From: a virus
Taxonomy: Duplodnaviria > Caudoviricetes
DNA length: 64,000 nucleotides
Reading direction: 5' to 3' (one strand)
Virus record (IMG/VR): IMGVR_UViG_2595698524_000001
Span: 96,001 to 160,000 of that record
Part shown: positions 1-64,000 of the stretch, one piece after another
Position numbering within the stretch: position 1 is the stretch's first letter
Layout of the letters: each line of letters opens with the position of its first letter
Notes under the pieces: model-generated
What the model saw: the letters and a program-made list of their open reading frames with translations, nothing else
What the model was told of the DNA's origin: nothing
The model's database searches: none
Made by a program: the position numbers and the translations under genes

Positions 1-7
1 TTACGTC

Positions 8-712
8 ATGGCCGGCATTTACAGTGTCAACGATTCCCCTAGTCCAGAGTTCATGGAAGTGGGGATGCGACAACTCAACCTTCAGGTTGCGACGTTGCCG
101 GTAGAATCCGATGAGCACGTCTTCGAACAGATGGGCTTTAAAGTAATCCACCGGTTGTACGCCTCGACCCCGGAAGTGCCACTCCAGACTCCTGAGTTTA
201 TCACGAGTATGGATATGGTGCCGATGATTGATTGGCCAAAGTACGAAATGTTGATGGCAATGGATTTGGAACTGGCGCAGCCGACAGAAAGTGGCCGCGG
301 TTACGAAAAACCAATGCGTGAGCTTTTCGAGCAGATAAAAGCCAATCCCGAACTGGCGATCGTTAAACTGAAAGACGGGCGACTGCACGGGGTCATGATG
401 TTGATGAAATCCCTGATGCGCCCCGACGATTGTACTCCGTTGTTGCAGACCGAATTGTACGTCCCTAAGGCGTTACTCTCACTGCCAACGGATGACGGAA
501 TCAGCAACCCTAATGAGATGCTGCACTACGCAACTCGTCTTTTAGAGTCGCAAAATAAACGAATGGTCATCCAATCTGAAGACCCTGCGGGCGAATTATA
601 TTTGCGCGATACGCTGAAATACCAATATATTTACAGCACGTGCCAGTATTACGTTCCCGACGAGTCTGAAGTGACCGAACCTGCCACACATGCTATGGAC
701 GACCCATCCTAA
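8..712 (+). CDS. hypothetical protein (possibly 5'-truncated by the window edge; weak GNAT-like beta pattern)
   Basis: 234-aa ORF in the + strand gene run. LHGVMMLMKS...LLQTELYV is only weakly acetyltransferase-like. Confidence 0.55.
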   Translation: MAGIYSVNDSPSPEFMEVGMRQLNLQVATLPVESDEHVFEQMGFKVIHRLYASTPEVPLQTPEFITSMDMVPMIDWPKYEMLMAMDLELAQPTESGRGYEKPMRELFEQIKANPELAIVKLKDGRLHGVMMLMKSLMRPDDCTPLLQTELYVPKALLSLPTDDGISNPNEMLHYATRLLESQNKRMVIQSEDPAGELYLRDTLKYQYIYSTCQYYVPDESEVTEPATHAMDDPS

Positions 713-791
713 GGCAATACCGCTTAATAAGCGGACGTGTGGGAATTTTATTCTCAACCAAGCTTGCGCAATAATCCATTATGGAGTAACC

Positions 792-1058
792 ATGAGTCAG
801 AATATTAACCGCAAAGTCAGTGCCAAGAAAGACGTGTACTATGCCGTAGGTGAAGTCGTTCGCGCGGTAATCGATAAGGAGCAAGTCCTTCACCTCGCAG
901 TGCCTAGCGAAGTCACACGTGCAGATCGCCGCATGTTGGACAAGCTGGTCATCAAAGCAAAAGCGCGCGACGGTGTTCGTAGCGTCAAGGAAGTCCCGGG
1001 TACTGTGATGGAACTGGTAGACGGTGAGATCCATGTAAGACGTGGCGCGGCGGCCTAA
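792..1058 (+). CDS. hypothetical protein
   Basis: GGAG RBS at 783-786 before ATG 792 (MSQNINRK...), so shorter than the track ORF. Confidence 0.7.
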   Translation: MSQNINRKVSAKKDVYYAVGEVVRAVIDKEQVLHLAVPSEVTRADRRMLDKLVIKAKARDGVRSVKEVPGTVMELVDGEIHVRRGAAA

Positions 1059-1266
1059 GGCTGTCTACGAGCACCTGAGCGACGACTATACGTCACTCAA
1101 GGGGGTTCGTATGGCTGTATCTATCCTGACGGGTGCATTAATCTCCGCGTTCGTATGGGAATGCTTATCTTGGTTTTTCAAACTGGGTGGTGTTCCCGTA
1201 CTTCAGCGTGTGGGTATGATGGGCATGTGGTTTGGCTTCTACTATGCCCTCTTTCACATTGATTAA
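1042..1266 (+). CDS. small membrane protein
   Basis: Two hydrophobic segments (MAVSILTGALISAFVW; VGMMGMWFGFYYALF). Start uncertain. Confidence 0.6.
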   Translation: MARRPKAVYEHLSDDYTSLKGVRMAVSILTGALISAFVWECLSWFFKLGGVPVLQRVGMMGMWFGFYYALFHID

Positions 1267-1305
1267 AAATAACAAGCTTCACGATTTCTCTGGGAGTGGA
1301 GAATC

Positions 1306-1494
1306 ATGTCGTATAACGTAGCAATCGTTCCACAACGTAAATTTGGAGCGGCGCGTCGTATTAGCGCAATTCAACTTTACGCACAGCGCAATAATCTCGA
1401 CTACAACGTAGCAGCAAGTCAGCTGGCGCAAACGCCTCTCAACGATATCCTTCGTGAGCTCGGTCTTTTACCGAAACAAGAAGCTGCAGTGTAG
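1306..1494 (+). CDS. hypothetical protein
   Basis: GGAG RBS upstream, 62 aa, followed by a terminator. Confidence 0.7.
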   Translation: MSYNVAIVPQRKFGAARRISAIQLYAQRNNLDYNVAASQLAQTPLNDILRELGLLPKQEAAV

Positions 1495-1501
1495 CACTCA
1501 G

Positions 1502-1540
1502 GCGTCCTCTTCGGGGGACGTCATTTTCTATTTTTTTATT
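1502..1540 (+). terminator. intrinsic terminator (UUCG loop)
   Basis: GCGTCCTC-TTCG-GGGGACGT followed by a T-rich tract. Confidence 0.75.
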
Positions 1541-1550
1541 TGGAGTAATC

Positions 1551-1970
1551 ATGAAAACTTCTCGAATGTTAGAAGATGTGTTAATGGGACATGGGGCACA
1601 GGGCCATATCGTTGATGACTTCATTGCAGCATCTCGCGTAATTTATCGTATTCGACCGAGCAAGCTGAAACCCGGCCAGCGGGACATGGTCTTCGGTCAC
1701 GGTGCTTTGAAGATATCTTACATTCGTCTCAATCTGGGCAAGATGTTAGACGGTTACAATATCGTGGTGTATAACCCAGAAGACCCGCCGATTGATATCA
1801 TTAGTCGCACCTTACACCTGCAGGACTTACAGGACTTAAAGGTCAGCCCAATAAAGTACGACAAGAAACGACGCAAGCATTTTATTTCTATTGCGGCTAT
1901 ACGTGGTTCAAACGTTTACGTCGGTGGTGGTAGGGTATACTTACATCTCGTAGACCCCAATGCCAAATAA
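1551..1970 (+). CDS. hypothetical protein
   Basis: GGAG RBS, 139 aa. Confidence 0.7.
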   Translation: MKTSRMLEDVLMGHGAQGHIVDDFIAASRVIYRIRPSKLKPGQRDMVFGHGALKISYIRLNLGKMLDGYNIVVYNPEDPPIDIISRTLHLQDLQDLKVSPIKYDKKRRKHFISIAAIRGSNVYVGGGRVYLHLVDPNAK

Positions 1971-2031
1971 AAAATACATTAGTGCGCAAACTTATGCGCA
2001 CTAAACACTTTATTTTTTTGTGGAGTATCCA

Positions 2032-2466
2032 ATGGATAATAAAGGTTATGTTGAATGTTCGAAGGTGGTGCATGAATACGCTGCCCGCTCAGAACAAAAA
2101 TTGTTAGCGCTAGGTGTTATACGTGGCGTTGCTTCATTAACCGATGAAGATCTAATCGCCACAGGTTACCGCGAACGTTTTGATATTATTCTCATGACGT
2201 TGGGCGCAGCGGGTTTGGAATTGAACCTCACCCCTGATGAGATAACACTGGGTCTCGAAGCACCTCTCGCTAAAGGTGAGACGGTTGTTGGGGTTGCATG
2301 GGAAATGGCCACGGCGTTGACTACCGCCGTTAATGACCCGACCAATGCACTTGAGGCGTATATAGCCGCATGGGGCTGCATCAAGACTTTGATGTCGTTA
2401 TGCATGCTTGACTTTGAAGAGTACATGCAGACTTTCTCGTTTTTAAGAGGTTTGAAATCCGAATGA
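2032..2466 (+). CDS. all-helical hypothetical protein, paralog of 2463-2885
   Basis: GGAG RBS before ATG 2032. Shares LGxxxxLxxDxIxLxL and KTLxxxxxxDF patterns with the next gene. Confidence 0.7.
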   Translation: MDNKGYVECSKVVHEYAARSEQKLLALGVIRGVASLTDEDLIATGYRERFDIILMTLGAAGLELNLTPDEITLGLEAPLAKGETVVGVAWEMATALTTAVNDPTNALEAYIAAWGCIKTLMSLCMLDFEEYMQTFSFLRGLKSE

Positions 2467-2885
2467 ATATTGAACACTTTGTCGTCCGTGCTCGTCAGTT
2501 TGATAATAACGAGCCTAATAAAACCCCTGCCAATAAACTAGCATTGGACTTCGCCGCCCACGTCAACTTCATGACGACAACAGACTACGCTCGCACCCGC
2601 GCAGTTGAACATGCTGAGGCCGCATTACGCATTGTGACTCTGTTGGGTATTCGTCTTGGCTTAGAGGATGATGATATCGAACTGGCTTTACATACGCCGG
2701 GCACCACTCTCTACAGCCACATGTTTGAGGCAGGTTTTGCCAGTGTTTCTGCGGCAATCGAATCTATTTCAGATGAGCGAATGAAACTTCGCAGCTGGCT
2801 TTTTGCCGTGTGCTCTTTCAAAACGTTATTGACTATCCTCAATATCGACTTCGACAAAACGTTAACCGATTTCATTCTGGTGTAA
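2463..2885 (+). CDS. all-helical hypothetical protein, paralog of 2032-2466
   Basis: ATGA overlap with the upstream gene, plus the shared motifs. Confidence 0.7.
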   Translation: MNIEHFVVRARQFDNNEPNKTPANKLALDFAAHVNFMTTTDYARTRAVEHAEAALRIVTLLGIRLGLEDDDIELALHTPGTTLYSHMFEAGFASVSAAIESISDERMKLRSWLFAVCSFKTLLTILNIDFDKTLTDFILV

Positions 2886-2894
2886 GGAACGACT

Positions 2895-3908
2895 ATGAAA
2901 CAGTATCAAGATTTAATGGCTGAAGTCTTTGCGAAAGGTACGCCGAAGAAAGACCGTACCGGTACAGGCACGCTTTCTATCTTCGGCCACCAGATGCGTT
3001 TCAACTTGCAAGAAGGTTTCCCGCTGGTAACGACCAAGCGTTGCCACCTGCGCTCTATTATCCATGAACTGCTGTGGTTCCTGAAAGGCGACACCAATAT
3101 CCAGTACCTGAAAGATAATGGTGTAACCATTTGGGACGAATGGGCGGACAAAAATGGCGACCTCGGTCCGGTATACGGTAAGCAGTGGCGGGCATGGACT
3201 GCGCATGATGAGGTCCATACTGGCAATAAGAAAATTATTGCTGAGATGGAAGAAGATGGGTGGGAAGAAGCGGGTTATCGCGAAGCTTCGATGCTGCTGA
3301 CTAAAGATATCGACCAGATTGCCAAAGTCATGGGCCAGTTGAAAAACGACCCGGATAATCGGCGTATCATCGTTAGTGCATGGAACGTAGCTGACCTTGA
3401 CGATATGGCCTTAGCTCCTTGCCACGCCTTCTTCCAGTTTTATACTCGTGAAATGTCCTTGGATGAGCGTGTACAGTGGGCGGAAGAAAACGACAACGAG
3501 CTGTGGTCTGATTACATCCACGCCACGTTTGTGGATGAAAACACCCGTCTCGGGTGGCTGGATAAAGCCGGGGTTCCTACGCGTAAGTTGTCTTGTCAGC
3601 TCTATCAGCGTAGTGCCGACGTGTTCTTGGGTGTGCCGTTTAACATCGCGTCGTATGCTCTACTGATTCACATGTTTGCACAGCAGGCGAATATGGCGGT
3701 GGGCGATTTCGTCTGGACCGGCGGTGATGTGCATCTGTATTCTAACCATCTGGAACAGGCACGTACTCAGTTAGGTCGTACTCCGCGTGCGTTGCCTAAG
3801 CTGATTATCAAACGTAAGCCGGACTCTATCTTCGACTATAAGTTCGAAGATTTTGATATCGAAGGCTACGACCCACACCCGGCTATTAAAGCACCGGTGG
3901 CGATATGA
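2895..3908 (+). CDS. thyA: thymidylate synthase (ThyA type) with two insertions
   Basis: [30 protein letters not shown], catalytic [30 protein letters not shown] and C-terminal IKAPVAI. Confidence 0.98.
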
Positions 3909-4171
3909 GTAATAAATCTCGCTATCAAGAGCCTAGGCTCGGTATCACCATTCGACTAGCTAAAAAGGACGTTATGGCTAAAGGTGACCATTTCTCTCAG
4001 GAGCAGTGGGAGGCGCTTAAAAAGCTACGGCCAGATATCACCGCGTCGTCACTCGTGCAGTTGGCCTTAGCTGAGTACGCTAAGATTCTTCCCGATATCC
4101 TTATTCAGGAGCAGGAGAAGGAGCTGGAAAGACTGCGTGAACTCAAAAACTATCTCTACACGACGGATTGA
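3905..4171 (+). CDS. hypothetical protein, possible ribbon-helix-helix-like DNA binder
   Basis: ATGA overlap with thyA. ITIRL strand followed by [11 protein letters not shown] helix; weak signal. Confidence 0.6.
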
Positions 4172-4353
4172 TTATGGCCAGTGATAGACCGGCGCAGGAA
4201 ATCGTAAGCGATATTCTTGCCGACTATAATGAGCGCGGATTACAGCAAATCACTTTACACAGCACGGGCGAGTTTATTCACGTCTCTGCTGTGGATGTGA
4301 AACGTAAACGCGTAGTTAATACTTACGCCCGTACGGAGCCTAAACGCCGATGA
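4168..4353 (+). CDS. hypothetical protein
   Basis: Fills the gap and overlaps both neighbours. Start is TTG 4168 or ATG 4174. Confidence 0.6.
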   Translation: MIMASDRPAQEIVSDILADYNERGLQQITLHSTGEFIHVSAVDVKRKRVVNTYARTEPKRR

Positions 4354-5081
4354 GCAGAATCCCGCAGTATGACGATAAGAACCGACTTTATTACCCAATC
4401 ACTCTTATCGACACAGAAGGCCGTTTTACGATTAACGGTATTAGTTATGCGGTGGACGTAGACAACATTGAAAACTTCAGTGTGTTTAAACGTCCCAATG
4501 TTTATGTTGAGTTAGAACATCCGGCGCGTTTACCGACGATGTCTGACGAAGACTATCGTCGTCGAAATGCCAGCATCGAAACTCAAAACGTGGTGGGCAC
4601 GGTCGACGTAACTATCCTGCGTCCGAGTCGCAGTCGTGTTGTTGTAACAGGTAACTTCTACCCGGGCAACCTCAAACCTGAAATCCGCGAAGCCTTTGAA
4701 CGCGGGGACCTTTCGTTAGGTGTTCGTGCCCGTGTCACGACAGACCGGTTGGTGGACATCATCACGTGGGATTTGGTGTTCCTGCCTGAACGTGAACTGC
4801 GCCATGTGGAATGCGAGCGACCGCCGTTAAATACGACGCTGTTCGTTTCTTCCAATCGGGGCTATACGTGGTTCCCGGCAATGTTTCTCTGGATAGGCGA
4901 GAAAACGTTTGTCTGGCGCAACATGGTAGGTGGTGCGCAGGCTGATAACGAAATCACCAACAACAACCGCTTCACGTACTTCATGTGGTCACCTGTACCT
5001 GAGGGTGTTGAATTAAAAACGTATAGCGGCAATGATGTGCCCGATTTCCTACGCAAAAGGAGTGATGCGAATGCTAATTAA
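4350..5081 (+). CDS. hypothetical protein with a degenerate prohead-protease-like N-terminal domain
   Basis: ELEHP...SIETQNV...GNFYP...SLGVRA...IITWDLV pattern (see findings). Confidence 0.5.
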   Translation: MSRIPQYDDKNRLYYPITLIDTEGRFTINGISYAVDVDNIENFSVFKRPNVYVELEHPARLPTMSDEDYRRRNASIETQNVVGTVDVTILRPSRSRVVVTGNFYPGNLKPEIREAFERGDLSLGVRARVTTDRLVDIITWDLVFLPERELRHVECERPPLNTTLFVSSNRGYTWFPAMFLWIGEKTFVWRNMVGGAQADNEITNNNRFTYFMWSPVPEGVELKTYSGNDVPDFLRKRSDANAN

Positions 5082-5559
5082 AGAATTGGATGACCGCATT
5101 AACTTTATCGATAAGAACGATAACTTTGTGGGCATCGAGCATGCTAAGCAGCATCACGGCCTGTGCGCGTTTGATTGGTGGATTACTGACGATGAACGTG
5201 AAATCGGTACGTTGAAGCCACGTCAAGACCGCTTCATGCTTCGCGACGGTAGCATGGTAGATGTGAATGAACTGGTGTTTGATACTCGCTCAGACATCTT
5301 TCAAGGTAAACTGGTGTTGAAAGGCGTCAGTAATAAGCACCCAATGATGGGTGACCGTGAAGAGCTTGAAACTAAGCACTATATCGTCGCCGTCAAAGTT
5401 CGTGACCAGTACGATATTGAGCATTGGCTGGTTATGACCAATAACCATAACGGCTGGTACAGCCTAGGCTGGAAATCAAATCTGATTCCCGGCGAGGTTG
5501 ATATTAACGACAGCAACTTCTATCAGGAAGATTGCGACGGTAATACTCTGGGGATTTAA
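5071..5559 (+). CDS. hypothetical phage protein
   Basis: AGGAG RBS before ATG 5071. C-terminal NNHNGWYS motif. Confidence 0.7.
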   Translation: MLIKELDDRINFIDKNDNFVGIEHAKQHHGLCAFDWWITDDEREIGTLKPRQDRFMLRDGSMVDVNELVFDTRSDIFQGKLVLKGVSNKHPMMGDREELETKHYIVAVKVRDQYDIEHWLVMTNNHNGWYSLGWKSNLIPGEVDINDSNFYQEDCDGNTLGI

Positions 5560-6090
5560 ATGTCAGATAAAATCGTACCCTTCACACCGCGCCCGTCTAA
5601 CGGACCTTCACTGGATGTGAACCCAGTTGATGTGTCCGAGGTTGCTCAGTTCAGAGATTATGACACTGGCCGTATTGAAGTACCGCAGGCTGATGGCTCA
5701 ACCCGTTCGGTTATCTTCAACATGGATTTAGTTGACTGGTGGCTGGCATTGTCTGAGCGGTTTGTTAAAACGATGCCAGAAGGTCCGTATGGCCGCGCTT
5801 TCATCGGACTGAACAAACTCGAACACGCGGTTACGGATGTTTTCACGAACCGCAAGCGTCATCTTGAAATGGAGATTACGCGCCAGCAGTTCGAACAGTT
5901 TGTTCAGGCGGTTCCATGTCAACTGATGGAGACCACCCATCGTACCTGTCAGTTGAGCGTAGCGGAGTTCGTTATTGAACACGTTGAAGATAACATCTTC
6001 GCTAAGCAAATTCCGGCTGACCTTGAGTCAGCTATTTTCCTCTATCAAGTGGACGGCGAACGCTTCCGTCTCCACTACGTCGAACAGTAA
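5560..6090 (+). CDS. hypothetical protein
   Basis: Abuts the upstream stop codon, 176 aa. Confidence 0.7.
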   Translation: MSDKIVPFTPRPSNGPSLDVNPVDVSEVAQFRDYDTGRIEVPQADGSTRSVIFNMDLVDWWLALSERFVKTMPEGPYGRAFIGLNKLEHAVTDVFTNRKRHLEMEITRQQFEQFVQAVPCQLMETTHRTCQLSVAEFVIEHVEDNIFAKQIPADLESAIFLYQVDGERFRLHYVEQ

Positions 6091-6099
6091 GGGTAAGTA

Positions 6100-6336
6100 A
6101 TGAAAGAACGTAACGGTGTTGTAGATAACTCGCACATCTCCCTCGGTCGCGCTACCTCTTTAACAGGTGACCCGGTCGATGTCGCTCGCGGTCAGACCAC
6201 ACAGTTCCAGCATGCGGATGACTCGGCCTTCGATTTGGACGCTATCCCCGGCCTGGACCCTGAGGCAGGCGTCGAGGGCGGTGTCGACCCGTCCAAGGAA
6301 GACGATAACTGTACGGGAGGCGCATGCAAGATTTAA
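6100..6336 (+). CDS. small acidic protein ending in an NrdA-tail-like CTGGACKI motif
   Basis: 78 aa, D/E/G-rich. C-terminus EDDNCTGGACKI compares with E. coli NrdA DDGCESGACKI. Confidence 0.7.
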   Translation: MKERNGVVDNSHISLGRATSLTGDPVDVARGQTTQFQHADDSAFDLDAIPGLDPEAGVEGGVDPSKEDDNCTGGACKI

Positions 6337-6809
6337 AGCCCGACAACACGGTCGCGCAACAAACCGCCGAGTTAATGGAAGAACACGCCCGAATTAACGA
6401 ACGTTACTCTCCTGACGACGGGGTGAGTTGGTTCGGAACACGTCGCCAGTTGGTAACCAAATACTACGCGGAATCGTTGCCATCGATTTGCTGGCAAGAA
6501 GTCAGTGAAAAGATTCGTACCCAGCGCGTGATTGTTTGCGCTGCGCTCCGTTACCCGGATTTGGATTTGGTGATTCCGGGTGCCCGTCACTATAGCCCAG
6601 ACATTGGTCGTTTACTCGACCGTCTGGAGAAGTTCGGTGTAATGCCCAAAAAGAAACAGCAAGTCGTTGGCGACAACCAAGGCTTCATTGACAACTTCGG
6701 TAATTACTGGACGCGTGAAGAAGCCCTGATAATTGCTAAAGCCGCCAGTCAGGTTAACCCTGATAAGTGCGGGCGTGAAAACGAGCTGTATTCTGAAGAC
6801 CTGTATTAA
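6324..6809 (+). CDS. conserved phage hypothetical protein
   Basis: IVCAAL...GARHYS...QGFIDNFGNYWTREEA...LYSEDLY pattern. GGAGG RBS upstream. Confidence 0.75.
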   Translation: MQDLKPDNTVAQQTAELMEEHARINERYSPDDGVSWFGTRRQLVTKYYAESLPSICWQEVSEKIRTQRVIVCAALRYPDLDLVIPGARHYSPDIGRLLDRLEKFGVMPKKKQQVVGDNQGFIDNFGNYWTREEALIIAKAASQVNPDKCGRENELYSEDLY

Positions 6810-6858
6810 TCCCCGAGCCCTAGCATCTCGTTAGGGCTACTCAAAAGAGAAAACTAAT

Positions 6859-7314
6859 ATGTCTACGACTCCAGATTTTGATTTGGTAGTGCAAGAGCTT
6901 AGTAAGAACATGTATCCCCTTGACGGTGTCGTTGCTAAAGCAACGCCGTTTCCGCGCGATTATCTACTCTCGGAGTTTAGAACCATTAAACTAGGGGCGG
7001 GGCGTGAGCAGGGTATTGGGGCATGGGCGGTTAAGAAGTTTATTGACCATCCGGGTAAAACTTTAATGTTGTGCGCTAATCAGGGTGTTTCTACCGACTT
7101 CATCGAAGAAATAAAATTCGCTGATGGCGAAGACGCCCTTAAACGTGGGATGGTATTACACAACGATTACCCCGACCATGTGCGATTCCACAAATTCGAT
7201 CAAGTTATCATTATCTCTGCCGGTTATTATTTTAATCGCTATAAGCACAGCAAAATCTATAAACTTCTTGCTGAATGCGTAACCGATGATGTAATTATTT
7301 ACCACCTTAATTAA
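6859..7314 (+). CDS. hypothetical alpha/beta protein (degenerate P-loop-like)
   Basis: RTIKLGAGREQGIG followed by a KTLMLC strand and FDQVIII. No intact Walker A. Confidence 0.65.
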   Translation: MSTTPDFDLVVQELSKNMYPLDGVVAKATPFPRDYLLSEFRTIKLGAGREQGIGAWAVKKFIDHPGKTLMLCANQGVSTDFIEEIKFADGEDALKRGMVLHNDYPDHVRFHKFDQVIIISAGYYFNRYKHSKIYKLLAECVTDDVIIYHLN

Positions 7315-7327
7315 TGGAAATAACGAA

Positions 7328-8209
7328 ATGACCCGTCAAACTTTTCAAGTACCTGTAGCGTATACCATCATCAAACCGACTGATGGTGTGTTGGGTGACC
7401 TTATCCCCTCCATCAACAAATGGTCTGCGCAACAGGCTGCGCATCTTTCCGGCCCGGGCGTTAAGCTGGAAGCCCTGAAAGAGATCGCCATCAACAACGA
7501 AACCAAGCAGTGGCGTATCTCCGGCCGCGAAGCCATTAATGGCGACGTGTGGTTCTGGATGACTCCAACTGCACTGGTGTTTGAACATGAAGTGGTCGGT
7601 AAGACTACTTACCCGCGCGATGTTCCGCTGTTCAGCGTCGCTGAGTGTGTGGAAAATGTTGTAGGTTGGTCTACCGCTCGCGGTATTCTGGAAAACGGTC
7701 GTTGGGCTACGCAGGTCACTAAGTTCTACGAAGAAGACGGCGAAGCGGCAACGGGTATCAGCAAAACCCAACGTCAGGCTATCATGGACGGTTTAGGCGA
7801 TGCGCTGGTTGTACTGGTTAACATTACAGCGCTCATTGACTGGACGCCGAAGGTTATCGCAGTTATGCTGGATCGTGCCCGCGACCGTATTGAAAACAAT
7901 GTGCCTTTCGGTGACTCTCACCGCCTGTTCCACAAAATGCGTTTGAACTTCACGTTGATGAATGACGTTATCTATAACGCGTGCGATATGTATCCACTGA
8001 AAGATAACGGCAGACCTTTACTCGGTAACGATGAAGGTATCGAATTCGAAGAACTGATGTTGAAATCTCTCTGGTACATGGAAGCATTGGCCCGTGCGTA
8101 TGAAGTGACGCTGGAACAATGTTTCTCGCTGGCGTGGGACGAAATCAAAGACCGTAAAGGTTATTTGAACGCAGACGGTATCTTCATCAAAGAAGCTGAC
8201 GCGAAATAA
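7328..8209 (+). CDS. MazG-like nucleoside triphosphate pyrophosphohydrolase
   Basis: QVTKFYEEDGE, IMDGLGDALVVL and LEQCFSLAWDEIKDRKG...GIFIKE, typical of phage MazG-like proteins. Confidence 0.8.
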   Translation: MTRQTFQVPVAYTIIKPTDGVLGDLIPSINKWSAQQAAHLSGPGVKLEALKEIAINNETKQWRISGREAINGDVWFWMTPTALVFEHEVVGKTTYPRDVPLFSVAECVENVVGWSTARGILENGRWATQVTKFYEEDGEAATGISKTQRQAIMDGLGDALVVLVNITALIDWTPKVIAVMLDRARDRIENNVPFGDSHRLFHKMRLNFTLMNDVIYNACDMYPLKDNGRPLLGNDEGIEFEELMLKSLWYMEALARAYEVTLEQCFSLAWDEIKDRKGYLNADGIFIKEADAK

Positions 8210-8268
8210 CAAAAACAACTGGGTGATGCTTTATGCGTCACCCCTTTTATTTTTTTGAGGATTCAACG

Positions 8269-9714
8269 ATGAATATCATCATGGAGTGGTATAACCTCCT
8301 GACCGATTCTCTGAAAGCTTACCCTTCCCTACAGGCAGCGTTCTTAACAGTCATGTCAGGCGGCGTAATGGCTGCAGTAGGTTTCGCTTTAGTGCGATTA
8401 CCTCGCAGTGTCGCCACGTTCTTTCGCAATCAGTGCCTCACATCTCTCGTTTTCAATACAGCATCGTCCGGCTGGTCTGAATACAACCAGATGCAGTACG
8501 TCGCTTTTATTAAGTGGTTCTCAAAGAATCGCTGGTTCGGTTGGTCGCGCACTATCACTTTCGACTCAGACGGGCGAAAGGATGGTGACGGCGTAGGCCC
8601 CGGCTTAGGTCGCCATTTCTTTTTTCATAACTGGCGATTGTTTATCTTCTCCATCAGTGAGATGGACTCGCAAGGCACCAGCAGCCAAAAATATAAAGTC
8701 AGCCTGTCTTGTGTAGGTCGTTCAAAGAAACCGATTTATGCGGTGATGGAAGAGTTCATGGTTAAGCCTGACCGTGAGAATCGCATCGGGGTTTATCGTA
8801 ACGGCACCGACGGTTGGAACTGGGTCACCTATGCGAACAAACGCTCTTTACGTTCGGTGATTATGTCGCCCGAGCTCGAAGAAGAACTGGTAGGCTCAAT
8901 GACAAACTTCGTGAATAACGAAGCGTGGTATCGTGAGCGGGGTCTGAACTATAAGCTGACCTACCTACTCTACGGACCTCCGGGTACGGGTAAGAGCTCG
9001 CTGGGGCGTGCGTTAGCATCACACTTTAACCGTGACCTTTATATCCTGAGTCTGTCGGAGTCTTCAGACCTACTGACCCTATTGCAAAACGCAAAAGGCG
9101 GCATGGTTCTCATTGAAGATATCGACGGGTTCAGCGCAGCACGCAAACGTACCGGTAAGAAGAACCAAATCGAATCGCCGAAGTCGGGTAAGAAAACCGT
9201 TGAACAGATTCACTTCGACGGTAATGGCGAACAGATTGCGCCGGCTAACCCGAGCAAGAACCTCGAAGACATTATGGCAGAATGGGGCGGGATGAATACC
9301 TCAGCACTGCTCAATGCTTTAGATGGGGTTGTTGGGCTGGACGATGTCATTATTCTGCTGTCCACGAACCATCCGGAGAAACTCGACCCGGCGCTGATTC
9401 GTGATGGGCGTGTGGATATCCGTGTAGAGGTCGGTCTGCTGCGTTCTGCCGAAATCCACCGCTACATTAATCTGTTCTTCCCGGACTTTGTTGTGCCGGA
9501 AGAGATGGTGTTCGCAGACATGCCGGGTTGTACCGTGCAGCGTCACTTCATGGAAAACAAAAACAACCCTGAAGGGTTTGTGCAGGCGTTATTGGATGCC
9601 TCAGACGGCGGTAACTTTACCACCAGTCCGATTCGTCCAGAGCTTGCTTTCAGTGAAGCGAACAACCGTTATTTGGTTGACCCGGATGCGCCTAAGGAGG
9701 TTGTCAATGCTTAA
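8269..9714 (+). CDS. membrane-anchored BCS1-like AAA+ ATPase
   Basis: N-terminal hydrophobic helix, WYRERG..YKLTYLLYGPPGTGKSS (Walker A), VLIEDID (Walker B), SALLNALDGV, STNHPEKLDPALIRDGRVD. GAGG RBS before ATG 8269. Confidence 0.9.
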   Translation: MNIIMEWYNLLTDSLKAYPSLQAAFLTVMSGGVMAAVGFALVRLPRSVATFFRNQCLTSLVFNTASSGWSEYNQMQYVAFIKWFSKNRWFGWSRTITFDSDGRKDGDGVGPGLGRHFFFHNWRLFIFSISEMDSQGTSSQKYKVSLSCVGRSKKPIYAVMEEFMVKPDRENRIGVYRNGTDGWNWVTYANKRSLRSVIMSPELEEELVGSMTNFVNNEAWYRERGLNYKLTYLLYGPPGTGKSSLGRALASHFNRDLYILSLSESSDLLTLLQNAKGGMVLIEDIDGFSAARKRTGKKNQIESPKSGKKTVEQIHFDGNGEQIAPANPSKNLEDIMAEWGGMNTSALLNALDGVVGLDDVIILLSTNHPEKLDPALIRDGRVDIRVEVGLLRSAEIHRYINLFFPDFVVPEEMVFADMPGCTVQRHFMENKNNPEGFVQALLDASDGGNFTTSPIRPELAFSEANNRYLVDPDAPKEVVNA

Positions 9715-9931
9715 GTATTTAAGCTGGGCGCTGGTTGAACTGGCGATGTTTATTCTGGTGGGGTTGGGTATGGTGTTGTCTATCCTCCCCGCCCTGTGTT
9801 TCATGATAGGCTTTGCCGGTCAAGAACGTGCCGAGTTCGAACGTGTCAAGTTGCGCTCTGAACTGGGCATCCGTTGGCGTGAACGTAACCGTGCTGCAAA
9901 CCAAAGGGCGTGTGGAAAACGCCCTAATTAA
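9707..9931 (+). CDS. small membrane protein
   Basis: AAGGAGG RBS, ATG 9707, long hydrophobic stretch followed by a basic tail. Confidence 0.7.
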   Translation: MLKYLSWALVELAMFILVGLGMVLSILPALCFMIGFAGQERAEFERVKLRSELGIRWRERNRAANQRACGKRPN

Positions 9932-9979
9932 GCACTCTTTATGAGACCACACCCGTGGTGCCACTTAGAGGAAACTCCC

Positions 9980-10468
9980 ATGGAGAATATCGACTTGACT
10001 CAACTCGAGTCACATGACTACGACCTTGCGGTTCGAGATGAGGCTGGTGCTGATGCGAACACGCTGCTGTCTCGCTACCATGAGTTGTTCACTGGTGAGA
10101 AGGTCGACGACGAACTGTTGTCTAAATTCGAGAAGCTGCTCGTTGCGCTGCTGCGTAGCGACACTGAAAACTCGGCTATGCTCACCGAATTAGGCTTTGG
10201 CGGTATTTATGCCTCTGACCTTCAGGCTATCCTGCAACAGGCCATCGTCCCGCCCGACGACATTCAGGATGAAGCCATGGTTCTGCGTGGTAAGTTCGAA
10301 GAGCTTGCTGAGCGTTACGCTGAACATTTATCAGGGCTGGAAACGCATGGGCCTATCGGTGAACCGCTGCCGAGCCCGGAAGAAACTAACAAATACAAAA
10401 TGCGTCTCGCGGTGTTTGTTGTTGCTTCGTTGCTGACCGCCATCCCTGAAGACCCGGACGATGCGTAA
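9980..10468 (+). CDS. acidic helical hypothetical protein
   Basis: GAGG RBS before ATG 9980. Confidence 0.7.
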   Translation: MENIDLTQLESHDYDLAVRDEAGADANTLLSRYHELFTGEKVDDELLSKFEKLLVALLRSDTENSAMLTELGFGGIYASDLQAILQQAIVPPDDIQDEAMVLRGKFEELAERYAEHLSGLETHGPIGEPLPSPEETNKYKMRLAVFVVASLLTAIPEDPDDA

Positions 10469-10470
10469 AG

Positions 10471-10495
10471 TTTTTACAGATAGATATTATCTGTA
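10471..10495 (+). promoter_or_regulatory. putative phage early-type promoter / palindromic operator
   Basis: TTTTTACAGATAGATATTATCTGTA resembles 58691-58708 (TTTTCAGATATATATTAC) and contains the inverted repeat TACAGATA/TATCTGTA. Confidence 0.45.
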
Positions 10496-10535
10496 TGCAC
10501 TAAGCACATTAACCTTTTAAATGGAGTCGTTGAAA

Positions 10536-10871
10536 ATGCAAGAACTGATTAAGATTGTTGGCCTGCTCCCGTTCGTCAATGGTAAATCTGAACTGCGTGT
10601 TCTGGATGTCAAAGGTAAAGATTTCACCATCATGGCCGATGTAACTGCCGAAGGTAACCCGATGGGCATTCGTGAATTCACTATCGAATCCCCGACGCTC
10701 AAAGAGCTGCGTATCGGCAAAGGCGAAACCGCCTATCTGGTTAAGACCGATTCGAGCGAAGAAGGTGTTGGCCCGTACGCAGTTGAGTACACTGCGCCGG
10801 CTAAAAAGGTTGCATCTGAATCTGTTGGTACCGGTCGCGGCGCGACGCCGAACTTCAGCATTCAGCGTTAA
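10536..10871 (+). CDS. hypothetical protein
   Basis: GGAG RBS before ATG 10536, followed by a terminator. Confidence 0.7.
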   Translation: MQELIKIVGLLPFVNGKSELRVLDVKGKDFTIMADVTAEGNPMGIREFTIESPTLKELRIGKGETAYLVKTDSSEEGVGPYAVEYTAPAKKVASESVGTGRGATPNFSIQR

Positions 10872-10879
10872 GCAGTAAA

Positions 10880-10919
10880 TAGGTAGTCCTTCGGGACTAC
10901 CTAGCACCTATTATTTTTT
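10880..10919 (+). terminator. intrinsic terminator (UUCG loop)
   Basis: TAGGTAGTCC-TTCG-GGACTACCTA followed by a T-rich tail. Confidence 0.8.
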
Positions 10920-10934
10920 CGTGGAGTATTCAGA

Positions 10935-11438
10935 ATGACAACTGTTTTCGTTTGCAGTGACTTTATTGTCGCAGACCGTGTATTGACGCGAGGCGACGAA
11001 ACGATACACGCTGATTTTAAGAAGCTACATCTCAATCGTGAGAAAACGATTGCTATCGCGGCAGTGGGTAACGTGAACTTTCGTAATCACCACAAAACTG
11101 TGGTTGACCATTTCTTCAAGGTGGTGGAGCAACGCTACACGGGGATTCCATCGCCCATGTTGTCTAAGAACGATGTGGCGGTGTTGGGCGACCTCCAGTT
11201 ATACGTTCTCACTGCACTGGATGTGTTTGTGATTACCCGTGACCAGAACGTCCAATGGGTTGGGGACGGCATGGTGGAAGGAGCAGGTACTGGATACCCG
11301 CTGGCTTGTGCAGCGTACTCACTCGGTGCTAAACCTGAGCATATCGTGCCACTGACTGCGAAGATTGACCCAATGTCGTCCAGTAAGTTCAACATCATCT
11401 ATCGCCGCGAACTCAAACGCATTACCCCGAGGAAATAA
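10935..11438 (+). CDS. HslV/proteasome-beta-like Ntn protease subunit
   Basis: N-terminal MTT (Thr nucleophile), IVADR, IAAVGN, GAGTG..A.AA and A.IDPMS motifs. Confidence 0.7.
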   Translation: MTTVFVCSDFIVADRVLTRGDETIHADFKKLHLNREKTIAIAAVGNVNFRNHHKTVVDHFFKVVEQRYTGIPSPMLSKNDVAVLGDLQLYVLTALDVFVITRDQNVQWVGDGMVEGAGTGYPLACAAYSLGAKPEHIVPLTAKIDPMSSSKFNIIYRRELKRITPRK

Positions 11439-11440
11439 CC

Positions 11441-11989
11441 ATGGATATTGCAGCCATTGTCACGAAGAAAGAACTCTTTATCCGCAGTGTCCATTGGGCC
11501 GCAGGTTTACCACAGCCGTTAAACATGGATGTCTGCTATACGCCATTCGGCTTTATTTTCCCCAGCAATAATTTCCAACCTGTTATCGATGCATTAAATA
11601 CAAAACAGGTTGATGCTATGGCGTCCGGTTTGTTACGTTGGGCTATCTTAACCCATGACAATGAACTCCGTTTCGGACGGATTAATTCGGAGTTCTGGAC
11701 ACTTAATACTGTATCCAAAGACCAGCGGTTTTATTGTTTTGCAGATGAGGCAGAATCGCATTATTTGGCGGTAATGATTCACCTGATGTCCAGTAACGTT
11801 ATCGAAGAAGAGATGCAGTTGAAAGACACTGCCCCTCAGCTGTTACGTCGACTGCGTAAACACTGGCCGTTAGTTGGCGACTATCTGAAGTTCAACCGTA
11901 ACGAAATCGTAGCAGAGTTAAACAAACGCTATCCTCATCCTGAAGAGATTCTTTTCCATTCTAAATTCACACGAGTAATCAAAGACTAA
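11441..11989 (+). CDS. hypothetical protein
   Basis: GAGG RBS, tightly coupled to the HslV-like gene. Confidence 0.7.
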   Translation: MDIAAIVTKKELFIRSVHWAAGLPQPLNMDVCYTPFGFIFPSNNFQPVIDALNTKQVDAMASGLLRWAILTHDNELRFGRINSEFWTLNTVSKDQRFYCFADEAESHYLAVMIHLMSSNVIEEEMQLKDTAPQLLRRLRKHWPLVGDYLKFNRNEIVAELNKRYPHPEEILFHSKFTRVIKD

Positions 11990-11990
11990 T

Positions 11991-12737
11991 ATGGCTAAAT
12001 CTAAATCCCCACGTAAAAAGAAACCCGCTAACTCCAAACACGCTGCGCGTCACATCGTGCTGGCTATCAAAGCGGCGTATAACAAGCTGTTCTTCATGGG
12101 TTCATCTAACTGCCCTATTCAGGCGTTCAAGACCAATACCCTGCGCATGCACCTGAAACCGAACGACGTGCGTTTGGCTATCCCAACGCTGTTGGATGAG
12201 CTACGCTTCTTCCCACGTGACTGGCATCTGTGGGTCGGGGTGTTCTGCGAGAAAGACGGCGAGCAGTGGGTTGAAACCTCCGTTTGTAAAATGCCACAGT
12301 TCGTTATCAAAGACTTCTCTGACAACGCTGAACATATCGTTCGCGGGGTAATGGCAGAAGAGGCGGTAGAACACATGGTCGGTTATGCGTATTTGGTCGC
12401 GCCTAACGATTACTACAACCTTGAAGTCATGTCCGATGCGTTGTGTGATGAATGGGTTGAAGCGAAAATCTTCGACAAGTCAACACACCTGGACAAAGAC
12501 CTGCTCAAAATGAACGAGCACGATATCGCCGCCGCCTTCATGGGCTTACCGAACTTTGTCATGAAATCCCGTGACAAAATCGTGCAGAAAACTATCGAGC
12601 GTCTGGAGGCGAAAGGGGTGAAGGTGACTGAAGAGTTTGTCCAATCTCACTTCGACCAGGAAGAGATAGTCACCGCGTTAGTACCCGGAACCACGCAACG
12701 TAACCCGTTCAGTCTGGACAAAGGAAATCCGCTATGA
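11991..12737 (+). CDS. hypothetical protein with a basic N-terminus
   Basis: MAKSKSPRKKKP start, 248 aa. Confidence 0.75.
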   Translation: MAKSKSPRKKKPANSKHAARHIVLAIKAAYNKLFFMGSSNCPIQAFKTNTLRMHLKPNDVRLAIPTLLDELRFFPRDWHLWVGVFCEKDGEQWVETSVCKMPQFVIKDFSDNAEHIVRGVMAEEAVEHMVGYAYLVAPNDYYNLEVMSDALCDEWVEAKIFDKSTHLDKDLLKMNEHDIAAAFMGLPNFVMKSRDKIVQKTIERLEAKGVKVTEEFVQSHFDQEEIVTALVPGTTQRNPFSLDKGNPL

Positions 12738-12967
12738 TTGGTGCGCAATATAATGACCCTTCTCATCCTGATTATGTCCCCGCGCTACAACGGGTGATGT
12801 CTTTGGCGAAAGAGAAAAAACATGATGTGACTATTGTCTACTCAGGTTCGCAAGATGCATGGAGCGTTGATATCGGTAACGACTATTATAGTCGAGTTTT
12901 GCCTACTGCAAACAACACGCTCTCTGAAGTGATGGCTACCACGATTAACCATCTCGAAAAGCTTTAA
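12734..12967 (+). CDS. hypothetical protein
   Basis: ATGA overlap and AAGGA RBS. Confidence 0.65.
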   Translation: MIGAQYNDPSHPDYVPALQRVMSLAKEKKHDVTIVYSGSQDAWSVDIGNDYYSRVLPTANNTLSEVMATTINHLEKL

Positions 12968-13032
12968 AAAATACATTTATACCCCTTACTTTGTGTAAGG
13001 GGATATAGTTATTTTCTTCGTGGAGAAGTCAA

Positions 13033-13353
13033 ATGAAAAAGAAACTGTTGCTACTTTTGCCGCTCATCGCGCTGGCAGGGTGCGATACAGCTCCAACCAA
13101 CGCTTATCAAGACCAGGCGTTACGGCGTCAGATTTTCAAAGAGTGTCTGGAGTCAATTCCGAAAGGTCCGGAAAAGATTGATAACTCTAACGACTGGCAG
13201 GAAGTAGTGGAAGAGTGCGGTGACCAAGCCGACAAAATGTCTTCTTTCAATGTTGAGATTCCGGGCAACACTGGCGGCCAGACGTACTACTTTAACGACA
13301 ACATTAAGAGTGGCGAAGAAAAGCCACGTGAAAGCTGGAAACCGCAACTATGA
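13033..13353 (+). CDS. lipoprotein
   Basis: MKKKLLLLLPLIALAG/C lipobox plus two further Cys. Confidence 0.85.
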   Translation: MKKKLLLLLPLIALAGCDTAPTNAYQDQALRRQIFKECLESIPKGPEKIDNSNDWQEVVEECGDQADKMSSFNVEIPGNTGGQTYYFNDNIKSGEEKPRESWKPQL

Positions 13354-13607
13354 AAACAACCTTACTCGCAATTACAGTCGCAGTATTGTCACTGACCGCT
13401 TGTGACCAGAATAAAAAGCAAGCAGTGTACCAGACAGATGAGGTCAAGGAAGAACGTTTGTATCTGGCGTGTCTGGACGCAGTAAAGGTGAAAGTAAAAG
13501 CTGGTGAAGACAATCTTGAAGATGGTATCACTGCATGCCGTACTAACGCTAACGCACTTTCCTCCAAACTGGTTTATGTTCATGCTGATGGTAAAAATGC
13601 TCGTTAA
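13350..13607 (+). CDS. lipoprotein, paralog of 13033-13353
   Basis: MKTTLLAITVAVLSLTA/C lipobox. The CL...C...A..(L/M)SS pattern is shared with the upstream gene. Confidence 0.85.
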   Translation: MKTTLLAITVAVLSLTACDQNKKQAVYQTDEVKEERLYLACLDAVKVKVKAGEDNLEDGITACRTNANALSSKLVYVHADGKNAR

Positions 13608-13695
13608 GACTGGCGCGTACGCTGTCGGTACTGTCGGAGTTGTCGTGGGGTCTGCGTTCTGCGTATACCTGCTTTCTTATTACGTTATTGTGTAA
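13597..13695 (+). CDS. very small membrane peptide
   Basis: MLVKTGAYAVGTVGVVVGSAFCVYLLSYYVIV; a single TM segment overlapping the lipoprotein stop. Confidence 0.45.
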   Translation: MLVKTGAYAVGTVGVVVGSAFCVYLLSYYVIV

Positions 13696-13741
13696 ACTGT
13701 CACCTGCCTACTATGTGTGGGCGGGTACTAGAGGATAAAAA

Positions 13742-15805
13742 ATGAAAGGTCCGAACGGAATTATGTCTCCCGTTGAGATGGTAAGCGTTTTTGATAAGTC
13801 AGTGCGTGGGCAGGAGGAGGCGAAACGTCAATTGTCTATTGCGCTCTTTAACCGTCATCGACGTGCAAAGCTGTCTGCAGAAGACCGCAAGTACGTCAAG
13901 AAACAGAACATCCTCATCGAAGGGCCAACTGGTTCTGGTAAGACGGCGTTAATGCGTGTACTGCGCGAAGACTTCGGTCTGCCGGTGTTGGAAGTTGACA
14001 TTACGGAATATAGCGAAGCAGGTTATCACGGTAAGTCAGTTGACGACATGATTAAAGAGTTGCAGGGTATCGATTTCCGTGTGCCGAAGTGGTTTAACGA
14101 GAAGCCGCCGGTTAAGAAAGCTGAACCTGTTAAGCTTGAAAGCAACAATGACAGCTTCGACCCAACGTTCGTTCGCGATAAAAAGACGGCGCGTGAAATC
14201 TTCATTGCGATGCGTATTATGCTCATCGGCATGGTGGGTGCACGGGTTTATCCGATGCATGTTTTCAGTGACCCTAACGCAGGCTCTATGCTACATCGTA
14301 CCGTGGAAGAAAACGCCGAAGAAAATCCAGATGAACTGATTCGTTTCTTCCGTCGCGGTGTTGATTTGGTCATGTCCAAAGATATCCCGTTGACCGGTAA
14401 GTTCATGGAGCTGGCTAACCACACCGCCGAGTCACTGATGACCATGGACGAAATCGGCAACCCTGAAGCGGAAATCACCGACGAGTTCTTTGCCAAGTTC
14501 CTACTGCCGCAGCAAACACTGGTTGGGATGGTCAGTTCATTAGTGAACCTTGACGTAGCAGACTACAACGCGATTTGGGATATCAAAGTCCCTTATCAGG
14601 AAATCAACGAGTGGCCGAGCAGTGATTTAGCTGGCGACAAGTCAGGTTTCTATCGTGAGCGTTTGAAAGCAGCCATGGTTGCGTATTTCTTCCGTGCGCT
14701 CATCGCGGGTCTGATTAAGACCGGTGTCAGCAAAGTAGAAGACCACGCTAGCAAGACAATGGCCATGCAGCGTTATAACGGCAAAGACATGGCGAAAGAA
14801 GTCGCGTCGATGTTCGGGTTGGGCTTTGATGCTGCAGCGCAGTCTCAGGAGAAACTGAAAGAGCAGGTTCGCGCAGGTATGCCTTGTATGGCGCAGGAAC
14901 GTGTTATTCAACTGGGCCGTAGTTTCCGGGCGTGGACTAACCAATTGTCCAAACTCAAGATGGTTGGTGAGTCGAAGGTTATCTTCCCGGCGAAGATGAC
15001 TGCCGCGTGGGAAGAGTTGAAAGAAATGTCTTTCGATGATTTCTGGAAGCTGGCCACTGCAGAGATTGCCCAACGCAGCGCTAAACAGATTCGTGAAGAC
15101 GTTCAACACGCGTCATTAATCTTTGCACCGAATGCGGACACGCCTGATTTTGGTGGGATGACATTCCGTCCAATGGGTCGTCCAATGGGTGGTTTGGGCA
15201 TTCCGGGACTGGGCCACATCTTTGGCATGGGTGGTGGGGCATCAGTGTCAGGCGATAGCAAAGAGTTCCTTGAGAACTTTGCTGTGGTCTTCATTGATGA
15301 AATCGATAAACTGATTCAGGAACCGGGCCGTTCGGGAGATGTTTCTCGAATGGGTGTGCAACGTGGGCTGTTAAAACTGGTAGAAGGGGGTGTGTACGCA
15401 GGTATTGATACATCCAACATTCTGTTTGTTGGTGCAGGCGCGTTTTCCGGGACTTCCCCCGCCAAGCTGTTGCCTGAACTCGTTGGTCGCTTCCCAATTC
15501 GCGCACGTCTTAAAGCATTGACGAACGAAGACTATGTGGCCATCTGTAAACTGGAGCGTTCTCCGTTCAACATGTATTGTAAGATGCTGGGAACGGATGA
15601 GGTGAAGGTCAAATACGACGAAGATACATTCGAATACATTGCTCAGTTAACCGAGCTTGAGAACCAAGAGTTCAATCTTGGCGCTCGTCGTATTGAAGGT
15701 ATTATCGAACGTGTTTTTGCGCCGGCTATGTTCGAGCCGGAGAAATATTTAGAACACGGATTTGATATTCGTGGTGAAACACTCCGTAAAACCTTAAGAG
15801 GCTAA
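13742..15805 (+). CDS. hslU: HslU/ClpY-like AAA+ unfoldase with an enlarged I-domain
   Basis: VRGQEEAKR, NILIEGPTGSGKT, EAGYHG pore loop, VFIDEIDK, DVSRMGVQRGLLKLVEG, ILFVGAGAF, PELVGRFPIR, NLGARR. Confidence 0.9.
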   Translation: MKGPNGIMSPVEMVSVFDKSVRGQEEAKRQLSIALFNRHRRAKLSAEDRKYVKKQNILIEGPTGSGKTALMRVLREDFGLPVLEVDITEYSEAGYHGKSVDDMIKELQGIDFRVPKWFNEKPPVKKAEPVKLESNNDSFDPTFVRDKKTAREIFIAMRIMLIGMVGARVYPMHVFSDPNAGSMLHRTVEENAEENPDELIRFFRRGVDLVMSKDIPLTGKFMELANHTAESLMTMDEIGNPEAEITDEFFAKFLLPQQTLVGMVSSLVNLDVADYNAIWDIKVPYQEINEWPSSDLAGDKSGFYRERLKAAMVAYFFRALIAGLIKTGVSKVEDHASKTMAMQRYNGKDMAKEVASMFGLGFDAAAQSQEKLKEQVRAGMPCMAQERVIQLGRSFRAWTNQLSKLKMVGESKVIFPAKMTAAWEELKEMSFDDFWKLATAEIAQRSAKQIREDVQHASLIFAPNADTPDFGGMTFRPMGRPMGGLGIPGLGHIFGMGGGASVSGDSKEFLENFAVVFIDEIDKLIQEPGRSGDVSRMGVQRGLLKLVEGGVYAGIDTSNILFVGAGAFSGTSPAKLLPELVGRFPIRARLKALTNEDYVAICKLERSPFNMYCKMLGTDEVKVKYDEDTFEYIAQLTELENQEFNLGARRIEGIIERVFAPAMFEPEKYLEHGFDIRGETLRKTLRG

Positions 15806-15810
15806 GCATC

Positions 15811-16851
15811 ATGCAATTTGCAACTGTCGAAGAACTGCAATCTTTCTTGGCGAGTTCTTCTATAAACGAGCGCATGAACTGGGCCAGAGAAATGCTCATT
15901 AATAACGATGGTTGGCTGACCTTTACGGTTCCCAACCTTATCGATATTGGTGACGACCTTGTAGCGGCGAATTGCCGCTCTTGGGGCGGGAAACAAAAGC
16001 GTGCCGCACGCCTGACTTTCACCCGCCACGATAGCTTTCTCTGGAGTGACATTGTTTATAACCGGGCATTGCGCCAGACGTCGGATTCGTATTTTTCCTC
16101 GATGTACCGCAACGCAGCAGAAACTTTTCGTCACGCCACTGACGCGTCTATTATCGAAATCGTATACATAATTGCGAGAAAGTTAATGGACACCAAAGAA
16201 GAGTACAACATGGTTTACGAGTTTCGTGACTGTGCTGATAAACTCTTCGCCCATTTTGAGTTGCCGCGCAAACCTGACCAGCGCCGTAGCATTCAGGCAA
16301 TTCTTTTACTGGCACGTATGTTTCCCGGCCGTGAGATTAAGGTTGGGGATTTTGAATGGCAGAAACAATTCTCTGAGTTACTCCCGGAGGACAGTGCGCC
16401 GGCGAAGTTGTTGCGTACGCAAATGGAAGACGGTGTCGCGTGGCAGCAGACCGGCAGTTCCCATAGCGAGACTGGCTTAAGTTTCAGCTACACTACGTTG
16501 GGTCTTTCTGCAGGTAACCGCTCTGAAATACGCGTCGTATTTGAAAACTGCAACCGTAGTCATCCTGATACCTTTTCGAATTTGCTCGACGCGGGTACCA
16601 ATATCCAACGTGAGCTATTAGGGGGTATCACGGACATCCTGAAACGTGAGTGCGTCTATTACGGTGTGGACGTGCAGAACGTGCAGCGGGACATCCGTCT
16701 GTACCTCCGTGAGAAGGGGTACAAACTCGATGTGGGGGGAACAACGACGATGTCAATGCCGTTAGCAGGGTCAGTGTTCCCACAGGCCGTACAGGTGTTC
16801 AAGGTAGACCTTACCCATGAAAGCCTACACGATAAGCCTGTCGAAGCATAG
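15811..16851 (+). CDS. hypothetical protein
   Basis: 346-aa ORF in operon context. Confidence 0.75.
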   Translation: MQFATVEELQSFLASSSINERMNWAREMLINNDGWLTFTVPNLIDIGDDLVAANCRSWGGKQKRAARLTFTRHDSFLWSDIVYNRALRQTSDSYFSSMYRNAAETFRHATDASIIEIVYIIARKLMDTKEEYNMVYEFRDCADKLFAHFELPRKPDQRRSIQAILLLARMFPGREIKVGDFEWQKQFSELLPEDSAPAKLLRTQMEDGVAWQQTGSSHSETGLSFSYTTLGLSAGNRSEIRVVFENCNRSHPDTFSNLLDAGTNIQRELLGGITDILKRECVYYGVDVQNVQRDIRLYLREKGYKLDVGGTTTMSMPLAGSVFPQAVQVFKVDLTHESLHDKPVEA

Positions 16852-17203
16852 AGTCGCGAAGGGGAAAGGAATCCCCTTAGTTGACATCACCGTAAAGTCT
16901 GGCATAAAGGAATTTGCACCCGATTGGGATTTCTTGATGGAGTACAAGAAGTCAAATCAGGATGCAGAAGCCCAAGCGATTTATACTGAGAAATATTACG
17001 CCAAACTTAATAGAGTATGGCGGGAGAAACCCCAGTTATTTTTATCTCTGTTTGAACAATACCCGGACGAAGTAGCATATGCCTGTTACTGTCCAGAACA
17101 TGCCTGTTTTTGCCACCGCTTCCTTTTCGTTAAAGGGCTAGCGAAAATGGCAAGTAAACTAAACCTCCCGTTCGAAGACGGAGGTGAACTCACAGCAAAT
17201 TAA
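16817..17203 (+). CDS. DUF488-like protein
   Basis: FAPDWDFL..YK...Y..KY and CYCPEHACFCHR motifs. Confidence 0.65.
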   Translation: MKAYTISLSKHRVAKGKGIPLVDITVKSGIKEFAPDWDFLMEYKKSNQDAEAQAIYTEKYYAKLNRVWREKPQLFLSLFEQYPDEVAYACYCPEHACFCHRFLFVKGLAKMASKLNLPFEDGGELTAN

Positions 17204-17220
17204 ACCGTGGAGCATTAGCG

Positions 17221-17739
17221 ATGGAACTGAACTTTTACACACCGCGCGAAAAAGCGTATCTGAACGGCCAGATTCAGGCGGGGAAAGCCAACATTAATAT
17301 CGAACCCCTGAAAGAAATCGTGGCCCGTAAATTCCCGAACGATAACTGGGACCGTATATATTTTGTAGCAAAGGCCGTAGGCAATGCCTTGGCTAGTCTG
17401 GCGGCGATGAATACCTGCCACCGCGATAAATGGGAATGGTATGTACCAAAGACCCCATCGAGCATTTACATCGATGGATTTCAGCATCCCATCTACACCG
17501 TGGCGCACAACAAAGCGGCAAGTGATTTGCTGAAAGTCATTTGGGACCGTCCGCGCCGTGAACTCGTCGCAGCAGTTGAAGTATTAAAAGAAGCCGGATA
17601 CGAGGGACTAACGGGAGTATGGATTGACGAAGAGGACGACAAAGGCGAATACCTCACGTTAATCTGGCACGGTAAACGTGTACCCTCCACTCGTAACATG
17701 ATCTACTTGTACAAAGGCAGTCAGGGACGTCCTAACTAA
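17221..17739 (+). CDS. hypothetical protein
   Basis: GGAG RBS, 172 aa. Confidence 0.75.
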   Translation: MELNFYTPREKAYLNGQIQAGKANINIEPLKEIVARKFPNDNWDRIYFVAKAVGNALASLAAMNTCHRDKWEWYVPKTPSSIYIDGFQHPIYTVAHNKAASDLLKVIWDRPRRELVAAVEVLKEAGYEGLTGVWIDEEDDKGEYLTLIWHGKRVPSTRNMIYLYKGSQGRPN

Positions 17740-17770
17740 ACGTGACGGTCCCTGTCTGACAGGTGACCGT

Positions 17771-17980
17771 ATGTTTTCACGTTTGTTTTGGTGTATCGTC
17801 CAGCGAGTGAATAAGCGTAATGCTGAACTCATGAAGCGAAACAATGACCTGACCGCTATGCTGAATAGCGAGAAGCTCGCACACGTCCAGACAAAGGATG
17901 AAGTATTGGGACTCAAAGAGATTATTGCCCGGCACGAAGTGGGTATGGCGGACTTAGTAAGGAAGCTTGACAATGTGTGA
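17771..17980 (+). CDS. small coiled-coil hypothetical protein
   Basis: AGGT RBS and a heptad-like pattern. Confidence 0.6.
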   Translation: MFSRLFWCIVQRVNKRNAELMKRNNDLTAMLNSEKLAHVQTKDEVLGLKEIIARHEVGMADLVRKLDNV

Positions 17981-18317
17981 TTTGTGCAAGTTTTTAGACG
18001 ACGGGGTACTGGACCAACTCCATACCTCGTTAGTAGTGGTTCAGATGCTGCCTCAAAAGGGTTGGCGTCAGCGCAAAATGTCAGTCCGCATTATGTCGCT
18101 TCTAACGCGCTACAACGCGCTGAAAGATTTAATGGTAGAAAGACTCGAAGCGGACTATCAAACGTCCTTAGAACGCTATAGGGAAGACCCTAATCAGCGT
18201 AACGAGCTCTTCTTTAGAGAACTGCAACACGCCCGCTCGCAATGGCTGATTAAGCTCGGTGAAATCAAAAAGATGATTGCGAACGCGGAGCCGTGGCTGA
18301 CCGTAATGGAGGCGTGA
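17973..18317 (+). CDS. hypothetical protein
   Basis: AAGGA RBS before ATG 17973 (MCDLC). Confidence 0.65.
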   Translation: MCDLCKFLDDGVLDQLHTSLVVVQMLPQKGWRQRKMSVRIMSLLTRYNALKDLMVERLEADYQTSLERYREDPNQRNELFFRELQHARSQWLIKLGEIKKMIANAEPWLTVMEA

Positions 18318-18601
18318 TGGTAGACGGTCGTTTGTTGTTAAACGATATCATGCTTGGTAAGAAAATTGAGGATACGCACGAGAATGCTGACGCATTACTC
18401 CAGATGTTTATCCCACTCACCTCCGAGCATTATGAAATCCTCCCGATTGGCGTCGAGTATATTTTCCGTTCTCGCGACAAAAAATATGAAGCCGCCCGCT
18501 ACCCGCGGACGTTGGGTGGTCTGATTTTACTCCAGGCTCAGTTCGAAGGTGCGTTGGCGAGAATCCTCGTCTACTACGCAACTGGCGGGCAGGGGTTTTA
18601 A
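18317..18601 (+). CDS. hypothetical protein
   Basis: GGAGG RBS and TGATG overlap. Confidence 0.65.
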   Translation: MVDGRLLLNDIMLGKKIEDTHENADALLQMFIPLTSEHYEILPIGVEYIFRSRDKKYEAARYPRTLGGLILLQAQFEGALARILVYYATGGQGF

Positions 18602-18605
18602 TCGT

Positions 18606-18640
18606 GGGAGCCTTCGGGCTCCTTACCCTTTTATTTTTTT
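18606..18640 (+). terminator. intrinsic terminator (UUCG loop) ending the accessory region
   Basis: GGGAGCC-TTCG-GGCTCCT followed by T tracts. Confidence 0.8.
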
Positions 18641-18711
18641 GTCTTCTCGACTTAACCCTATTCGTATGTATCCACGAGTTACTTTTTAACTTTGTCATAA
18701 GGCGCTTCAAG

Positions 18712-19512
18712 ATGAGGTCAGGCACATTAGAGAATTTAATCTCGCTAATTAATCTCGCTAACTCAGCTGAAACACCCATCGCACTTGAAGATGTCGACGT
18801 TTCAGCACCGTACGAGGTTAACAAAGACGGCTGTAATACCGAGGTAGAAGTTACCGTTAAGCCGTCCTATTTCCCTCTGCGTGGGAAGCAGACGTTTCGT
18901 TATAATCGTCTCCCCATTGGTACAGTGGTAAAAGGTGATTTGGAGCTGTACATGGACCCTGAGATGCGGAACAGTTACGACATGATTCCGTTCTTAAACC
19001 AACAGCTCGGTATTGAACTGACTGAAAGCGACGTCATTAACGACCCGGTGGTGGGCGAGCAGCATACCTTCCGTGCTGCGTCCACATCTTACCAATGGAA
19101 CGACATGGCGTTGGTGTTGTTAAAGCAAGCGACACCGTTGGATGAGGTTATCCTCGCGACGGAGCTTGACGGCTTGAAATATCCTGACACGCAAGAACCA
19201 AAAGGGCAGGCATCAATTTATTCCTACGGGGTGGATTGCTCGCACATCGCATCGTTCCTTTGGGTAATGGCAGCAGGTATTGATTTTGACGACACGGCGT
19301 TGGCGGTGGAGTTCAACAAAGTTGTCCCTGAAGTATGGGTTTCAGTTCCCGAGCCGGCTCCTTGGAACCTGCGTGACTCGAAGTGTGTCTACGAAGGGTT
19401 AACCTCCAGACTGCCCGGTGCCAATACTGACTTCCAACGCGTAGTGTCCATTGAGTTAGGTGCGCTTTGCACGAACTTTGCAGGCACTCTTAACCTACAT
19501 TACAACCCGTGA
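18712..19512 (+). CDS. virion structural protein, paralog array member 1
   Basis: Family motifs NT..., G.QTF.YNRL, LN..LG..L...D, LDG.KYP, YSYG.D, L.LHYN. The track start lies inside the terminator, so ATG 18712 is used. Confidence 0.8.
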   Translation: MRSGTLENLISLINLANSAETPIALEDVDVSAPYEVNKDGCNTEVEVTVKPSYFPLRGKQTFRYNRLPIGTVVKGDLELYMDPEMRNSYDMIPFLNQQLGIELTESDVINDPVVGEQHTFRAASTSYQWNDMALVLLKQATPLDEVILATELDGLKYPDTQEPKGQASIYSYGVDCSHIASFLWVMAAGIDFDDTALAVEFNKVVPEVWVSVPEPAPWNLRDSKCVYEGLTSRLPGANTDFQRVVSIELGALCTNFAGTLNLHYNP

Positions 19513-19521
19513 GGTTAGAAG

Positions 19522-20364
19522 ATGGCTAAGTACACTAAAACCTCCGACGCAATGTTGCTCGACGCGATTAATATCGAGAACAACCTGCAAAATGACCCGC
19601 TGACGTGGAATCAGATTGCAGCGGGTTTCCCAGAGAAGGTTACCACCCCAGGCGCTGACCGTAACACCCGTCTCTTGATTTACGGGTTAAAACAAGGTGG
19701 CTATAAAGGTACGGTAACTTTGCAATACGACCGTATTTCGCTGCCGGAAATCTTCCGCAATGTTACCCCTGTGGTGGTAACCGAGCCTGTCAATTTACTC
19801 AGCCAATTGTTACCTCAACTCAATAAAGCCTACGGGCTGTCCATTACTGCCGACGATATTATCGAGCAGTCTGTTGCTGGGTTGGGTGACGATTTCCTGA
19901 TTAATGTGCAGCTCCGCGCCGGGTGTTTAGCATGGGAAGGGGATTTCGAATTACGCTTTACCAAATTCCGTCCGAAATTAAAAGATATCATCGCAGACGC
20001 TGTGCTGGATGTTATCGTTGCACCGTTCCCGATGGGGGCGAAGCCTCGTGCTGAGTATGTGGCCTACGGGTACGATTACTCCACGATGGGAGAAACGTTT
20101 AAAACGTGGGCTATTAATCGGACATTGACGCAAAACGATATTGATGAACTGAACGAAACCGTGCAGGGGTTAAAGCTGGTCAACAAGACTGGTGCCAACG
20201 CCGCTGCCGGGGAGATAGCGTTGTCGGGGGCGAAAGTCACTACGATTACCAACGTTACTGAAGGCAGTTTGTTTAACGTCGCGTACGAGAAGGCAATCGT
20301 AATTACGCTGGCCACAACCAGTAACTACGAGGGTCAGCTTATCATCCACTACTCATCGCTTTAA
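19522..20364 (+). CDS. virion structural protein, paralog 2
   Basis: RNT, YKG...YDRI, LNKAYGL, AYGYDY, IIHY. Confidence 0.85.
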   Translation: MAKYTKTSDAMLLDAINIENNLQNDPLTWNQIAAGFPEKVTTPGADRNTRLLIYGLKQGGYKGTVTLQYDRISLPEIFRNVTPVVVTEPVNLLSQLLPQLNKAYGLSITADDIIEQSVAGLGDDFLINVQLRAGCLAWEGDFELRFTKFRPKLKDIIADAVLDVIVAPFPMGAKPRAEYVAYGYDYSTMGETFKTWAINRTLTQNDIDELNETVQGLKLVNKTGANAAAGEIALSGAKVTTITNVTEGSLFNVAYEKAIVITLATTSNYEGQLIIHYSSL

Positions 20365-20372
20365 GGATTGCT

Positions 20373-21218
20373 ATGCCTATCTTAAAACGACCCGAGCAGT
20401 TAATAGTCGATCGGATTAACCTTGAGAATAAGACCGACTTAAAGCTTACCGACGTAACTTTATTTACGCCGCGTACGCCAACCACTGCTGACGAGATACA
20501 GACCGCGCAAGGTCGTAACACGGTCGTCCGTATCGCTGCGACACCGCTGGCTAATGCGACCGGGGCGACGTTTGTGTACTATAACCGCCTTGACTTCACC
20601 GCAATGTTCACTGATGCCGATGGTATTCAACCGTTGGTGGTTCCAGTAAACTTTGACACGGTGTTTACGGCGTGGGATGTTGTGTCGTTCATTAACCAGT
20701 ATTACGGGCTGATGCTCGAGACGAAAGATGTGTTGGAAGAGACCATCAATCGTGCTGAATGGACGGTGCAGCTGAAGGCCCATCCTGAGTCCCTTGGCTG
20801 GATTGGCGAAGTGCCTGTTAAACTGGTGCGTGGCGATGCGTTAATTCCAACGAACTTCACCAATGTGCAAATCGCGCCATATGCCTACCCGCACTTCAAC
20901 ACGAAGGTCGGACAGGGTGCCATTTATTCGTACCCGTGGCGTTTTGATGAGTTCGCGGCGGAGCTGCGAGATATGGGCATTACAACCAACGAAGTACGCT
21001 TGGCGCAAATGCTCAAGAAAGTCACTGCGGACAGCTGGATGGTGTACCGTAGTCCGGTTGATTTCAATCTGAAAGAAGCACGGGTCGTGTATAACGGCAA
21101 AAACAGCCGTGACCTACCGACCAACCCCTCAGTTGACAACGTGATGATTATCGAGTTGTCGCTGTACTGTCTCAACTTTGGCGGGCGCTTGTACCTGCAT
21201 TACAATGACCCTGAATAA
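20373..21218 (+). CDS. virion structural protein, paralog 3
   Basis: RNT, YYNRL, IN.YYGL, YSYP, LYLHYN. Confidence 0.85.
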   Translation: MPILKRPEQLIVDRINLENKTDLKLTDVTLFTPRTPTTADEIQTAQGRNTVVRIAATPLANATGATFVYYNRLDFTAMFTDADGIQPLVVPVNFDTVFTAWDVVSFINQYYGLMLETKDVLEETINRAEWTVQLKAHPESLGWIGEVPVKLVRGDALIPTNFTNVQIAPYAYPHFNTKVGQGAIYSYPWRFDEFAAELRDMGITTNEVRLAQMLKKVTADSWMVYRSPVDFNLKEARVVYNGKNSRDLPTNPSVDNVMIIELSLYCLNFGGRLYLHYNDPE

Positions 21219-21231
21219 GGAATATCGTTAA

Positions 21232-22152
21232 ATGAAACCGTTAAACAAAACTGCCGACTTGCTGGTACTGGACCTCATCAATGAGGCCAACGTTGATGCG
21301 AACCTCGACCTGTCCAAAGTCGTTCTGCTTCCTCCTGTTGATAACGACGAAGAAGACGCGATTCGTAACTCCAAGCTGACCGTTAAAGCCCGTAAAAACT
21401 CCGGCTTTATCAAAACACAAGACGTGACCTACGACCGTCTGGTGGGTGAGGCTCTGTTCCGTAATGTGGCGGCGTATCTGGATGTGAAACTGCCAACTAA
21501 GTCAGAAGACCTGTTGGCGACGCTGAACAAACAATACGGCCTGAAGATTCAGCCGGAGGACATTGTCTCTGCGCCGATTGCTCCGGATACCAACCCACCG
21601 CTGGAAGACCCGGAAGCTGATGCACCGCCTGCCGTACAGCACACCATCACCTTCAAAGACGATTGCTATGCGTTTAAAGGTGCTATCAATGTGCTTATCG
21701 GTGAGCGTCCTCAGGTAGGTGAGCGCCTGTCTCTGGTCATCACCAAAACTAAACTGGATGGTATCGCATACCCGGATGGTCACAGCGCCAGCAAAGGTCA
21801 GGCGTACATCTACTCGTACGGTACCGACTGCACTGCGATTCAGGGCTTCCTGAGCAAACTCGCAGTGGGTACGGCGTTGGACGACACCGCCACAGCTACC
21901 GAGCTGAACAAAGTCTTCCCGGAAGAGTGGGTGGCGGTAGAAGGTACTGCCGACTACAACCTGAAAGGGGCAACTGTAGTCTACGCGGGTTCTACTACTG
22001 AAACTGTTACAGACCCGAAAGATTCCGGGTCTACCATTCAGCAGGATGTGCCGGGTGCCGATATGAGCTACAACTCTATCGTCAAGCTGAAACTCGACGA
22101 TTCCAACTGCGCCAACTTCCAGGGCGAATTGTTCCTGCACTTTAACGCGTAA
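21232..22152 (+). CDS. virion structural protein, paralog 4
   Basis: RNS, YDRL, LNKQYGL, LDGIAYP, YSYGTD, LFLHFN. Confidence 0.85.
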   Translation: MKPLNKTADLLVLDLINEANVDANLDLSKVVLLPPVDNDEEDAIRNSKLTVKARKNSGFIKTQDVTYDRLVGEALFRNVAAYLDVKLPTKSEDLLATLNKQYGLKIQPEDIVSAPIAPDTNPPLEDPEADAPPAVQHTITFKDDCYAFKGAINVLIGERPQVGERLSLVITKTKLDGIAYPDGHSASKGQAYIYSYGTDCTAIQGFLSKLAVGTALDDTATATELNKVFPEEWVAVEGTADYNLKGATVVYAGSTTETVTDPKDSGSTIQQDVPGADMSYNSIVKLKLDDSNCANFQGELFLHFNA

Positions 22153-22159
22153 CAACACC

Positions 22160-22197
22160 CCGGGGGAGATCACTCCCCCGGTTCATCTGCTATTTTT
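22160..22197 (+). terminator. intrinsic terminator / hairpin
   Basis: CCGGGGGAG-ATCA-CTCCCCCGG. Confidence 0.65.
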
Positions 22198-22215
22198 GAT
22201 TAGAAGGATGGTATT

Positions 22216-23235
22216 ATGCCAAGTCCATATGCCAAGCCCTCGCAGCAGTTATTTTGGGATTTGGTAAACCGTTCGAATCCTCAGCTTAAGATTCCTTTGT
22301 CAGACGACAACTGCGTTATTTACGGCTACCCTGTGAGTGTTACCCCGAGTGCTGCGACGGGTATGCGTAACACCCGCATTCGTTTGTATGCCAAAGTCGG
22401 CAAAGGGTATAAAGGGGAAATATTCCTTTACTACAACCGCCTGAGCATCACCTCGTTCTTTACGGGCATAGGCACAGTCGTGACCAATTACGCGGCCTAC
22501 AACTATCTCCTGGTTCTGGCGGCTTTCAATAATACTTACGGATTATCCCTCACCAGCACTGACCGAACTTATAACACAAGCCGGAACCCGCCGCCGTGGA
22601 CACTGGGGATGACCATCCCAGACATTATGCGATATGACGGGAGTTACTCATTAGGTAGCTCGGGTGCTGATAACACCATGCTCTTTACCACCTGTCCAGA
22701 ATCACTATGCTGGATTGGCGGTCAAAATATAAACATTAGCCGTATCCGCGGCAACCCTGACTTCGGAACCTTGATTACCAAGCCTGAGATTGCGCAGATG
22801 CGTAAAGTCCCAGTAATGCCGGAAGGTACGTATGACACCGCCCTGCTGACGTGGGGGTACGACTTCACGGATAATTTACCGACGATCTCAAACTTTTTGG
22901 GCAACCCATCGAGCCGCACGTATCAAGTCAACCTCGCCGCAATGCTGGCACAAGTGACGGGTCTACCGTTCGCATGGGGCAGCGGCAACGCCGCCGGCGC
23001 GTTAGACCTGCAAGGGTTTACGTATAACAATTACCAGCAGGCGATTGGGTCGAGGGCGCATTACAATTCCGACGATTTCAACCGGTGTCTGGTAATATAT
23101 CGTGATTATTCCGCAGCGTCCCCACCGCTAGGTTCGGGCTGGTCTACCGAAGGGTGGCAGGGGATGAGTCCTGACCAAGACGATGTGAATGTCACGTTAT
23201 TCCGCCACGCTGTTTTCATGCACTACAACGTCTAA
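22216..23235 (+). CDS. virion structural protein, paralog 5
   Basis: RNT, YKG...YYNRL, FNNTYGL, TWGYDFT, FMHYN. Confidence 0.85.
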   Translation: MPSPYAKPSQQLFWDLVNRSNPQLKIPLSDDNCVIYGYPVSVTPSAATGMRNTRIRLYAKVGKGYKGEIFLYYNRLSITSFFTGIGTVVTNYAAYNYLLVLAAFNNTYGLSLTSTDRTYNTSRNPPPWTLGMTIPDIMRYDGSYSLGSSGADNTMLFTTCPESLCWIGGQNINISRIRGNPDFGTLITKPEIAQMRKVPVMPEGTYDTALLTWGYDFTDNLPTISNFLGNPSSRTYQVNLAAMLAQVTGLPFAWGSGNAAGALDLQGFTYNNYQQAIGSRAHYNSDDFNRCLVIYRDYSAASPPLGSGWSTEGWQGMSPDQDDVNVTLFRHAVFMHYNV

Positions 23236-23249
23236 CCGGAGTAAAAAGA

Positions 23250-24143
23250 ATGTCACGTAACCTTTTCTATTACACCGGATTAGAACGTGTGATGCGAGCA
23301 ATCTCCTTGGCGAATGGGCTTAACCCCACCGTAACCGTCGATAACTGCATCATTTCAAAACCTGCGCCGGTGGCAGGGAGCTGGAAAGAAGTGACCACGA
23401 CCAAAAACACCGTGGTGAAAATTTCCCAAACAGTTCCGGCCGTCACGTACAACGGTAAAAACTGGGTTGTGTACGACCGCGTCCCTATTTCTGCGATGCT
23501 TAATCGTTTACCTGACCCGACGGTTCTACGAGTTGACAATCCGAAAACCGTAAAAGATCTACTGCGCGCAATTAACCGACGTTGGGGTATCGGGTTAGAA
23601 GACCGCGATATTATTGACGACCCGATCGTTTTGGACAGCGATGGGAAAGCGACGGTCACGATGATGATTCATCCGGACAGTTATCTCTACACGGGCAGTT
23701 TCACGTTCAGTGTGGTACCGGGCGATGCCATGTTAAGTGAGAACGTTACCACAACGGCACAAGCTGGCTTTACTTATCCTGACGGTAATATCGACTATGT
23801 CGGCGGTCAGAAGGGTTATGCTCAGCCATACAGCTACAGTTTTGACTTCACTTTAAAAGAGACAGAGCTGCGTGCGCTGAAAGTCGGTACCGACCTCACT
23901 GGTCTGGCGGATATCCTGACCTATATCACGAAGACAACATGGACAGACTCGGCATCTGATGCCGATAACGCCTACACGGTTACGGGTGCTGAGATTCTGT
24001 ACAACGGACTGAACAGTACGGACTACCCAACCAGTTCGGCCTTTAAATATCTGGTGATTGTGAAGATGGGTCCAAAGTGTAAGCTGCAAGGGAAGATGTA
24101 CCTGCAGTTCAACGACAAGGATGACCCGAACTCCCCTAACTAA
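23250..24143 (+). CDS. virion structural protein, paralog 6
   Basis: KNT, YDRV, INRRWGI, YSYSFDFT, MYLQFND. Confidence 0.85.
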   Translation: MSRNLFYYTGLERVMRAISLANGLNPTVTVDNCIISKPAPVAGSWKEVTTTKNTVVKISQTVPAVTYNGKNWVVYDRVPISAMLNRLPDPTVLRVDNPKTVKDLLRAINRRWGIGLEDRDIIDDPIVLDSDGKATVTMMIHPDSYLYTGSFTFSVVPGDAMLSENVTTTAQAGFTYPDGNIDYVGGQKGYAQPYSYSFDFTLKETELRALKVGTDLTGLADILTYITKTTWTDSASDADNAYTVTGAEILYNGLNSTDYPTSSAFKYLVIVKMGPKCKLQGKMYLQFNDKDDPNSPN

Positions 24144-24154
24144 CGGAGGCTGCT

Positions 24155-24973
24155 ATGGCTTTGTATAGCCAGTCTCAGCAACAGTATCTGGTGGATGCTA
24201 TTAACGCCCAAAACCCGGGCGCTATTGACTTACTGACGTTGAAGAACTGCTTCATCGGTAAGCCTAAAGCTATCACCCAGAACTTTCCGACCGACCCGAA
24301 TACCGAAATCACGGTACGTGGTCGTCCGGGGAGCGGGTACAACGGTTCGCAAACGTTCCGTTACACTCGCTTGTCGCTGAGTGATTTGTTCAAAAACTTT
24401 ACGCCTGTGATTACCATGCCGGGTATCGGCACAACGTTACAAGCGGTAGCCAACATTAACGGGCGGTACGGGTTAAACCTTTTGCCTGAAGATGTGGTGT
24501 CGTATTACTTGTACCGCAACTCTTTAAGCCCGTTGCGGGTTTACGGAACCAGTTTGCAGTACACTGGTAGCGTGAATATCAAATACGTGCCGGGCCCGTA
24601 CAGCTTGGAAGAACTGGTGGTAAACAACATCTTAAATGAGTTGAACCACCCGATTGACCCTGACGACGGGAAAAAATGCGGGACAATGCTTGCCTACGGT
24701 GTGGACTTTACTGATGAGTACCAGCTACTCAGCTCGTTTACCGCCGGACCGTTGGGTACTGGAGATAACTTCACCTCTGGCCGTAGTCAGGCGCTGGTTG
24801 ACATGATGGAATCACACGGACTCCCACGTTGGGACTTTACCGGCGCTCGTGTACAAGTGAAAACCACTGCCAATGAAACCCGTGCCGATAAGCGATTCGA
24901 CCGGGTACTTGTTATTACGCTAGTTAACGACCCCGACGTGGCAGGCGATTGGCTACTCCACTACAATATTTAG
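24155..24973 (+). CDS. virion structural protein, paralog 7
   Basis: PNT, YTRL, INGRYGL, AYGVDFT, LLHYN. Confidence 0.85.
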   Translation: MALYSQSQQQYLVDAINAQNPGAIDLLTLKNCFIGKPKAITQNFPTDPNTEITVRGRPGSGYNGSQTFRYTRLSLSDLFKNFTPVITMPGIGTTLQAVANINGRYGLNLLPEDVVSYYLYRNSLSPLRVYGTSLQYTGSVNIKYVPGPYSLEELVVNNILNELNHPIDPDDGKKCGTMLAYGVDFTDEYQLLSSFTAGPLGTGDNFTSGRSQALVDMMESHGLPRWDFTGARVQVKTTANETRADKRFDRVLVITLVNDPDVAGDWLLHYNI

Positions 24974-24985
24974 TAGGAAACGAAA

Positions 24986-25864
24986 ATGGCAATTTATCAA
25001 CCATCGAAAGAGGTGCTGTTGGCCGCTGTTAATGCTCAGAACTCCTTGAACATTAAGCTGACCGACATCACCTATAGTGCCCCCAAAGACATTCGCGGGA
25101 CTGACCAGGCAACCACAACCCAGCGTAACACTCTGGTAAAAATCACCGCCACACCGACCGGGTCGTGGACAGGTAAAAAGAACCTCTTCTATACCCGTCT
25201 GAACATTGAAGATATCCAACAGCTGATCGGTGACACCTTGCAGGTTGGCGGTGTTGAAAAGCTTCACGATGCGCTGATTGGGCTGAACAACCGTTACGGT
25301 TTTGCGTTTGAGCCCGAAGATTTGGTGAATACCGATTTGGAGTGGGAGCCTGACGGTCAAACAGGTTTCTTAGACGTCACCGCCGAGGCTGACTCGCTCG
25401 GTTGGATCGGCACTGCCCGCTTTAAACTGGTGAAAGGTGATGAGTCGCTGCAAACTGCGGTTACCACGACCACCCTGAACGGCCTGAAGTATCCGAACGG
25501 CGATATGGGCTCTGTCAACCAGACGGCTATCCTTGCCGAGGTTTACTCCTATCCGTTCGACTTCACCACACAGCGCGATGCGTTGCTGGTGTTCGGGACG
25601 GGCGTGTTGGCAGCAGGCGCTACCCTCAACAACCTTGTCGGTATCCTCAACCCAATTACGGGTACCACGTGGGTGGCGTCGAACGCAGCATCGTGGGGTC
25701 TGTTGGGTGCGGAAATCACTTACAACGGCCTCAACAAAGCCGAGTTCCCAACCAACAGCAAGTACAAGTACGCGATGGCAATCAAACTGCCAGCTACTAC
25801 CACTAACATCAAGGGCACGCTGTACGTCCAGTATAACGACCCTGACGACCCGAACGAGGTGTAA
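24986..25864 (+). CDS. virion structural protein, paralog 8
   Basis: RNT, YTRL, LNNRYGF, LNGLKYP, YSYPFDFT, LYVQYND. Confidence 0.85.
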   Translation: MAIYQPSKEVLLAAVNAQNSLNIKLTDITYSAPKDIRGTDQATTTQRNTLVKITATPTGSWTGKKNLFYTRLNIEDIQQLIGDTLQVGGVEKLHDALIGLNNRYGFAFEPEDLVNTDLEWEPDGQTGFLDVTAEADSLGWIGTARFKLVKGDESLQTAVTTTTLNGLKYPNGDMGSVNQTAILAEVYSYPFDFTTQRDALLVFGTGVLAAGATLNNLVGILNPITGTTWVASNAASWGLLGAEITYNGLNKAEFPTNSKYKYAMAIKLPATTTNIKGTLYVQYNDPDDPNEV

Positions 25865-25867
25865 TCC

Positions 25868-26695
25868 ATGTTGTCCTACAAAAAGCCCTCTAATGAGCTG
25901 GTATACGACCTGATTAACCTCGCCAACCCCGACTTGCCGATTCCGGTTGATGCTAACAACGTTATCATCGAAAAGATTACGGAAGTCGCGGTGAACGCTG
26001 CGTCTAATAACCGCAACACCTCCGCGCGTTTGCGTGGGGTGCAAGGGATGGGGTATACCGATTCGGTAACGTTGTTTTACGACCGCATCGATTTGAAAGC
26101 GATTCTCCCACTGTACACTCAATCGAAAGCCGGCTTTACGACGTTTACAGCTACCAATGTGCACTCTGCTTTAGCGGCAATCGAAGAAGCGTTCGGCGTC
26201 AAATTCGGTACCATGGACGTGGTGAATACCGGTTTATCCGGTGCTAATACGCCAGATTACACGTACCAGTTTAATCTGACAGCACAGCCCACCTCTCCAG
26301 CGTACCGCGGTTCTCAGGCAGTGCGTTATTACCGGGGTAAACCTGTGTTAGATACGTCGATTACCAAAGACGCGTTGGATGTCTTAAAGCATCCGATTGA
26401 TGAAACGTTAGGTAAAAAGTGTATCGACCTGTTGACTTACGGTATCGACTTCACGGCGTACAAGAACCTGCTGAACGTGACCTCTGCGGGACTACCAAAC
26501 TGGGCAGGATTGCGCACGGTACTGGATCAACTGGGGATTCCGCAGTACGATGGGCCGCTGAACTCTAACACCGTGCAAGATGTCGCAACTTCCACCATGC
26601 CAACGGCGAACAAGAACTTCGACCGCGTTGTGGTGCAGACCGGCATTGACGACACTGGCGTTAAAGGCGTGGCTTATTACCACTATAATAGTTAA
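25868..26695 (+). CDS. virion structural protein, paralog 9
   Basis: RNT, YDRI, TYGIDFT, YYHYN. Confidence 0.85.
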   Translation: MLSYKKPSNELVYDLINLANPDLPIPVDANNVIIEKITEVAVNAASNNRNTSARLRGVQGMGYTDSVTLFYDRIDLKAILPLYTQSKAGFTTFTATNVHSALAAIEEAFGVKFGTMDVVNTGLSGANTPDYTYQFNLTAQPTSPAYRGSQAVRYYRGKPVLDTSITKDALDVLKHPIDETLGKKCIDLLTYGIDFTAYKNLLNVTSAGLPNWAGLRTVLDQLGIPQYDGPLNSNTVQDVATSTMPTANKNFDRVVVQTGIDDTGVKGVAYYHYNS

Positions 26696-26700
26696 CCGTG

Positions 26701-26730
26701 GGGAGAGGGGAAACCCTCTCCCTCTTTTTT
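26701..26730 (+). terminator. intrinsic terminator (GAAA loop)
   Basis: GGGAGAGGG-GAAA-CCCTCTCCC followed by TCTTTTTT. Confidence 0.8.
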
Positions 26731-26743
26731 GAAGGGTATTGCA

Positions 26744-28060
26744 ATGGGACCTTTTAATTTACCCTCTGCGGAACTTGTTTGGCAACAGGTTAACCGGGAC
26801 AATCCTCAATTACCGTACCCCGTAAACGGGAAGAATGTGGTGTTATTGCAGGGCCCTTTTACAACCGGACTAGGGGACACTGGCCGAAACACGCGCATCA
26901 TTGTGAATGGGCAGGGTGCTCAGTATTCCGGTAAAACCACGTTGTGGTATGACCGCATTGCGTTAGGCAGTCTGTTCAGTGGCTTGCGTGTGCCAGTAAC
27001 GATTCCTTATCATGCGACCACGCTACGCGAAATTATCGCGTCGGTATCCGAGACATGCGGTGTGCTTTTAACCGCTGACGATTTAAATGCGCCAGATATG
27101 AACATTGGCGCAGTGACCGTCAACACCGCGAACTTAAACATCGCCGTAAAAGCAGAATGCCCTGCATATACGGGGGTGTTGCCGATAGTGTGGACACGTG
27201 AACCTCCGAGTTTGGTTGACTTATATGCAGACACAGAAACGACGGCGTGGGAGTTGCCTGATATTTACACGACTGTGTATCAGTTAGACTGGACCCCGTA
27301 TACCTCGCAGCTGACGGCGCTGGCCACGAATGCGGGACTTACTCGTAACTCAGCAGGGGTTATTAACTTCGTGGGCGCACTTGCGGCCTGGTCAGGCATT
27401 CCGTTTACCATCGGTACCGCCCCGAACGATGACCCTTACGACCTTTATGGGTACATTGCATCGCGCGACACTAATCCGGGTATTAATCCCGAGATGCGTG
27501 GTGAGTTTAACGGATGTCTTAAACTGACGCCGCCGGCGGCGCTGCTTAACATGCGTCGACCTTTATACCTTCACTACTCTCGCAAAGATGGTAAGGTCTA
27601 TTTGGCGCAGGAGGCCGATTTGCAGCGTTATGCAAATGCTAAGGGTATCGAAACGCCGAGTTTTACCGGTCCGGTGGTTGCTAATACCGGGAAGCCGGTG
27701 CTGGCACGAACGCCGTTGGCAGTTGCCGCCGACACGTTGTTAGGCACACCGTACGGTTCTTATATGCTGGGCAACGTGTACTGGCCACGGTTGATGCAAC
27801 ATGCATACCCTACACAGGCGCTATATGAGGCAGCGGCAGCTAAAAACCTCCTAACGATGGCCCTGTGTACGTTAGTAACGTTTGCTTCCACGACGGTTCC
27901 TGGGTTGGCGCGTAACGGCTATACAAGTTTGGCTGCAACGTCCACACAAGGGTGGAAGTTGACGCAATTCGTTTACTACGACAGTGATGCGGGTGGTTAT
28001 AAAACGTATGATCCGTTCAGTAAAACAGCACCGGTTAACTGGTACCCACCGTATGCTTGA
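26744..28060 (+). CDS. virion structural protein, paralog 10, with an extra C-terminal domain
   Basis: RNT, WYDRI and LYLHYS, then about 150 extra residues. ATG 26744. Confidence 0.8.
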   Translation: MGPFNLPSAELVWQQVNRDNPQLPYPVNGKNVVLLQGPFTTGLGDTGRNTRIIVNGQGAQYSGKTTLWYDRIALGSLFSGLRVPVTIPYHATTLREIIASVSETCGVLLTADDLNAPDMNIGAVTVNTANLNIAVKAECPAYTGVLPIVWTREPPSLVDLYADTETTAWELPDIYTTVYQLDWTPYTSQLTALATNAGLTRNSAGVINFVGALAAWSGIPFTIGTAPNDDPYDLYGYIASRDTNPGINPEMRGEFNGCLKLTPPAALLNMRRPLYLHYSRKDGKVYLAQEADLQRYANAKGIETPSFTGPVVANTGKPVLARTPLAVAADTLLGTPYGSYMLGNVYWPRLMQHAYPTQALYEAAAAKNLLTMALCTLVTFASTTVPGLARNGYTSLAATSTQGWKLTQFVYYDSDAGGYKTYDPFSKTAPVNWYPPYA

Positions 28061-28068
28061 GGTGAATC

Positions 28069-30237
28069 ATGGCATTTGAACCTGATTTAGTAACGGCCGT
28101 TATACGGTCGCTAAACCGGAAAAATTTAGTCCCCTCCGCTAGGGCCGCTAATCCGAATGATGTGCGGCTGGTATCGGTTGTTGTCCGTGATGAACGTACA
28201 CTCGATGTTACGGTGGAAGGCAAGTCAAATAAACCCACTTACGGCCGAATTACGGCACAAGTGTTTCGCCAAAACATTGCCGACTATTTTGCGAAGATAA
28301 CGCTAACGGCCATCCCGACAGTTACGAGCGTGCATAAACTGCTGCCCGAGTTGGCGACGTTGGTGGGGTTGAGTTTTTTGCCTGAGGACTTTGAAGACTT
28401 GCCAATCGTTTGGGTCGACAACAAAGCCAAAGTAACTTTCCAGTCAAAGCCGGGGAGTTATTTTTGGTACGGGTCTATAACACTGGATGTGGAAAACGGC
28501 GATGTGGATATCAACACCGTGTACACGTACAGCAACTATAACCCGACGGCAAAAACCCTGAACAAACAGCAGTGGGTTGATAACTACTCCGCGTTATGCA
28601 AACGAACACTCGATCTCAACAAAGTGGAAGTGAGTTTACCGCAGAAGCCGTCAGACCTCGGCATCAGTTCGGCGTATAACACCATTGTGACGTTAACTGC
28701 GAAACCGAACTCCGGACTGTTTGGTGTAAAATACGTACATTTCACCCGTATCAACCTTGCCAGCTTTGAAGGCCAAACAACCGCGGTTCCTGATGATTTC
28801 ACAGGTGACCTGTACGATGCATTAGCGACCGAAAATATTGGCTTTCGAACGTATCTTGATGTTAACGAGGTTGAGCGGTGCCCACTGGATACCAGTAGCT
28901 GGCCTATTGACGTTCAGTTGAAAGCGAAACCCGACTCTTACAGAGCGGTCGGTGTCGCGAATATCAAAGTCGGGCGTTATGCGGACGATACAAAATCTAT
29001 CACGATAGACTTCAATAGCAACAACATCGCAATGACGGCAACAACCATTGCTGACATTTGTAGGGCACGGGTAGCTAAGGCCGCGCAAGTTAATTTAACG
29101 ATTAACGTCGCGGCGGGTGTTTACCTGGTTGGTGCAAAAGTCACCGATTACGCGTTAACTATCCCGTATATGTCCCAGTATGCCAACGTAAATGTTGTGC
29201 TCAACAACCGAGGTTTCATTACAGGACGCGGTGCGCAGGGTTCGGATACGGGCTGGCCAAACGCCGCAGGTAACGGATTATTTATCGATCCTAAATTTAA
29301 AGGCAGTGTGGCCATCAATAATCTCGGGACAATCGCCGGTGGTGGTGGCGGTGGTGGGATGTCGTCGGCATTGAATTACGTCGGTGGTGGTGGCGGACAA
29401 CCTTTAGGGGCAGCCAGCAATACTAAAGATTCTGGTAACTTCTATGCTGGTCCTGCGGCGACCCTGACTGCCCCAGGCGCGAGTCGTGAAGTCTGGAGGT
29501 CAGATACACTCTACTATTTCGGTGGGGCAGGCGGTGGGCTTGGGCAGCCCGGTAAGATTCCCGGGCAGCGTAACGGAAACCCGCCTTATTACGCCGTGAA
29601 TCAAACCACAGCGCCCGGCGACCCTGGGAAGTCAGTTGTCGATACGGCAAATATCGCGACTTGGATTACGGCCGGCATCGTTATGCCGCCTGTGGTTGAT
29701 CAGCAGGAGTTGCTTAATCAGTGGTTGGATGTTCAAGATGCGAGGGTCGTTAGCGACACCACGGAATTGGATTTACTCGAAGCTGACGGTAAATTTATTG
29801 TTCAGTTAGATAGTAAAACCAATTTCTATACCGATCGCGACGGTTGGACTTTAGCGTCTAAGTTGCAGTGTTACGGACAAGTGTGGGGTCAACCGGTCGG
29901 TAGAGTATTCTACTCGCGTATTCCGGGCATGCTTCAGCTCGGTATGGAAAATGAAAACGTTTTCTATTACAACTACCGAAAAAACAACCGGGTGTATTTC
30001 GAGTTTGAATCAACTCCTACACGGGTCGCGACTACGGGCATTTATCGTAACTTCACCCAAGGTCAGGCGTTGACTACTGCGCAAGAGCAAGTGCGGTTAA
30101 AACGCATTGTATATTACGACCCATGGCGCGGTTATGTGGTTGATGTAAACCCATATCTGAAAACCATAGAACGCTTCACTGGGTTCGTGTCCGATCTGTC
30201 GAAAGCCCAAGATACACTAGACGGGTTTAAAAAGTAA
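28069..30237 (+). CDS. virion protein, paralog 11: two family N-domains plus a gp38-like polyglycine adhesin domain
   Basis: Duplicated family domain, then NRGFITGRG...INNLGTIAGGGGGGG...GGGGGQPLG...TAPG...GGAGG. Confidence 0.8.
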   Translation: MAFEPDLVTAVIRSLNRKNLVPSARAANPNDVRLVSVVVRDERTLDVTVEGKSNKPTYGRITAQVFRQNIADYFAKITLTAIPTVTSVHKLLPELATLVGLSFLPEDFEDLPIVWVDNKAKVTFQSKPGSYFWYGSITLDVENGDVDINTVYTYSNYNPTAKTLNKQQWVDNYSALCKRTLDLNKVEVSLPQKPSDLGISSAYNTIVTLTAKPNSGLFGVKYVHFTRINLASFEGQTTAVPDDFTGDLYDALATENIGFRTYLDVNEVERCPLDTSSWPIDVQLKAKPDSYRAVGVANIKVGRYADDTKSITIDFNSNNIAMTATTIADICRARVAKAAQVNLTINVAAGVYLVGAKVTDYALTIPYMSQYANVNVVLNNRGFITGRGAQGSDTGWPNAAGNGLFIDPKFKGSVAINNLGTIAGGGGGGGMSSALNYVGGGGGQPLGAASNTKDSGNFYAGPAATLTAPGASREVWRSDTLYYFGGAGGGLGQPGKIPGQRNGNPPYYAVNQTTAPGDPGKSVVDTANIATWITAGIVMPPVVDQQELLNQWLDVQDARVVSDTTELDLLEADGKFIVQLDSKTNFYTDRDGWTLASKLQCYGQVWGQPVGRVFYSRIPGMLQLGMENENVFYYNYRKNNRVYFEFESTPTRVATTGIYRNFTQGQALTTAQEQVRLKRIVYYDPWRGYVVDVNPYLKTIERFTGFVSDLSKAQDTLDGFKK

Positions 30238-30248
30238 AGGGGTAACCA

Positions 30249-31778
30249 ATGGGTTATTACGACAAAACATCTCTCGACCTGTTAGGTCAACAGATAAACC
30301 GTGATAACCCCGTTCTTAAAGGCCAGCTGAGCGGGGCGAATATCATCGTGCTCGGCGGGCCTTATACTTCTGCTTTGGGGTCGAGCGGGCGCAATACTCG
30401 CATTGTCCTTAATGGGAAGACGGGGTCAGGCATTGTCGGTAAGAAAGAGTTTTTCTACGACCGCCTCAACATCGGTGCGCTCTTTAACGGCATCACTGTT
30501 GTCTTTGCAGCAAAAGGAGATTCTGCAACGGTCGCTGACCTATTACCGGCGCTTAATGAGCAGTACGGTTTAGGGCTAACGGCTGCAGACATCACCAACG
30601 GCGCTACAAAGCTCGGTACAGGGTATAAGCCCACACCGGTGACACTTACCATTGCTGCGACGTCACTGGCCTATACAGGCTCTCTGAACGTGATTTGGAC
30701 ACGTTCTCCAGTAGGGTACTTCCCAGACTCCGGGCCGGGTAGCAAATACCTGCTGGTTGGTTCGTTACAAGAAGGCTATTTCGGTACTGTTACCGATGCC
30801 GAACTTATCCGAACTGATATTCTGTTGTTCCGTTTGAACACTGCAGCCAAACAAAACTATGGCGCATCCACGGCGGCGAGTTCTGGCTTGTGGTATAAGT
30901 TCGCTAAAGATAATAAAATTTATTATCTGGCAGGTTCGCAGGCTTCGGTCATTCGCTGGACAGAACTGTATCAGCTAGGCGCGGTGTATGAAATAGATAC
31001 ACCGGAGCAAGACCATCGTCCGGTTGACGGAACCATTATTACGCAGGATGCGTTGGTTAACGTCACTGAAAGAGGTAAGTCATGGTACCTGTCACCGTGC
31101 TTACCGCTGTTGTCTGAAACCGACCCGTGGGATTATCTCCCTGCAAACGGCACACCTAACCCAACAGGTGACGTGGCGAGACTTTTCACCAAGATTAGTC
31201 GTAACACGCCATACGGTACGAGTGAATGGGAGTCGACTGCTTTAACAGCAGTCGCTGCAATCTTCCGTAACACGGACAAGAACGACCCGACCAAATACCC
31301 GATCTCCACGCTGTACGGAACCTCACAGTCACTGGCGGTGAAAGCAACCAGTCAGCAGTGGTGGGTACCGATGTTGGAGTTGGTTGATATTCAGGCAAAC
31401 CCGGTCAAACTCGAAGAAGTTAACTACGCCGTTATCGGCAGGCCACGTGCCCCGCTGTTAACGATTGACACGTCGCGTGACCCGAATATCCCAGTCCCTG
31501 TGACCGATATTCAGTCTACGTATAACCTGTCGATTCGTCGTCCGTTCCTGAAACCGTTCGTCACTGAACCGGTTAAGGCGGTATCCAGTGTTATTGCTAG
31601 TAGTCGTATAACGCTGCGCAGCTTTAAAACTTATAGCGTGGTGTCTAATCCACTTAAAGCAGTGCAGGACGTTCATCCAGTAAGAACACTGCGACCTATT
31701 GGTTTTACGGCAACCACAGTTGTGCGTGAAAAGATTAATCTCTCCACCACTTCCGGTGAATTAGACGGATTCATTTAA
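30249..31778 (+). CDS. virion structural protein, paralog 12, with a second-family domain
   Basis: RNT, FYDRL, LNEQYGL, then a GPG...GYFG.V...W.KF...W.ELY..G domain shared with the next two genes. Confidence 0.8.
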   Translation: MGYYDKTSLDLLGQQINRDNPVLKGQLSGANIIVLGGPYTSALGSSGRNTRIVLNGKTGSGIVGKKEFFYDRLNIGALFNGITVVFAAKGDSATVADLLPALNEQYGLGLTAADITNGATKLGTGYKPTPVTLTIAATSLAYTGSLNVIWTRSPVGYFPDSGPGSKYLLVGSLQEGYFGTVTDAELIRTDILLFRLNTAAKQNYGASTAASSGLWYKFAKDNKIYYLAGSQASVIRWTELYQLGAVYEIDTPEQDHRPVDGTIITQDALVNVTERGKSWYLSPCLPLLSETDPWDYLPANGTPNPTGDVARLFTKISRNTPYGTSEWESTALTAVAAIFRNTDKNDPTKYPISTLYGTSQSLAVKATSQQWWVPMLELVDIQANPVKLEEVNYAVIGRPRAPLLTIDTSRDPNIPVPVTDIQSTYNLSIRRPFLKPFVTEPVKAVSSVIASSRITLRSFKTYSVVSNPLKAVQDVHPVRTLRPIGFTATTVVREKINLSTTSGELDGFI

Positions 31779-31787
31779 GGAATTATC

Positions 31788-32831
31788 ATGGCTCTTAAAT
31801 TGACGTGGAAGAACAACAACGTTGTTGCTAACACAATCAAAATCTATCGTGGGGATGCTAAGCTCGACCCGGCTAACCTCCCCGCACCTTTGGTGGAACT
31901 TACTAACGGTGAAAACGAGTGGGTTGATACTACCGCAATCTACGGCAAGACGTATTTTTATATCTTAGCTGTAGTAACGGCAAACGATTTCATCCCGACT
32001 GCGAACCAGCAAATTCTGGTTGCGGATAACCGTGGTGCAGGTTCGTCAACACTGTTGTACGGTGATGACAATATGGGTTACTTCGGTCAAGTGTTGGCAG
32101 CGGACTTCCTGACCAACCTCGACATTGTGGCGGCGGCTATTACTACGGCTGGCCTGCCGTCTGCACTGGTGCAAGCACCATGGCATAAGTTCGTTCGCAA
32201 AGGCAAAATCCTGTATATGCCGTCAGCGCCGTTTGGTCAGGTGACGTACAACGCGCTGTATGCAGCAGGATTGGTTTACGGTGTGAATGCCTCAGCACCG
32301 CCGAATGCCTCAATCGGCGACCAGGCTGCGGTTAACCAGTATCGCCCTATTGAATTCAAAGGCCAGAAGTACATTCCTCGTTTGATGCGTGGTTTCAGTG
32401 ATGGTCCGCAAAACGACTGGCAGGGGTGGAACTGGGCACAGGACAGCATTCCTGACAACATCAACCCTATTGGTACTGTCAACGAGTTCAACGACCTGTT
32501 CTTCAGTACGCTGAGTTTCGTTCCGGAATGCCAACGCACTGAAAACTACGCTGAAGGCGATATTGCGACTTACGTAGGTTATGCCGGTTCAAGTTATGAC
32601 GACGTTAACGTATATCACCGTCCTAGCCGCATTATCTGCCAGGAGCGTAATACTGCAAACGTTAATGTGTTGGCTCGTGCACGACGCAGTTGGAACTACG
32701 GAAGTAACTCTGTTGGCTACAACAAAAACTATTTGCAGTTTATGTCTCCGCAATCGCCAACTCAGTCGTCAACGTGGGTGCCGGTGCTTGAACTTGAACC
32801 ACAAACCGCAACTGTCGCACTGAAGGGGTAA
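31788..32831 (+). CDS. putative virion protein (FN3-like N-domain plus second-family domain)
   Basis: LTW...IKIYRG...WVDT...YFY N-domain; GYFG, WHKF..KGKI, LY.AGLVYG, WVPVLEL. Confidence 0.75.
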   Translation: MALKLTWKNNNVVANTIKIYRGDAKLDPANLPAPLVELTNGENEWVDTTAIYGKTYFYILAVVTANDFIPTANQQILVADNRGAGSSTLLYGDDNMGYFGQVLAADFLTNLDIVAAAITTAGLPSALVQAPWHKFVRKGKILYMPSAPFGQVTYNALYAAGLVYGVNASAPPNASIGDQAAVNQYRPIEFKGQKYIPRLMRGFSDGPQNDWQGWNWAQDSIPDNINPIGTVNEFNDLFFSTLSFVPECQRTENYAEGDIATYVGYAGSSYDDVNVYHRPSRIICQERNTANVNVLARARRSWNYGSNSVGYNKNYLQFMSPQSPTQSSTWVPVLELEPQTATVALKG

Positions 32832-32834
32832 TCC

Positions 32835-33722
32835 ATGGGTGTTAAATTAAATTGGGATGACCAGTCAGACCAGGGTCTTGATAAAATCGAGATATATCGC
32901 GCTGCCGCAAAAGCCGATACGCAGAAACCGGAGAATCTCCTGACCACTCTCTCAGGTTCAGCGACCAGTTACGAAGACATGACGGTCAAAAACAAAAACC
33001 TCTACTACTACCGTATTGCCGCTGTTAAAGGTGACGAGTACGCGTGGGGTGAACCGCAGTTAGCGGGGTATTTCTCAGAAACTGGGCCGGGTCGTGCGGT
33101 ACCGATACGCGGCGACTGGAATGCGGGCTTCATGGACCGTATCCCTGTGGCTAACTTTATTACCGGGCCTGACCTGCGTACCAAGGTTCCGGAAATGAAC
33201 AGCATGGGTGGTCTCTGGAACCCGAACAACTGGTACAAACTCGTCCATAAAGGCAAGATTATTTTCATGCCTGACTCTAACCTTGTGTCCGCCTCGTGGA
33301 ATGAACTGTACGCTGCGGGACTGGTGTTTGGCGTAGACGGGTTTGGACAACTGCCTACAGGTGTCGCGGGATCGAAAAACCAGAAGTATGTGATTAATAT
33401 CAACGGTCTGGAATATATCGTTCGTCTTCCTCGCCTGTCACCGTTACCGACCACGCAGTATATCACCACCACCGACCAACTGGTTGGGAGTGAGTGGAAA
33501 GACTGTATCAGTCGTCTGGTGTCTGCCAGCACTAACAATGATGCGACTGCGCGCACCCGCCTTTACGACCAATCAACCTCGTGGCCATCAGGTGGTCCGC
33601 ATCTTGCGAATGCGACACAGTGCGCTGTTGTGGTTGCGGCTAATAGCGAGAAAATCGGCACTCCGGTTAATATCGGTACCCGAATGACGACGCCGCTCGT
33701 GCTTGAGTTGATTATGCCGTAA
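32835..33722 (+). CDS. putative virion protein, paralog of 31788-32831
   Basis: LNW...IEIYR...YEDM...YYYRI; WYKL..KGKI, WNELY.AGLVFG, LVLEL. Confidence 0.75.
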   Translation: MGVKLNWDDQSDQGLDKIEIYRAAAKADTQKPENLLTTLSGSATSYEDMTVKNKNLYYYRIAAVKGDEYAWGEPQLAGYFSETGPGRAVPIRGDWNAGFMDRIPVANFITGPDLRTKVPEMNSMGGLWNPNNWYKLVHKGKIIFMPDSNLVSASWNELYAAGLVFGVDGFGQLPTGVAGSKNQKYVININGLEYIVRLPRLSPLPTTQYITTTDQLVGSEWKDCISRLVSASTNNDATARTRLYDQSTSWPSGGPHLANATQCAVVVAANSEKIGTPVNIGTRMTTPLVLELIMP

Positions 33723-33777
33723 AAAGAAAAAAAGAACTACTCTCCCCAACGGGAGAGTAGTTACTTTATTTTTTTTT
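33722..33777. terminator. bidirectional intrinsic terminator
   Basis: AACTACTCTCCC-CAAC-GGGAGAGTAGTT flanked by an A-tract and a T-tract, between convergent genes. Confidence 0.85.
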
Positions 33778-34318
33778 ACACGACAGCTGACCCCACTACT
33801 CCTTTAAAGCCGTCGAGCTCACCGTCGGTTGTGCTGAGGTCGGTTTTAACGATCTCCTGCGTAACCATATACGTTGCCAGTACACCCGGAAGGTATTTGA
33901 TGTTGCCATCTTTGACGCTGACAGTGATAACCTTCACACCGTCTTCACCGTCAGTGCGGTCGATAGTCAGCTCGCTCAGCGCAAACGCATCTTGCGTTCT
34001 ATCGGCGGCTATGACTTCGGCGTTAACGAATGCCAATACCTCTTCGTCGGTGTCCCAGTCTGCCAGGTCATCCGTTACTGGTTTATCGACAACGAAAGTG
34101 GGGGCCAGACGGGTGTAGTGCAGTTCTAGCGCACCGGTGAAGTGGACACTTTCTGCTTTCGCGGTGATGGTCAGTTTGCTGTTACGGCCAGCACTGCCAC
34201 CTTCCAGAGTTGCAACTGCACCAAAGTCAACATCAGCAACAGTCAATGCCTGCGCCAGAGAAGAGTTTTTAGTGTTAAACAGTGCAACCAACTGCTCTTT
34301 AAAAGATTTAATTGCCAT
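33776..34318 (-). CDS. virion structural protein, single-domain paralog on the opposite strand
   Basis: RNSKL, FTG...HYTRL and C-terminal DLSTTDGELDGF. Confidence 0.8.
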   Translation of the reverse strand: MAIKSFKEQLVALFNTKNSSLAQALTVADVDFGAVATLEGGSAGRNSKLTITAKAESVHFTGALELHYTRLAPTFVVDKPVTDDLADWDTDEEVLAFVNAEVIAADRTQDAFALSELTIDRTDGEDGVKVITVSVKDGNIKYLPGVLATYMVTQEIVKTDLSTTDGELDGFKGVVGSAVV

Positions 34319-34408
34319 GATGCAAATCCCTCAGTTAACTGGTGGGTTGACGTACCTCGTCATAAGAAATTAAAGAACCGCTATCCCCGTAAAGAGATAG
34401 CGGCGCGA

Positions 34409-34933
34409 CTACAGGTGCTGAACCAATTTATTCCACTCAATCGGCTTCTGCTTAATCACCGTAACCACCCCACGGGTGGGCGACCACACAGTTAAGTCCG
34501 GCTGATTACGCACATCGAAATGGAACCAACTGATGTCGGTTTCAAGGAAGTGAATGAACGGGAACTCATTCGGGTTTTGTTGGATATACGCACGAACAGC
34601 TTGCGGGGTATAGTGCTGGAAGGTTAAGTCCATCGCACCGCCGTATTTGTGCATGCTGTCAGAGCTCGCGTAAAGCTCCAGGGCGCGTTCACGGTAATTG
34701 CCGCCCTTCGGTTGCTCTTGATTGATAAAGAACTGTAGCGTGCGTAAGGAGCGCTGTGTCATGCCTTTAGAAGGCGAGTTCACAATAATCGGTCCGAACT
34801 TGTTACGTAATTGCTGTAACGTAACCATTACCAGTGGGTTGATAATGTACGCAGCGTTAGCACCACGACGTTTAATGACATCGGGCGGCATCAGCTCTTC
34901 GAGTTTAAACTGGTTGGGGTTTGGCTGAAACAT
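34409..34933 (-). CDS. zinc peptidase M15 family (putative peptidoglycan endopeptidase / endolysin)
   Basis: R..., SMHKYGGAMD (SxHxxGxAxD) and WFHFD motifs. AGGAG RBS before ATG 34933. Confidence 0.85.
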   Translation of the reverse strand: MFQPNPNQFKLEELMPPDVIKRRGANAAYIINPLVMVTLQQLRNKFGPIIVNSPSKGMTQRSLRTLQFFINQEQPKGGNYRERALELYASSDSMHKYGGAMDLTFQHYTPQAVRAYIQQNPNEFPFIHFLETDISWFHFDVRNQPDLTVWSPTRGVVTVIKQKPIEWNKLVQHL

Positions 34934-35597
34934 TCGTCTCTCCTGCGACTGGAATCGGGTACGTGAGGAACGCACGTTTAATGTTTAGGTAATGCACGTG
35001 AGCTTGCTGGTTGGTACGCACCATGGTCATATCTTGCGCGGGGATACCAACTGTTGGGAACTCACGAACAAACTCGTAATTGGCGTTCATGTTAAACGTG
35101 TACGCATTCGGCTTAAAGTAAATACATCCTTTGTTGTCATCAATAAACGACGTCAACCCAAAATGCTTTACTGCCAAATAAAAGGACTGTCGCGTAATCC
35201 AGTTCACGCCTAGTGCTTTCATGGCATACAAGAACATCCGGTCAGCAAAGTTCTTGTCAATCATGGCGTTCAATTTACCCGCCCCGTCGTTGTGGTAGTA
35301 ACCAATGATAGGGATTTTCTGATACAGCAAATCGTGCAACGCGGCAGCCGGGCCGTAATCACCTTCCGGTTTAAACAGAAACTGTAGCTGTGTGGGAATA
35401 GACGCTAAATCGGTTACAAACCCTTTCGGGGCAACCAAATATAAAGGCTTGTCGGCGCTCAGACCGGTTTCCTTTAAAATGACCTCGAGACGTGTCGGGT
35501 CGTCCTCATACAGACCAGCCAATGTAAAACCGAAGGTGTAGTCTTTCGTTAAGATAAACCACTGCTTATCCAAACGACAATACTCAAACTTGTCCAT
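34905..35597 (-). CDS. DUF1353 domain protein
   Basis: APKGFVTDLASIP, AAALHDLLY, ADRMF..AM, YLAVKHFG. AAGGA RBS before ATG 35597. Confidence 0.85.
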   Translation of the reverse strand: MDKFEYCRLDKQWFILTKDYTFGFTLAGLYEDDPTRLEVILKETGLSADKPLYLVAPKGFVTDLASIPTQLQFLFKPEGDYGPAAALHDLLYQKIPIIGYYHNDGAGKLNAMIDKNFADRMFLYAMKALGVNWITRQSFYLAVKHFGLTSFIDDNKGCIYFKPNAYTFNMNANYEFVREFPTVGIPAQDMTMVRTNQQAHVHYLNIKRAFLTYPIPVAGETNVSAKPQPV

Positions 35598-35628
35598 TAT
35601 GGTTATCCTTCGATTATTAAGGGGGGTC

Positions 35629-35665
35629 ATAAAAAAAGAACAAAGGTGTGCCCCGAAGGGCACAC
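35629..35665 (-). terminator. intrinsic terminator closing the radical-SAM operon
   Basis: On the minus strand GTGTGCCC-TTCG-GGGCACAC followed by CTTTGTTCTTTTTTT. Confidence 0.85.
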
Positions 35666-35668
35666 ACT

Positions 35669-36325
35669 TTACAGCTCAGTTACAAACGTTGCTTTTAAAC
35701 CTTTGAGAGCGGTGTAGTCTCCGTTCTCAGCAGCAATCCGCGCAGTCTGTTTAAAGTCCGTCAGCTTTTCATGCAATGCGTTGGTGCGTGCAACGATAGC
35801 TTCATTCAACGCTTTCAATTCATCCAGCGTGAAATCGAACTTCGCGTTGTTAGCATCCACCCAGTAACCCGGGCTTTGTTCAGTGCTCAGGTAACGCTGA
35901 ATAGCTGCCAGCGCCTTTTCGTCAGTTTGGTAATTGCGCCCTTTAAACTCAAGAGGAGCAACCACCGCTTCACTGTACGCCTGATTTACCCAGCTGATTA
36001 ACTCAGTCAGTAAGCCATAGCACTTGCCGCGCGTAGAAGAACGCTCTGCCTTATGCTCGGCCAAATCAACGCCCAGCACTTCAGAGACGAACTTGTGCGC
36101 CGCTTTAATGGTGAACTTCACTTCTAACGGAGAAAGACCCTGAGTTGTCAAACCTGCGCTTAACTCTTCATCAGTCATCCCGTCCAGCAGGCGGTAGTGT
36201 GCCAGGCGCGCGAGCGTAGGGTTCCACGTCGCATCACTCAGTTCACCATCGACAAACTGTCCATGACGGTCCACCAGTTTACCGCTGTTATAGAAGCGGT
36301 CCTTTATTTCGCTATTACTAAGCAT
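35669..36325 (-). CDS. DUF4376-domain protein (tail-fibre-assembly-associated type) with an N-terminal extension
   Basis: LEFKGRNYQTDEKA...YWVDANNAKFDFTLDELKAL...A.H. Confidence 0.75.
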   Translation of the reverse strand: MLSNSEIKDRFYNSGKLVDRHGQFVDGELSDATWNPTLARLAHYRLLDGMTDEELSAGLTTQGLSPLEVKFTIKAAHKFVSEVLGVDLAEHKAERSSTRGKCYGLLTELISWVNQAYSEAVVAPLEFKGRNYQTDEKALAAIQRYLSTEQSPGYWVDANNAKFDFTLDELKALNEAIVARTNALHEKLTDFKQTARIAAENGDYTALKGLKATFVTEL

Positions 36326-36867
36326 TCAGTTTTCCCCACGATGCCAATGTCTCTCAGCAGACCGTAGTCGAGGAATTGGTAGTCCCGGGCCAAGTCATAC
36401 TGCCAGACAAGATTGTTAACCTTTTTGTCGTCTGGGGTTTCAGTGGCCTCATTGAAGACACCAACCAAATCCCAGCACTCGAAATAGTTACACTGTTCCT
36501 GAGCATGACGAACAATCTTAATTTTGTTGTTCGGGAACGACTGCGCCAGAGCCACCAGAGAACCGATGCCCTTACCGTGTTTGGTACGATAAAGGATGGT
36601 CATCTTGGTCGCAGGCGTATCGAGGATACGCTGCTCCAGACCGGTGTTGCGCAGCTCAGCGTTAGCCAGTGAGTTATGGCCTTCTTCCACGCAGTCCAGC
36701 TCAACCATCACGTTCAGAGAATGACGGATCACCAGCTTCTTCACTGTTTCCGTGTAGTTCTCTGCTTTACACAGCAAAGACACGTCAAACAGTTTGTGCT
36801 TAGACAGGAACGCGTCAAGCAGCGTGGTATCAAGCCTCGTAAAATTGTGAATTAGCAATGACTTCAT
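36304..36867 (-). CDS. hypothetical accessory protein of the radical-SAM operon
   Basis: 187 aa, overlaps both neighbours. Confidence 0.75.
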   Translation of the reverse strand: MKSLLIHNFTRLDTTLLDAFLSKHKLFDVSLLCKAENYTETVKKLVIRHSLNVMVELDCVEEGHNSLANAELRNTGLEQRILDTPATKMTILYRTKHGKGIGSLVALAQSFPNNKIKIVRHAQEQCNYFECWDLVGVFNEATETPDDKKVNNLVWQYDLARDYQFLDYGLLRDIGIVGKTECLVIAK

Positions 36868-38188
36868 TGGTCTTTTCCTGAGATTTGTGTGCGTGAGGTT
36901 GTTCGTGCGTTACTGGTTCTGCAATTGCAGGCTTGGCCAGCTTAGGCAGTTTGTTTTCCTGCGAGGCGCGAACACGGCAGTCATAGCAGTTACAGGTCAG
37001 CTCTTTGAACTGATTACCGTAAGAACCAAAACGACGTTCCCACCACTGTGCAGTTAACAGTTTAGCCGTAGTCCAACCGCACTGACGACGTTCGCCGTGA
37101 TACTGCTTACGTGCTTCTTCTTCACCGTCGCCATTTTCATACGCGGCAGCTACGCAAGATGCACAGATGTGTTTCGCTGGGCAGCCCATACAAGCGTCTG
37201 GGTAAGACTTCCACTGAGTCTTAACTTCTTCCAGCAGTTTGCCGCCGTCGGTGTTAACGATTTCACGACCAACAAGCTTAGCAATTGCCTGACGGGTGGT
37301 TACCGTAGACATGAAGCGGTTACAGCCGTAGATGTTACGGTCGAAGCCGAGACAGGTCATGTGAACGGTCGTACCGCAGTGTGGGCGCAGACGGTCTGGG
37401 TTATAACGTACCTGATCGTCGTGCAACAGTTTTTCACGCCAGTCTGGGTTCCACAGGTCATCGACGTTCATACCGTTTGGAGTGATGTGCCCCATTTCAG
37501 CAGTCGGGTCTAAGTGCAGCCCTTTACCAATCCAGTATTCCAACACTTCAATCATCTGGTTAGAAATACCCAGCGCCATGTCACGAGGAATGATATCTTC
37601 AAATACCATGTTCCCGTAGATGGTACCACCGCCCGATTGGTCGATTAACGACTTCATGGATGCAGCGTAATGCTTGAGCGTGTCGTGGGTAAAGGTCGCT
37701 TTGATACCGAGGTCGTTAATCTTCATCGACTTCAGATAGTGATACCCTTCCAGCGCTTTCTCGTACGAGCCTTTGCGCGAGGTAGTGAAGATACGGTGTT
37801 TGTCATGCGTCTCCGGCAGACCATCAATCGATACGCCGATAGAGAGACGCTTATACCAGCGCTCGATAATAGAACGGTTCAGCGGCTTATCAAACAGCGT
37901 GCCGTTGGTGGAGATAGAGAACATGTACGGGCGGTTATCCCGCGCCGCCAGCTCTTCTGCAGTTTCGAACGCTGCAATCAGCAGCTTCGGCTGCAGGAAC
38001 GGCTCACCACCGATGATATCGATGATAGCACCATCCACACCCGGCTTACCTTTATCGCGGTCAAAGCAGGCATGGATAAAGTCAACCACGTCTTCAACGC
38101 GGTTGTTACGCGGGAACTTGCGCTCGTAGCAGTAATCGCAATCGAGGTTGCAAGACAGGTTGGTAACTATTTGGTACGTTACGTCCAT
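36830..38188 (-). CDS. radical SAM/SPASM-domain peptide maturase-like enzyme
   Basis: CNLDCDYC (CxxxCxxC), IIGGEPFL, STNGTL, VSIDG..ETHDKHR. SPASM-type Cys set: HCG...YGCNRF...CMGCPAKHICASC...RQC. Confidence 0.92.
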   Translation of the reverse strand: MDVTYQIVTNLSCNLDCDYCYERKFPRNNRVEDVVDFIHACFDRDKGKPGVDGAIIDIIGGEPFLQPKLLIAAFETAEELAARDNRPYMFSISTNGTLFDKPLNRSIIERWYKRLSIGVSIDGLPETHDKHRIFTTSRKGSYEKALEGYHYLKSMKINDLGIKATFTHDTLKHYAASMKSLIDQSGGGTIYGNMVFEDIIPRDMALGISNQMIEVLEYWIGKGLHLDPTAEMGHITPNGMNVDDLWNPDWREKLLHDDQVRYNPDRLRPHCGTTVHMTCLGFDRNIYGCNRFMSTVTTRQAIAKLVGREIVNTDGGKLLEEVKTQWKSYPDACMGCPAKHICASCVAAAYENGDGEEEARKQYHGERRQCGWTTAKLLTAQWWERRFGSYGNQFKELTCNCYDCRVRASQENKLPKLAKPAIAEPVTHEQPHAHKSQEKTNEVIANSQFYEA

Positions 38189-38198
38189 AATGGCCGCC

Positions 38199-39074
38199 TT
38201 ATGCTTGTGGCAAATTCAGGTAGTTATGCAGATACTTGTAAGCATCCACGCCGATGATAGAGGCTATTTTATTACAGCCTGAGTCCACTAACCATTCCGT
38301 GTTCTCACGCAGCCCAATATCCCCATTCGGTTCAACCATCTTCAGCTGACCACATGCGTTACAGTTCATGTTATCGAAGAACTTCTCTAAACGCAGTACC
38401 GTCGAGTAACCGTTCGCCGCGTTCATCTCAAACATCTGGGCTTCGAGCCGTTTCCATCCGTAGATGAAGTTCAGCACGTGGTCCTGATTGAGAGGTTTCG
38501 GCATTAACTTGTCGAACGTCAGCGATAACGCCGCCAAGTTAAGATGATGCAGAGAACTGTGCAGTTGAAGGATGTCTTCGTACCAGCGAGGTTTACTCAC
38601 CATCTCACGCGTCAATACGCCCCACACAGTAACCTTTTCCAGCTCATTGATTACTTCAAAAGCCTCTTGAGCACCTTCGTCAATGAATGCACGCAGGCTA
38701 CGCTCACCACCTTCGTACGCATCGATAGACACGACGATATGGTCAAACGTTTTCAAGAACTCAAGTTGCGACAACTTGAGTTTACGACCGTTGGTGAATA
38801 GCAGGTGTTTTGCGGAAGGAGCGCCACGCCGTGCTTCTTCAACGAAGTCAACCAACTTCGAATAGGAGAGCAGCGGTTCGCCACCAGTCCACAGGAATTC
38901 CTCTACCAGAGGATTTTCTTTTATAATGTCCACCATTGCCTCTTTATGTTTTGTTTTAGAGACATCGCCCTTAGCCATGTGAGCTGCCCCTCCACAGAAG
39001 GAGCAGTTTAAGTTACACTTAGCCGTTATTGCAACGTCAATCATCGTTGCGGATGATTTAGGGGTATCGTGCAT
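38199..39074 (-). CDS. radical SAM enzyme (short; reduced auxiliary domain)
   Basis: CNLNCSFC, WTGGEPLL, FTNG, VVSID. The C-terminus has only CNAC...GC. Confidence 0.9.
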   Translation of the reverse strand: MHDTPKSSATMIDVAITAKCNLNCSFCGGAAHMAKGDVSKTKHKEAMVDIIKENPLVEEFLWTGGEPLLSYSKLVDFVEEARRGAPSAKHLLFTNGRKLKLSQLEFLKTFDHIVVSIDAYEGGERSLRAFIDEGAQEAFEVINELEKVTVWGVLTREMVSKPRWYEDILQLHSSLHHLNLAALSLTFDKLMPKPLNQDHVLNFIYGWKRLEAQMFEMNAANGYSTVLRLEKFFDNMNCNACGQLKMVEPNGDIGLRENTEWLVDSGCNKIASIIGVDAYKYLHNYLNLPQA

Positions 39075-39999
39075 CCGGATTTTTTCCCCATTGCTTGCTC
39101 ATAAACGAGAAGAGCGGGTCATCTTTACGAACATCTTCGCCGGGAACAATGAGTTTCGGGTCATTATACGCCTGCAGGATGGCGTCTAAGATTTTATTCC
39201 GGCTATTGATTCCGTTAAGTTCTTTCAAACTTACTTCACGGCGGATGAACGAGTCCATTACATGCTGCTCTTCGTCCGAAAGGAGACCGGCCTCGTTGAC
39301 TTTACCCACCAAGAAGGTCATTACTCGGTGCAAGTCAGCTGTGGTATTCGGTTGCTCCCCGTACTCGCTTTGAATCAGGTAGTTCGTCCACGGTTTGCGC
39401 AGTCGCTTGGTAATCTCGTGTGCATCCGTAATCGCTTCCCATCTCATACTACGATGGTTCCACGTAATTTTATACGAATACGCCATGAGGTCAGCCAGCG
39501 TATCGATGCCGAGTTCTTCGTAACCATCGACCGCATAGTAGCGTTCGGTATTGAAGTAATCGTCATCTGGCACTTCATCGCAGTCAACAACGGTGTAGTA
39601 GAACGGGAAGGCTGATGGGTATTCCCAGTTCCAGCCGCGTTGAATCATCGGCTTCATGTTGTTTTCTTTAAACGATGCAAACAGCAGCTCCAGCGGTGGA
39701 GCGTAGTTAAGTACCGCATCGGTAAAGTAGTATTTGTCGTTCACTAATTTACCGACGTAGTCTGTCGTCGCACCGGTACACTTGATGATTTTCACATTCA
39801 GTGTGTCAGAGATGTTGAACTCTTCCAGTACCGTTGACTTATACAGAATGTCGCGAGGACGCAGACGTGGGAACTCAACCGGGTTCATTGCCAGCAAACG
39901 CAGACGGTCATTGACGTGGTCATTAACCGCGTCAGGTAGCCCGATGTGAATCGGGTAGTTGAATGTAGTTCGGAATGCGTAATGCGCATTACTCTTCAT
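39058..39999 (-). CDS. hypothetical accessory protein of the radical-SAM operon
   Basis: 313 aa, AGGAG RBS, overlaps the downstream rSAM gene. Confidence 0.8.
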   Translation of the reverse strand: MKSNAHYAFRTTFNYPIHIGLPDAVNDHVNDRLRLLAMNPVEFPRLRPRDILYKSTVLEEFNISDTLNVKIIKCTGATTDYVGKLVNDKYYFTDAVLNYAPPLELLFASFKENNMKPMIQRGWNWEYPSAFPFYYTVVDCDEVPDDDYFNTERYYAVDGYEELGIDTLADLMAYSYKITWNHRSMRWEAITDAHEITKRLRKPWTNYLIQSEYGEQPNTTADLHRVMTFLVGKVNEAGLLSDEEQHVMDSFIRREVSLKELNGINSRNKILDAILQAYNDPKLIVPGEDVRKDDPLFSFMSKQWGKNPDARYP

Positions 40000-40010
40000 G
40001 AAAGAACTCC

Positions 40011-40220
40011 TTACGAAGGCCAGGTCACAGCTTTCGCGCCACCTGAAGACGTCCAGCTACAACTACCATTACAACGATAGCTGCCTGCTGCAATATTGTT
40101 TAAACGATTGGAGTTATTAACGGTACCGCGGGTAGCAATGTAGTTAATCGCACTAGCGGTGGTGATATAACCCTCAATCCTCGCGAGTTGCTGTCCAACC
40201 TCGTTTAATGAAACAGCCAT
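40011..40220 (-). CDS. Cys-repeat precursor paralog C (truncated core)
   Basis: MAVSLNEV leader, core RCNGSCSWTSSGG, GGAGGT RBS. Confidence 0.85.
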   Translation of the reverse strand: MAVSLNEVGQQLARIEGYITTASAINYIATRGTVNNSNRLNNIAAGSYRCNGSCSWTSSGGAKAVTWPS

Positions 40221-40232
40221 GTGACCTCCCTA

Positions 40233-40634
40233 CTACGGTCCAGAACAGCCGGAACAACCCCCAGAACATGACCCGGAACAGTTACCAGAGCATCTGCCTG
40301 AACACGTACCAGTACACGTACCAGAACACGTACCAGAACACGTGCCTGTGCAACCACCGGAACAACCACCCGCGCAACCACCTGAACAGCTCGACGAACA
40401 GCTAGAGCCACAGGTTGCACTACAGGTTCCGGTACAGCCGCCAGAACAGCCTGCGGAGCAAGTCCAGCTACACGTACCTCCGCAGTGGTAATAGTTCGCG
40501 TCATGACCTGCTAAGCGGTCTACGTTATTGGTAGTCTTGCCCGCAATGTACGATTGGACACCGGCTTCGGTTTTCAGAGCAGCGGCTTCAATGTTGTCCA
40601 GTTGGCCTTTTACAGCGTTTAATGAGACTGCCAT
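40233..40634 (-). CDS. Cys-repeat (Cxxx)n precursor protein B, 133 aa, 21 Cys
   Basis: MAVSLNAV leader at ATG 40634 with GAGG RBS. Core CGGTCSWTC...CSGNCSGSCSGGCSGCSGP. Confidence 0.9.
   Translation of the reverse strand: MAVSLNAVKGQLDNIEAAALKTEAGVQSYIAGKTTNNVDRLAGHDANYYHCGGTCSWTCSAGCSGGCTGTCSATCGSSCSSSCSGGCAGGCSGGCTGTCSGTCSGTCTGTCSGRCSGNCSGSCSGGCSGCSGP
40302..40345. repeat. 12-bp tandem repeat within precursor B
   Basis: ACACGTACCAG(T/A) three times plus a partial copy; encodes CSGT/CTGT units. Confidence 0.8.
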
Positions 40635-40645
40635 GGTAATCCCCT

Positions 40646-41038
40646 CTATTGTGGCCCCGAACATCCGCCTGAGCAACTTCCTGAGCAGTTACCTGAACAC
40701 GCCCCACCACAACTCCTGCCACAAGCACCAGAACATGATGAAGAACACGCGCCGCCGCACGTACCCGTACAGCTACCTGAGCAACCTCCCGAGCAAGAAC
40801 TAGTACACGTGCCAGAACATGACCCGGAGCAGTTACCGGAGCAGCTGGAACAACCGTGGGAACAACCTGAAGAACAAGACCAACTACAACTACCGTTGCA
40901 GCGGATTTCTCCGGGGGACATCCCGCCTAAATTATTTGCGTTATACGCTTTTGTGGCCACCTGTCCATCAACCGAAGCGCCAGTTGCAATAGACAGTCTG
41001 GCCATACGCGCATTAACGTCATTGAGTGAAACGGCCAT
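40646..41038 (-). CDS. Cys-repeat (Cxxx)n precursor protein A, 130 aa, 21 Cys
   Basis: MAVSLNDV leader, AAGGA RBS. Core CNGSCSWSC...CSGNCSGSCSGGCSGPQ. Confidence 0.9.
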   Translation of the reverse strand: MAVSLNDVNARMARLSIATGASVDGQVATKAYNANNLGGMSPGEIRCNGSCSWSCSSGCSHGCSSCSGNCSGSCSGTCTSSCSGGCSGSCTGTCGGACSSSCSGACGRSCGGACSGNCSGSCSGGCSGPQ

Positions 41039-41052
41039 ATGCTTCCTTTAAC

Positions 41053-41079
41053 GGGCGAACTTGACATAAAGTATCGCCC
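41053..41079 (-). promoter_or_regulatory. putative late promoter (TATG in a hairpin loop) for the precursor/rSAM operon
   Basis: Minus strand GGGCGA-T-ACTT-TATGTC-AAGT-TCGCCC, about 27 nt upstream of the ATG. TATG is the phiKZ nvRNAP late consensus. Confidence 0.45.
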
Positions 41080-41093
41080 TGACGTTATAAGAG

Positions 41094-42293
41094 TTACTTG
41101 GTGCCGGCAGCAGACTGAACGTCGCCGCGGGTAGTCAAGTTGGCGTTGACGTGTACGTTGGCTTGTACGACACCACCCGTGTTCTTGTTCAGATACTGGT
41201 CGTGCGGGTTCGCCGCCGATTTGTGGGCTGCGAGGTCAGCGTTGGTTTTCGCCAATGCCTGTTCCAAGGCCGCGATGCGATTTTCGAGACCTTGGTTCGC
41301 TGTGCCCATATCCGCAATCTGCTGCTTCAGGTTATTGGTTTCCTGATTAGCGGCTGCGAGTCCAGCACGCAGGTCATTGAGCTGCTGAGTCAGCAGACCG
41401 ACTTGCGTTTCCAGAATGAGAATCTCATCCATCAGTTCCGCAATCTGTAACTGCGTTTTCTGATAGTTCTGGTCAACCGTGTTGAGCTGGGTATTCCATG
41501 TGCCGATAGAACTGACCAGCGCTGCGATTTTCTGCGCCAAGTCGGTATCGGTCGCATTGAGCGTACCGATATCTTGCAACACGGAGTTGATGCTGCTTTG
41601 CACGTTCTGAATCAACGTACGGACTTCTGACGTGGAGTACACGTCAAGTTGGCCACGCGTCACTTTGTGAACGTTGCCTTCCGCATTACGGTGCTCATCT
41701 AACGCCGCCAGCATCTCTTGACGATACGCTTTGAGCATGTTCTGAATCTGCACCATTTCCGCAGACGCGCCCAAACGAATCGCTTCGTTGAGTTTCGCCA
41801 GCAGGGTAACGATGTATTCAAAACCAAAGAAGTCGCCCACGTCACGGAACGCAGGCGCACCTGCAAACTCATCCGGCACGTTACGGAGTTCATAGAAGTC
41901 GATAGTTGGGTCATCGAGTTCCAGTGATTCAATACACTGGACGATGTTATCGACGTTCGCTGCGTACGGACCACCGACAATGTGGGCGCTGGCGGTGATG
42001 TCGGACGGTACAGCCGAGCGAGTAACAACAATAGCAGTTGCCACTTCGCGGCCACCGGTCATTTTAGTCAATGACGGATGGAGGAGAATTACTTCGTAGT
42101 CGGTACCGCGAACGAGTGGTTTATTCGGCGCGTTCACCGGAGCTAATCGAAGCGTATCAACAAAGAAAGGACCTGTTGGGAATGCAAACGCCCGGTTAAT
42201 CGTTCCTGTGCCGAGTTTAATCGGGTGAGAAACGTTGTTACCGAGGATGGTTCCGAACAGGTCCAACGGGTACTGCATTACTGCCTTACTCAT
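41094..42293 (-). CDS. virion / tail-fibre-like protein with a long coiled coil
   Basis: N-domain (YP.D..G...N, PFF, L..G.DY) shared with the three large fibres; heptad region; AHKSAANPHDQYL motif. Confidence 0.8.
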   Translation of the reverse strand: MSKAVMQYPLDLFGTILGNNVSHPIKLGTGTINRAFAFPTGPFFVDTLRLAPVNAPNKPLVRGTDYEVILLHPSLTKMTGGREVATAIVVTRSAVPSDITASAHIVGGPYAANVDNIVQCIESLELDDPTIDFYELRNVPDEFAGAPAFRDVGDFFGFEYIVTLLAKLNEAIRLGASAEMVQIQNMLKAYRQEMLAALDEHRNAEGNVHKVTRGQLDVYSTSEVRTLIQNVQSSINSVLQDIGTLNATDTDLAQKIAALVSSIGTWNTQLNTVDQNYQKTQLQIAELMDEILILETQVGLLTQQLNDLRAGLAAANQETNNLKQQIADMGTANQGLENRIAALEQALAKTNADLAAHKSAANPHDQYLNKNTGGVVQANVHVNANLTTRGDVQSAAGTK

Positions 42294-42313
42294 CGGAAAA
42301 CTCCTTGTGGTGA

Positions 42314-42343
42314 GTAAAGAGTGGGGAGCCGAAACTCCCCACT
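42314..42343 (-). terminator. intrinsic terminator / hairpin (UUCG loop)
   Basis: Minus strand GTGGGGAGT-TTCG-GCTCCCCAC followed by TCTTT. Confidence 0.7.
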
Positions 42344-42347
42344 TTGT

Positions 42348-45300
42348 TTACGCGCTCAGGGTGGAATCATGAATCATAACATCAAGGACAACCGCGGTAG
42401 TCGCATCGTAGTAGATGTCGATATACCGGCCTCCTGCGAAGCTACGTTCCTCCGTCCAGAACATCACTGGGGCTTTGGTAATGGCTGCAGACTGACGCAG
42501 GGCCAGCATGTAGTCTTTACCCGTAGGCACGGTCAACGTGTACAGGCCGATAGCAGCACTGCCCGGAATAGAAGCAGGGGAAGCCGGGTTGGGTAACTTA
42601 ATCGCACCTAATGACGTACTTGAGGTAGCGAGTTTCGTTGTCCCATCCTGCACTAATTCAAACGCCACATACGTCGGTGAATTACCTGGATTTTCTCTTA
42701 CGACAAGCGCCAACGAGTTGGCTTGATTCAGCAACGCCCCGGTCAGTGTAACCGTTTGCGTAGCTGATGCGTTGTACGTAGTAGTCCCCTGCAACACACC
42801 GTTCAGGTATACACTACAACCGTCGTCGCTATTCACATTCAACATTAAAGAGTTGCTTGTTGGTGTGAAAGTTGTTTTTACAGCGAACACCTCGCCCGCT
42901 GCCAACAACTGAGCATATGGGCGAATCGCTGGCGATGCTAACGGACTGCTATACGCGTTGGTCGTCTGCATTGCAGGTGGCCACAGCTTTTCAGCATTGT
43001 TAGCTAGCAACATCCACGACGCGGTTATCGCAGGCAGGCTCACACGAGTGATGTTATCGAAGTTACCGGCGAGCTGGTTCGCTGTTTCCAGCGCCGCAGC
43101 AGTGCCGTAAGTCTTCGACAAATCCGCCCCCGGACGGGTGATGTTCCAGAATCGTGCCGCGTTTTGAGATGTAGCCCCGTAGCCAAAACGACAAGTGCGG
43201 GCAAATGTCGGGGCTGCAGTGGCCAAGTCAATCTCAACGTATTTGTACGTTGCAGAGTTACGCACCTGGCTCATCGACAACGTTTTCTTCGCCGCCACGA
43301 TTTGTCGGATGTTCGTGTCACGATCACCGGTTGTTGGCAATTGTGCATGTTCAACCGCAATATACAGCATGTTACCGCGCCGTTCAGCGTAGACATGCGC
43401 ATACCACTTATTCCACCCCAGTAAATCGGTGGTCGAAGTGTCTAAGGTGGCGATCGCCCGAGAAGATGACTGTCGGTAGTTTTCCTTAACCTGTATCCGA
43501 GACTGTAAATCAAGGTGCCCCTCGATTGAGTTACCGATAGCTAAGCAAAGCGTTTGTTCGCGCCCTACCGACGAATCTTCCTTCTTCAACGCAGCCAGCA
43601 CAATCGCGATGGCATCATTATCAGTGTCGTTAGAAGTGATAACCGTGTTAAACGTGTAATCACCAACCAGTTCATCCGAAATAAACCCAACGAACGTCAC
43701 TGTGTTCAACGTACATTCAACCACATCATCCGCGTCGATATATTTCCATGCTACGAGTTCAGACTCGTTTGCAGGCTGGGCCGACGTCGAGTTGTTGTGA
43801 CTGAAACGGTACCAGCTGTTGTAGATATCCTGGAACGACGGGAATGAGAACGTGTCGATGGTACCCATGTTCTCCATGTTCGAGTAGATAGACTCGGTCA
43901 AGGTCCCGCCTGCCAGATATCCGTGCGCGTACGGGTTGTCCGCGTGCGCCAACAGAGAACCAACTCGACCCAAACGTTTCACACGGTTGATGTTGACTTC
44001 AACGATAGCGTTAGTCGACGTCACCACGTACCCGATATAGAGGCGCGTAGCAGTGTCGCTAAGCAACGTTTTGGAAACGCTGTACTCTGCCTTACCTTGT
44101 GCGTTTAACTGCACGTAGAAGTACAGTGTGGCGTTCTGGTAGTCGCTTGGGAACAACGCTTTGAAGTCAAATTGCGAGGCTGGCGTATTGTGCTCTTCCA
44201 TGTTCGCAAAGAACGGAATGTCCTGCGTAATGTAAAGAATCATCCCCTCGGCCAGCTGTGGTCCGAACAGGATCACGTTACGTGCACTGCCAGTGTTGTA
44301 ATTACGACTGTTGTTGCTAAATGCTTGACCGCCGTAATACATCCCACCAGACAAGAACGTACCAACCAGAATCTCGTTCGTTTCAGGCAGATGGACAACG
44401 TCGCTTTCGCCATAGGACGGGTTAACCATTTCTCGGTTAAACGTCCAGTTTGCCATGTTCGCATCGCATGTCAACGTGAAGGTCATGTGACCCCCGCCAC
44501 CGACAGTCGCACAATGACATTGCGCATGAGGACGGATAATCCATCCGTCACTGCGTTTAATTAAACGCAGCTGCCAGTAATCCCCTGCATTGCTGATACC
44601 CGTCCACGCGAAATCGATACGGTCTTCGTTACCAATGTGCACCGCGTTGCTGTAATCCAGCGCCAGTACGTTGTTAACGAAGGTCATTGGGATGCGGAAA
44701 TAGTAGACGTACGCATACGTGACACCGTCCGCTTCTTTCTGACCAAACATCGCCGTAGCGATACACATGTTTGTACCGCCCAAATCAAACAGGTTTAACC
44801 AGCTTGTTTTGAAGATACTCGCCGCTTGTCCCCACTTCGCCACACGGGTCGTCAGCATCGACTGGAAATCATTCCACATCGCAGCATTAACAGTCACTGT
44901 GTCGTTGTGCAGCACTGCAGAACCGTTAATGTTTTTGTAATTACTGCTCCCAGCGGAGTTAAAAGCGGCCCCGTTGAGGTAATTACTGTTGCCGTTGAAG
45001 ATGTAGGCACAGCGGGTTAACACGTTGTACGTTGACTCGTTAAACGCGGTACGGTCATTCGAAGGACCCCAACCACCATAGCCCGGGAAGTTGTAAGAGC
45101 CTGCGGTGTCGTAAGCTATCTGGGCGCAATCGCTGGTACCCAGACGGCGCATCAGCACCTTTTTAACCGTGTTACCCAGCTGCACTAAACCACGCATGCG
45201 ATGTTGGTACACTGAGCCGTACGCCCCGTTTACTGCCATCTGGACACCCATCCGCCCGGTCAGCGGATTATCCCAACGCAGCGCATCGTACAACGACTTG

Positions 45301-48050
45301 CCGTTAAGACTGATACGCACACACTGGTTGTCACTGTTACTGTTGTCGTTACCGATACAGTCAATGTAACCAGCGCGGGGTGCGGTGGAGATGATCATAT
45401 TCCCGTAGAGGAAACCGTCAGAGTTGTCGGTGTGGTAATTCCCACCATTATCGGTGACACCGTTCTCGTCGAGTTTCATCGGCAGGTAATCGTTATCCAG
45501 TACCGCAGTCTTCGCATCGAGGTCGATAACGAAAGAAATCTGCCAGCGGGTACCGAAAGCAGTTGCGGAGTTCGAAACGTGTGTACTACAGTTTCCACGC
45601 ACACGAATCTTACGACCATTACGTCCAAGCATCCAGTTGCGACGTGCAGAGTGCACCACGTTGCGCGCACCTGTCCACTTCGCAGCACCCGCATCGGTGA
45701 TGTAGTAGAGGCTGGTCGTGGCCGGGTCTTTCGTATTCAGCGCATAGGTCGCAAAACGACCCACGTTACCATCGGCGTGTTTACCGGTCAGTTTGACAGA
45801 CTGGAACTGTACGTCTGTCTTACTGAGATCGTCTTTGCTGATAGACCACAGGCACGTAAAGAACTCCGTGTTGGTCAACGTGCTCTTAATGACATAGATG
45901 TCGTTATCGATAACCATCAGATAATCATCACTCGGTGTCGGAGCGAAGTTATACTGATTGGTTGCCCGAGGGGTCGGGGAATATGTCACACGAACGATGT
46001 CGGTATGCTTCGCAGCATCCGCACTACCGTTAAACATCACCAGATAGTAACGGTCGTCTGTGCCTAAGAAGATAGCACAGTCGTCGCCACAAACCACCAC
46101 GCGTTTAAGCTCAATACCCGGATACTTCTTCGCCATCCCCGCAGGAACGTACTGTACTGCTGTGGCCACATAATTCGAGGATAGGTTATTGGAACCCGCT
46201 TCGAACTCACGGTACCAATAGAACACGCGCTGCGAATCAGCATAACCGTCCCAACCGTTACGCAGAATGTAGAGACGGTTGTCTTGTTCAATCTGCATCG
46301 CGTTAAAGTTAGCATCGATCACAGACGCTGTCCCTTCATACTGCCCCATTGTTGGGATAGGCAGGAACCCGGAATCACCGTAGTAGGTGCTGTTCGCCAC
46401 CCAGCTCGGTAGCAGGTTCAGTGCTTTGTCTTCCGCAGCATCGATATCCAGTTTTAACTGGTAACCGAGTTTGGAGACCGCCGCTTTATTAGTCGTGGCA
46501 TCCAGCACCGTATACAGATACGTTAAGCCGGAAACCGTCGGCGAGGCAGTGGGTACGTTTTGCAAATCACTGGCAGTATGCGTGTGAACCTTCAGCGCTT
46601 TGTTGGTCAGCGCATCACGGAACGGCTGATGTACAGGCTTATCGGCGGGGGCGGTGTTGTTGACTTTATCCAGACCGAAAGACGCTGCGGTCAAGTTAAT
46701 CGTCTGCGTTGCACCGAAAGACGCTCCGTTGATTTTGAACGTCTCATCAACGTAGTTATTCAGTTTCAGCAACAGGTTGTTCACCCCTTTCTGCGAGAGC
46801 GCATAATTCGGAGCAATAACCTCAACACTGTCCGTCAGACGGAACAGGCCCTCAGTCGTCAGGGTCGCTGCCGGAGGGTTAGCCGTCATGTTTAACGGAG
46901 AGGCCTGTGAACCGTTACCACCCATACGCACCGTGTCAGTCGACTTAAAGGTCGGCTGCGCGTTGGAGTTCAGAGGGGCATACAAGTACAACCCTACTGA
47001 GTCAGGAGTAATCAAGAACGCACCGTTATAAATCGGACGGACGTCTTTGGCACCGGTTGCATTACCTTTGGACGGAACGAACAGCTCATCGTAACCCGCA
47101 CGTGAGGAAACCCCAATACCGCGCTGGTTATTATCGCTGTCAGCAGCCAGTTCAATCACCGCTTCTGTTCCGGTCAGGAGAATCTTACCCGCACTAAAGC
47201 GCAGGGCGGATTTCCCGTCTTGGGTCGCGTACACCACTTCGTCATTGTTAATCGCTTTGAAACGACCGAACACCTGACCCATGGTGTCATCAATCAACGT
47301 ATCGACGATACGCTGAGAGATTTTATTCTCGACCATAATCGCTACTAACTGCGCCAGCGTCTTACTGAACGCTTTGATGGCATTCGTAGCAGCATCACCT
47401 ACACCTAACGCCCCAATTTGGGCAGGGGTGTATTTGTGCTGATGTGGCGTTTTGTGGTGCTGTAACAGTTTGTCTGCATACAGTTTGTTCGCTGCGCGAG
47501 AGAGCGCCTTAATAGCCGTATCGATTTCAGTATCAAGCTGGCCGGCTTTCTCTTCGAGCTTTAAACGGATGTTGTTGATGGCTGCCGCAACCTCATCACG
47601 CGCAATGGCCTCGTCGATATTCGTCGGCGGGTCAATAGGCTCGATGGGAATTTGGTAGCGCATCAATGCTGACCAATCGATGTTGCGTGGTTCGGTCAGG
47701 TCGGGGTTAACGAGGAACTTGCCGATATCCGATTCAGGAACGGAATAAGACGAGCCGAGCACCTGCAGCTTATAGGTAATCTCGGTTTTCGTCAGCAGCA
47801 TTATCCCGCCGAAAAGCTGGGCATTCGCGGCGTGTGCACCGGCAGAGTAATACAACGCGAGGTAATAGTCGATACCTTCAAATAACAGATTCCCCGCCGT
47901 ATCTTTAATCTCTAATCCGTTACGAAAGAAGGGTGCCTCGAAAGGCACCACTAAGTTGAAACGGTTAGGATAAGTCGACGTACTGAGGGAACCTTCCGCG
48001 ATGTTATCGGGGCTTGTACCCGTCAAATCTTCGGGATAATGTTTTCTCAT
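42348..48050 (-). CDS. large tail fibre / receptor-binding protein (1900 aa)
   Basis: Shared N-domain; H...PH..T..QIGA; GLDKVNNTA.ADKP and HTH fibre repeats; beta-rich middle; C-terminal NSDDG..VYLNG (PA14-like) domain. Confidence 0.85.
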   Translation of the reverse strand: MRKHYPEDLTGTSPDNIAEGSLSTSTYPNRFNLVVPFEAPFFRNGLEIKDTAGNLLFEGIDYYLALYYSAGAHAANAQLFGGIMLLTKTEITYKLQVLGSSYSVPESDIGKFLVNPDLTEPRNIDWSALMRYQIPIEPIDPPTNIDEAIARDEVAAAINNIRLKLEEKAGQLDTEIDTAIKALSRAANKLYADKLLQHHKTPHQHKYTPAQIGALGVGDAATNAIKAFSKTLAQLVAIMVENKISQRIVDTLIDDTMGQVFGRFKAINNDEVVYATQDGKSALRFSAGKILLTGTEAVIELAADSDNNQRGIGVSSRAGYDELFVPSKGNATGAKDVRPIYNGAFLITPDSVGLYLYAPLNSNAQPTFKSTDTVRMGGNGSQASPLNMTANPPAATLTTEGLFRLTDSVEVIAPNYALSQKGVNNLLLKLNNYVDETFKINGASFGATQTINLTAASFGLDKVNNTAPADKPVHQPFRDALTNKALKVHTHTASDLQNVPTASPTVSGLTYLYTVLDATTNKAAVSKLGYQLKLDIDAAEDKALNLLPSWVANSTYYGDSGFLPIPTMGQYEGTASVIDANFNAMQIEQDNRLYILRNGWDGYADSQRVFYWYREFEAGSNNLSSNYVATAVQYVPAGMAKKYPGIELKRVVVCGDDCAIFLGTDDRYYLVMFNGSADAAKHTDIVRVTYSPTPRATNQYNFAPTPSDDYLMVIDNDIYVIKSTLTNTEFFTCLWSISKDDLSKTDVQFQSVKLTGKHADGNVGRFATYALNTKDPATTSLYYITDAGAAKWTGARNVVHSARRNWMLGRNGRKIRVRGNCSTHVSNSATAFGTRWQISFVIDLDAKTAVLDNDYLPMKLDENGVTDNGGNYHTDNSDGFLYGNMIISTAPRAGYIDCIGNDNSNSDNQCVRISLNGKSLYDALRWDNPLTGRMGVQMAVNGAYGSVYQHRMRGLVQLGNTVKKVLMRRLGTSDCAQIAYDTAGSYNFPGYGGWGPSNDRTAFNESTYNVLTRCAYIFNGNSNYLNGAAFNSAGSSNYKNINGSAVLHNDTVTVNAAMWNDFQSMLTTRVAKWGQAASIFKTSWLNLFDLGGTNMCIATAMFGQKEADGVTYAYVYYFRIPMTFVNNVLALDYSNAVHIGNEDRIDFAWTGISNAGDYWQLRLIKRSDGWIIRPHAQCHCATVGGGGHMTFTLTCDANMANWTFNREMVNPSYGESDVVHLPETNEILVGTFLSGGMYYGGQAFSNNSRNYNTGSARNVILFGPQLAEGMILYITQDIPFFANMEEHNTPASQFDFKALFPSDYQNATLYFYVQLNAQGKAEYSVSKTLLSDTATRLYIGYVVTSTNAIVEVNINRVKRLGRVGSLLAHADNPYAHGYLAGGTLTESIYSNMENMGTIDTFSFPSFQDIYNSWYRFSHNNSTSAQPANESELVAWKYIDADDVVECTLNTVTFVGFISDELVGDYTFNTVITSNDTDNDAIAIVLAALKKEDSSVGREQTLCLAIGNSIEGHLDLQSRIQVKENYRQSSSRAIATLDTSTTDLLGWNKWYAHVYAERRGNMLYIAVEHAQLPTTGDRDTNIRQIVAAKKTLSMSQVRNSATYKYVEIDLATAAPTFARTCRFGYGATSQNAARFWNITRPGADLSKTYGTAAALETANQLAGNFDNITRVSLPAITASWMLLANNAEKLWPPAMQTTNAYSSPLASPAIRPYAQLLAAGEVFAVKTTFTPTSNSLMLNVNSDDGCSVYLNGVLQGTTTYNASATQTVTLTGALLNQANSLALVVRENPGNSPTYVAFELVQDGTTKLATSSTSLGAIKLPNPASPASIPGSAAIGLYTLTVPTGKDYMLALRQSAAITKAPVMFWTEERSFAGGRYIDIYYDATTAVVLDVMIHDSTLSA

Positions 48051-48054
48051 TTAC

Positions 48055-51000
48055 TTATTCCTTTTCGAGCGCCACCTGTTGAATAGCAAACTCCCAGTTG
48101 CGCTGGGTGAGGTTCCACGGGTTTTGCATGGCAATAGTCGGGATATCACCGTATTCGGTAACGAACCAATCGGTATTGTTCGTCACAAACGTTTTGGTGC
48201 TATTGTCGTTGTACGTGATGGTAAACCGCGCTTTGACAAACGGTGTCGGCGCATTCGCAGTCGGACGACAGATAATGCTGAACACCCCTTTAGTGTCGGC
48301 GTTAGCTACAATATTGGCATTTGCCGTAAGTGTACCTGCGTTCCCCACCAAATCCGCGGCGAATACGTTCGCACCGTCAATAAGAGCCCCAATCGAACCT
48401 TGACCGGAAATCGCGACCGCTACTGACTTCGCATTCGTCAACAGGTCAGGTTTGTATGCAACCATTACAAACCCGCGACGTGAGATATAACCCAGACTGT
48501 AGGAGGACAACGACGTATCTCCAACATTGAGCATCTCATAAGCGACTTGCGGTACACGACCCTGCGTTAACAGACGCGAGGACTTCGGCCACATCGCATG
48601 CGGGACGGCATACGTGGCGCACTCATGTACAATGCCGTTAGCCTGCTCAGTAGTGATGACCTGTGTCGCCAACTCCATCGCCGCAAAGTCATTTGCACCG
48701 TAGTGCGCAGCCTTACCACGATGTAGCCCGTTCTGTTTTGCAGCATAGGCCGCTAACTCCGAACCACGGATATAGGACTGAATCAGCCCCGTATGGTAGT
48801 TCAAACGGTTCAGGTACTGTGGTGCGATAGAATGGTCGAAGAGAGACCCCATCAGACGGTAACCGGTTTTCGCTGAAGATGAATAGCCCACGAATGGACC
48901 TTCAAAGAAGCGGGACAGGTCTTGCTCGAACACCAGTGAGCAGAAACGATGTACCTCAGTACGCGTCGCATCACCCACTGCACCAATCAAGATGTTCAGT
49001 CGCTTCTCTGCCGGAATATAGCGATAACGAATCGCCAGCACCCGCGGCTTCTTCACACTAACCCCGTTGACGTGAGGTGGGAAGTTAAAGCTTGCAGCCA
49101 CATCGGTCTGTTCCTCGCGGACAAACGAAATCAAGTTCGTCCGTGGGATATCGGTAAACGGTAACGCAACCGGTTGCGGTGTGACTTCATTAACGAACGC
49201 AATCGAGGCTTGTCCGTCTGCGGGAACATCAATCGCGTACAGAGACAACACTTCATGACGACCGTTAATCGCAGTAGCTACGAACTCCAACACGCCTGAC
49301 TCGTTCGCCATGAATGAACCATCGTAGGTGACACGATTATTCGCCTGAGGGTTTGCCATGTTCTTCCAGCGATACGGAGACTGACCATCAACCCCAACCC
49401 AAACCCGTAACGGGGCAGCGGCGGCCGCGCCTTCTGCAACAACCAGCGTTCCCTGTGTACGTAATGTCATCCCTGCTGCGTCCGAGAACATGGCCACATC
49501 TGGCGCAGACGTCACTGACTTATCAGCAACACCATACGCTTCTGTGTTCTCCAGTCCAATCACTTTAACGTTAGCCGGGCTGTACTCTGGGCTGTTGATG
49601 TCCACGGTGTCGTGAGCATCCGGGTCTTCCATGTGGGTCTGCAGCTCTTTGAACTGGCCAAAGTCGATAATCTGACCGAACTGGATTGGGCCTCCCGAAG
49701 TGATAACTCCAGCATCGTTAGTATCAACGTGGCCTAAGTAAATCATCTCGGTATTAACTGCCCCTCCCGGTAGTGGAGAGCCTAACGCTTGGAAGCGTCC
49801 GCGCAGCACGTTACCGTAGATAAAGAAGCGGTTATTCTGCGCAGGTAGGTATGCACCAATTTCACCTACTGGGGTATTCGCGCTAGAGTTATAGATTAAC
49901 GAACCGCCATCCTGCACGTCGAATGCAACTGACGCGGGTTTGCTCGTGTCTTCACACAACGCACTGACCGCAATGACGTGGGTACCCGGTTCTAACCAGA
50001 ATTCTACTTCTGGGTTGTCCTGAGCATCCGCCATTAAGTTCTCGTCAATCCAGATAGAGACCTTCCCACTGGAACGAGCACGTACCTTAATCGCTTCGTC
50101 CGCGAACTTCATACGGACTTTGGCAGCAACAATCAGACCCGCCGTGCCCACTTTACCTACAGCAGTAGAGACTGCCTTTGCCTGAGGTAACGGGTTAGTC
50201 GGTTGAGTGGTATGTACAAAGCCGAGTTTCCAGCTTTTCTCTACGCCACAACCGATAGCATACCACAGGTTGGCAGGGACTTGGGTCAAATCGACCGCAC
50301 CGTCAAAAGTCCCTTCTGCTGAGTCCAGTGCGCGGGCTACGAAATAACGATACGTGGTAGTCGGGTTCAGTGTCCAACCGCTGACGTTAAACGTAGTCGC
50401 TTCTACCGTGGTGAATTCCAGCGTATCGCGGAACATTACCCCGAAGAAACGTTTGTTCAACTCAAGCAGTCGGTCGTTCAGTCCTTTCAACACTGCAGGG
50501 GCAACAGCCTGACCATCTTTCACCTCACTGTACGTGGACGCAATCTGAACAGTACCATACGCTTGACGCGTGGCCTGTCCAATTCGCAGCATTGGCCAGT
50601 CGTGTTTGTGGTTCTTTGCCACCAACGCATCAGTACGGGTTTTCTGCGGCGTAGAGAGCGGCTTGTTCAAGTCAGCCGTGTTGTCGACGGAGGCCAGATC
50701 TAAATCTGACTTATCGAGAACAATCTCTGTGCCAGACATCGGGTTGTTGTTAATGAGCACGTTCTTAGGAACCATGTCATTAAAGCCGTCATTATACGGC
50801 TTACCCGAATCCGGCGTCGCGGCCACGCCGTCAGCAACAGCGCCTGTACCAGAAACCAGTTTAACTTTACCCGGCACGGTTTTGGTGGCTTTCGGGATAT
50901 TCAACGCGCCTTCTAACGGAGAAGATGGCGTACCCTTGCCTTTGAACGTGATGTTCGTTGACTGGGCATTAAGCTGGACGTTTTCCGGGTCGCCGTTAAC

Positions 51001-52077
51001 ATCTTCAGACTGGTACTGTTTAACCGTACGACCAGTCAGCAGCGCTACCCCGTTCAGGGTGAGCTTATCAACACCGAGACTGTTCCCGTTCGTCGTAACA
51101 CGCAAGGTGTTCGTACCACAGACATATTCAACGTATTTGCTTCCCGATAAGTCCGTACCGGCTGCCGCCACAATCCCGCCCTGTGTGATGAGCTGAATCT
51201 TCGCAGCAGACAGTATCAGCTTGGTGTTACCCGTACTGTCCGAGATTACCGTTGATCCGTTCGCAAACTGGAACGTGCCTTTGACGTTCTTAGACAGATA
51301 GCGATGGATATACAGTTGAATGTCATTATCCGACAGTCCCTGTGAACGGATGTTCTCGATGAGCTGACGCAAGGTCAGCCCGTAAGTCAGGAAAGTATCC
51401 GGCACTTCTAACCCGACAGGGTGCGCGTTCAGCTGAGCTGTCGTCACGTCGTGCGGGTCAGTGTCGGCGATGTGCCCCGGATAGTTAAAGGTTTCAATGT
51501 CGGTGAACAGCTGGTTAGATAACCGCGTCAGTTCTTCCAACTCACCTTTTAAATCCTGCATGTCATCTTCAACGGCAGCATTAACATCATCTACCGCAGA
51601 AGCAACGTACTGTTTGTTTTTCGCATCTGACCAACTGCTATAGCTGGGCTTTTGCGGGAACAGTGCAGGAACCCCGTTAAGCGAACGGTAATCCGCGCTA
51701 CGAGGGTTATTGATGTACTTGATGAGATAGTCAAGGATTTCTGTCAGTGGGTCGTAGAAGTCCCCACCGAGCAGATTTCCATTGAATACCAGATTGCCGC
51801 TGATTTCAGGATTAATGAACTGGACACCGCAGTAGACCGGCGGAGCATCTGCTGCCAAAGCAGCTTTCAACGCTGACAGCTCATAGACGTATTCAAAGTC
51901 CACCCCTTCTTCAAGGGGCGTGGTGCTATTCCCGTTGAAGATTTCTAAAGCCCCGAAGAACGGGGCGTGGCTTAACATGACAACGCGGTCGCTGTTGTCA
52001 TTAGACTCGAGAATACGCTCCTCAGTGAAGGCATTCGTTGCAGCCTTCCCTGTAGGGTCGTACGGATATCTAGTCAT
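48055..52077 (-). CDS. tail fibre protein (1340 aa)
   Basis: Shared N-domain; HIADTDPHDVT; VDNTADLNKPLS; AT...GKVKL repeats. Confidence 0.85.
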   Translation of the reverse strand: MTRYPYDPTGKAATNAFTEERILESNDNSDRVVMLSHAPFFGALEIFNGNSTTPLEEGVDFEYVYELSALKAALAADAPPVYCGVQFINPEISGNLVFNGNLLGGDFYDPLTEILDYLIKYINNPRSADYRSLNGVPALFPQKPSYSSWSDAKNKQYVASAVDDVNAAVEDDMQDLKGELEELTRLSNQLFTDIETFNYPGHIADTDPHDVTTAQLNAHPVGLEVPDTFLTYGLTLRQLIENIRSQGLSDNDIQLYIHRYLSKNVKGTFQFANGSTVISDSTGNTKLILSAAKIQLITQGGIVAAAGTDLSGSKYVEYVCGTNTLRVTTNGNSLGVDKLTLNGVALLTGRTVKQYQSEDVNGDPENVQLNAQSTNITFKGKGTPSSPLEGALNIPKATKTVPGKVKLVSGTGAVADGVAATPDSGKPYNDGFNDMVPKNVLINNNPMSGTEIVLDKSDLDLASVDNTADLNKPLSTPQKTRTDALVAKNHKHDWPMLRIGQATRQAYGTVQIASTYSEVKDGQAVAPAVLKGLNDRLLELNKRFFGVMFRDTLEFTTVEATTFNVSGWTLNPTTTYRYFVARALDSAEGTFDGAVDLTQVPANLWYAIGCGVEKSWKLGFVHTTQPTNPLPQAKAVSTAVGKVGTAGLIVAAKVRMKFADEAIKVRARSSGKVSIWIDENLMADAQDNPEVEFWLEPGTHVIAVSALCEDTSKPASVAFDVQDGGSLIYNSSANTPVGEIGAYLPAQNNRFFIYGNVLRGRFQALGSPLPGGAVNTEMIYLGHVDTNDAGVITSGGPIQFGQIIDFGQFKELQTHMEDPDAHDTVDINSPEYSPANVKVIGLENTEAYGVADKSVTSAPDVAMFSDAAGMTLRTQGTLVVAEGAAAAAPLRVWVGVDGQSPYRWKNMANPQANNRVTYDGSFMANESGVLEFVATAINGRHEVLSLYAIDVPADGQASIAFVNEVTPQPVALPFTDIPRTNLISFVREEQTDVAASFNFPPHVNGVSVKKPRVLAIRYRYIPAEKRLNILIGAVGDATRTEVHRFCSLVFEQDLSRFFEGPFVGYSSSAKTGYRLMGSLFDHSIAPQYLNRLNYHTGLIQSYIRGSELAAYAAKQNGLHRGKAAHYGANDFAAMELATQVITTEQANGIVHECATYAVPHAMWPKSSRLLTQGRVPQVAYEMLNVGDTSLSSYSLGYISRRGFVMVAYKPDLLTNAKSVAVAISGQGSIGALIDGANVFAADLVGNAGTLTANANIVANADTKGVFSIICRPTANAPTPFVKARFTITYNDNSTKTFVTNNTDWFVTEYGDIPTIAMQNPWNLTQRNWEFAIQQVALEKE

Positions 52078-52088
52078 TGCTGAATCCT

Positions 52089-55000
52089 TTATTTCGTCGA
52101 GCGCACCATCAGCATGGTGTACGCGGTATTAAGTGAGTAATAAGAACAGTTAATAGCGGAATACTTGATACCCCGCCCATCCAAAGTTGGAAGAACCGGT
52201 GTACCCACTTGTGCCTCAAGAGCTGACTGCGCAAGCGTAGCAGAGGTCAGTGTGCCTTTCGCCACACGAACCTTACCTAACGGCGAAACGTTGTCCACAA
52301 GACTTCCCAGCGTGCTGTACAGCTTAGTGTTGTCAACCGCAGGATGTAACTGGAACGTATAGGTGCTTTTCGACTTATACAGGCCCAATACACCTGTCAG
52401 CACACTACCGTGGAAGAAATCGGTAGCGATGCCTTTGGAGCGCAACAACGGCCCCAGCTGAGTCATTTTACTTTGACCGTTGCTGTTACTTGCAGTGACA
52501 GTTAACGCATCAAGGTCGATGACGAACGTATCCGAAATCGCATCCAAGCTACTGACCGCACCGAGCTGAACCGTGAACACATTACCCACACGAGTAATTG
52601 TTGCAGGTTTGACAACCAACTGAGAGAGCTTCTGGGTGGTTGAGCGACCAGTGACACCGGGAACAACAATCTGCGTACCTTTCCCCGCATCGATAACGAC
52701 GGCATGGATAACCGGCTGCCCAGAGTCGTTTGCCCAACCCCCAACGTCCGGGTTTGCAATGACCGAAAGGGTATGCTCCTCGGTCTTCACTTTCCGGTAA
52801 GCCAACAGCCAACCTAACCATCCGCCATTGTCGGCAGTGCTATCGGTGGAGATTGTACCACGCATGGTGTAATCGGCCTGCTTCTGGGAGTGGGCCAAAC
52901 CGATGACCGCGTTCTGCCCAGTACCGTAGCTGGCAAACATCAACTGCTGCCCGGTCTGTGTCCACGACGCATTACCGAAGATACCCTGCCAGTCACGAAT
53001 ACCGTTGGTGAACCCAACTTTATAGTTACTGATAGATGCAGGGATATTCCGAACGCTGGAAAGGCCCAGACTGTTTTTGTCTGCCACTTTCTCAATGTGC
53101 GCACTCGGGTTCTCTACGTGTTCTTCGAACTCGCGGAAATTACCCAGACGTGTGACGTTGTAGACGTTAGCACGGTAAATGGTGTCACCGTCCGTTGTCA
53201 CTTCGCCAATCTCGGTTAACGTGTCGTTCTCCTGACGGCGTGTCGCACTGATAGAGTGCACTGCCGTACCGGTTGAAGTCACATCAACGTAGAGATAGAA
53301 AGTTTTGTTTGTGTACGCCCCAGGGAACAGGTCAATCAGGTTGTACGACACTGCAGGTACAGCACGACGGTCACCGCAGTAGTAGAAGTTCGCAGGGATA
53401 GAGACCATGAAGTCTTCGAATTCCACGCCTTCGACAAACCCTGCGCCGGACGTGCCGTAACGTAGGATGTTGATTACGGCAGGTGTCATCGTATCCGAAG
53501 ATAACGTGTCGACTTGGTCCAAACGTGCTTTCTGCTCCAGCACCTCACGACCATCAAGAACAACGGTGTTGTCGTTCTCAATACCGCCGAGTTTAACCGT
53601 ACCTTTGACCGTGGTAGTTGCGGTAGTAATACCGAACATACTCGCCGGGTGGGTGTGGTTTGGATTGTCCTCGTAGTCGGCGATTAACGCTTCCATCGCA
53701 TCTGACATCGGCATCAGGATGTCCGAAATATCAACAACCTCAGACAGCCCGTACATTGACTTCGACAGCGTAATAGAACCGGCCAGTTTAATGCCGTTAA
53801 TGTTCGCTTTGTCTTTGAGAAGCTTACCTGTGAAGTTCGCAGCCAGCTTCGCAATCAACGCAGGTGTAGCCGCCAGCGCAGAGCTGGTTCCGAAGTCATC
53901 TGTCACCAGACGCATCGCTAACGTGTTGACATCCGCAGCGCTTGGCGCTTGCCAAGTCGCAACAAACGGGTTAGACCCGATACCTTTACCCGTTAAGGTA
54001 ATGGTTGCTGTGCTCACGCCCACGAAACCAAGTGCTGCAGCGCCCCCTTGAGGGATATACGGCCCGATGGTGTCGTGAGTGAGTAGTTTAGCATTGTTCC
54101 ACGTTAAACCGCGTGCGTCGTTATACAGACGCAACACGCCCGTACCGGATTTGATATCGATGTACTGCGCAGCCGTTACTGAGACGTTGTCGTTCCGTGC
54201 AATTAACCAAGACTGCAGCTTATCGAACTTCGCCAGAATACGAATGTTGTTTGCATCCGACCCTTGCGTGAACTGCGTTAAGCCTTCGACGCCAACGATA
54301 GTCCCTTTCAGTAAACGGCTAGAGACTTCACGACGCACTTTAGACAACAGGGAGTTCTGCGTCGGCGCTAAGCTGTTAACGTAGGTTGTCAGCTGTGGCA
54401 GCGTTCGTCCGTAAGCACGGACAGCGTCAGCAGAGATACCGTTACGAACCAGCGCACCAATCCAACCAGCTTCTTCGTCATGCGGGTTGTCTTTACGCAA
54501 AATGTGGTCGTGTGCAGGGGCTTGGTCGAAGCTTGCCCGCAGCAGGTTATACCACGTCTTTAGAAGACCCAATGTGTCTTCGGAAATATCCGCTTCGAAC
54601 CCGGGACAGTCGATGATCTGCATGTACCCGTTGAGTTTAACGCCAACCGAAGTGCGGATATCGGTGGCCCCTGCTAAGCGCGCAGCAATACCGTAATTGG
54701 TGTACACATTCAACAGAGAAGCAGGCGGGTTATTGTGGTTATACACAAGTTTACCGATGATGCCATCCGCATTACTAATGTACAACTCAAACCCGTTCTG
54801 CGCACGGTTGCGCGAGATACGCACTTTAAACGCTTTGGCAAACTTTGCTTTTGGGAAAGCAAAAGAGGCAATTTCCCACGATGTATACGCGCTATTCTCA
54901 CGACGGTTCAAAGTCACTTTGAACTTCTGAGTGGCATAATCGTAAATCAGGCGGCAATCAACGAAGTTAGAAGACCAACTGTTATTGAAGAAGATGCTGA

Positions 55001-55715
55001 AGTTGGCAGCGGTCGCCGTTTGCATACCCGGTAAATAGAACTCGCAAGTATACAGGTAGTCGGACACTGCAAAGCCTGAGTAACTACCAAAGTCGAAACG
55101 ATAATCACTGTTGTTAGTAAAGGCGTGTCTGCCGGTAGGGGCATCAAAACGCACACCGCCGTGTGAATAATCCTGCACGTAACCTTGCGCAGTAGTGACG
55201 GTTAACGGGTCTTTCTTAGGCGGCTTATATTTCAGCCCTTCGGCCAGCACACCTAAGGCGTCCATCAGCTCACGTTCACCGCACCAGTTATCCCAATCAA
55301 ACTGGATATCTACCGGTGGAAAATACGGGTCACCGACGACGTCTTCCCAATATTTATCAGTGAAGACGGTATTCCCGGCAATAAAAGCAGTTTTTTGTGC
55401 TGCCGTAGCAGCATTAATACCTACTGGATGGTAGGTCACTGTCAATGCACGGGAAACTGAGTCGTCAATAACCAAAATAGCGCCGTGAATACGGCGAGCT
55501 GTACGCAGCACCCCGGTGGCGTACGGCAACACTTTATAATAGTGCACCTGCTCTTGGAGTTCTTTTGTACCATCGAAAAGCTTAAACTCGAGGTCGGTAT
55601 AATACGGACCGTGAGTCGGGAAAATAAGTCGCGGGCCGGTAGCAGGCAGAGTTTGTGCTTCTTTTGTCTGCACGTTTTCCGCTACTGTCCCATGTGGATC
55701 AAACACGACAGACAT
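52089..55715 (-). CDS. tail fibre protein (1208 aa)
   Basis: Shared N-domain; HILRKDNPH; HTH and ATTTVKGTVKL repeats; C-terminal lectin-like beta domain. Confidence 0.85.
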   Translation of the reverse strand: MSVVFDPHGTVAENVQTKEAQTLPATGPRLIFPTHGPYYTDLEFKLFDGTKELQEQVHYYKVLPYATGVLRTARRIHGAILVIDDSVSRALTVTYHPVGINAATAAQKTAFIAGNTVFTDKYWEDVVGDPYFPPVDIQFDWDNWCGERELMDALGVLAEGLKYKPPKKDPLTVTTAQGYVQDYSHGGVRFDAPTGRHAFTNNSDYRFDFGSYSGFAVSDYLYTCEFYLPGMQTATAANFSIFFNNSWSSNFVDCRLIYDYATQKFKVTLNRRENSAYTSWEIASFAFPKAKFAKAFKVRISRNRAQNGFELYISNADGIIGKLVYNHNNPPASLLNVYTNYGIAARLAGATDIRTSVGVKLNGYMQIIDCPGFEADISEDTLGLLKTWYNLLRASFDQAPAHDHILRKDNPHDEEAGWIGALVRNGISADAVRAYGRTLPQLTTYVNSLAPTQNSLLSKVRREVSSRLLKGTIVGVEGLTQFTQGSDANNIRILAKFDKLQSWLIARNDNVSVTAAQYIDIKSGTGVLRLYNDARGLTWNNAKLLTHDTIGPYIPQGGAAALGFVGVSTATITLTGKGIGSNPFVATWQAPSAADVNTLAMRLVTDDFGTSSALAATPALIAKLAANFTGKLLKDKANINGIKLAGSITLSKSMYGLSEVVDISDILMPMSDAMEALIADYEDNPNHTHPASMFGITTATTTVKGTVKLGGIENDNTVVLDGREVLEQKARLDQVDTLSSDTMTPAVINILRYGTSGAGFVEGVEFEDFMVSIPANFYYCGDRRAVPAVSYNLIDLFPGAYTNKTFYLYVDVTSTGTAVHSISATRRQENDTLTEIGEVTTDGDTIYRANVYNVTRLGNFREFEEHVENPSAHIEKVADKNSLGLSSVRNIPASISNYKVGFTNGIRDWQGIFGNASWTQTGQQLMFASYGTGQNAVIGLAHSQKQADYTMRGTISTDSTADNGGWLGWLLAYRKVKTEEHTLSVIANPDVGGWANDSGQPVIHAVVIDAGKGTQIVVPGVTGRSTTQKLSQLVVKPATITRVGNVFTVQLGAVSSLDAISDTFVIDLDALTVTASNSNGQSKMTQLGPLLRSKGIATDFFHGSVLTGVLGLYKSKSTYTFQLHPAVDNTKLYSTLGSLVDNVSPLGKVRVAKGTLTSATLAQSALEAQVGTPVLPTLDGRGIKYSAINCSYYSLNTAYTMLMVRSTK

Positions 55716-55744
55716 GGATTACTCCTTTGTAAACTGGGCCACCG

Positions 55745-55763
55745 AGGGTCATATTATGACCTT
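55745..55763. promoter_or_regulatory. putative divergent late promoter pair (back-to-back TATG palindrome)
   Basis: GGTCATA-T-TATGACC in the 69-bp gap between divergent structural genes. Confidence 0.5.
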
Positions 55764-55784
55764 TCTTCTAACGAGGAACCCCTA

Positions 55785-57032
55785 ATGGAAGCGATTTATC
55801 AAGTGCGGTCAGACAACGCTTTCGGCTATAATCGCAGTACCCGCATTTGGGAAAATGTTGATATCACGCTGCCGATTAAGACGTTGCTCGACCAGTATCA
55901 CGAAATTGAAGTCGGTGTTGATGACTTTAATAGCAAACCCTTTACTTTTTTTACCCGGTTGCATCTGTCCGACCTGAGCAACTTCACGGGCAATCTTCAG
56001 GCGTGGTTCACCTCGAAAGCCGGGGTAGCAATTACTACGTTGAAAGAAGGTTATCCGGTTCTGGAGTTCAATAAGGCATACTACCAGTCATTGTTCTGGG
56101 ACATCGGTATCAAAACCCATATCTGTCCTCCGGGTACACACTTCACGCAGGATTTCGCTATTGATGACGCGACAGACATTGTCGTTGAAATTGAGAAAGA
56201 GAACTCTGCACTTTACAACAATTACGCGTTGTATAATGTTGACGGGTACTGGGTACCGCATGTCTACGACGATGCTGGTATTCGCCTAACTGCGGCCGGT
56301 AAAATCGTTAAGCGTAGTGGCCGTGTCTCGGTTGGTTGTCTTGTGATGAAACATATCGCCAAGGTGAAGACCATACCGATTACTGACGATATGTTATTTC
56401 GCGTCGACACTTCGATGGACTGGACTTCGAATCTGCTGCTGAAAGTGGGTACGGGGCTAACCGGGAAAACGGTTGGGTTAGTAATTGGTGGGGTGTTGCG
56501 TTGGCTTAAACCGTCACAGATAATCTCTGACACCACCGCAACGGTTTCACTCTCTAACCTGAACCTGCTCAAGCAACTGCTGATGTCAGAAACGCATTAT
56601 GACTGGGATGCCCTCGGTCTAGGTGATTTCGCATCGCCTTCTGCAGTGGCTAAGCTGCGCAATACCGAAACGCTCCGTGCTTTGCTGAAACACGAATCCT
56701 CGTTCTTGGTGACCATTGATACCCCGTATCTGGAAATCAGTAACGACTACGTGAACCACACGGCTAACCCGGGCATCTTCTATTACGCCGACAAAAACGG
56801 TGACAAAACACTCGGTATCCTGACTAACGACTTGGGCAAGTGCATTGACTACTGGCCTATTTGGGAAGAAGGAGAGTGGACACTTAACACCAACGAGTTG
56901 TCTAACCCGAGTTATGTTGCCTTCACGTCAAAGTGGCAGAACCACCATGTAGTGAACGATGCGTTTACCCATCTGGACCGTTACCGTAAACCAATGGCGG
57001 TGATGCAGCAGTTCCGAGCCAGAAAAAATTAA
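55785..57032 (+). CDS. putative virion structural protein (415 aa)
   Basis: GAGGA RBS before ATG 55785 (MEAIYQV). The track's upstream extension overlaps the divergent fibre gene. Confidence 0.75.
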   Translation: MEAIYQVRSDNAFGYNRSTRIWENVDITLPIKTLLDQYHEIEVGVDDFNSKPFTFFTRLHLSDLSNFTGNLQAWFTSKAGVAITTLKEGYPVLEFNKAYYQSLFWDIGIKTHICPPGTHFTQDFAIDDATDIVVEIEKENSALYNNYALYNVDGYWVPHVYDDAGIRLTAAGKIVKRSGRVSVGCLVMKHIAKVKTIPITDDMLFRVDTSMDWTSNLLLKVGTGLTGKTVGLVIGGVLRWLKPSQIISDTTATVSLSNLNLLKQLLMSETHYDWDALGLGDFASPSAVAKLRNTETLRALLKHESSFLVTIDTPYLEISNDYVNHTANPGIFYYADKNGDKTLGILTNDLGKCIDYWPIWEEGEWTLNTNELSNPSYVAFTSKWQNHHVVNDAFTHLDRYRKPMAVMQQFRARKN

Positions 57033-57038
57033 AGATAA

Positions 57039-57076
57039 CTACTCTCCCATCGGGAGAGTAGCCTTTTACTTTTTTT
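57039..57076. terminator. bidirectional intrinsic terminator
   Basis: CTACTCTCCC-ATC-GGGAGAGTAG between convergent genes, with A/T tracts on both sides. Confidence 0.8.
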
Positions 57077-57281
57077 ACGCGTCTGCTTTGTACACAATCG
57101 CGTTGCCGTGCATTTTGTTGTCACCGCCGGCAGCAGTGATAACGATAGCGTCGCCGCCCAGCTCTGCCGCTTTCGCTTCCAGTGCTTTTTCGACGTCGTT
57201 CAGAGTGGCCTGGCCAGAAACAGAAACATGACCGATTTCAGAATAGCCTGCCGGTACAGAACCTTTTGCGAACTGTTGCAT
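57075..57281 (-). CDS. DUF1471 (YdgH/BhsA/McbA-like) domain protein lacking a signal peptide
   Basis: IGHVSVSG..TLND.E.AL..KA.E.G.....IT.A.G.NKMHG.A.VYK pattern. GAGGA RBS. Confidence 0.85.
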   Translation of the reverse strand: MQQFAKGSVPAGYSEIGHVSVSGQATLNDVEKALEAKAAELGGDAIVITAAGGDNKMHGNAIVYKADA

Positions 57282-57591
57282 AACTTCATCCTCAGTTGTG
57301 TTGCGAGTAACAAGACCCCATGTCTTTTACCCCATGTGCATACTAAGGCAAACAAATTAGAATTCCCCCTAGACGAGGTTGGCGCGAATCATTTATCGGC
57401 CGAAACAAGTCGTAGGGGGTATTCCGTTTTTTGGTCCGCTTCAGCAATCGCAATCGCTTATCGAATCCACAGGCGCGCACGCCAGTAATGGGCTAATGAA
57501 AGCCTCTTTCAGTTCCAAATTGTGGGCACTACTGTTGCTACCGATTAAACAGTGCATGTTGCATATAATAGCAACAACTGTTGTTATTGAA

Positions 57592-58500
57592 TTATTTCGG
57601 TTTAGATACGTCTTTACCGTCGCCCTGTTCAGTGTGGACGTGCAGACTAAAGGTGATACCCTTAATGACCGCTTCGGTAACGGTGAACGTACCTTTACCG
57701 GTTCCTTTCCCGTTGTAAGTGAAATCTTTACCAACGAGGAAGTTGCCGGTCGTTTCATGCTCAGGCGTATCGTGCGTTACTTTACTTGACGCTTTGACAG
57801 TTGCCGTTTCACACTCAACCAACCACTCTTTCGTCTTCCAGTGAATCTTATCCTTCGCTGTCCCGAATATCTCATCACGCACCATATGCATCTTGGTACC
57901 GAAAGAGTTCTCCGCGCCGATATCGCCTTCTTCAGAAGCCAGCCAGATTTTGTTACCGACGTCGTCCATGATGACAAACTTCGATTCTTCAGTGTCGAGC
58001 TGAATATCGTAACCAAACTTCTCACCGTTCATCTTCGACGTGTGGAGTGTGATATGTTTGTCTTCTGGAGAGAAGGCCATCCAGTAGGCGTTGGCAAGGT
58101 TATTAACGGTGCCGTTCTTCGGGTCAGCGCCAAAGGCAAACACGACATGCTCTAAACGCTTGGCGTTCATGCAATTCATGTCTTCCCAGTAATAGATATC
58201 CGTTTCACCCAAACGGTTAATGCGAACTTGGTCGCCTTTCTTCACGTCCGGGGAAGTTACACGGTTGCTGTTGAGATGCATCCACGTTGCGTCAATGGTT
58301 TTACCCATTGTGAGCTTCAGGTTGTCCTGTGCCCCCTTCGCGTTCTTGTAGGACATCTCAACTTCTTGTTCCTGAGCATCGATAGTCGTTGCGTTGGCGA
58401 AGTTCACCTCGATGGGGATGACTTTAATGACGTCCGTACCTCGGGGCTTGTCTTCCGCAACGATACCATAGCTGTAGGCTTTTAGTTGTGAAATTTCCAT
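57592..58500 (-). CDS. baseplate central spike (gpV/gp5-like: OB fold, beta-helix, HxH apex)
   Basis: N-terminal GIV.EDK...PDVKKGDQV, beta-helical repeats, C-terminal LHVHTEQGDG..VSKP. Confidence 0.85.
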   Translation of the reverse strand: MEISQLKAYSYGIVAEDKPRGTDVIKVIPIEVNFANATTIDAQEQEVEMSYKNAKGAQDNLKLTMGKTIDATWMHLNSNRVTSPDVKKGDQVRINRLGETDIYYWEDMNCMNAKRLEHVVFAFGADPKNGTVNNLANAYWMAFSPEDKHITLHTSKMNGEKFGYDIQLDTEESKFVIMDDVGNKIWLASEEGDIGAENSFGTKMHMVRDEIFGTAKDKIHWKTKEWLVECETATVKASSKVTHDTPEHETTGNFLVGKDFTYNGKGTGKGTFTVTEAVIKGITFSLHVHTEQGDGKDVSKPK

Positions 58501-58690
58501 TAGTCACCTCGTTGTACGTTACATACTATCCCGCTACTCTCTTTTTTTACGTTACACCCCTAGTTTATAGAAGGATACGTGAGAACGGATTCTGGGGAGA
58601 GGGGGCTTTTAATACACGGAGCGTAGCGACATCCTTATTCTTGTTTTGATCCCTTTAACATAGCCTTCCTCCTTTTTTCTAGTGAATTTA

Positions 58691-58710
58691 TTTTCAGATA
58701 TATATTACCT
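58691..58710 (+). promoter_or_regulatory. putative phage early promoter (TATATTAC)
   Basis: TATATTAC at 58701-58708 in an AT-rich intergenic region, matching the phiKZ early promoter consensus as I recall it. Confidence 0.55.
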
Positions 58711-58797
58711 AAGTGAATAGAACCATGTGTTCTTCAACTCCCCACTTTCCTTTAGTGAATTGATTGGGGTTAACTGAGACTACTAGAGGTTTTAGAA

Positions 58798-59892
58798 ATG
58801 AGTAATGAAAAACTGGTACGTGGTATTGAAACTCTGCTGAACGATATTGCAGATAAAAAAGATACTTTCGATAACTTTGCGCCGCGCCTGACAACTCTTC
58901 TAAGAAAAGAGGAAAACGCCAGCTGGGATTGCTTCTCAGTACCGACGGCTATTGGCCTATCGAATTTAGAAGAATGGCTGATTAAAGAGCATCAGCTTGA
59001 CTTAGATTACCTGTGTCCGACCAAAGAAGGTCTGCAGAAAATTCTACAAGGCGTTTCTGATGCCATTTACAAGCCTTATGGCGACAGCAAACCAACTTGG
59101 GAAGTTTACGAGGGTGGGACGTATAAACTCCTTATTCAGCGTATGCGCAACATTCCGTTGTACGCGGCTGTAATCAAGAGAGACAAATCGGCTGTATATG
59201 ACGAAACGGGGACACGACTGCAGACGACGCAAGACTTCGTTAACAAAATTAAGAGTCAGGTTATTGAGCTTTACGAACGACGTGTTAACCAGTCAGACGT
59301 TGTCAAGGATATTGCAGCGTTCATCGCACATGAAACAAAATCTCCTTGGAAGCCAACCTCGCTAAAACACCATGATTTTGAAACGCAGTCTCCACGGTTG
59401 TTTCCAGAAGACCAGCGGGATAAACCGTTTTTAATAGAAGCATGGAACGCGACAGCGCCGTCGGGTGCTTTGATGAGCGAGATTGCAGACGCCATTACTG
59501 CCGGCACTCAACACTATTACGACTTCCCCCTCAAAACCCGCTTCAGCGGTTGGTTGGGTAAGTCGGGCGAATCACGTTGTATACATTTGAGATTCTGCAC
59601 CGCGCCTGCTACGGGTGGGTGTCAAGATGTCTTGCAAACAAACATGATTCTTTCTCTGGACGAGGTGGAATCGAACATGGGGTCTCGGGAAGCACGCTAT
59701 GCGGCATTCCTTCCAGATTCCGGCGACCGGAGCCGTAATGAGCCGGTTTATTTGATGTCGGCGAAAGCCACACGCTCCCTAACTAACGGGCGACCGTTAA
59801 CTGCAGCCCTTGACGACATTCGCCATGTCGCAAAGCAACAGGGGTGGAGTGATGTGCAGGCTTTTGGACAGCAACTGCTGTTCATTAGCTAA
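58798..59892 (+). CDS. hypothetical protein
   Basis: GAGG RBS, 364 aa. Confidence 0.75.
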   Translation: MSNEKLVRGIETLLNDIADKKDTFDNFAPRLTTLLRKEENASWDCFSVPTAIGLSNLEEWLIKEHQLDLDYLCPTKEGLQKILQGVSDAIYKPYGDSKPTWEVYEGGTYKLLIQRMRNIPLYAAVIKRDKSAVYDETGTRLQTTQDFVNKIKSQVIELYERRVNQSDVVKDIAAFIAHETKSPWKPTSLKHHDFETQSPRLFPEDQRDKPFLIEAWNATAPSGALMSEIADAITAGTQHYYDFPLKTRFSGWLGKSGESRCIHLRFCTAPATGGCQDVLQTNMILSLDEVESNMGSREARYAAFLPDSGDRSRNEPVYLMSAKATRSLTNGRPLTAALDDIRHVAKQQGWSDVQAFGQQLLFIS

Positions 59893-59904
59893 AACTATAA
59901 AACT

Positions 59905-59929
59905 GGAGGGGCGTAGACCCCTCCCTTTA
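59905..59929 (+). terminator. hairpin / weak terminator
   Basis: GGAGGGG-CGTAGA-CCCCTCC followed by CTTT. Confidence 0.55.
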
Positions 59930-59961
59930 GCATTATTCGTTGCAATAAAGAGGTATCCACT

Positions 59962-60249
59962 ATGTTTGACTTTATTAATAAACTGATTATCGCCGCTTCT
60001 CTTTCCAACAAGGAATCCGCAGCTTACCTCCGTGCTAACACAGAACTCGGACGTTGGTTGTTCCGCCGCGATAACCGTATCGATTTAGATAAAGTTCAAC
60101 GTTTAGTCAATGAAGACTACGACGTTCGGTTTATCACCCGCCACCCTGACTCACATGTGGCTAAGCGTGATGCTAATACTAAAACCGGCGACGTGGTTGT
60201 AATCAAACATAACGGGGCGGAGTTCGAATACGAATATCGCCTCGAATAA
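59962..60249 (+). CDS. hypothetical protein
   Basis: GAGGT RBS, 95 aa. Confidence 0.7.
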   Translation: MFDFINKLIIAASLSNKESAAYLRANTELGRWLFRRDNRIDLDKVQRLVNEDYDVRFITRHPDSHVAKRDANTKTGDVVVIKHNGAEFEYEYRLE

Positions 60250-60273
60250 AATTTAAAATTCGGAGTGTACAAA

Positions 60274-60840
60274 ATGAAAAAGATGTCCTTTAGTCGTTCT
60301 CTGTACGTTCGTGAAACTGTAGAGAATTATTCTGCAACAGAGCTGTGTGCTTTGATGAAGTCTATTGAAGTAAGTCGCGATGCAAGAGTAGTAGCGCTCA
60401 ACGGTACCCGTGAGATGCTGGAGGCCATCCTCAACACTCCGCAATTAAATTATTACCTGCGATGCAACTACAAGTCGGTTATCGATGCCGTCGAAATGGG
60501 GAAATGCAGTTTTAGAAAGTGGGGCGCTCCTGCACGTGCTACTGTCGTGGTAACTGACCACCACGAAGGGGTACGCGTAAGCATTCTGGGCACCGAGATG
60601 TCGGTGGTGGTACCAGATGGTTTCGTGGAGAAATATGATGTCGCTCAGAGCAGTGTGGACGGTGTGCTGTTAGACGCTGACCGCTTTGACTTTGTCTTCA
60701 CCTTCCCAGCCGCTATCTCTTGCTACTACCCGCTTATCAAAATGCTGCGCGAAGCATCACAGCACCTTGAGTGTATTGATGTCTTCCGCTTACAAGATGC
60801 GTCAGGACAAACGGAGAGCGCTCTGCGCCTTTTTGCCTGA
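60274..60840 (+). CDS. hypothetical protein
   Basis: GGAG RBS before ATG 60274. Confidence 0.7.
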   Translation: MKKMSFSRSLYVRETVENYSATELCALMKSIEVSRDARVVALNGTREMLEAILNTPQLNYYLRCNYKSVIDAVEMGKCSFRKWGAPARATVVVTDHHEGVRVSILGTEMSVVVPDGFVEKYDVAQSSVDGVLLDADRFDFVFTFPAAISCYYPLIKMLREASQHLECIDVFRLQDASGQTESALRLFA

Positions 60841-60865
60841 CCCTAGCACCGAATGAGGAGTAATC

Positions 60866-61375
60866 ATGTTTACCTTTACCCGTATGAACAAATTTTCCCC
60901 TGCACAGTTAATGGCAATGGCTTCTACCATGTGTCAAATGCAGGATTTAGAGCAGCGTATCTTAAACGGTACAGGCAGCATTGAGAAGGCTGCGCGCCAA
61001 ATCAATATTCGTCTGTACACCGCTGCGCAACGTAGTGGAGCTTTCCACAAATCGTTGTTTGCATTGCCGATGGTTACTGCCTATCGGGACAACCACGGCC
61101 TGCCGTTCAATCGGGACTTCCCACTTCACCTTAGCACCTGCTTATACATTGCGTATAAGCCTGTTTTCGGTGACATCCGTATACGCAATATATTGACGGG
61201 TGAGGAGTTTCGCAGTACCGAACGCGGCACTCCAGTCATGGAGAAGTCGGAAGGGGTATTCGTGTTTAACGGCGCTAGGGTGCTGAACAATACGCCGTAC
61301 GAAGATATCAGTGGGGTCTACAGACCTGTGCTCGAAGTCGTAGAAGAGGACGATGACGAGCTGGTCATGAGTTAA
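60866..61375 (+). CDS. hypothetical protein
   Basis: GAGGAG RBS, 169 aa. Confidence 0.75.
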   Translation: MFTFTRMNKFSPAQLMAMASTMCQMQDLEQRILNGTGSIEKAARQINIRLYTAAQRSGAFHKSLFALPMVTAYRDNHGLPFNRDFPLHLSTCLYIAYKPVFGDIRIRNILTGEEFRSTERGTPVMEKSEGVFVFNGARVLNNTPYEDISGVYRPVLEVVEEDDDELVMS

Positions 61376-61405
61376 TGTGCCAACGTTTAGGTTCACGTTT
61401 GAACC

Positions 61406-61440
61406 GGGAGGACAGGGAATCTGTCCTCTTCTTTTTTTCT
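61406..61440 (+). terminator. intrinsic terminator
   Basis: GGGAGGACAG-GGAAT-CTGTCCTCTT followed by CTTTTTTT. Confidence 0.75.
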
Positions 61441-61465
61441 ATCCAAATAATCACGTGGAGTTATC

Positions 61466-62278
61466 ATGCAAAATATAGACCGATTCTTTCCGAACCACTC
61501 TGAACTCGAACAGCGTGGAATCGTAGATGCTAGGGAGGAGATACTCACCATTAACAATATGCTGGTTTCCATGCTGGCCGACCCTGAAGTTCCAGATATG
61601 GTGAAACCGCTAATCTGGGGCGAGGTGAGAAAAGACACCCTTAGTCAAGATCAGTTCCAAAGCTTTCTGAATAATAAAACGGGCGCAGCAGATTGGTTAC
61701 GTAACAGTTTCCCGGAGATGGTAAAGGTTACGTTTCTTAATGACGATCGAAAAGCGAAGACCCCAGGCTTATCTAAAATAGGCGTTTACTTTGAAGTGAA
61801 AAACGGGCACATCATCGTGTACCCTATCGGCTTCAACCTCCCCGGTGGGAACGTGTTCAAATGCGCCGAACGTGGGGATTTGAATGGTTGTCGTGAACTG
61901 ACCAAAACCTTTGTGTTCTTCGGGCCGGATGCGCAGTTTGCGTGCGCGATGCCGCAAGATGTATTACAAGCGCTTCAGGGATTACGGGCAGAACTCTGGG
62001 AATTCATAAACCCTCGCATGCCGTATTTGAATGAAACGATTCACGCTCTTCGTGACGAGATAGATGCGCGACTTCGCTATCAGGCCGAGACTAGCGTGTT
62101 GGCACCGGTGTTGAGTTTGGCCGTATCTGCTTTAAACGACCCGACCAAAAGAAAAGACATGGGCCGCTGGCTGCGTAGTGAATATCTGAAAGACGAAATG
62201 GTTTTTAATCATGCCTGTAAACTGCTCGATATTGCAATTAACACGGGTAACGATGGTGTGACTGTACGCTATTTATAA
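61466..62278 (+). CDS. hypothetical protein
   Basis: GGAG RBS, 270 aa. Confidence 0.75.
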   Translation: MQNIDRFFPNHSELEQRGIVDAREEILTINNMLVSMLADPEVPDMVKPLIWGEVRKDTLSQDQFQSFLNNKTGAADWLRNSFPEMVKVTFLNDDRKAKTPGLSKIGVYFEVKNGHIIVYPIGFNLPGGNVFKCAERGDLNGCRELTKTFVFFGPDAQFACAMPQDVLQALQGLRAELWEFINPRMPYLNETIHALRDEIDARLRYQAETSVLAPVLSLAVSALNDPTKRKDMGRWLRSEYLKDEMVFNHACKLLDIAINTGNDGVTVRYL

Positions 62279-62284
62279 AAGAGC

Positions 62285-62316
62285 GGGACTTCGGTCCCTT
62301 CTTTTTTTTGTTTTTT
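62285..62316 (+). terminator. intrinsic terminator (UUCG loop)
   Basis: GGGAC-TTCG-GTCCC followed by long T tracts. Confidence 0.8.
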
Positions 62317-62360
62317 ACGGTACATGCCTAGAGTATAAGAAAAGAAAAGGTGTGAATATC

Positions 62361-64000
62361 ATGTTCAAAGTAGACCGTATTGTTCTTAAGCGTTTCACAG
62401 GGATGTCGCTACATGAGATTGCTGAGTTCGACTTTACCATCAAAACGCCCATCACAATTATTCTCGGCGGTAACGGTTCCGGCAAAACCAGTCTCTTGTC
62501 AGTTTATTTCCCGGTCTGTCCACCGAAAGAAGATTTGATGGACGGTGGTTCGTACACCAACTACTGTCAGAAGGACGACACCAAATATAAGTGCCACGTC
62601 AAACGTACGGGCGGGACACTGCACTGCACCATCGTTAACTTGACCACCAATGAAGAAGTGGTATCTAAAGTTAACCCGAAAGTTTACAACGCGAATATCG
62701 AAGACCTGTTTGGTTTGAACCGTGAACGTAAAGAGCTGCTGAACGGTGAGAACATTCTGACCCGTGCAGGTACCGCACAGCGTCGTCAGTGGTTCACCAT
62801 GCTGTCTACCTCTAACCTGACCTACGCGCTGGGCTTTTATGCGCGTCTGCGTAAGCACCTGACTGCGCTCGGCAACCAAGCCGACTACGTCCGTGGTAAG
62901 ATTGCCGAAACCAAAGTCCGTGTGGTTGAAGACGAGTCTGAACGTCTACAGTTAGAAACCCGTTTACAGCAACTCGAGAAGGAAATCAATCAGCTGGCCG
63001 CATCATTAGCCAACACGCCTGCTACCGACCCGAATGTGGATGAGGATTATATTCGCCATCTCTTGGCGCAGTGTGGTGAAGTCAGCAAGTTCGTGGTGGG
63101 TAGTGAGTCCATTCCGGTGCAGGAAGACATTGACGCTGCGCAACTGACTATTCAAAACCTGAATGGACAGATTCAAACGTGGGGTGCTGTTTACAGTGAG
63201 CGTAATAAGGCGCTGTCACAGCTGATGGATGAGGAAGCTCGTCAGCAGTATCTGATGCGTAACCACACCGGATTAAAAGAACAGATGGAGAAGCTCACCG
63301 AAACTGTTCAAGGTTACGAAAACCGTCAGTACATGTTCCCCGGGCTGTTCGATACGCAACTGACTATCGGTGAATTAATTTCGGCTACTACTGTTGCGCA
63401 GGAGTTTACGCCTTTACTGCAATCGAATTTGGACGGACTAACAACTCGTGAAACCATTCGTGCGATTCAAGAGCGTCTCTTGCCCATTGAAAACCGCGTT
63501 TCTGAGCTGGCAGGTAAACGCATCAACTTAGAGCGCTTGCTTGGCGAAGACCGTTCCATGTTGCAGCACATTCGTGACACTGACGAGGTAAGTTGTCCGA
63601 ATTGCACACACACCTTTAAACCGGGCGTGGGTAAACTCACGGAAGGGGATTTACTGCAACGCATTCAGACCGGTGAAAACCACATCGTAATCGTCGCAAC
63701 AGAAATTGAGCAGCTGACTCGCGAACAAACGAGCTTAATTGAAGAGATGAAACGCCTGCAAGCTATCCGTGAGATTGTCATGACTTTCTCCCGCGACCGC
63801 GTATTAGGTATCCTCTTTAAGAAACTCACCGAGGAAGAAGCTTTCCGTCAGCATCGGTACAAATTCGGCGGTATCATGACCGTCTTCTTTGATGAGCTGG
63901 CAGAAGCGACTCATTACCTGCGAGCCTGCAAAGATTTGGACAAAACCAAATCAGAGTGGGCTGAGTTGGCGCGGGCGCAAGGCAATGTTGATACCACGCT
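62361..64000 (+). CDS. SbcC/Rad50 (gp46-like) DNA repair ATPase, 3'-truncated by the window end
   Basis: Absent from the ORF track because it has no stop in the window. My translation gives MFKVDRIVLKRF...IILGGNGSGKTSLL (Walker A), a long coiled coil and a CPNC zinc hook near 63594-63605. Confidence 0.9.
   Translation, partial: MFKVDRIVLKRFTGMSLHEIAEFDFTIKTPITIILGGNGSGKTSLLSVYFPVCPPKEDLMDGGSYTNYCQKDDTKYKCHVKRTGGTLHCTIVNLTTNEEVVSKVNPKVYNANIEDLFGLNRERKELLNGENILTRAGTAQRRQWFTMLSTSNLTYALGFYARLRKHLTALGNQADYVRGKIAETKVRVVEDESERLQLETRLQQLEKEINQLAASLANTPATDPNVDEDYIRHLLAQCGEVSKFVVGSESIPVQEDIDAAQLTIQNLNGQIQTWGAVYSERNKALSQLMDEEARQQYLMRNHTGLKEQMEKLTETVQGYENRQYMFPGLFDTQLTIGELISATTVAQEFTPLLQSNLDGLTTRETIRAIQERLLPIENRVSELAGKRINLERLLGEDRSMLQHIRDTDEVSCPNCTHTFKPGVGKLTEGDLLQRIQTGENHIVIVATEIEQLTREQTSLIEEMKRLQAIREIVMTFSRDRVLGILFKKLTEEEAFRQHRYKFGGIMTVFFDELAEATHYLRACKDLDKTKSEWAELARAQGNVDTT

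What the first reader, a model, noticed from the sequence alone, without database searches (positions are those of the whole stretch)
40233..41038. Precursors A and B keep identical core geometry (21 Cys over 80 residues, one CxxC stutter each) despite diverged sequence
Counted from the translations: A has Cys47 to Cys126 and B has Cys51 to Cys130. Each has 21 Cys with 19 CxxxC intervals and exactly one CxxC, but the stutter sits after Cys5 in A and after Cys20 in B. Both cores start C(N/G)G(S/T)CSW and contain CSGNCSGSCSGGCSG near the end. Spacers are almost only G/S/T/A, and the leaders are clearly diverged. Low-complexity repeats normally drift in length. Inference: equal length and Cys count suggest selection for a fixed-length structure, for example two chains pairing in register in a hetero-oligomer, or a ruler set by the maturase.
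Basis: partly seen in the sequence, partly recalled or inferred. Interest (0 to 1): 0.8.

Follow-up and report, generated by a model that had tools for sequence, protein, structure and literature searches.

The report
Phage cysteine-ladder proteins with fixed rungs
A giant phage related to Salmonella phage SPN3US carries, among its tail-fibre genes, three small sister proteins with a cysteine at every fourth residue next to two radical-SAM enzymes, and one of them keeps exactly 21 cysteines in every relative examined even though its length drifts.

Summary
The counts are correct. A (40646-41038, minus strand) and B (40233-40634, minus strand) each have 21 Cys in an 80-residue core with one CxxC step.

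Across the window and 39 related loci, covering five genera of SPN3US-like jumbo phages, A has 21 Cys in 40 of 40. Its core length ranges from 75 to 80 residues, with 7 spacing patterns. B has 21 Cys in 6 loci and 23 in 6. In the other 28 it has 20 Cys, with alanine at the 21st position.

So the conserved quantity is the cysteine number, not the length. The 80/80 equality occurs only in this window.

A, B and a short third paralogue C sit between the tail-fibre genes and two radical-SAM genes. This is a distant phage version of the catalogued but uncharacterised CXXX-repeat target system. Distant relatives fuse the same module to tail-fibre N-domains, so these are probably modified virion-associated proteins rather than secreted peptides.

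An unrelated lineage shows the same behaviour: 18 Cys in 17 of 21 proteins.

In-register A/B pairing is untested, and the 21/23 clade weakens it. This scan has noted similar phage cassettes on other DNA. My searches found nothing in print.

The parts
40646..41038 (-). Protein A: 130 aa. A 46-residue N-domain is followed by a 21-Cys ladder (80-residue core, CSSC step after Cys5) and the tail SGPQ.
   Evidence: phrog_6085 E 5.3e-35. TIGR04114 31.5 bits against a cut-off of 20. 21 Cys in 40 of 40 loci. All 21 Cys columns invariant.
40233..40634 (-). Protein B: 133 aa from the ATG at 40634. A 50-residue N-domain is followed by a 21-Cys ladder (80-residue core, last step CxxC) and the tail SGP.
   Evidence: phrog_6085 E 9e-38. 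TIGR04114 33.7 bits. Orthologues have 21, 23 or 20 Cys plus an Ala position.
40011..40220 (-). Protein C: 69 aa. It has the same N-domain and junction motif (CNGSCSW) but only 2 Cys, followed by a 15-residue tail.
   Evidence: phrog_6085 E 1.6e-23. Present after B in 40 of 40 loci, with 2 core Cys in 12 loci and 4 in 28.
39058..39999 (-). 313-aa accessory protein of unknown fold (phrog_8030), always between C and the radical-SAM genes.
   Evidence: phrog_8030 E 1.2e-141. tblastn found it in 60 phage records, all SPN3US-like. AF2 pLDDT 83.7. No PDB match at E <= 0.001. Best VIA Z 5.2 over 52 residues.
38199..39074 (-). Small radical-SAM protein, 291 aa, with the motif CNLNCSFC.
   Evidence: PF04055 E 8.2e-12. 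phrog_1802. All NCBIfam hits fall below their cut-offs.
36830..38188 (-). Radical-SAM/SPASM-type maturase, 452 aa, with the motif CNLDCDYC and a C-terminal Cys cluster CMGCPAKHICASC.
   Evidence: PF04055. Best NCBIfam hits are PapB at 117.6 bits (cut-off 340) and TIGR04115, the CXXX-repeat maturase, at 112.9 bits (cut-off 350). The only solved relative by sequence is 5wgg_A, E 1.2e-07.
41094..42293 (-). 399-aa virion structural or fibre protein with a long coiled coil, directly upstream of A.
   Evidence: phrog_2163 E 5.7e-100. Coiled-coil type Pfam hits, all below their cut-offs.
42348..55715 (-). Three giant fibre or baseplate candidates of 1900, 1340 and 1208 aa. They share the phrog_2163 N-domain with the 399-aa protein.
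   Evidence: The SPN3US counterparts gp168-170 are listed as 'Baseplate/tail fiber candidate' in passages of PMC5694885.
34905..35663 (-). Tail assembly chaperone, which closes the module downstream. Two unknown genes at 35669-36867 lie between it and the maturase.
   Evidence: phrog_1158 E 1.8e-63.

Best explanation
A, B and C are three old paralogues of a phage 'cysteine-ladder' module. The module is a ~50-residue N-domain ending in a conserved junction (N-x3-L-x-G-x5-Y-x-C-x-G-x-C-S-W), followed by a Gly/Ser/Thr tail with a Cys at every fourth, sometimes third, residue.

**Shown.**
- They lie in the late tail-fibre operon of an SPN3US-like jumbo phage, directly upstream of an accessory protein and two radical-SAM enzymes.
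- The gene order A-B-C-accessory-rSAM-rSAM holds in all 40 loci.
- A keeps exactly 21 Cys while spacer lengths change.
- B mostly keeps 21 Cys positions.
- A and B share their C-terminal peptide within a phage, although the codons differ.

**Inferred.**
- The SPASM-type enzyme, helped by the small radical-SAM protein and phrog_8030, modifies the ladder in the reducing cytoplasm. The most likely chemistry is sulfur-to-carbon (thioether) bridges from each Cys to a nearby spacer residue.
- This would turn a floppy tail into a stiff, redox-insensitive rod.
- The N-domains dock the proteins, possibly as an A/B/C hetero-oligomer, on the fibre or baseplate apparatus.
- Selection acts on the number of rungs (modification sites), not on residue length. 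The 80/80 equality in this window is a coincidence of one CxxC step in each protein.
For: **Counts and conservation**
- Counts and spacing.
- A has 21 Cys in 40 of 40 loci, with 7 spacing patterns and cores of 75-80 residues. All 21 Cys columns are invariant.
- B has 20 invariant Cys columns plus one Cys/Ala column, and a 2-unit insertion in one clade.

**Purifying selection despite near-saturated silent sites**
- Window against closest relative, A: 42 identical, 52 synonymous and 24 replacement codons.
- 12 of 21 Cys codons differ between TGT and TGC.

**Length changes seen**
- All length differences among A orthologues are single-residue spacer changes. The tree places them on several branches. 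None removes or adds a Cys unit.

**Independent lineage**
- In the P0030 family, 17 of 21 proteins examined have 18 Cys, with 7 spacing patterns.

**Link to radical-SAM enzymes**
- TIGR04114 is passed by A and B. The 452-aa enzyme hits TIGR04115 and PapB best.
- In two metagenomic loci a third radical-SAM gene sits between A and B.

**Structural rather than secreted**
- The flanking genes are fibre candidates and a tail assembly chaperone.
- No peptidase or exporter family was found in the 16 neighbouring proteins scanned.
- In 3 of 11 distant relatives the phrog_6085 module follows a tail-fibre or minor-tail N-segment (phrog_5073 E 3.6e-05 and 2.8e-06; phrog_4120 E 2.9e-07).

**Shared C-terminal 15-mer in A and B**
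- 12 of 15 codons differ, including Ser AGT against TCA.
Against: - No chemistry, expression or virion data exist for any of these proteins. In the passages I read, the SPN3US virion proteome paper does not mention them, and its supplements were closed.
- The maturase scores far below the cut-offs of TIGR04115 and PapB.
- The cores hold no Asp or Glu, the acceptor used by PapB, so the acceptor residue is a guess.
- All 40 loci belong to one clade of related phages, so part of the constancy could be shared ancestry.
- The DNA repeat units are degenerate (60-76% identical; TRF arrays of at most 6.9 copies at 72-84% matches). This lowers slippage without any selection.
- B tolerates 23 Cys and a Cys-to-Ala change, so the count is not absolute.
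- The AF2 model of A has no confident structure (pLDDT 40.3).
- phrog_8030 has no recognisable fold.
Confidence: 0.55

Rival explanations
1. A and B pair rung for rung in a hetero-oligomer, by cross-links or shared metal sites, so both must keep the same number of Cys and the same length.
For: - A and B have equal counts of 21 Cys positions in 34 of 40 loci.
- Core lengths differ by at most 2 residues outside one clade and correlate: rho 0.84 to 0.89 on 8-9 patterns.
- A and B share both the junction motif and the C-terminal peptide within a phage, although the codons differ.
- All three paralogues are kept in all 40 loci.
Against: - In 6 loci A has 21 Cys and B 23, with B's core 9 residues longer.
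- In the window the shared 15-mer is one rung out of register.
- CxxC steps lie at different rungs in A and B in every phage.
- In 28 loci one B position is Ala.
- The length correlation is not phylogenetically independent.
- No model of the complex could be made.
Confidence: 0.25
2. There is no selection on number. The constancy reflects common ancestry and a low slippage rate, because the DNA units have decayed.
For: - Unit-to-unit DNA identity is only 60-76%, and TRF arrays are short.
- All loci come from one clade.
Against: - Silent sites are close to saturated even against the nearest relative, while every Cys is kept.
- Spacer length differs between A orthologues at several rungs without any Cys unit being lost or gained.
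- A 36-nt tract 92% identical between out-of-register parts of A and B shows that exchange between units does occur.
- B did gain or lose 2 units.
- An unrelated lineage also keeps its count: 18 Cys in 17 of 21 proteins.
Confidence: 0.12
3. A, B and C are precursors of a classical leader-core RiPP. The leader is cleaved and the core is released as a bacteriocin-like or metal-binding peptide, unrelated to the virion.
For: - They have a leader-plus-core appearance.
- The maturase resembles PapB and SCIFF-type enzymes.
- Bacterial CXXX-repeat systems noted earlier in this scan carry Tat signals and exporters. Those are unchecked notes.
Against: - No peptidase, exporter or immunity family was found among the 16 neighbours scanned.
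- The cassette always lies inside the tail-fibre module.
- The 'leader' is homologous to an internal segment of longer proteins with tail-fibre N-domains.
- C has almost no core yet is conserved in 40 of 40 loci.
Confidence: 0.1
4. The maturase acts as a ruler and processes a fixed number of repeats, so precursors drift towards that number.
For: None beyond the constancy of A.
Against: - The same enzymes in one phage serve A with 21 Cys, B with 20 to 23 and C with 2 to 4.
- The abstract of PMC10739248 describes PapB as highly tolerant of substrate variation.
Confidence: 0.04

Closest known systems
CXXX-repeat radical-SAM target system (NCBIfam TIGR04114 target repeat, TIGR04115 maturase)
   Same: - A Cys-every-fourth repeat, which passes TIGR04114 in A and B.
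- An adjacent radical-SAM/SPASM-type enzyme whose alignment covers model positions 4-336 of 359 of TIGR04115.
- A second radical-SAM gene and a small partner protein in the cassette. The bacterial side of this comparison rests on unchecked scan notes.
   Different: - The enzyme scores 112.9 bits against a cut-off of 350.
- The system is phage-encoded, lies inside a tail-fibre operon, and has three paralogous targets sharing an N-domain.
- It has no export signal or exporter.
- The accessory protein phrog_8030 has no match.
- My searches found no experimental description of the family's chemistry.
PapB/PapA (freyrasin) ranthipeptide system
   Same: - It is the best-scoring characterised maturase family (117.6 bits, E 6.7e-34).
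- Its substrate has repeated short Cys-containing motifs that are cross-linked one by one. PapB makes Cys-Asp thioethers (abstract of PMC10739248).
   Different: - The score is below the equivalog cut-off of 340.
- The phage cores contain no Asp or Glu.
- There are 21 sites rather than a handful (the latter is recalled, not checked here).
- The setting is structural rather than that of a secreted peptide.
CteB (PDB 5WGG/5WHY), SCIFF-type thioether maturase
   Same: It is the only solved structure found by sequence, matching the radical-SAM core at residues 12-172 with E 1.2e-07.
   Different: - Only the core domain aligns.
- TIGR03974 (SCIFF maturase) scores 46.7 bits against a cut-off of 425.
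- That 5WGG is CteB is recalled. The tool lists it only as 'Radical SAM domain protein'.
Phage cysteine-ladder fibre proteins noted earlier in this scan (e1-5647423, e1-5674324, e1-5823563, e1-5745852)
   Same: A radical-SAM enzyme and a CxxxC-ladder protein lie beside tail-fibre genes, and the ladder follows a conserved N-domain.
   Different: - Those are gut-phage lineages with single long proteins of 18 to about 40 Cys.
- Here there are three short paralogues in cultured Enterobacterales jumbo phages, two radical-SAM genes and an invariant count of 21 in A.
- Those notes are unchecked AI notes.

Membership tests
CXXX-repeat radical-SAM target system (TIGR04114/TIGR04115) | The target carries the Cys-rich CXXX repeat and scores above the TIGR04114 cut-off of 20 bits. 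| tested here: met
   A scores 31.5 bits and B 33.7 bits. C has no hit.
CXXX-repeat radical-SAM target system (TIGR04114/TIGR04115) | The adjacent maturase scores above the TIGR04115 cut-off of 350 bits. | tested here: not met
   112.9 bits, E 2.2e-32, aligned over model positions 4-336 of 359. It is a distant relative, not a member by NCBI's threshold.
CXXX-repeat radical-SAM target system (TIGR04114/TIGR04115) | The radical-SAM CX3CX2C cluster motif is present in the enzyme(s). | tested here: met
   CNLDCDYC in the 452-aa protein and CNLNCSFC in the 291-aa protein (translations). PF04055 is above its cut-off in both.
CXXX-repeat radical-SAM target system (TIGR04114/TIGR04115) | The cysteines are post-translationally modified by the enzyme. 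| not testable with these tools
   This needs mass spectrometry or NMR of co-expressed proteins.
PapB-type ranthipeptide system | The maturase scores above the NF047865 equivalog cut-off of 340 bits. | tested here: not met
   117.6 bits.
PapB-type ranthipeptide system | The core has Cys-X3-Asp/Glu acceptor motifs. | tested here: not met
   The cores of A and B contain no Asp or Glu (composition). The Cys-Asp chemistry is taken from the abstract of PMC10739248.
Classical leader-core RiPP | The cluster contains a leader peptidase and/or an exporter, and the leader is removed. | tested here: inconclusive
   No peptidase or transporter family was found in the 16 neighbouring proteins scanned. phrog_8030 and two further genes have unknown function. 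Cleavage itself is not testable here.
Phage tail-fibre or virion-associated protein | The gene is encoded inside the tail-fibre/baseplate module. | tested here: met
   It lies between phrog_2163/7449/8078/7557 fibre candidates and the phrog_1158 tail assembly chaperone, on the same strand. The order is the same in all 40 loci.
Phage tail-fibre or virion-associated protein | The protein is homologous to, or fused with, recognised tail-fibre domains. | tested here: met
   In 3 of 11 distant relatives scanned, the phrog_6085 module follows an N-segment matching phrog_5073 (tail fiber protein) or phrog_4120 (minor tail protein). None of the 11 had a Pfam hit.
Phage tail-fibre or virion-associated protein | The protein is present in purified virions. 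| not tested
   The passages of PMC5694885 that I read do not mention these genes, and its supplements were closed. In the SPN3US RefSeq record A and C are not annotated and B is annotated in another frame. A proteome search against that annotation could therefore not have found them; this last point is an inference.

The most novel reading that the evidence does not exclude
SPN3US-like jumbo phages build part of their tail-fibre or baseplate apparatus from a hetero-oligomer of A, B and C. The Gly/Ser-rich tails are converted by phage-encoded radical-SAM enzymes into a thioether-stapled rod with a fixed number of rungs: 21 in A.

This would be the first enzymatically installed radical-SAM cross-link in a virus particle. 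It would also be a case where selection counts modification sites rather than residues.
Probability: 0.3. Interest if true: 0.85.

Novelty: new variant of a known kind. Interest (0 to 1): 0.6.

Why it matters
Radical-SAM peptide cross-linking is known from secreted natural products, not from virus particles. The CXXX-repeat family has database models, but my searches found no described chemistry or function for it.

Here the system sits in cultured, genetically tractable phages. SPN3US has an amber-mutant collection according to the abstract of PMC5694885, and there are many Erwinia phages. The chemistry and the role of the ladder can therefore be tested directly.

The invariant count of 21 Cys, with an independent lineage fixed at 18, gives a sharp and cheap prediction: changing the rung number should hurt. 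It also gives an unusual example of a low-complexity repeat whose copy number is held constant while its length is not.

There is a practical consequence as well. A, B and C are missing, in the wrong frame or on the wrong strand in several public records. Proteomic work that relied on those annotations could not have detected them.

Tried and rejected
- **Homologues by leader words.** The search for homologous proteins with residues 1-52 of A found no candidate.
- **IMG/VR with one protein.** A scan with the single phrog_8030 protein found nothing. An alignment then gave 17 loci.
- **Single-chain AF2 of A.** With a 28-sequence alignment it gave pLDDT 40.3 and pTM 0.17, with two weak helices in the N-domain and no structure in the core. 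This is uninformative in either direction.
- **Fold of phrog_8030.** Foldseek against PDB gave no match at E <= 0.001. VIA-align wide gave a best Z of 5.2 over 52 residues. No function could be assigned.
- **N-domain inside the big fibre proteins of the window.** An HMM of 73 distinct N-domains hit only A, B and C among the window's ORFs; the next best E was 0.18.
- **Pfam.** No hit on A, B, C or phrog_8030, nor on 11 distant relatives. PF27846 appears only as a precomputed label.
- **Recent gene conversion as the cause of the shared A/B C-terminus.** Rejected for the 15-mer, where 12 of 15 codons differ. A 36-nt, 92% identical tract between B's end and rungs 6-8 of A shows that short exchanges do happen.
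- **Multiples of three (21 = 7x3, 18 = 6x3).** Considered and dropped because counts of 19, 20 and 23 also occur.
- **gp172.** The 7-kDa virion protein gp172 of SPN3US is not C: by gene order from gp168 (the 5.2-kb gene) it lies elsewhere.
- **Literature searches.** Searches found no paper on this cassette. For most hits I saw only the listings.

Full report
**1. What is there**

The window is bases 96001-160000 of a 223,989-base virus record estimated 99% complete. Its nearest named relatives are Erwinia phages of the genus Derbicusvirus, at about 77% nucleotide identity over 36800-42300.

On the minus strand lies a late operon, in this order:
- a baseplate assembly protein;
- three giant fibre or baseplate candidates of 1208, 1340 and 1900 aa;
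- a 399-aa coiled-coil virion protein that shares their N-domain (phrog_2163);
- A (40646-41038), B (40233-40634) and C (40011-40220);
- a 313-aa protein of unknown fold (phrog_8030);
- a 291-aa radical-SAM protein;
- a 452-aa radical-SAM/SPASM-type protein;
- two unknown genes, a tail assembly chaperone and an endolysin.

Only three copies of the A/B/C family exist in the genome.

**2.

reproduces every count.
- A has Cys47-126 and B has Cys51-130.
- Each has 21 Cys in 80 residues, with 19 CxxxC steps and one CxxC step. The CxxC step follows Cys5 in A and Cys20 in B.
- Both contain CSGNCSGSCSGGCSG, and their spacers are almost only G, S, T and A.

That start is supported by a GAGGGG Shine-Dalgarno-like site and by all orthologues.

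The Cys frames are the real genes. Against the closest relative, A has 52 silent and 24 replacement codon differences in 118 codons, B has 47 and 25 in 122, and C has 31 and 9 in 69. All three match phrog_6085. A and B pass NCBIfam TIGR04114.

**3. Orthologues: the number is fixed, the length is not**

I fetched three sets of loci.
- 22 of the 60 phage records that encode phrog_8030.
- 17 IMG/VR loci.
- With the window this makes 40 loci and 28 distinct A/B pairs, from Derbicus-, Wellington-, Seoul-, Machina- and Erskinevirus.

All 40 loci have A, B and C in that order.

| Protein | Cys count | Core length | Spacing patterns |
|---|---|---|---|
| A | 21 in 40 of 40 | 75-80 | 7 |
| B | 21 in 6 loci; 23 in 6; 20 plus an Ala position in 28 | 76-80, or 89 in the 23-Cys clade | 9 |
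| C | 2 core Cys in 12 loci; 4 in 28 | – | – |

- The CSSC step after Cys5 is present in every A.
- In the 17-sequence alignment all 21 Cys columns of A are invariant.
- The 23-Cys form of B, in the Wellington-like clade, carries an 8-residue insertion of two units.
- 80/80 occurs only in the window. Other pairs are 78/79, 78/78, 77/79, 76/76, 75/76, 75/77 and 80/89.

**4. Is the constancy more than ancestry?**

Four observations argue for selection.
- Silent sites are close to saturated even against the nearest relative. 12 of 21 Cys codons differ in A, yet no Cys is lost.
- Every length difference among A orthologues is a single spacer residue. The tree of the three enzyme and accessory proteins (31 distinct loci) places these changes on several branches. 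No whole Cys unit is gained or lost in A.
- Exchange between units does occur. A 36-nt tract is 92% identical between B's C-terminal rungs and rungs 6-8 of A.
- An unrelated lineage behaves the same way. It is the roughly 211-aa P0030 family from metagenomes, whose N-terminus matches tail-fibre PHROGs. 17 of 21 proteins examined have 18 Cys with 7 spacing patterns; the other four have 19, 19, 20 and 21. Of the 25 hits, I left out the four most distant.

Three observations argue the other way.
- The DNA units are degenerate, at 60-76% identity, and TRF finds only short arrays. Slippage is therefore intrinsically rare.
- All 40 loci belong to one clade.
- B shows that the count can change.

Across the wider family, a profile search found 611 proteins at E <= 0.001. 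Among the listed hits of at most 320 aa, Cys ladders reach up to 36 cysteines. The number is therefore specific to a lineage, not universal.

**5. Co-variation of A and B**

Cys number cannot co-vary, because A never changes. A stays at 21 where B is 23.

Core lengths correlate: Spearman 0.89 on 9 patterns, and 0.84 on 8 without the 23-Cys clade. The patterns are not independent. The signal comes largely from the C-terminal rungs, which A and B share within a phage but which differ between phages:
- the window has CSGNCSGSCSGGCSG in both;
- EarlPhillipIV has CSGSCSSSCTGCS in both;
- L038 has a 20-residue identical end in both.

In the window 12 of the 15 shared codons differ, including Ser AGT against TCA. 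This is therefore not a recent conversion. It points to selection for matching ends, whether for a common partner, a common enzyme or each other.

**6. What it is**

The pairing of a CXXX repeat with a SPASM-type radical-SAM enzyme is the catalogued TIGR04114/TIGR04115 system. The 452-aa enzyme hits that model and PapB best, but far below their cut-offs (112.9 of 350 and 117.6 of 340 bits). Only the radical-SAM core matches a solved structure, 5WGG.

Several points argue that the 'leader' is a structural N-domain rather than a cleaved leader.
- No peptidase or exporter family was found in the 16 neighbours scanned.
- C keeps the N-domain and junction with almost no core, in all 40 loci.
- In 3 of 11 distant relatives the whole module follows a tail-fibre or minor-tail segment.
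- The junction motif (N-x3-L-x-G-x5-Y-x-C-x2-3-C-S-W) and a CSSC landmark recur in those distant proteins.
- In two metagenomic loci an extra radical-SAM gene lies between A and B.

My reading is therefore as follows. These are small tail-module proteins whose Cys ladder is modified by the adjacent enzymes, most likely into thioether bridges. That would give a cross-linked rod made in the reducing cytoplasm. The modification, its chemistry and the location in the virion are all inferred.

**7. What could not be settled**
- Oligomer modelling was not available.
- The monomer model of A is unstructured (pLDDT 40.3).
- phrog_8030 gives a confident model (pLDDT 83.7) with no convincing structural relative.
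- In the passages I read, the SPN3US virion proteome paper lists gp168-170 as baseplate or tail-fibre candidates and does not mention the cassette. Its supplementary tables, which were closed, might.
- In the SPN3US RefSeq record A and C are unannotated and B is in another frame.

**8. Novelty and verdict**

My literature searches found no description of this cassette or of the chemistry of CXXX-repeat systems. Earlier notes from this scan report similar radical-SAM plus Cys-ladder modules beside tail-fibre genes in gut phages. The general kind has therefore been seen before on other DNA.

New here:
- the three-paralogue arrangement in cultured SPN3US-like phages;
- the strict 21-Cys count of A;
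- the finding that rung number rather than length is conserved, with an independent lineage as a control;
- the matched A/B termini.

I rate it a new variant of a known kind, with interest 0.6.

Noticed in passing
L005 (SPN3US RefSeq) 9997-11026; also L002, L008, L010-L012, L014, L017, L018, L021: Public records often miss or misplace these genes. In SPN3US, A and C are unannotated and the CDS over B is in another frame. Several Erwinia phage records annotate ORFs on the opposite strand across A and B.
   Followed up: partly
L035 1892-2803 (same in L036): A third radical-SAM gene (303 aa, CNLDCSFC, resembling the small 291-aa enzyme) is inserted between A and B in two metagenomic relatives.
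   Followed up: no
protein P0129 (210 aa): A C-type protein continues past its usual end into a further domain of roughly 140 residues. Its N-terminal 66 residues differ by one residue from C of L029. It matches phrog_6085 only over residues 1-75. It may be a fused form or a frameshifted gene call.
   Followed up: no
window 40261-40296 and 40812-40847: A 36-nt tract is 92% identical between B's C-terminal rungs and rungs 6-8 of A, whereas other unit pairs are 60-76% identical. This suggests occasional short, out-of-register exchange between the paralogues.
   Followed up: partly
window 39058-39999: phrog_8030 gives a confident AF2 model (pLDDT 83.7, pTM 0.79) with no PDB match at E <= 0.001 and a best Z of 5.2 over 52 residues. 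tblastn finds it only in SPN3US-like phages (60 records).
   Followed up: partly
window 41094-55715: The 399-aa protein and the three giant proteins (1900, 1340 and 1208 aa) share an N-terminal domain, phrog_2163 positions about 10-229. They form a family of four fibre-like paralogues upstream of A.
   Followed up: no
A rung 5 (window, protein A residues 63-66); clade-II B rung 3; P0030 family rung 9: A CSSC step followed by (S/T)G(x)C recurs as a landmark in A of all 40 loci. It also occurs in B of 28 loci and in most members of the unrelated 18-Cys lineage, where a few have CASC or CTSC. The window's B lacks it.
   Followed up: partly
L003, L004, L007, L025, L026, L038: protein C: In the Wellington-like clade, C carries an extra Cys inside the N-domain (GTCNNTNN). 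This is the same clade in which B has 23 Cys.
   Followed up: no
proteins P0005, P0009, P0018: Database representatives of B- and A-type proteins leave the Cys frame part-way through and continue in unrelated sequence. These are probably frameshifts or assembly errors in repeat DNA.
   Followed up: no
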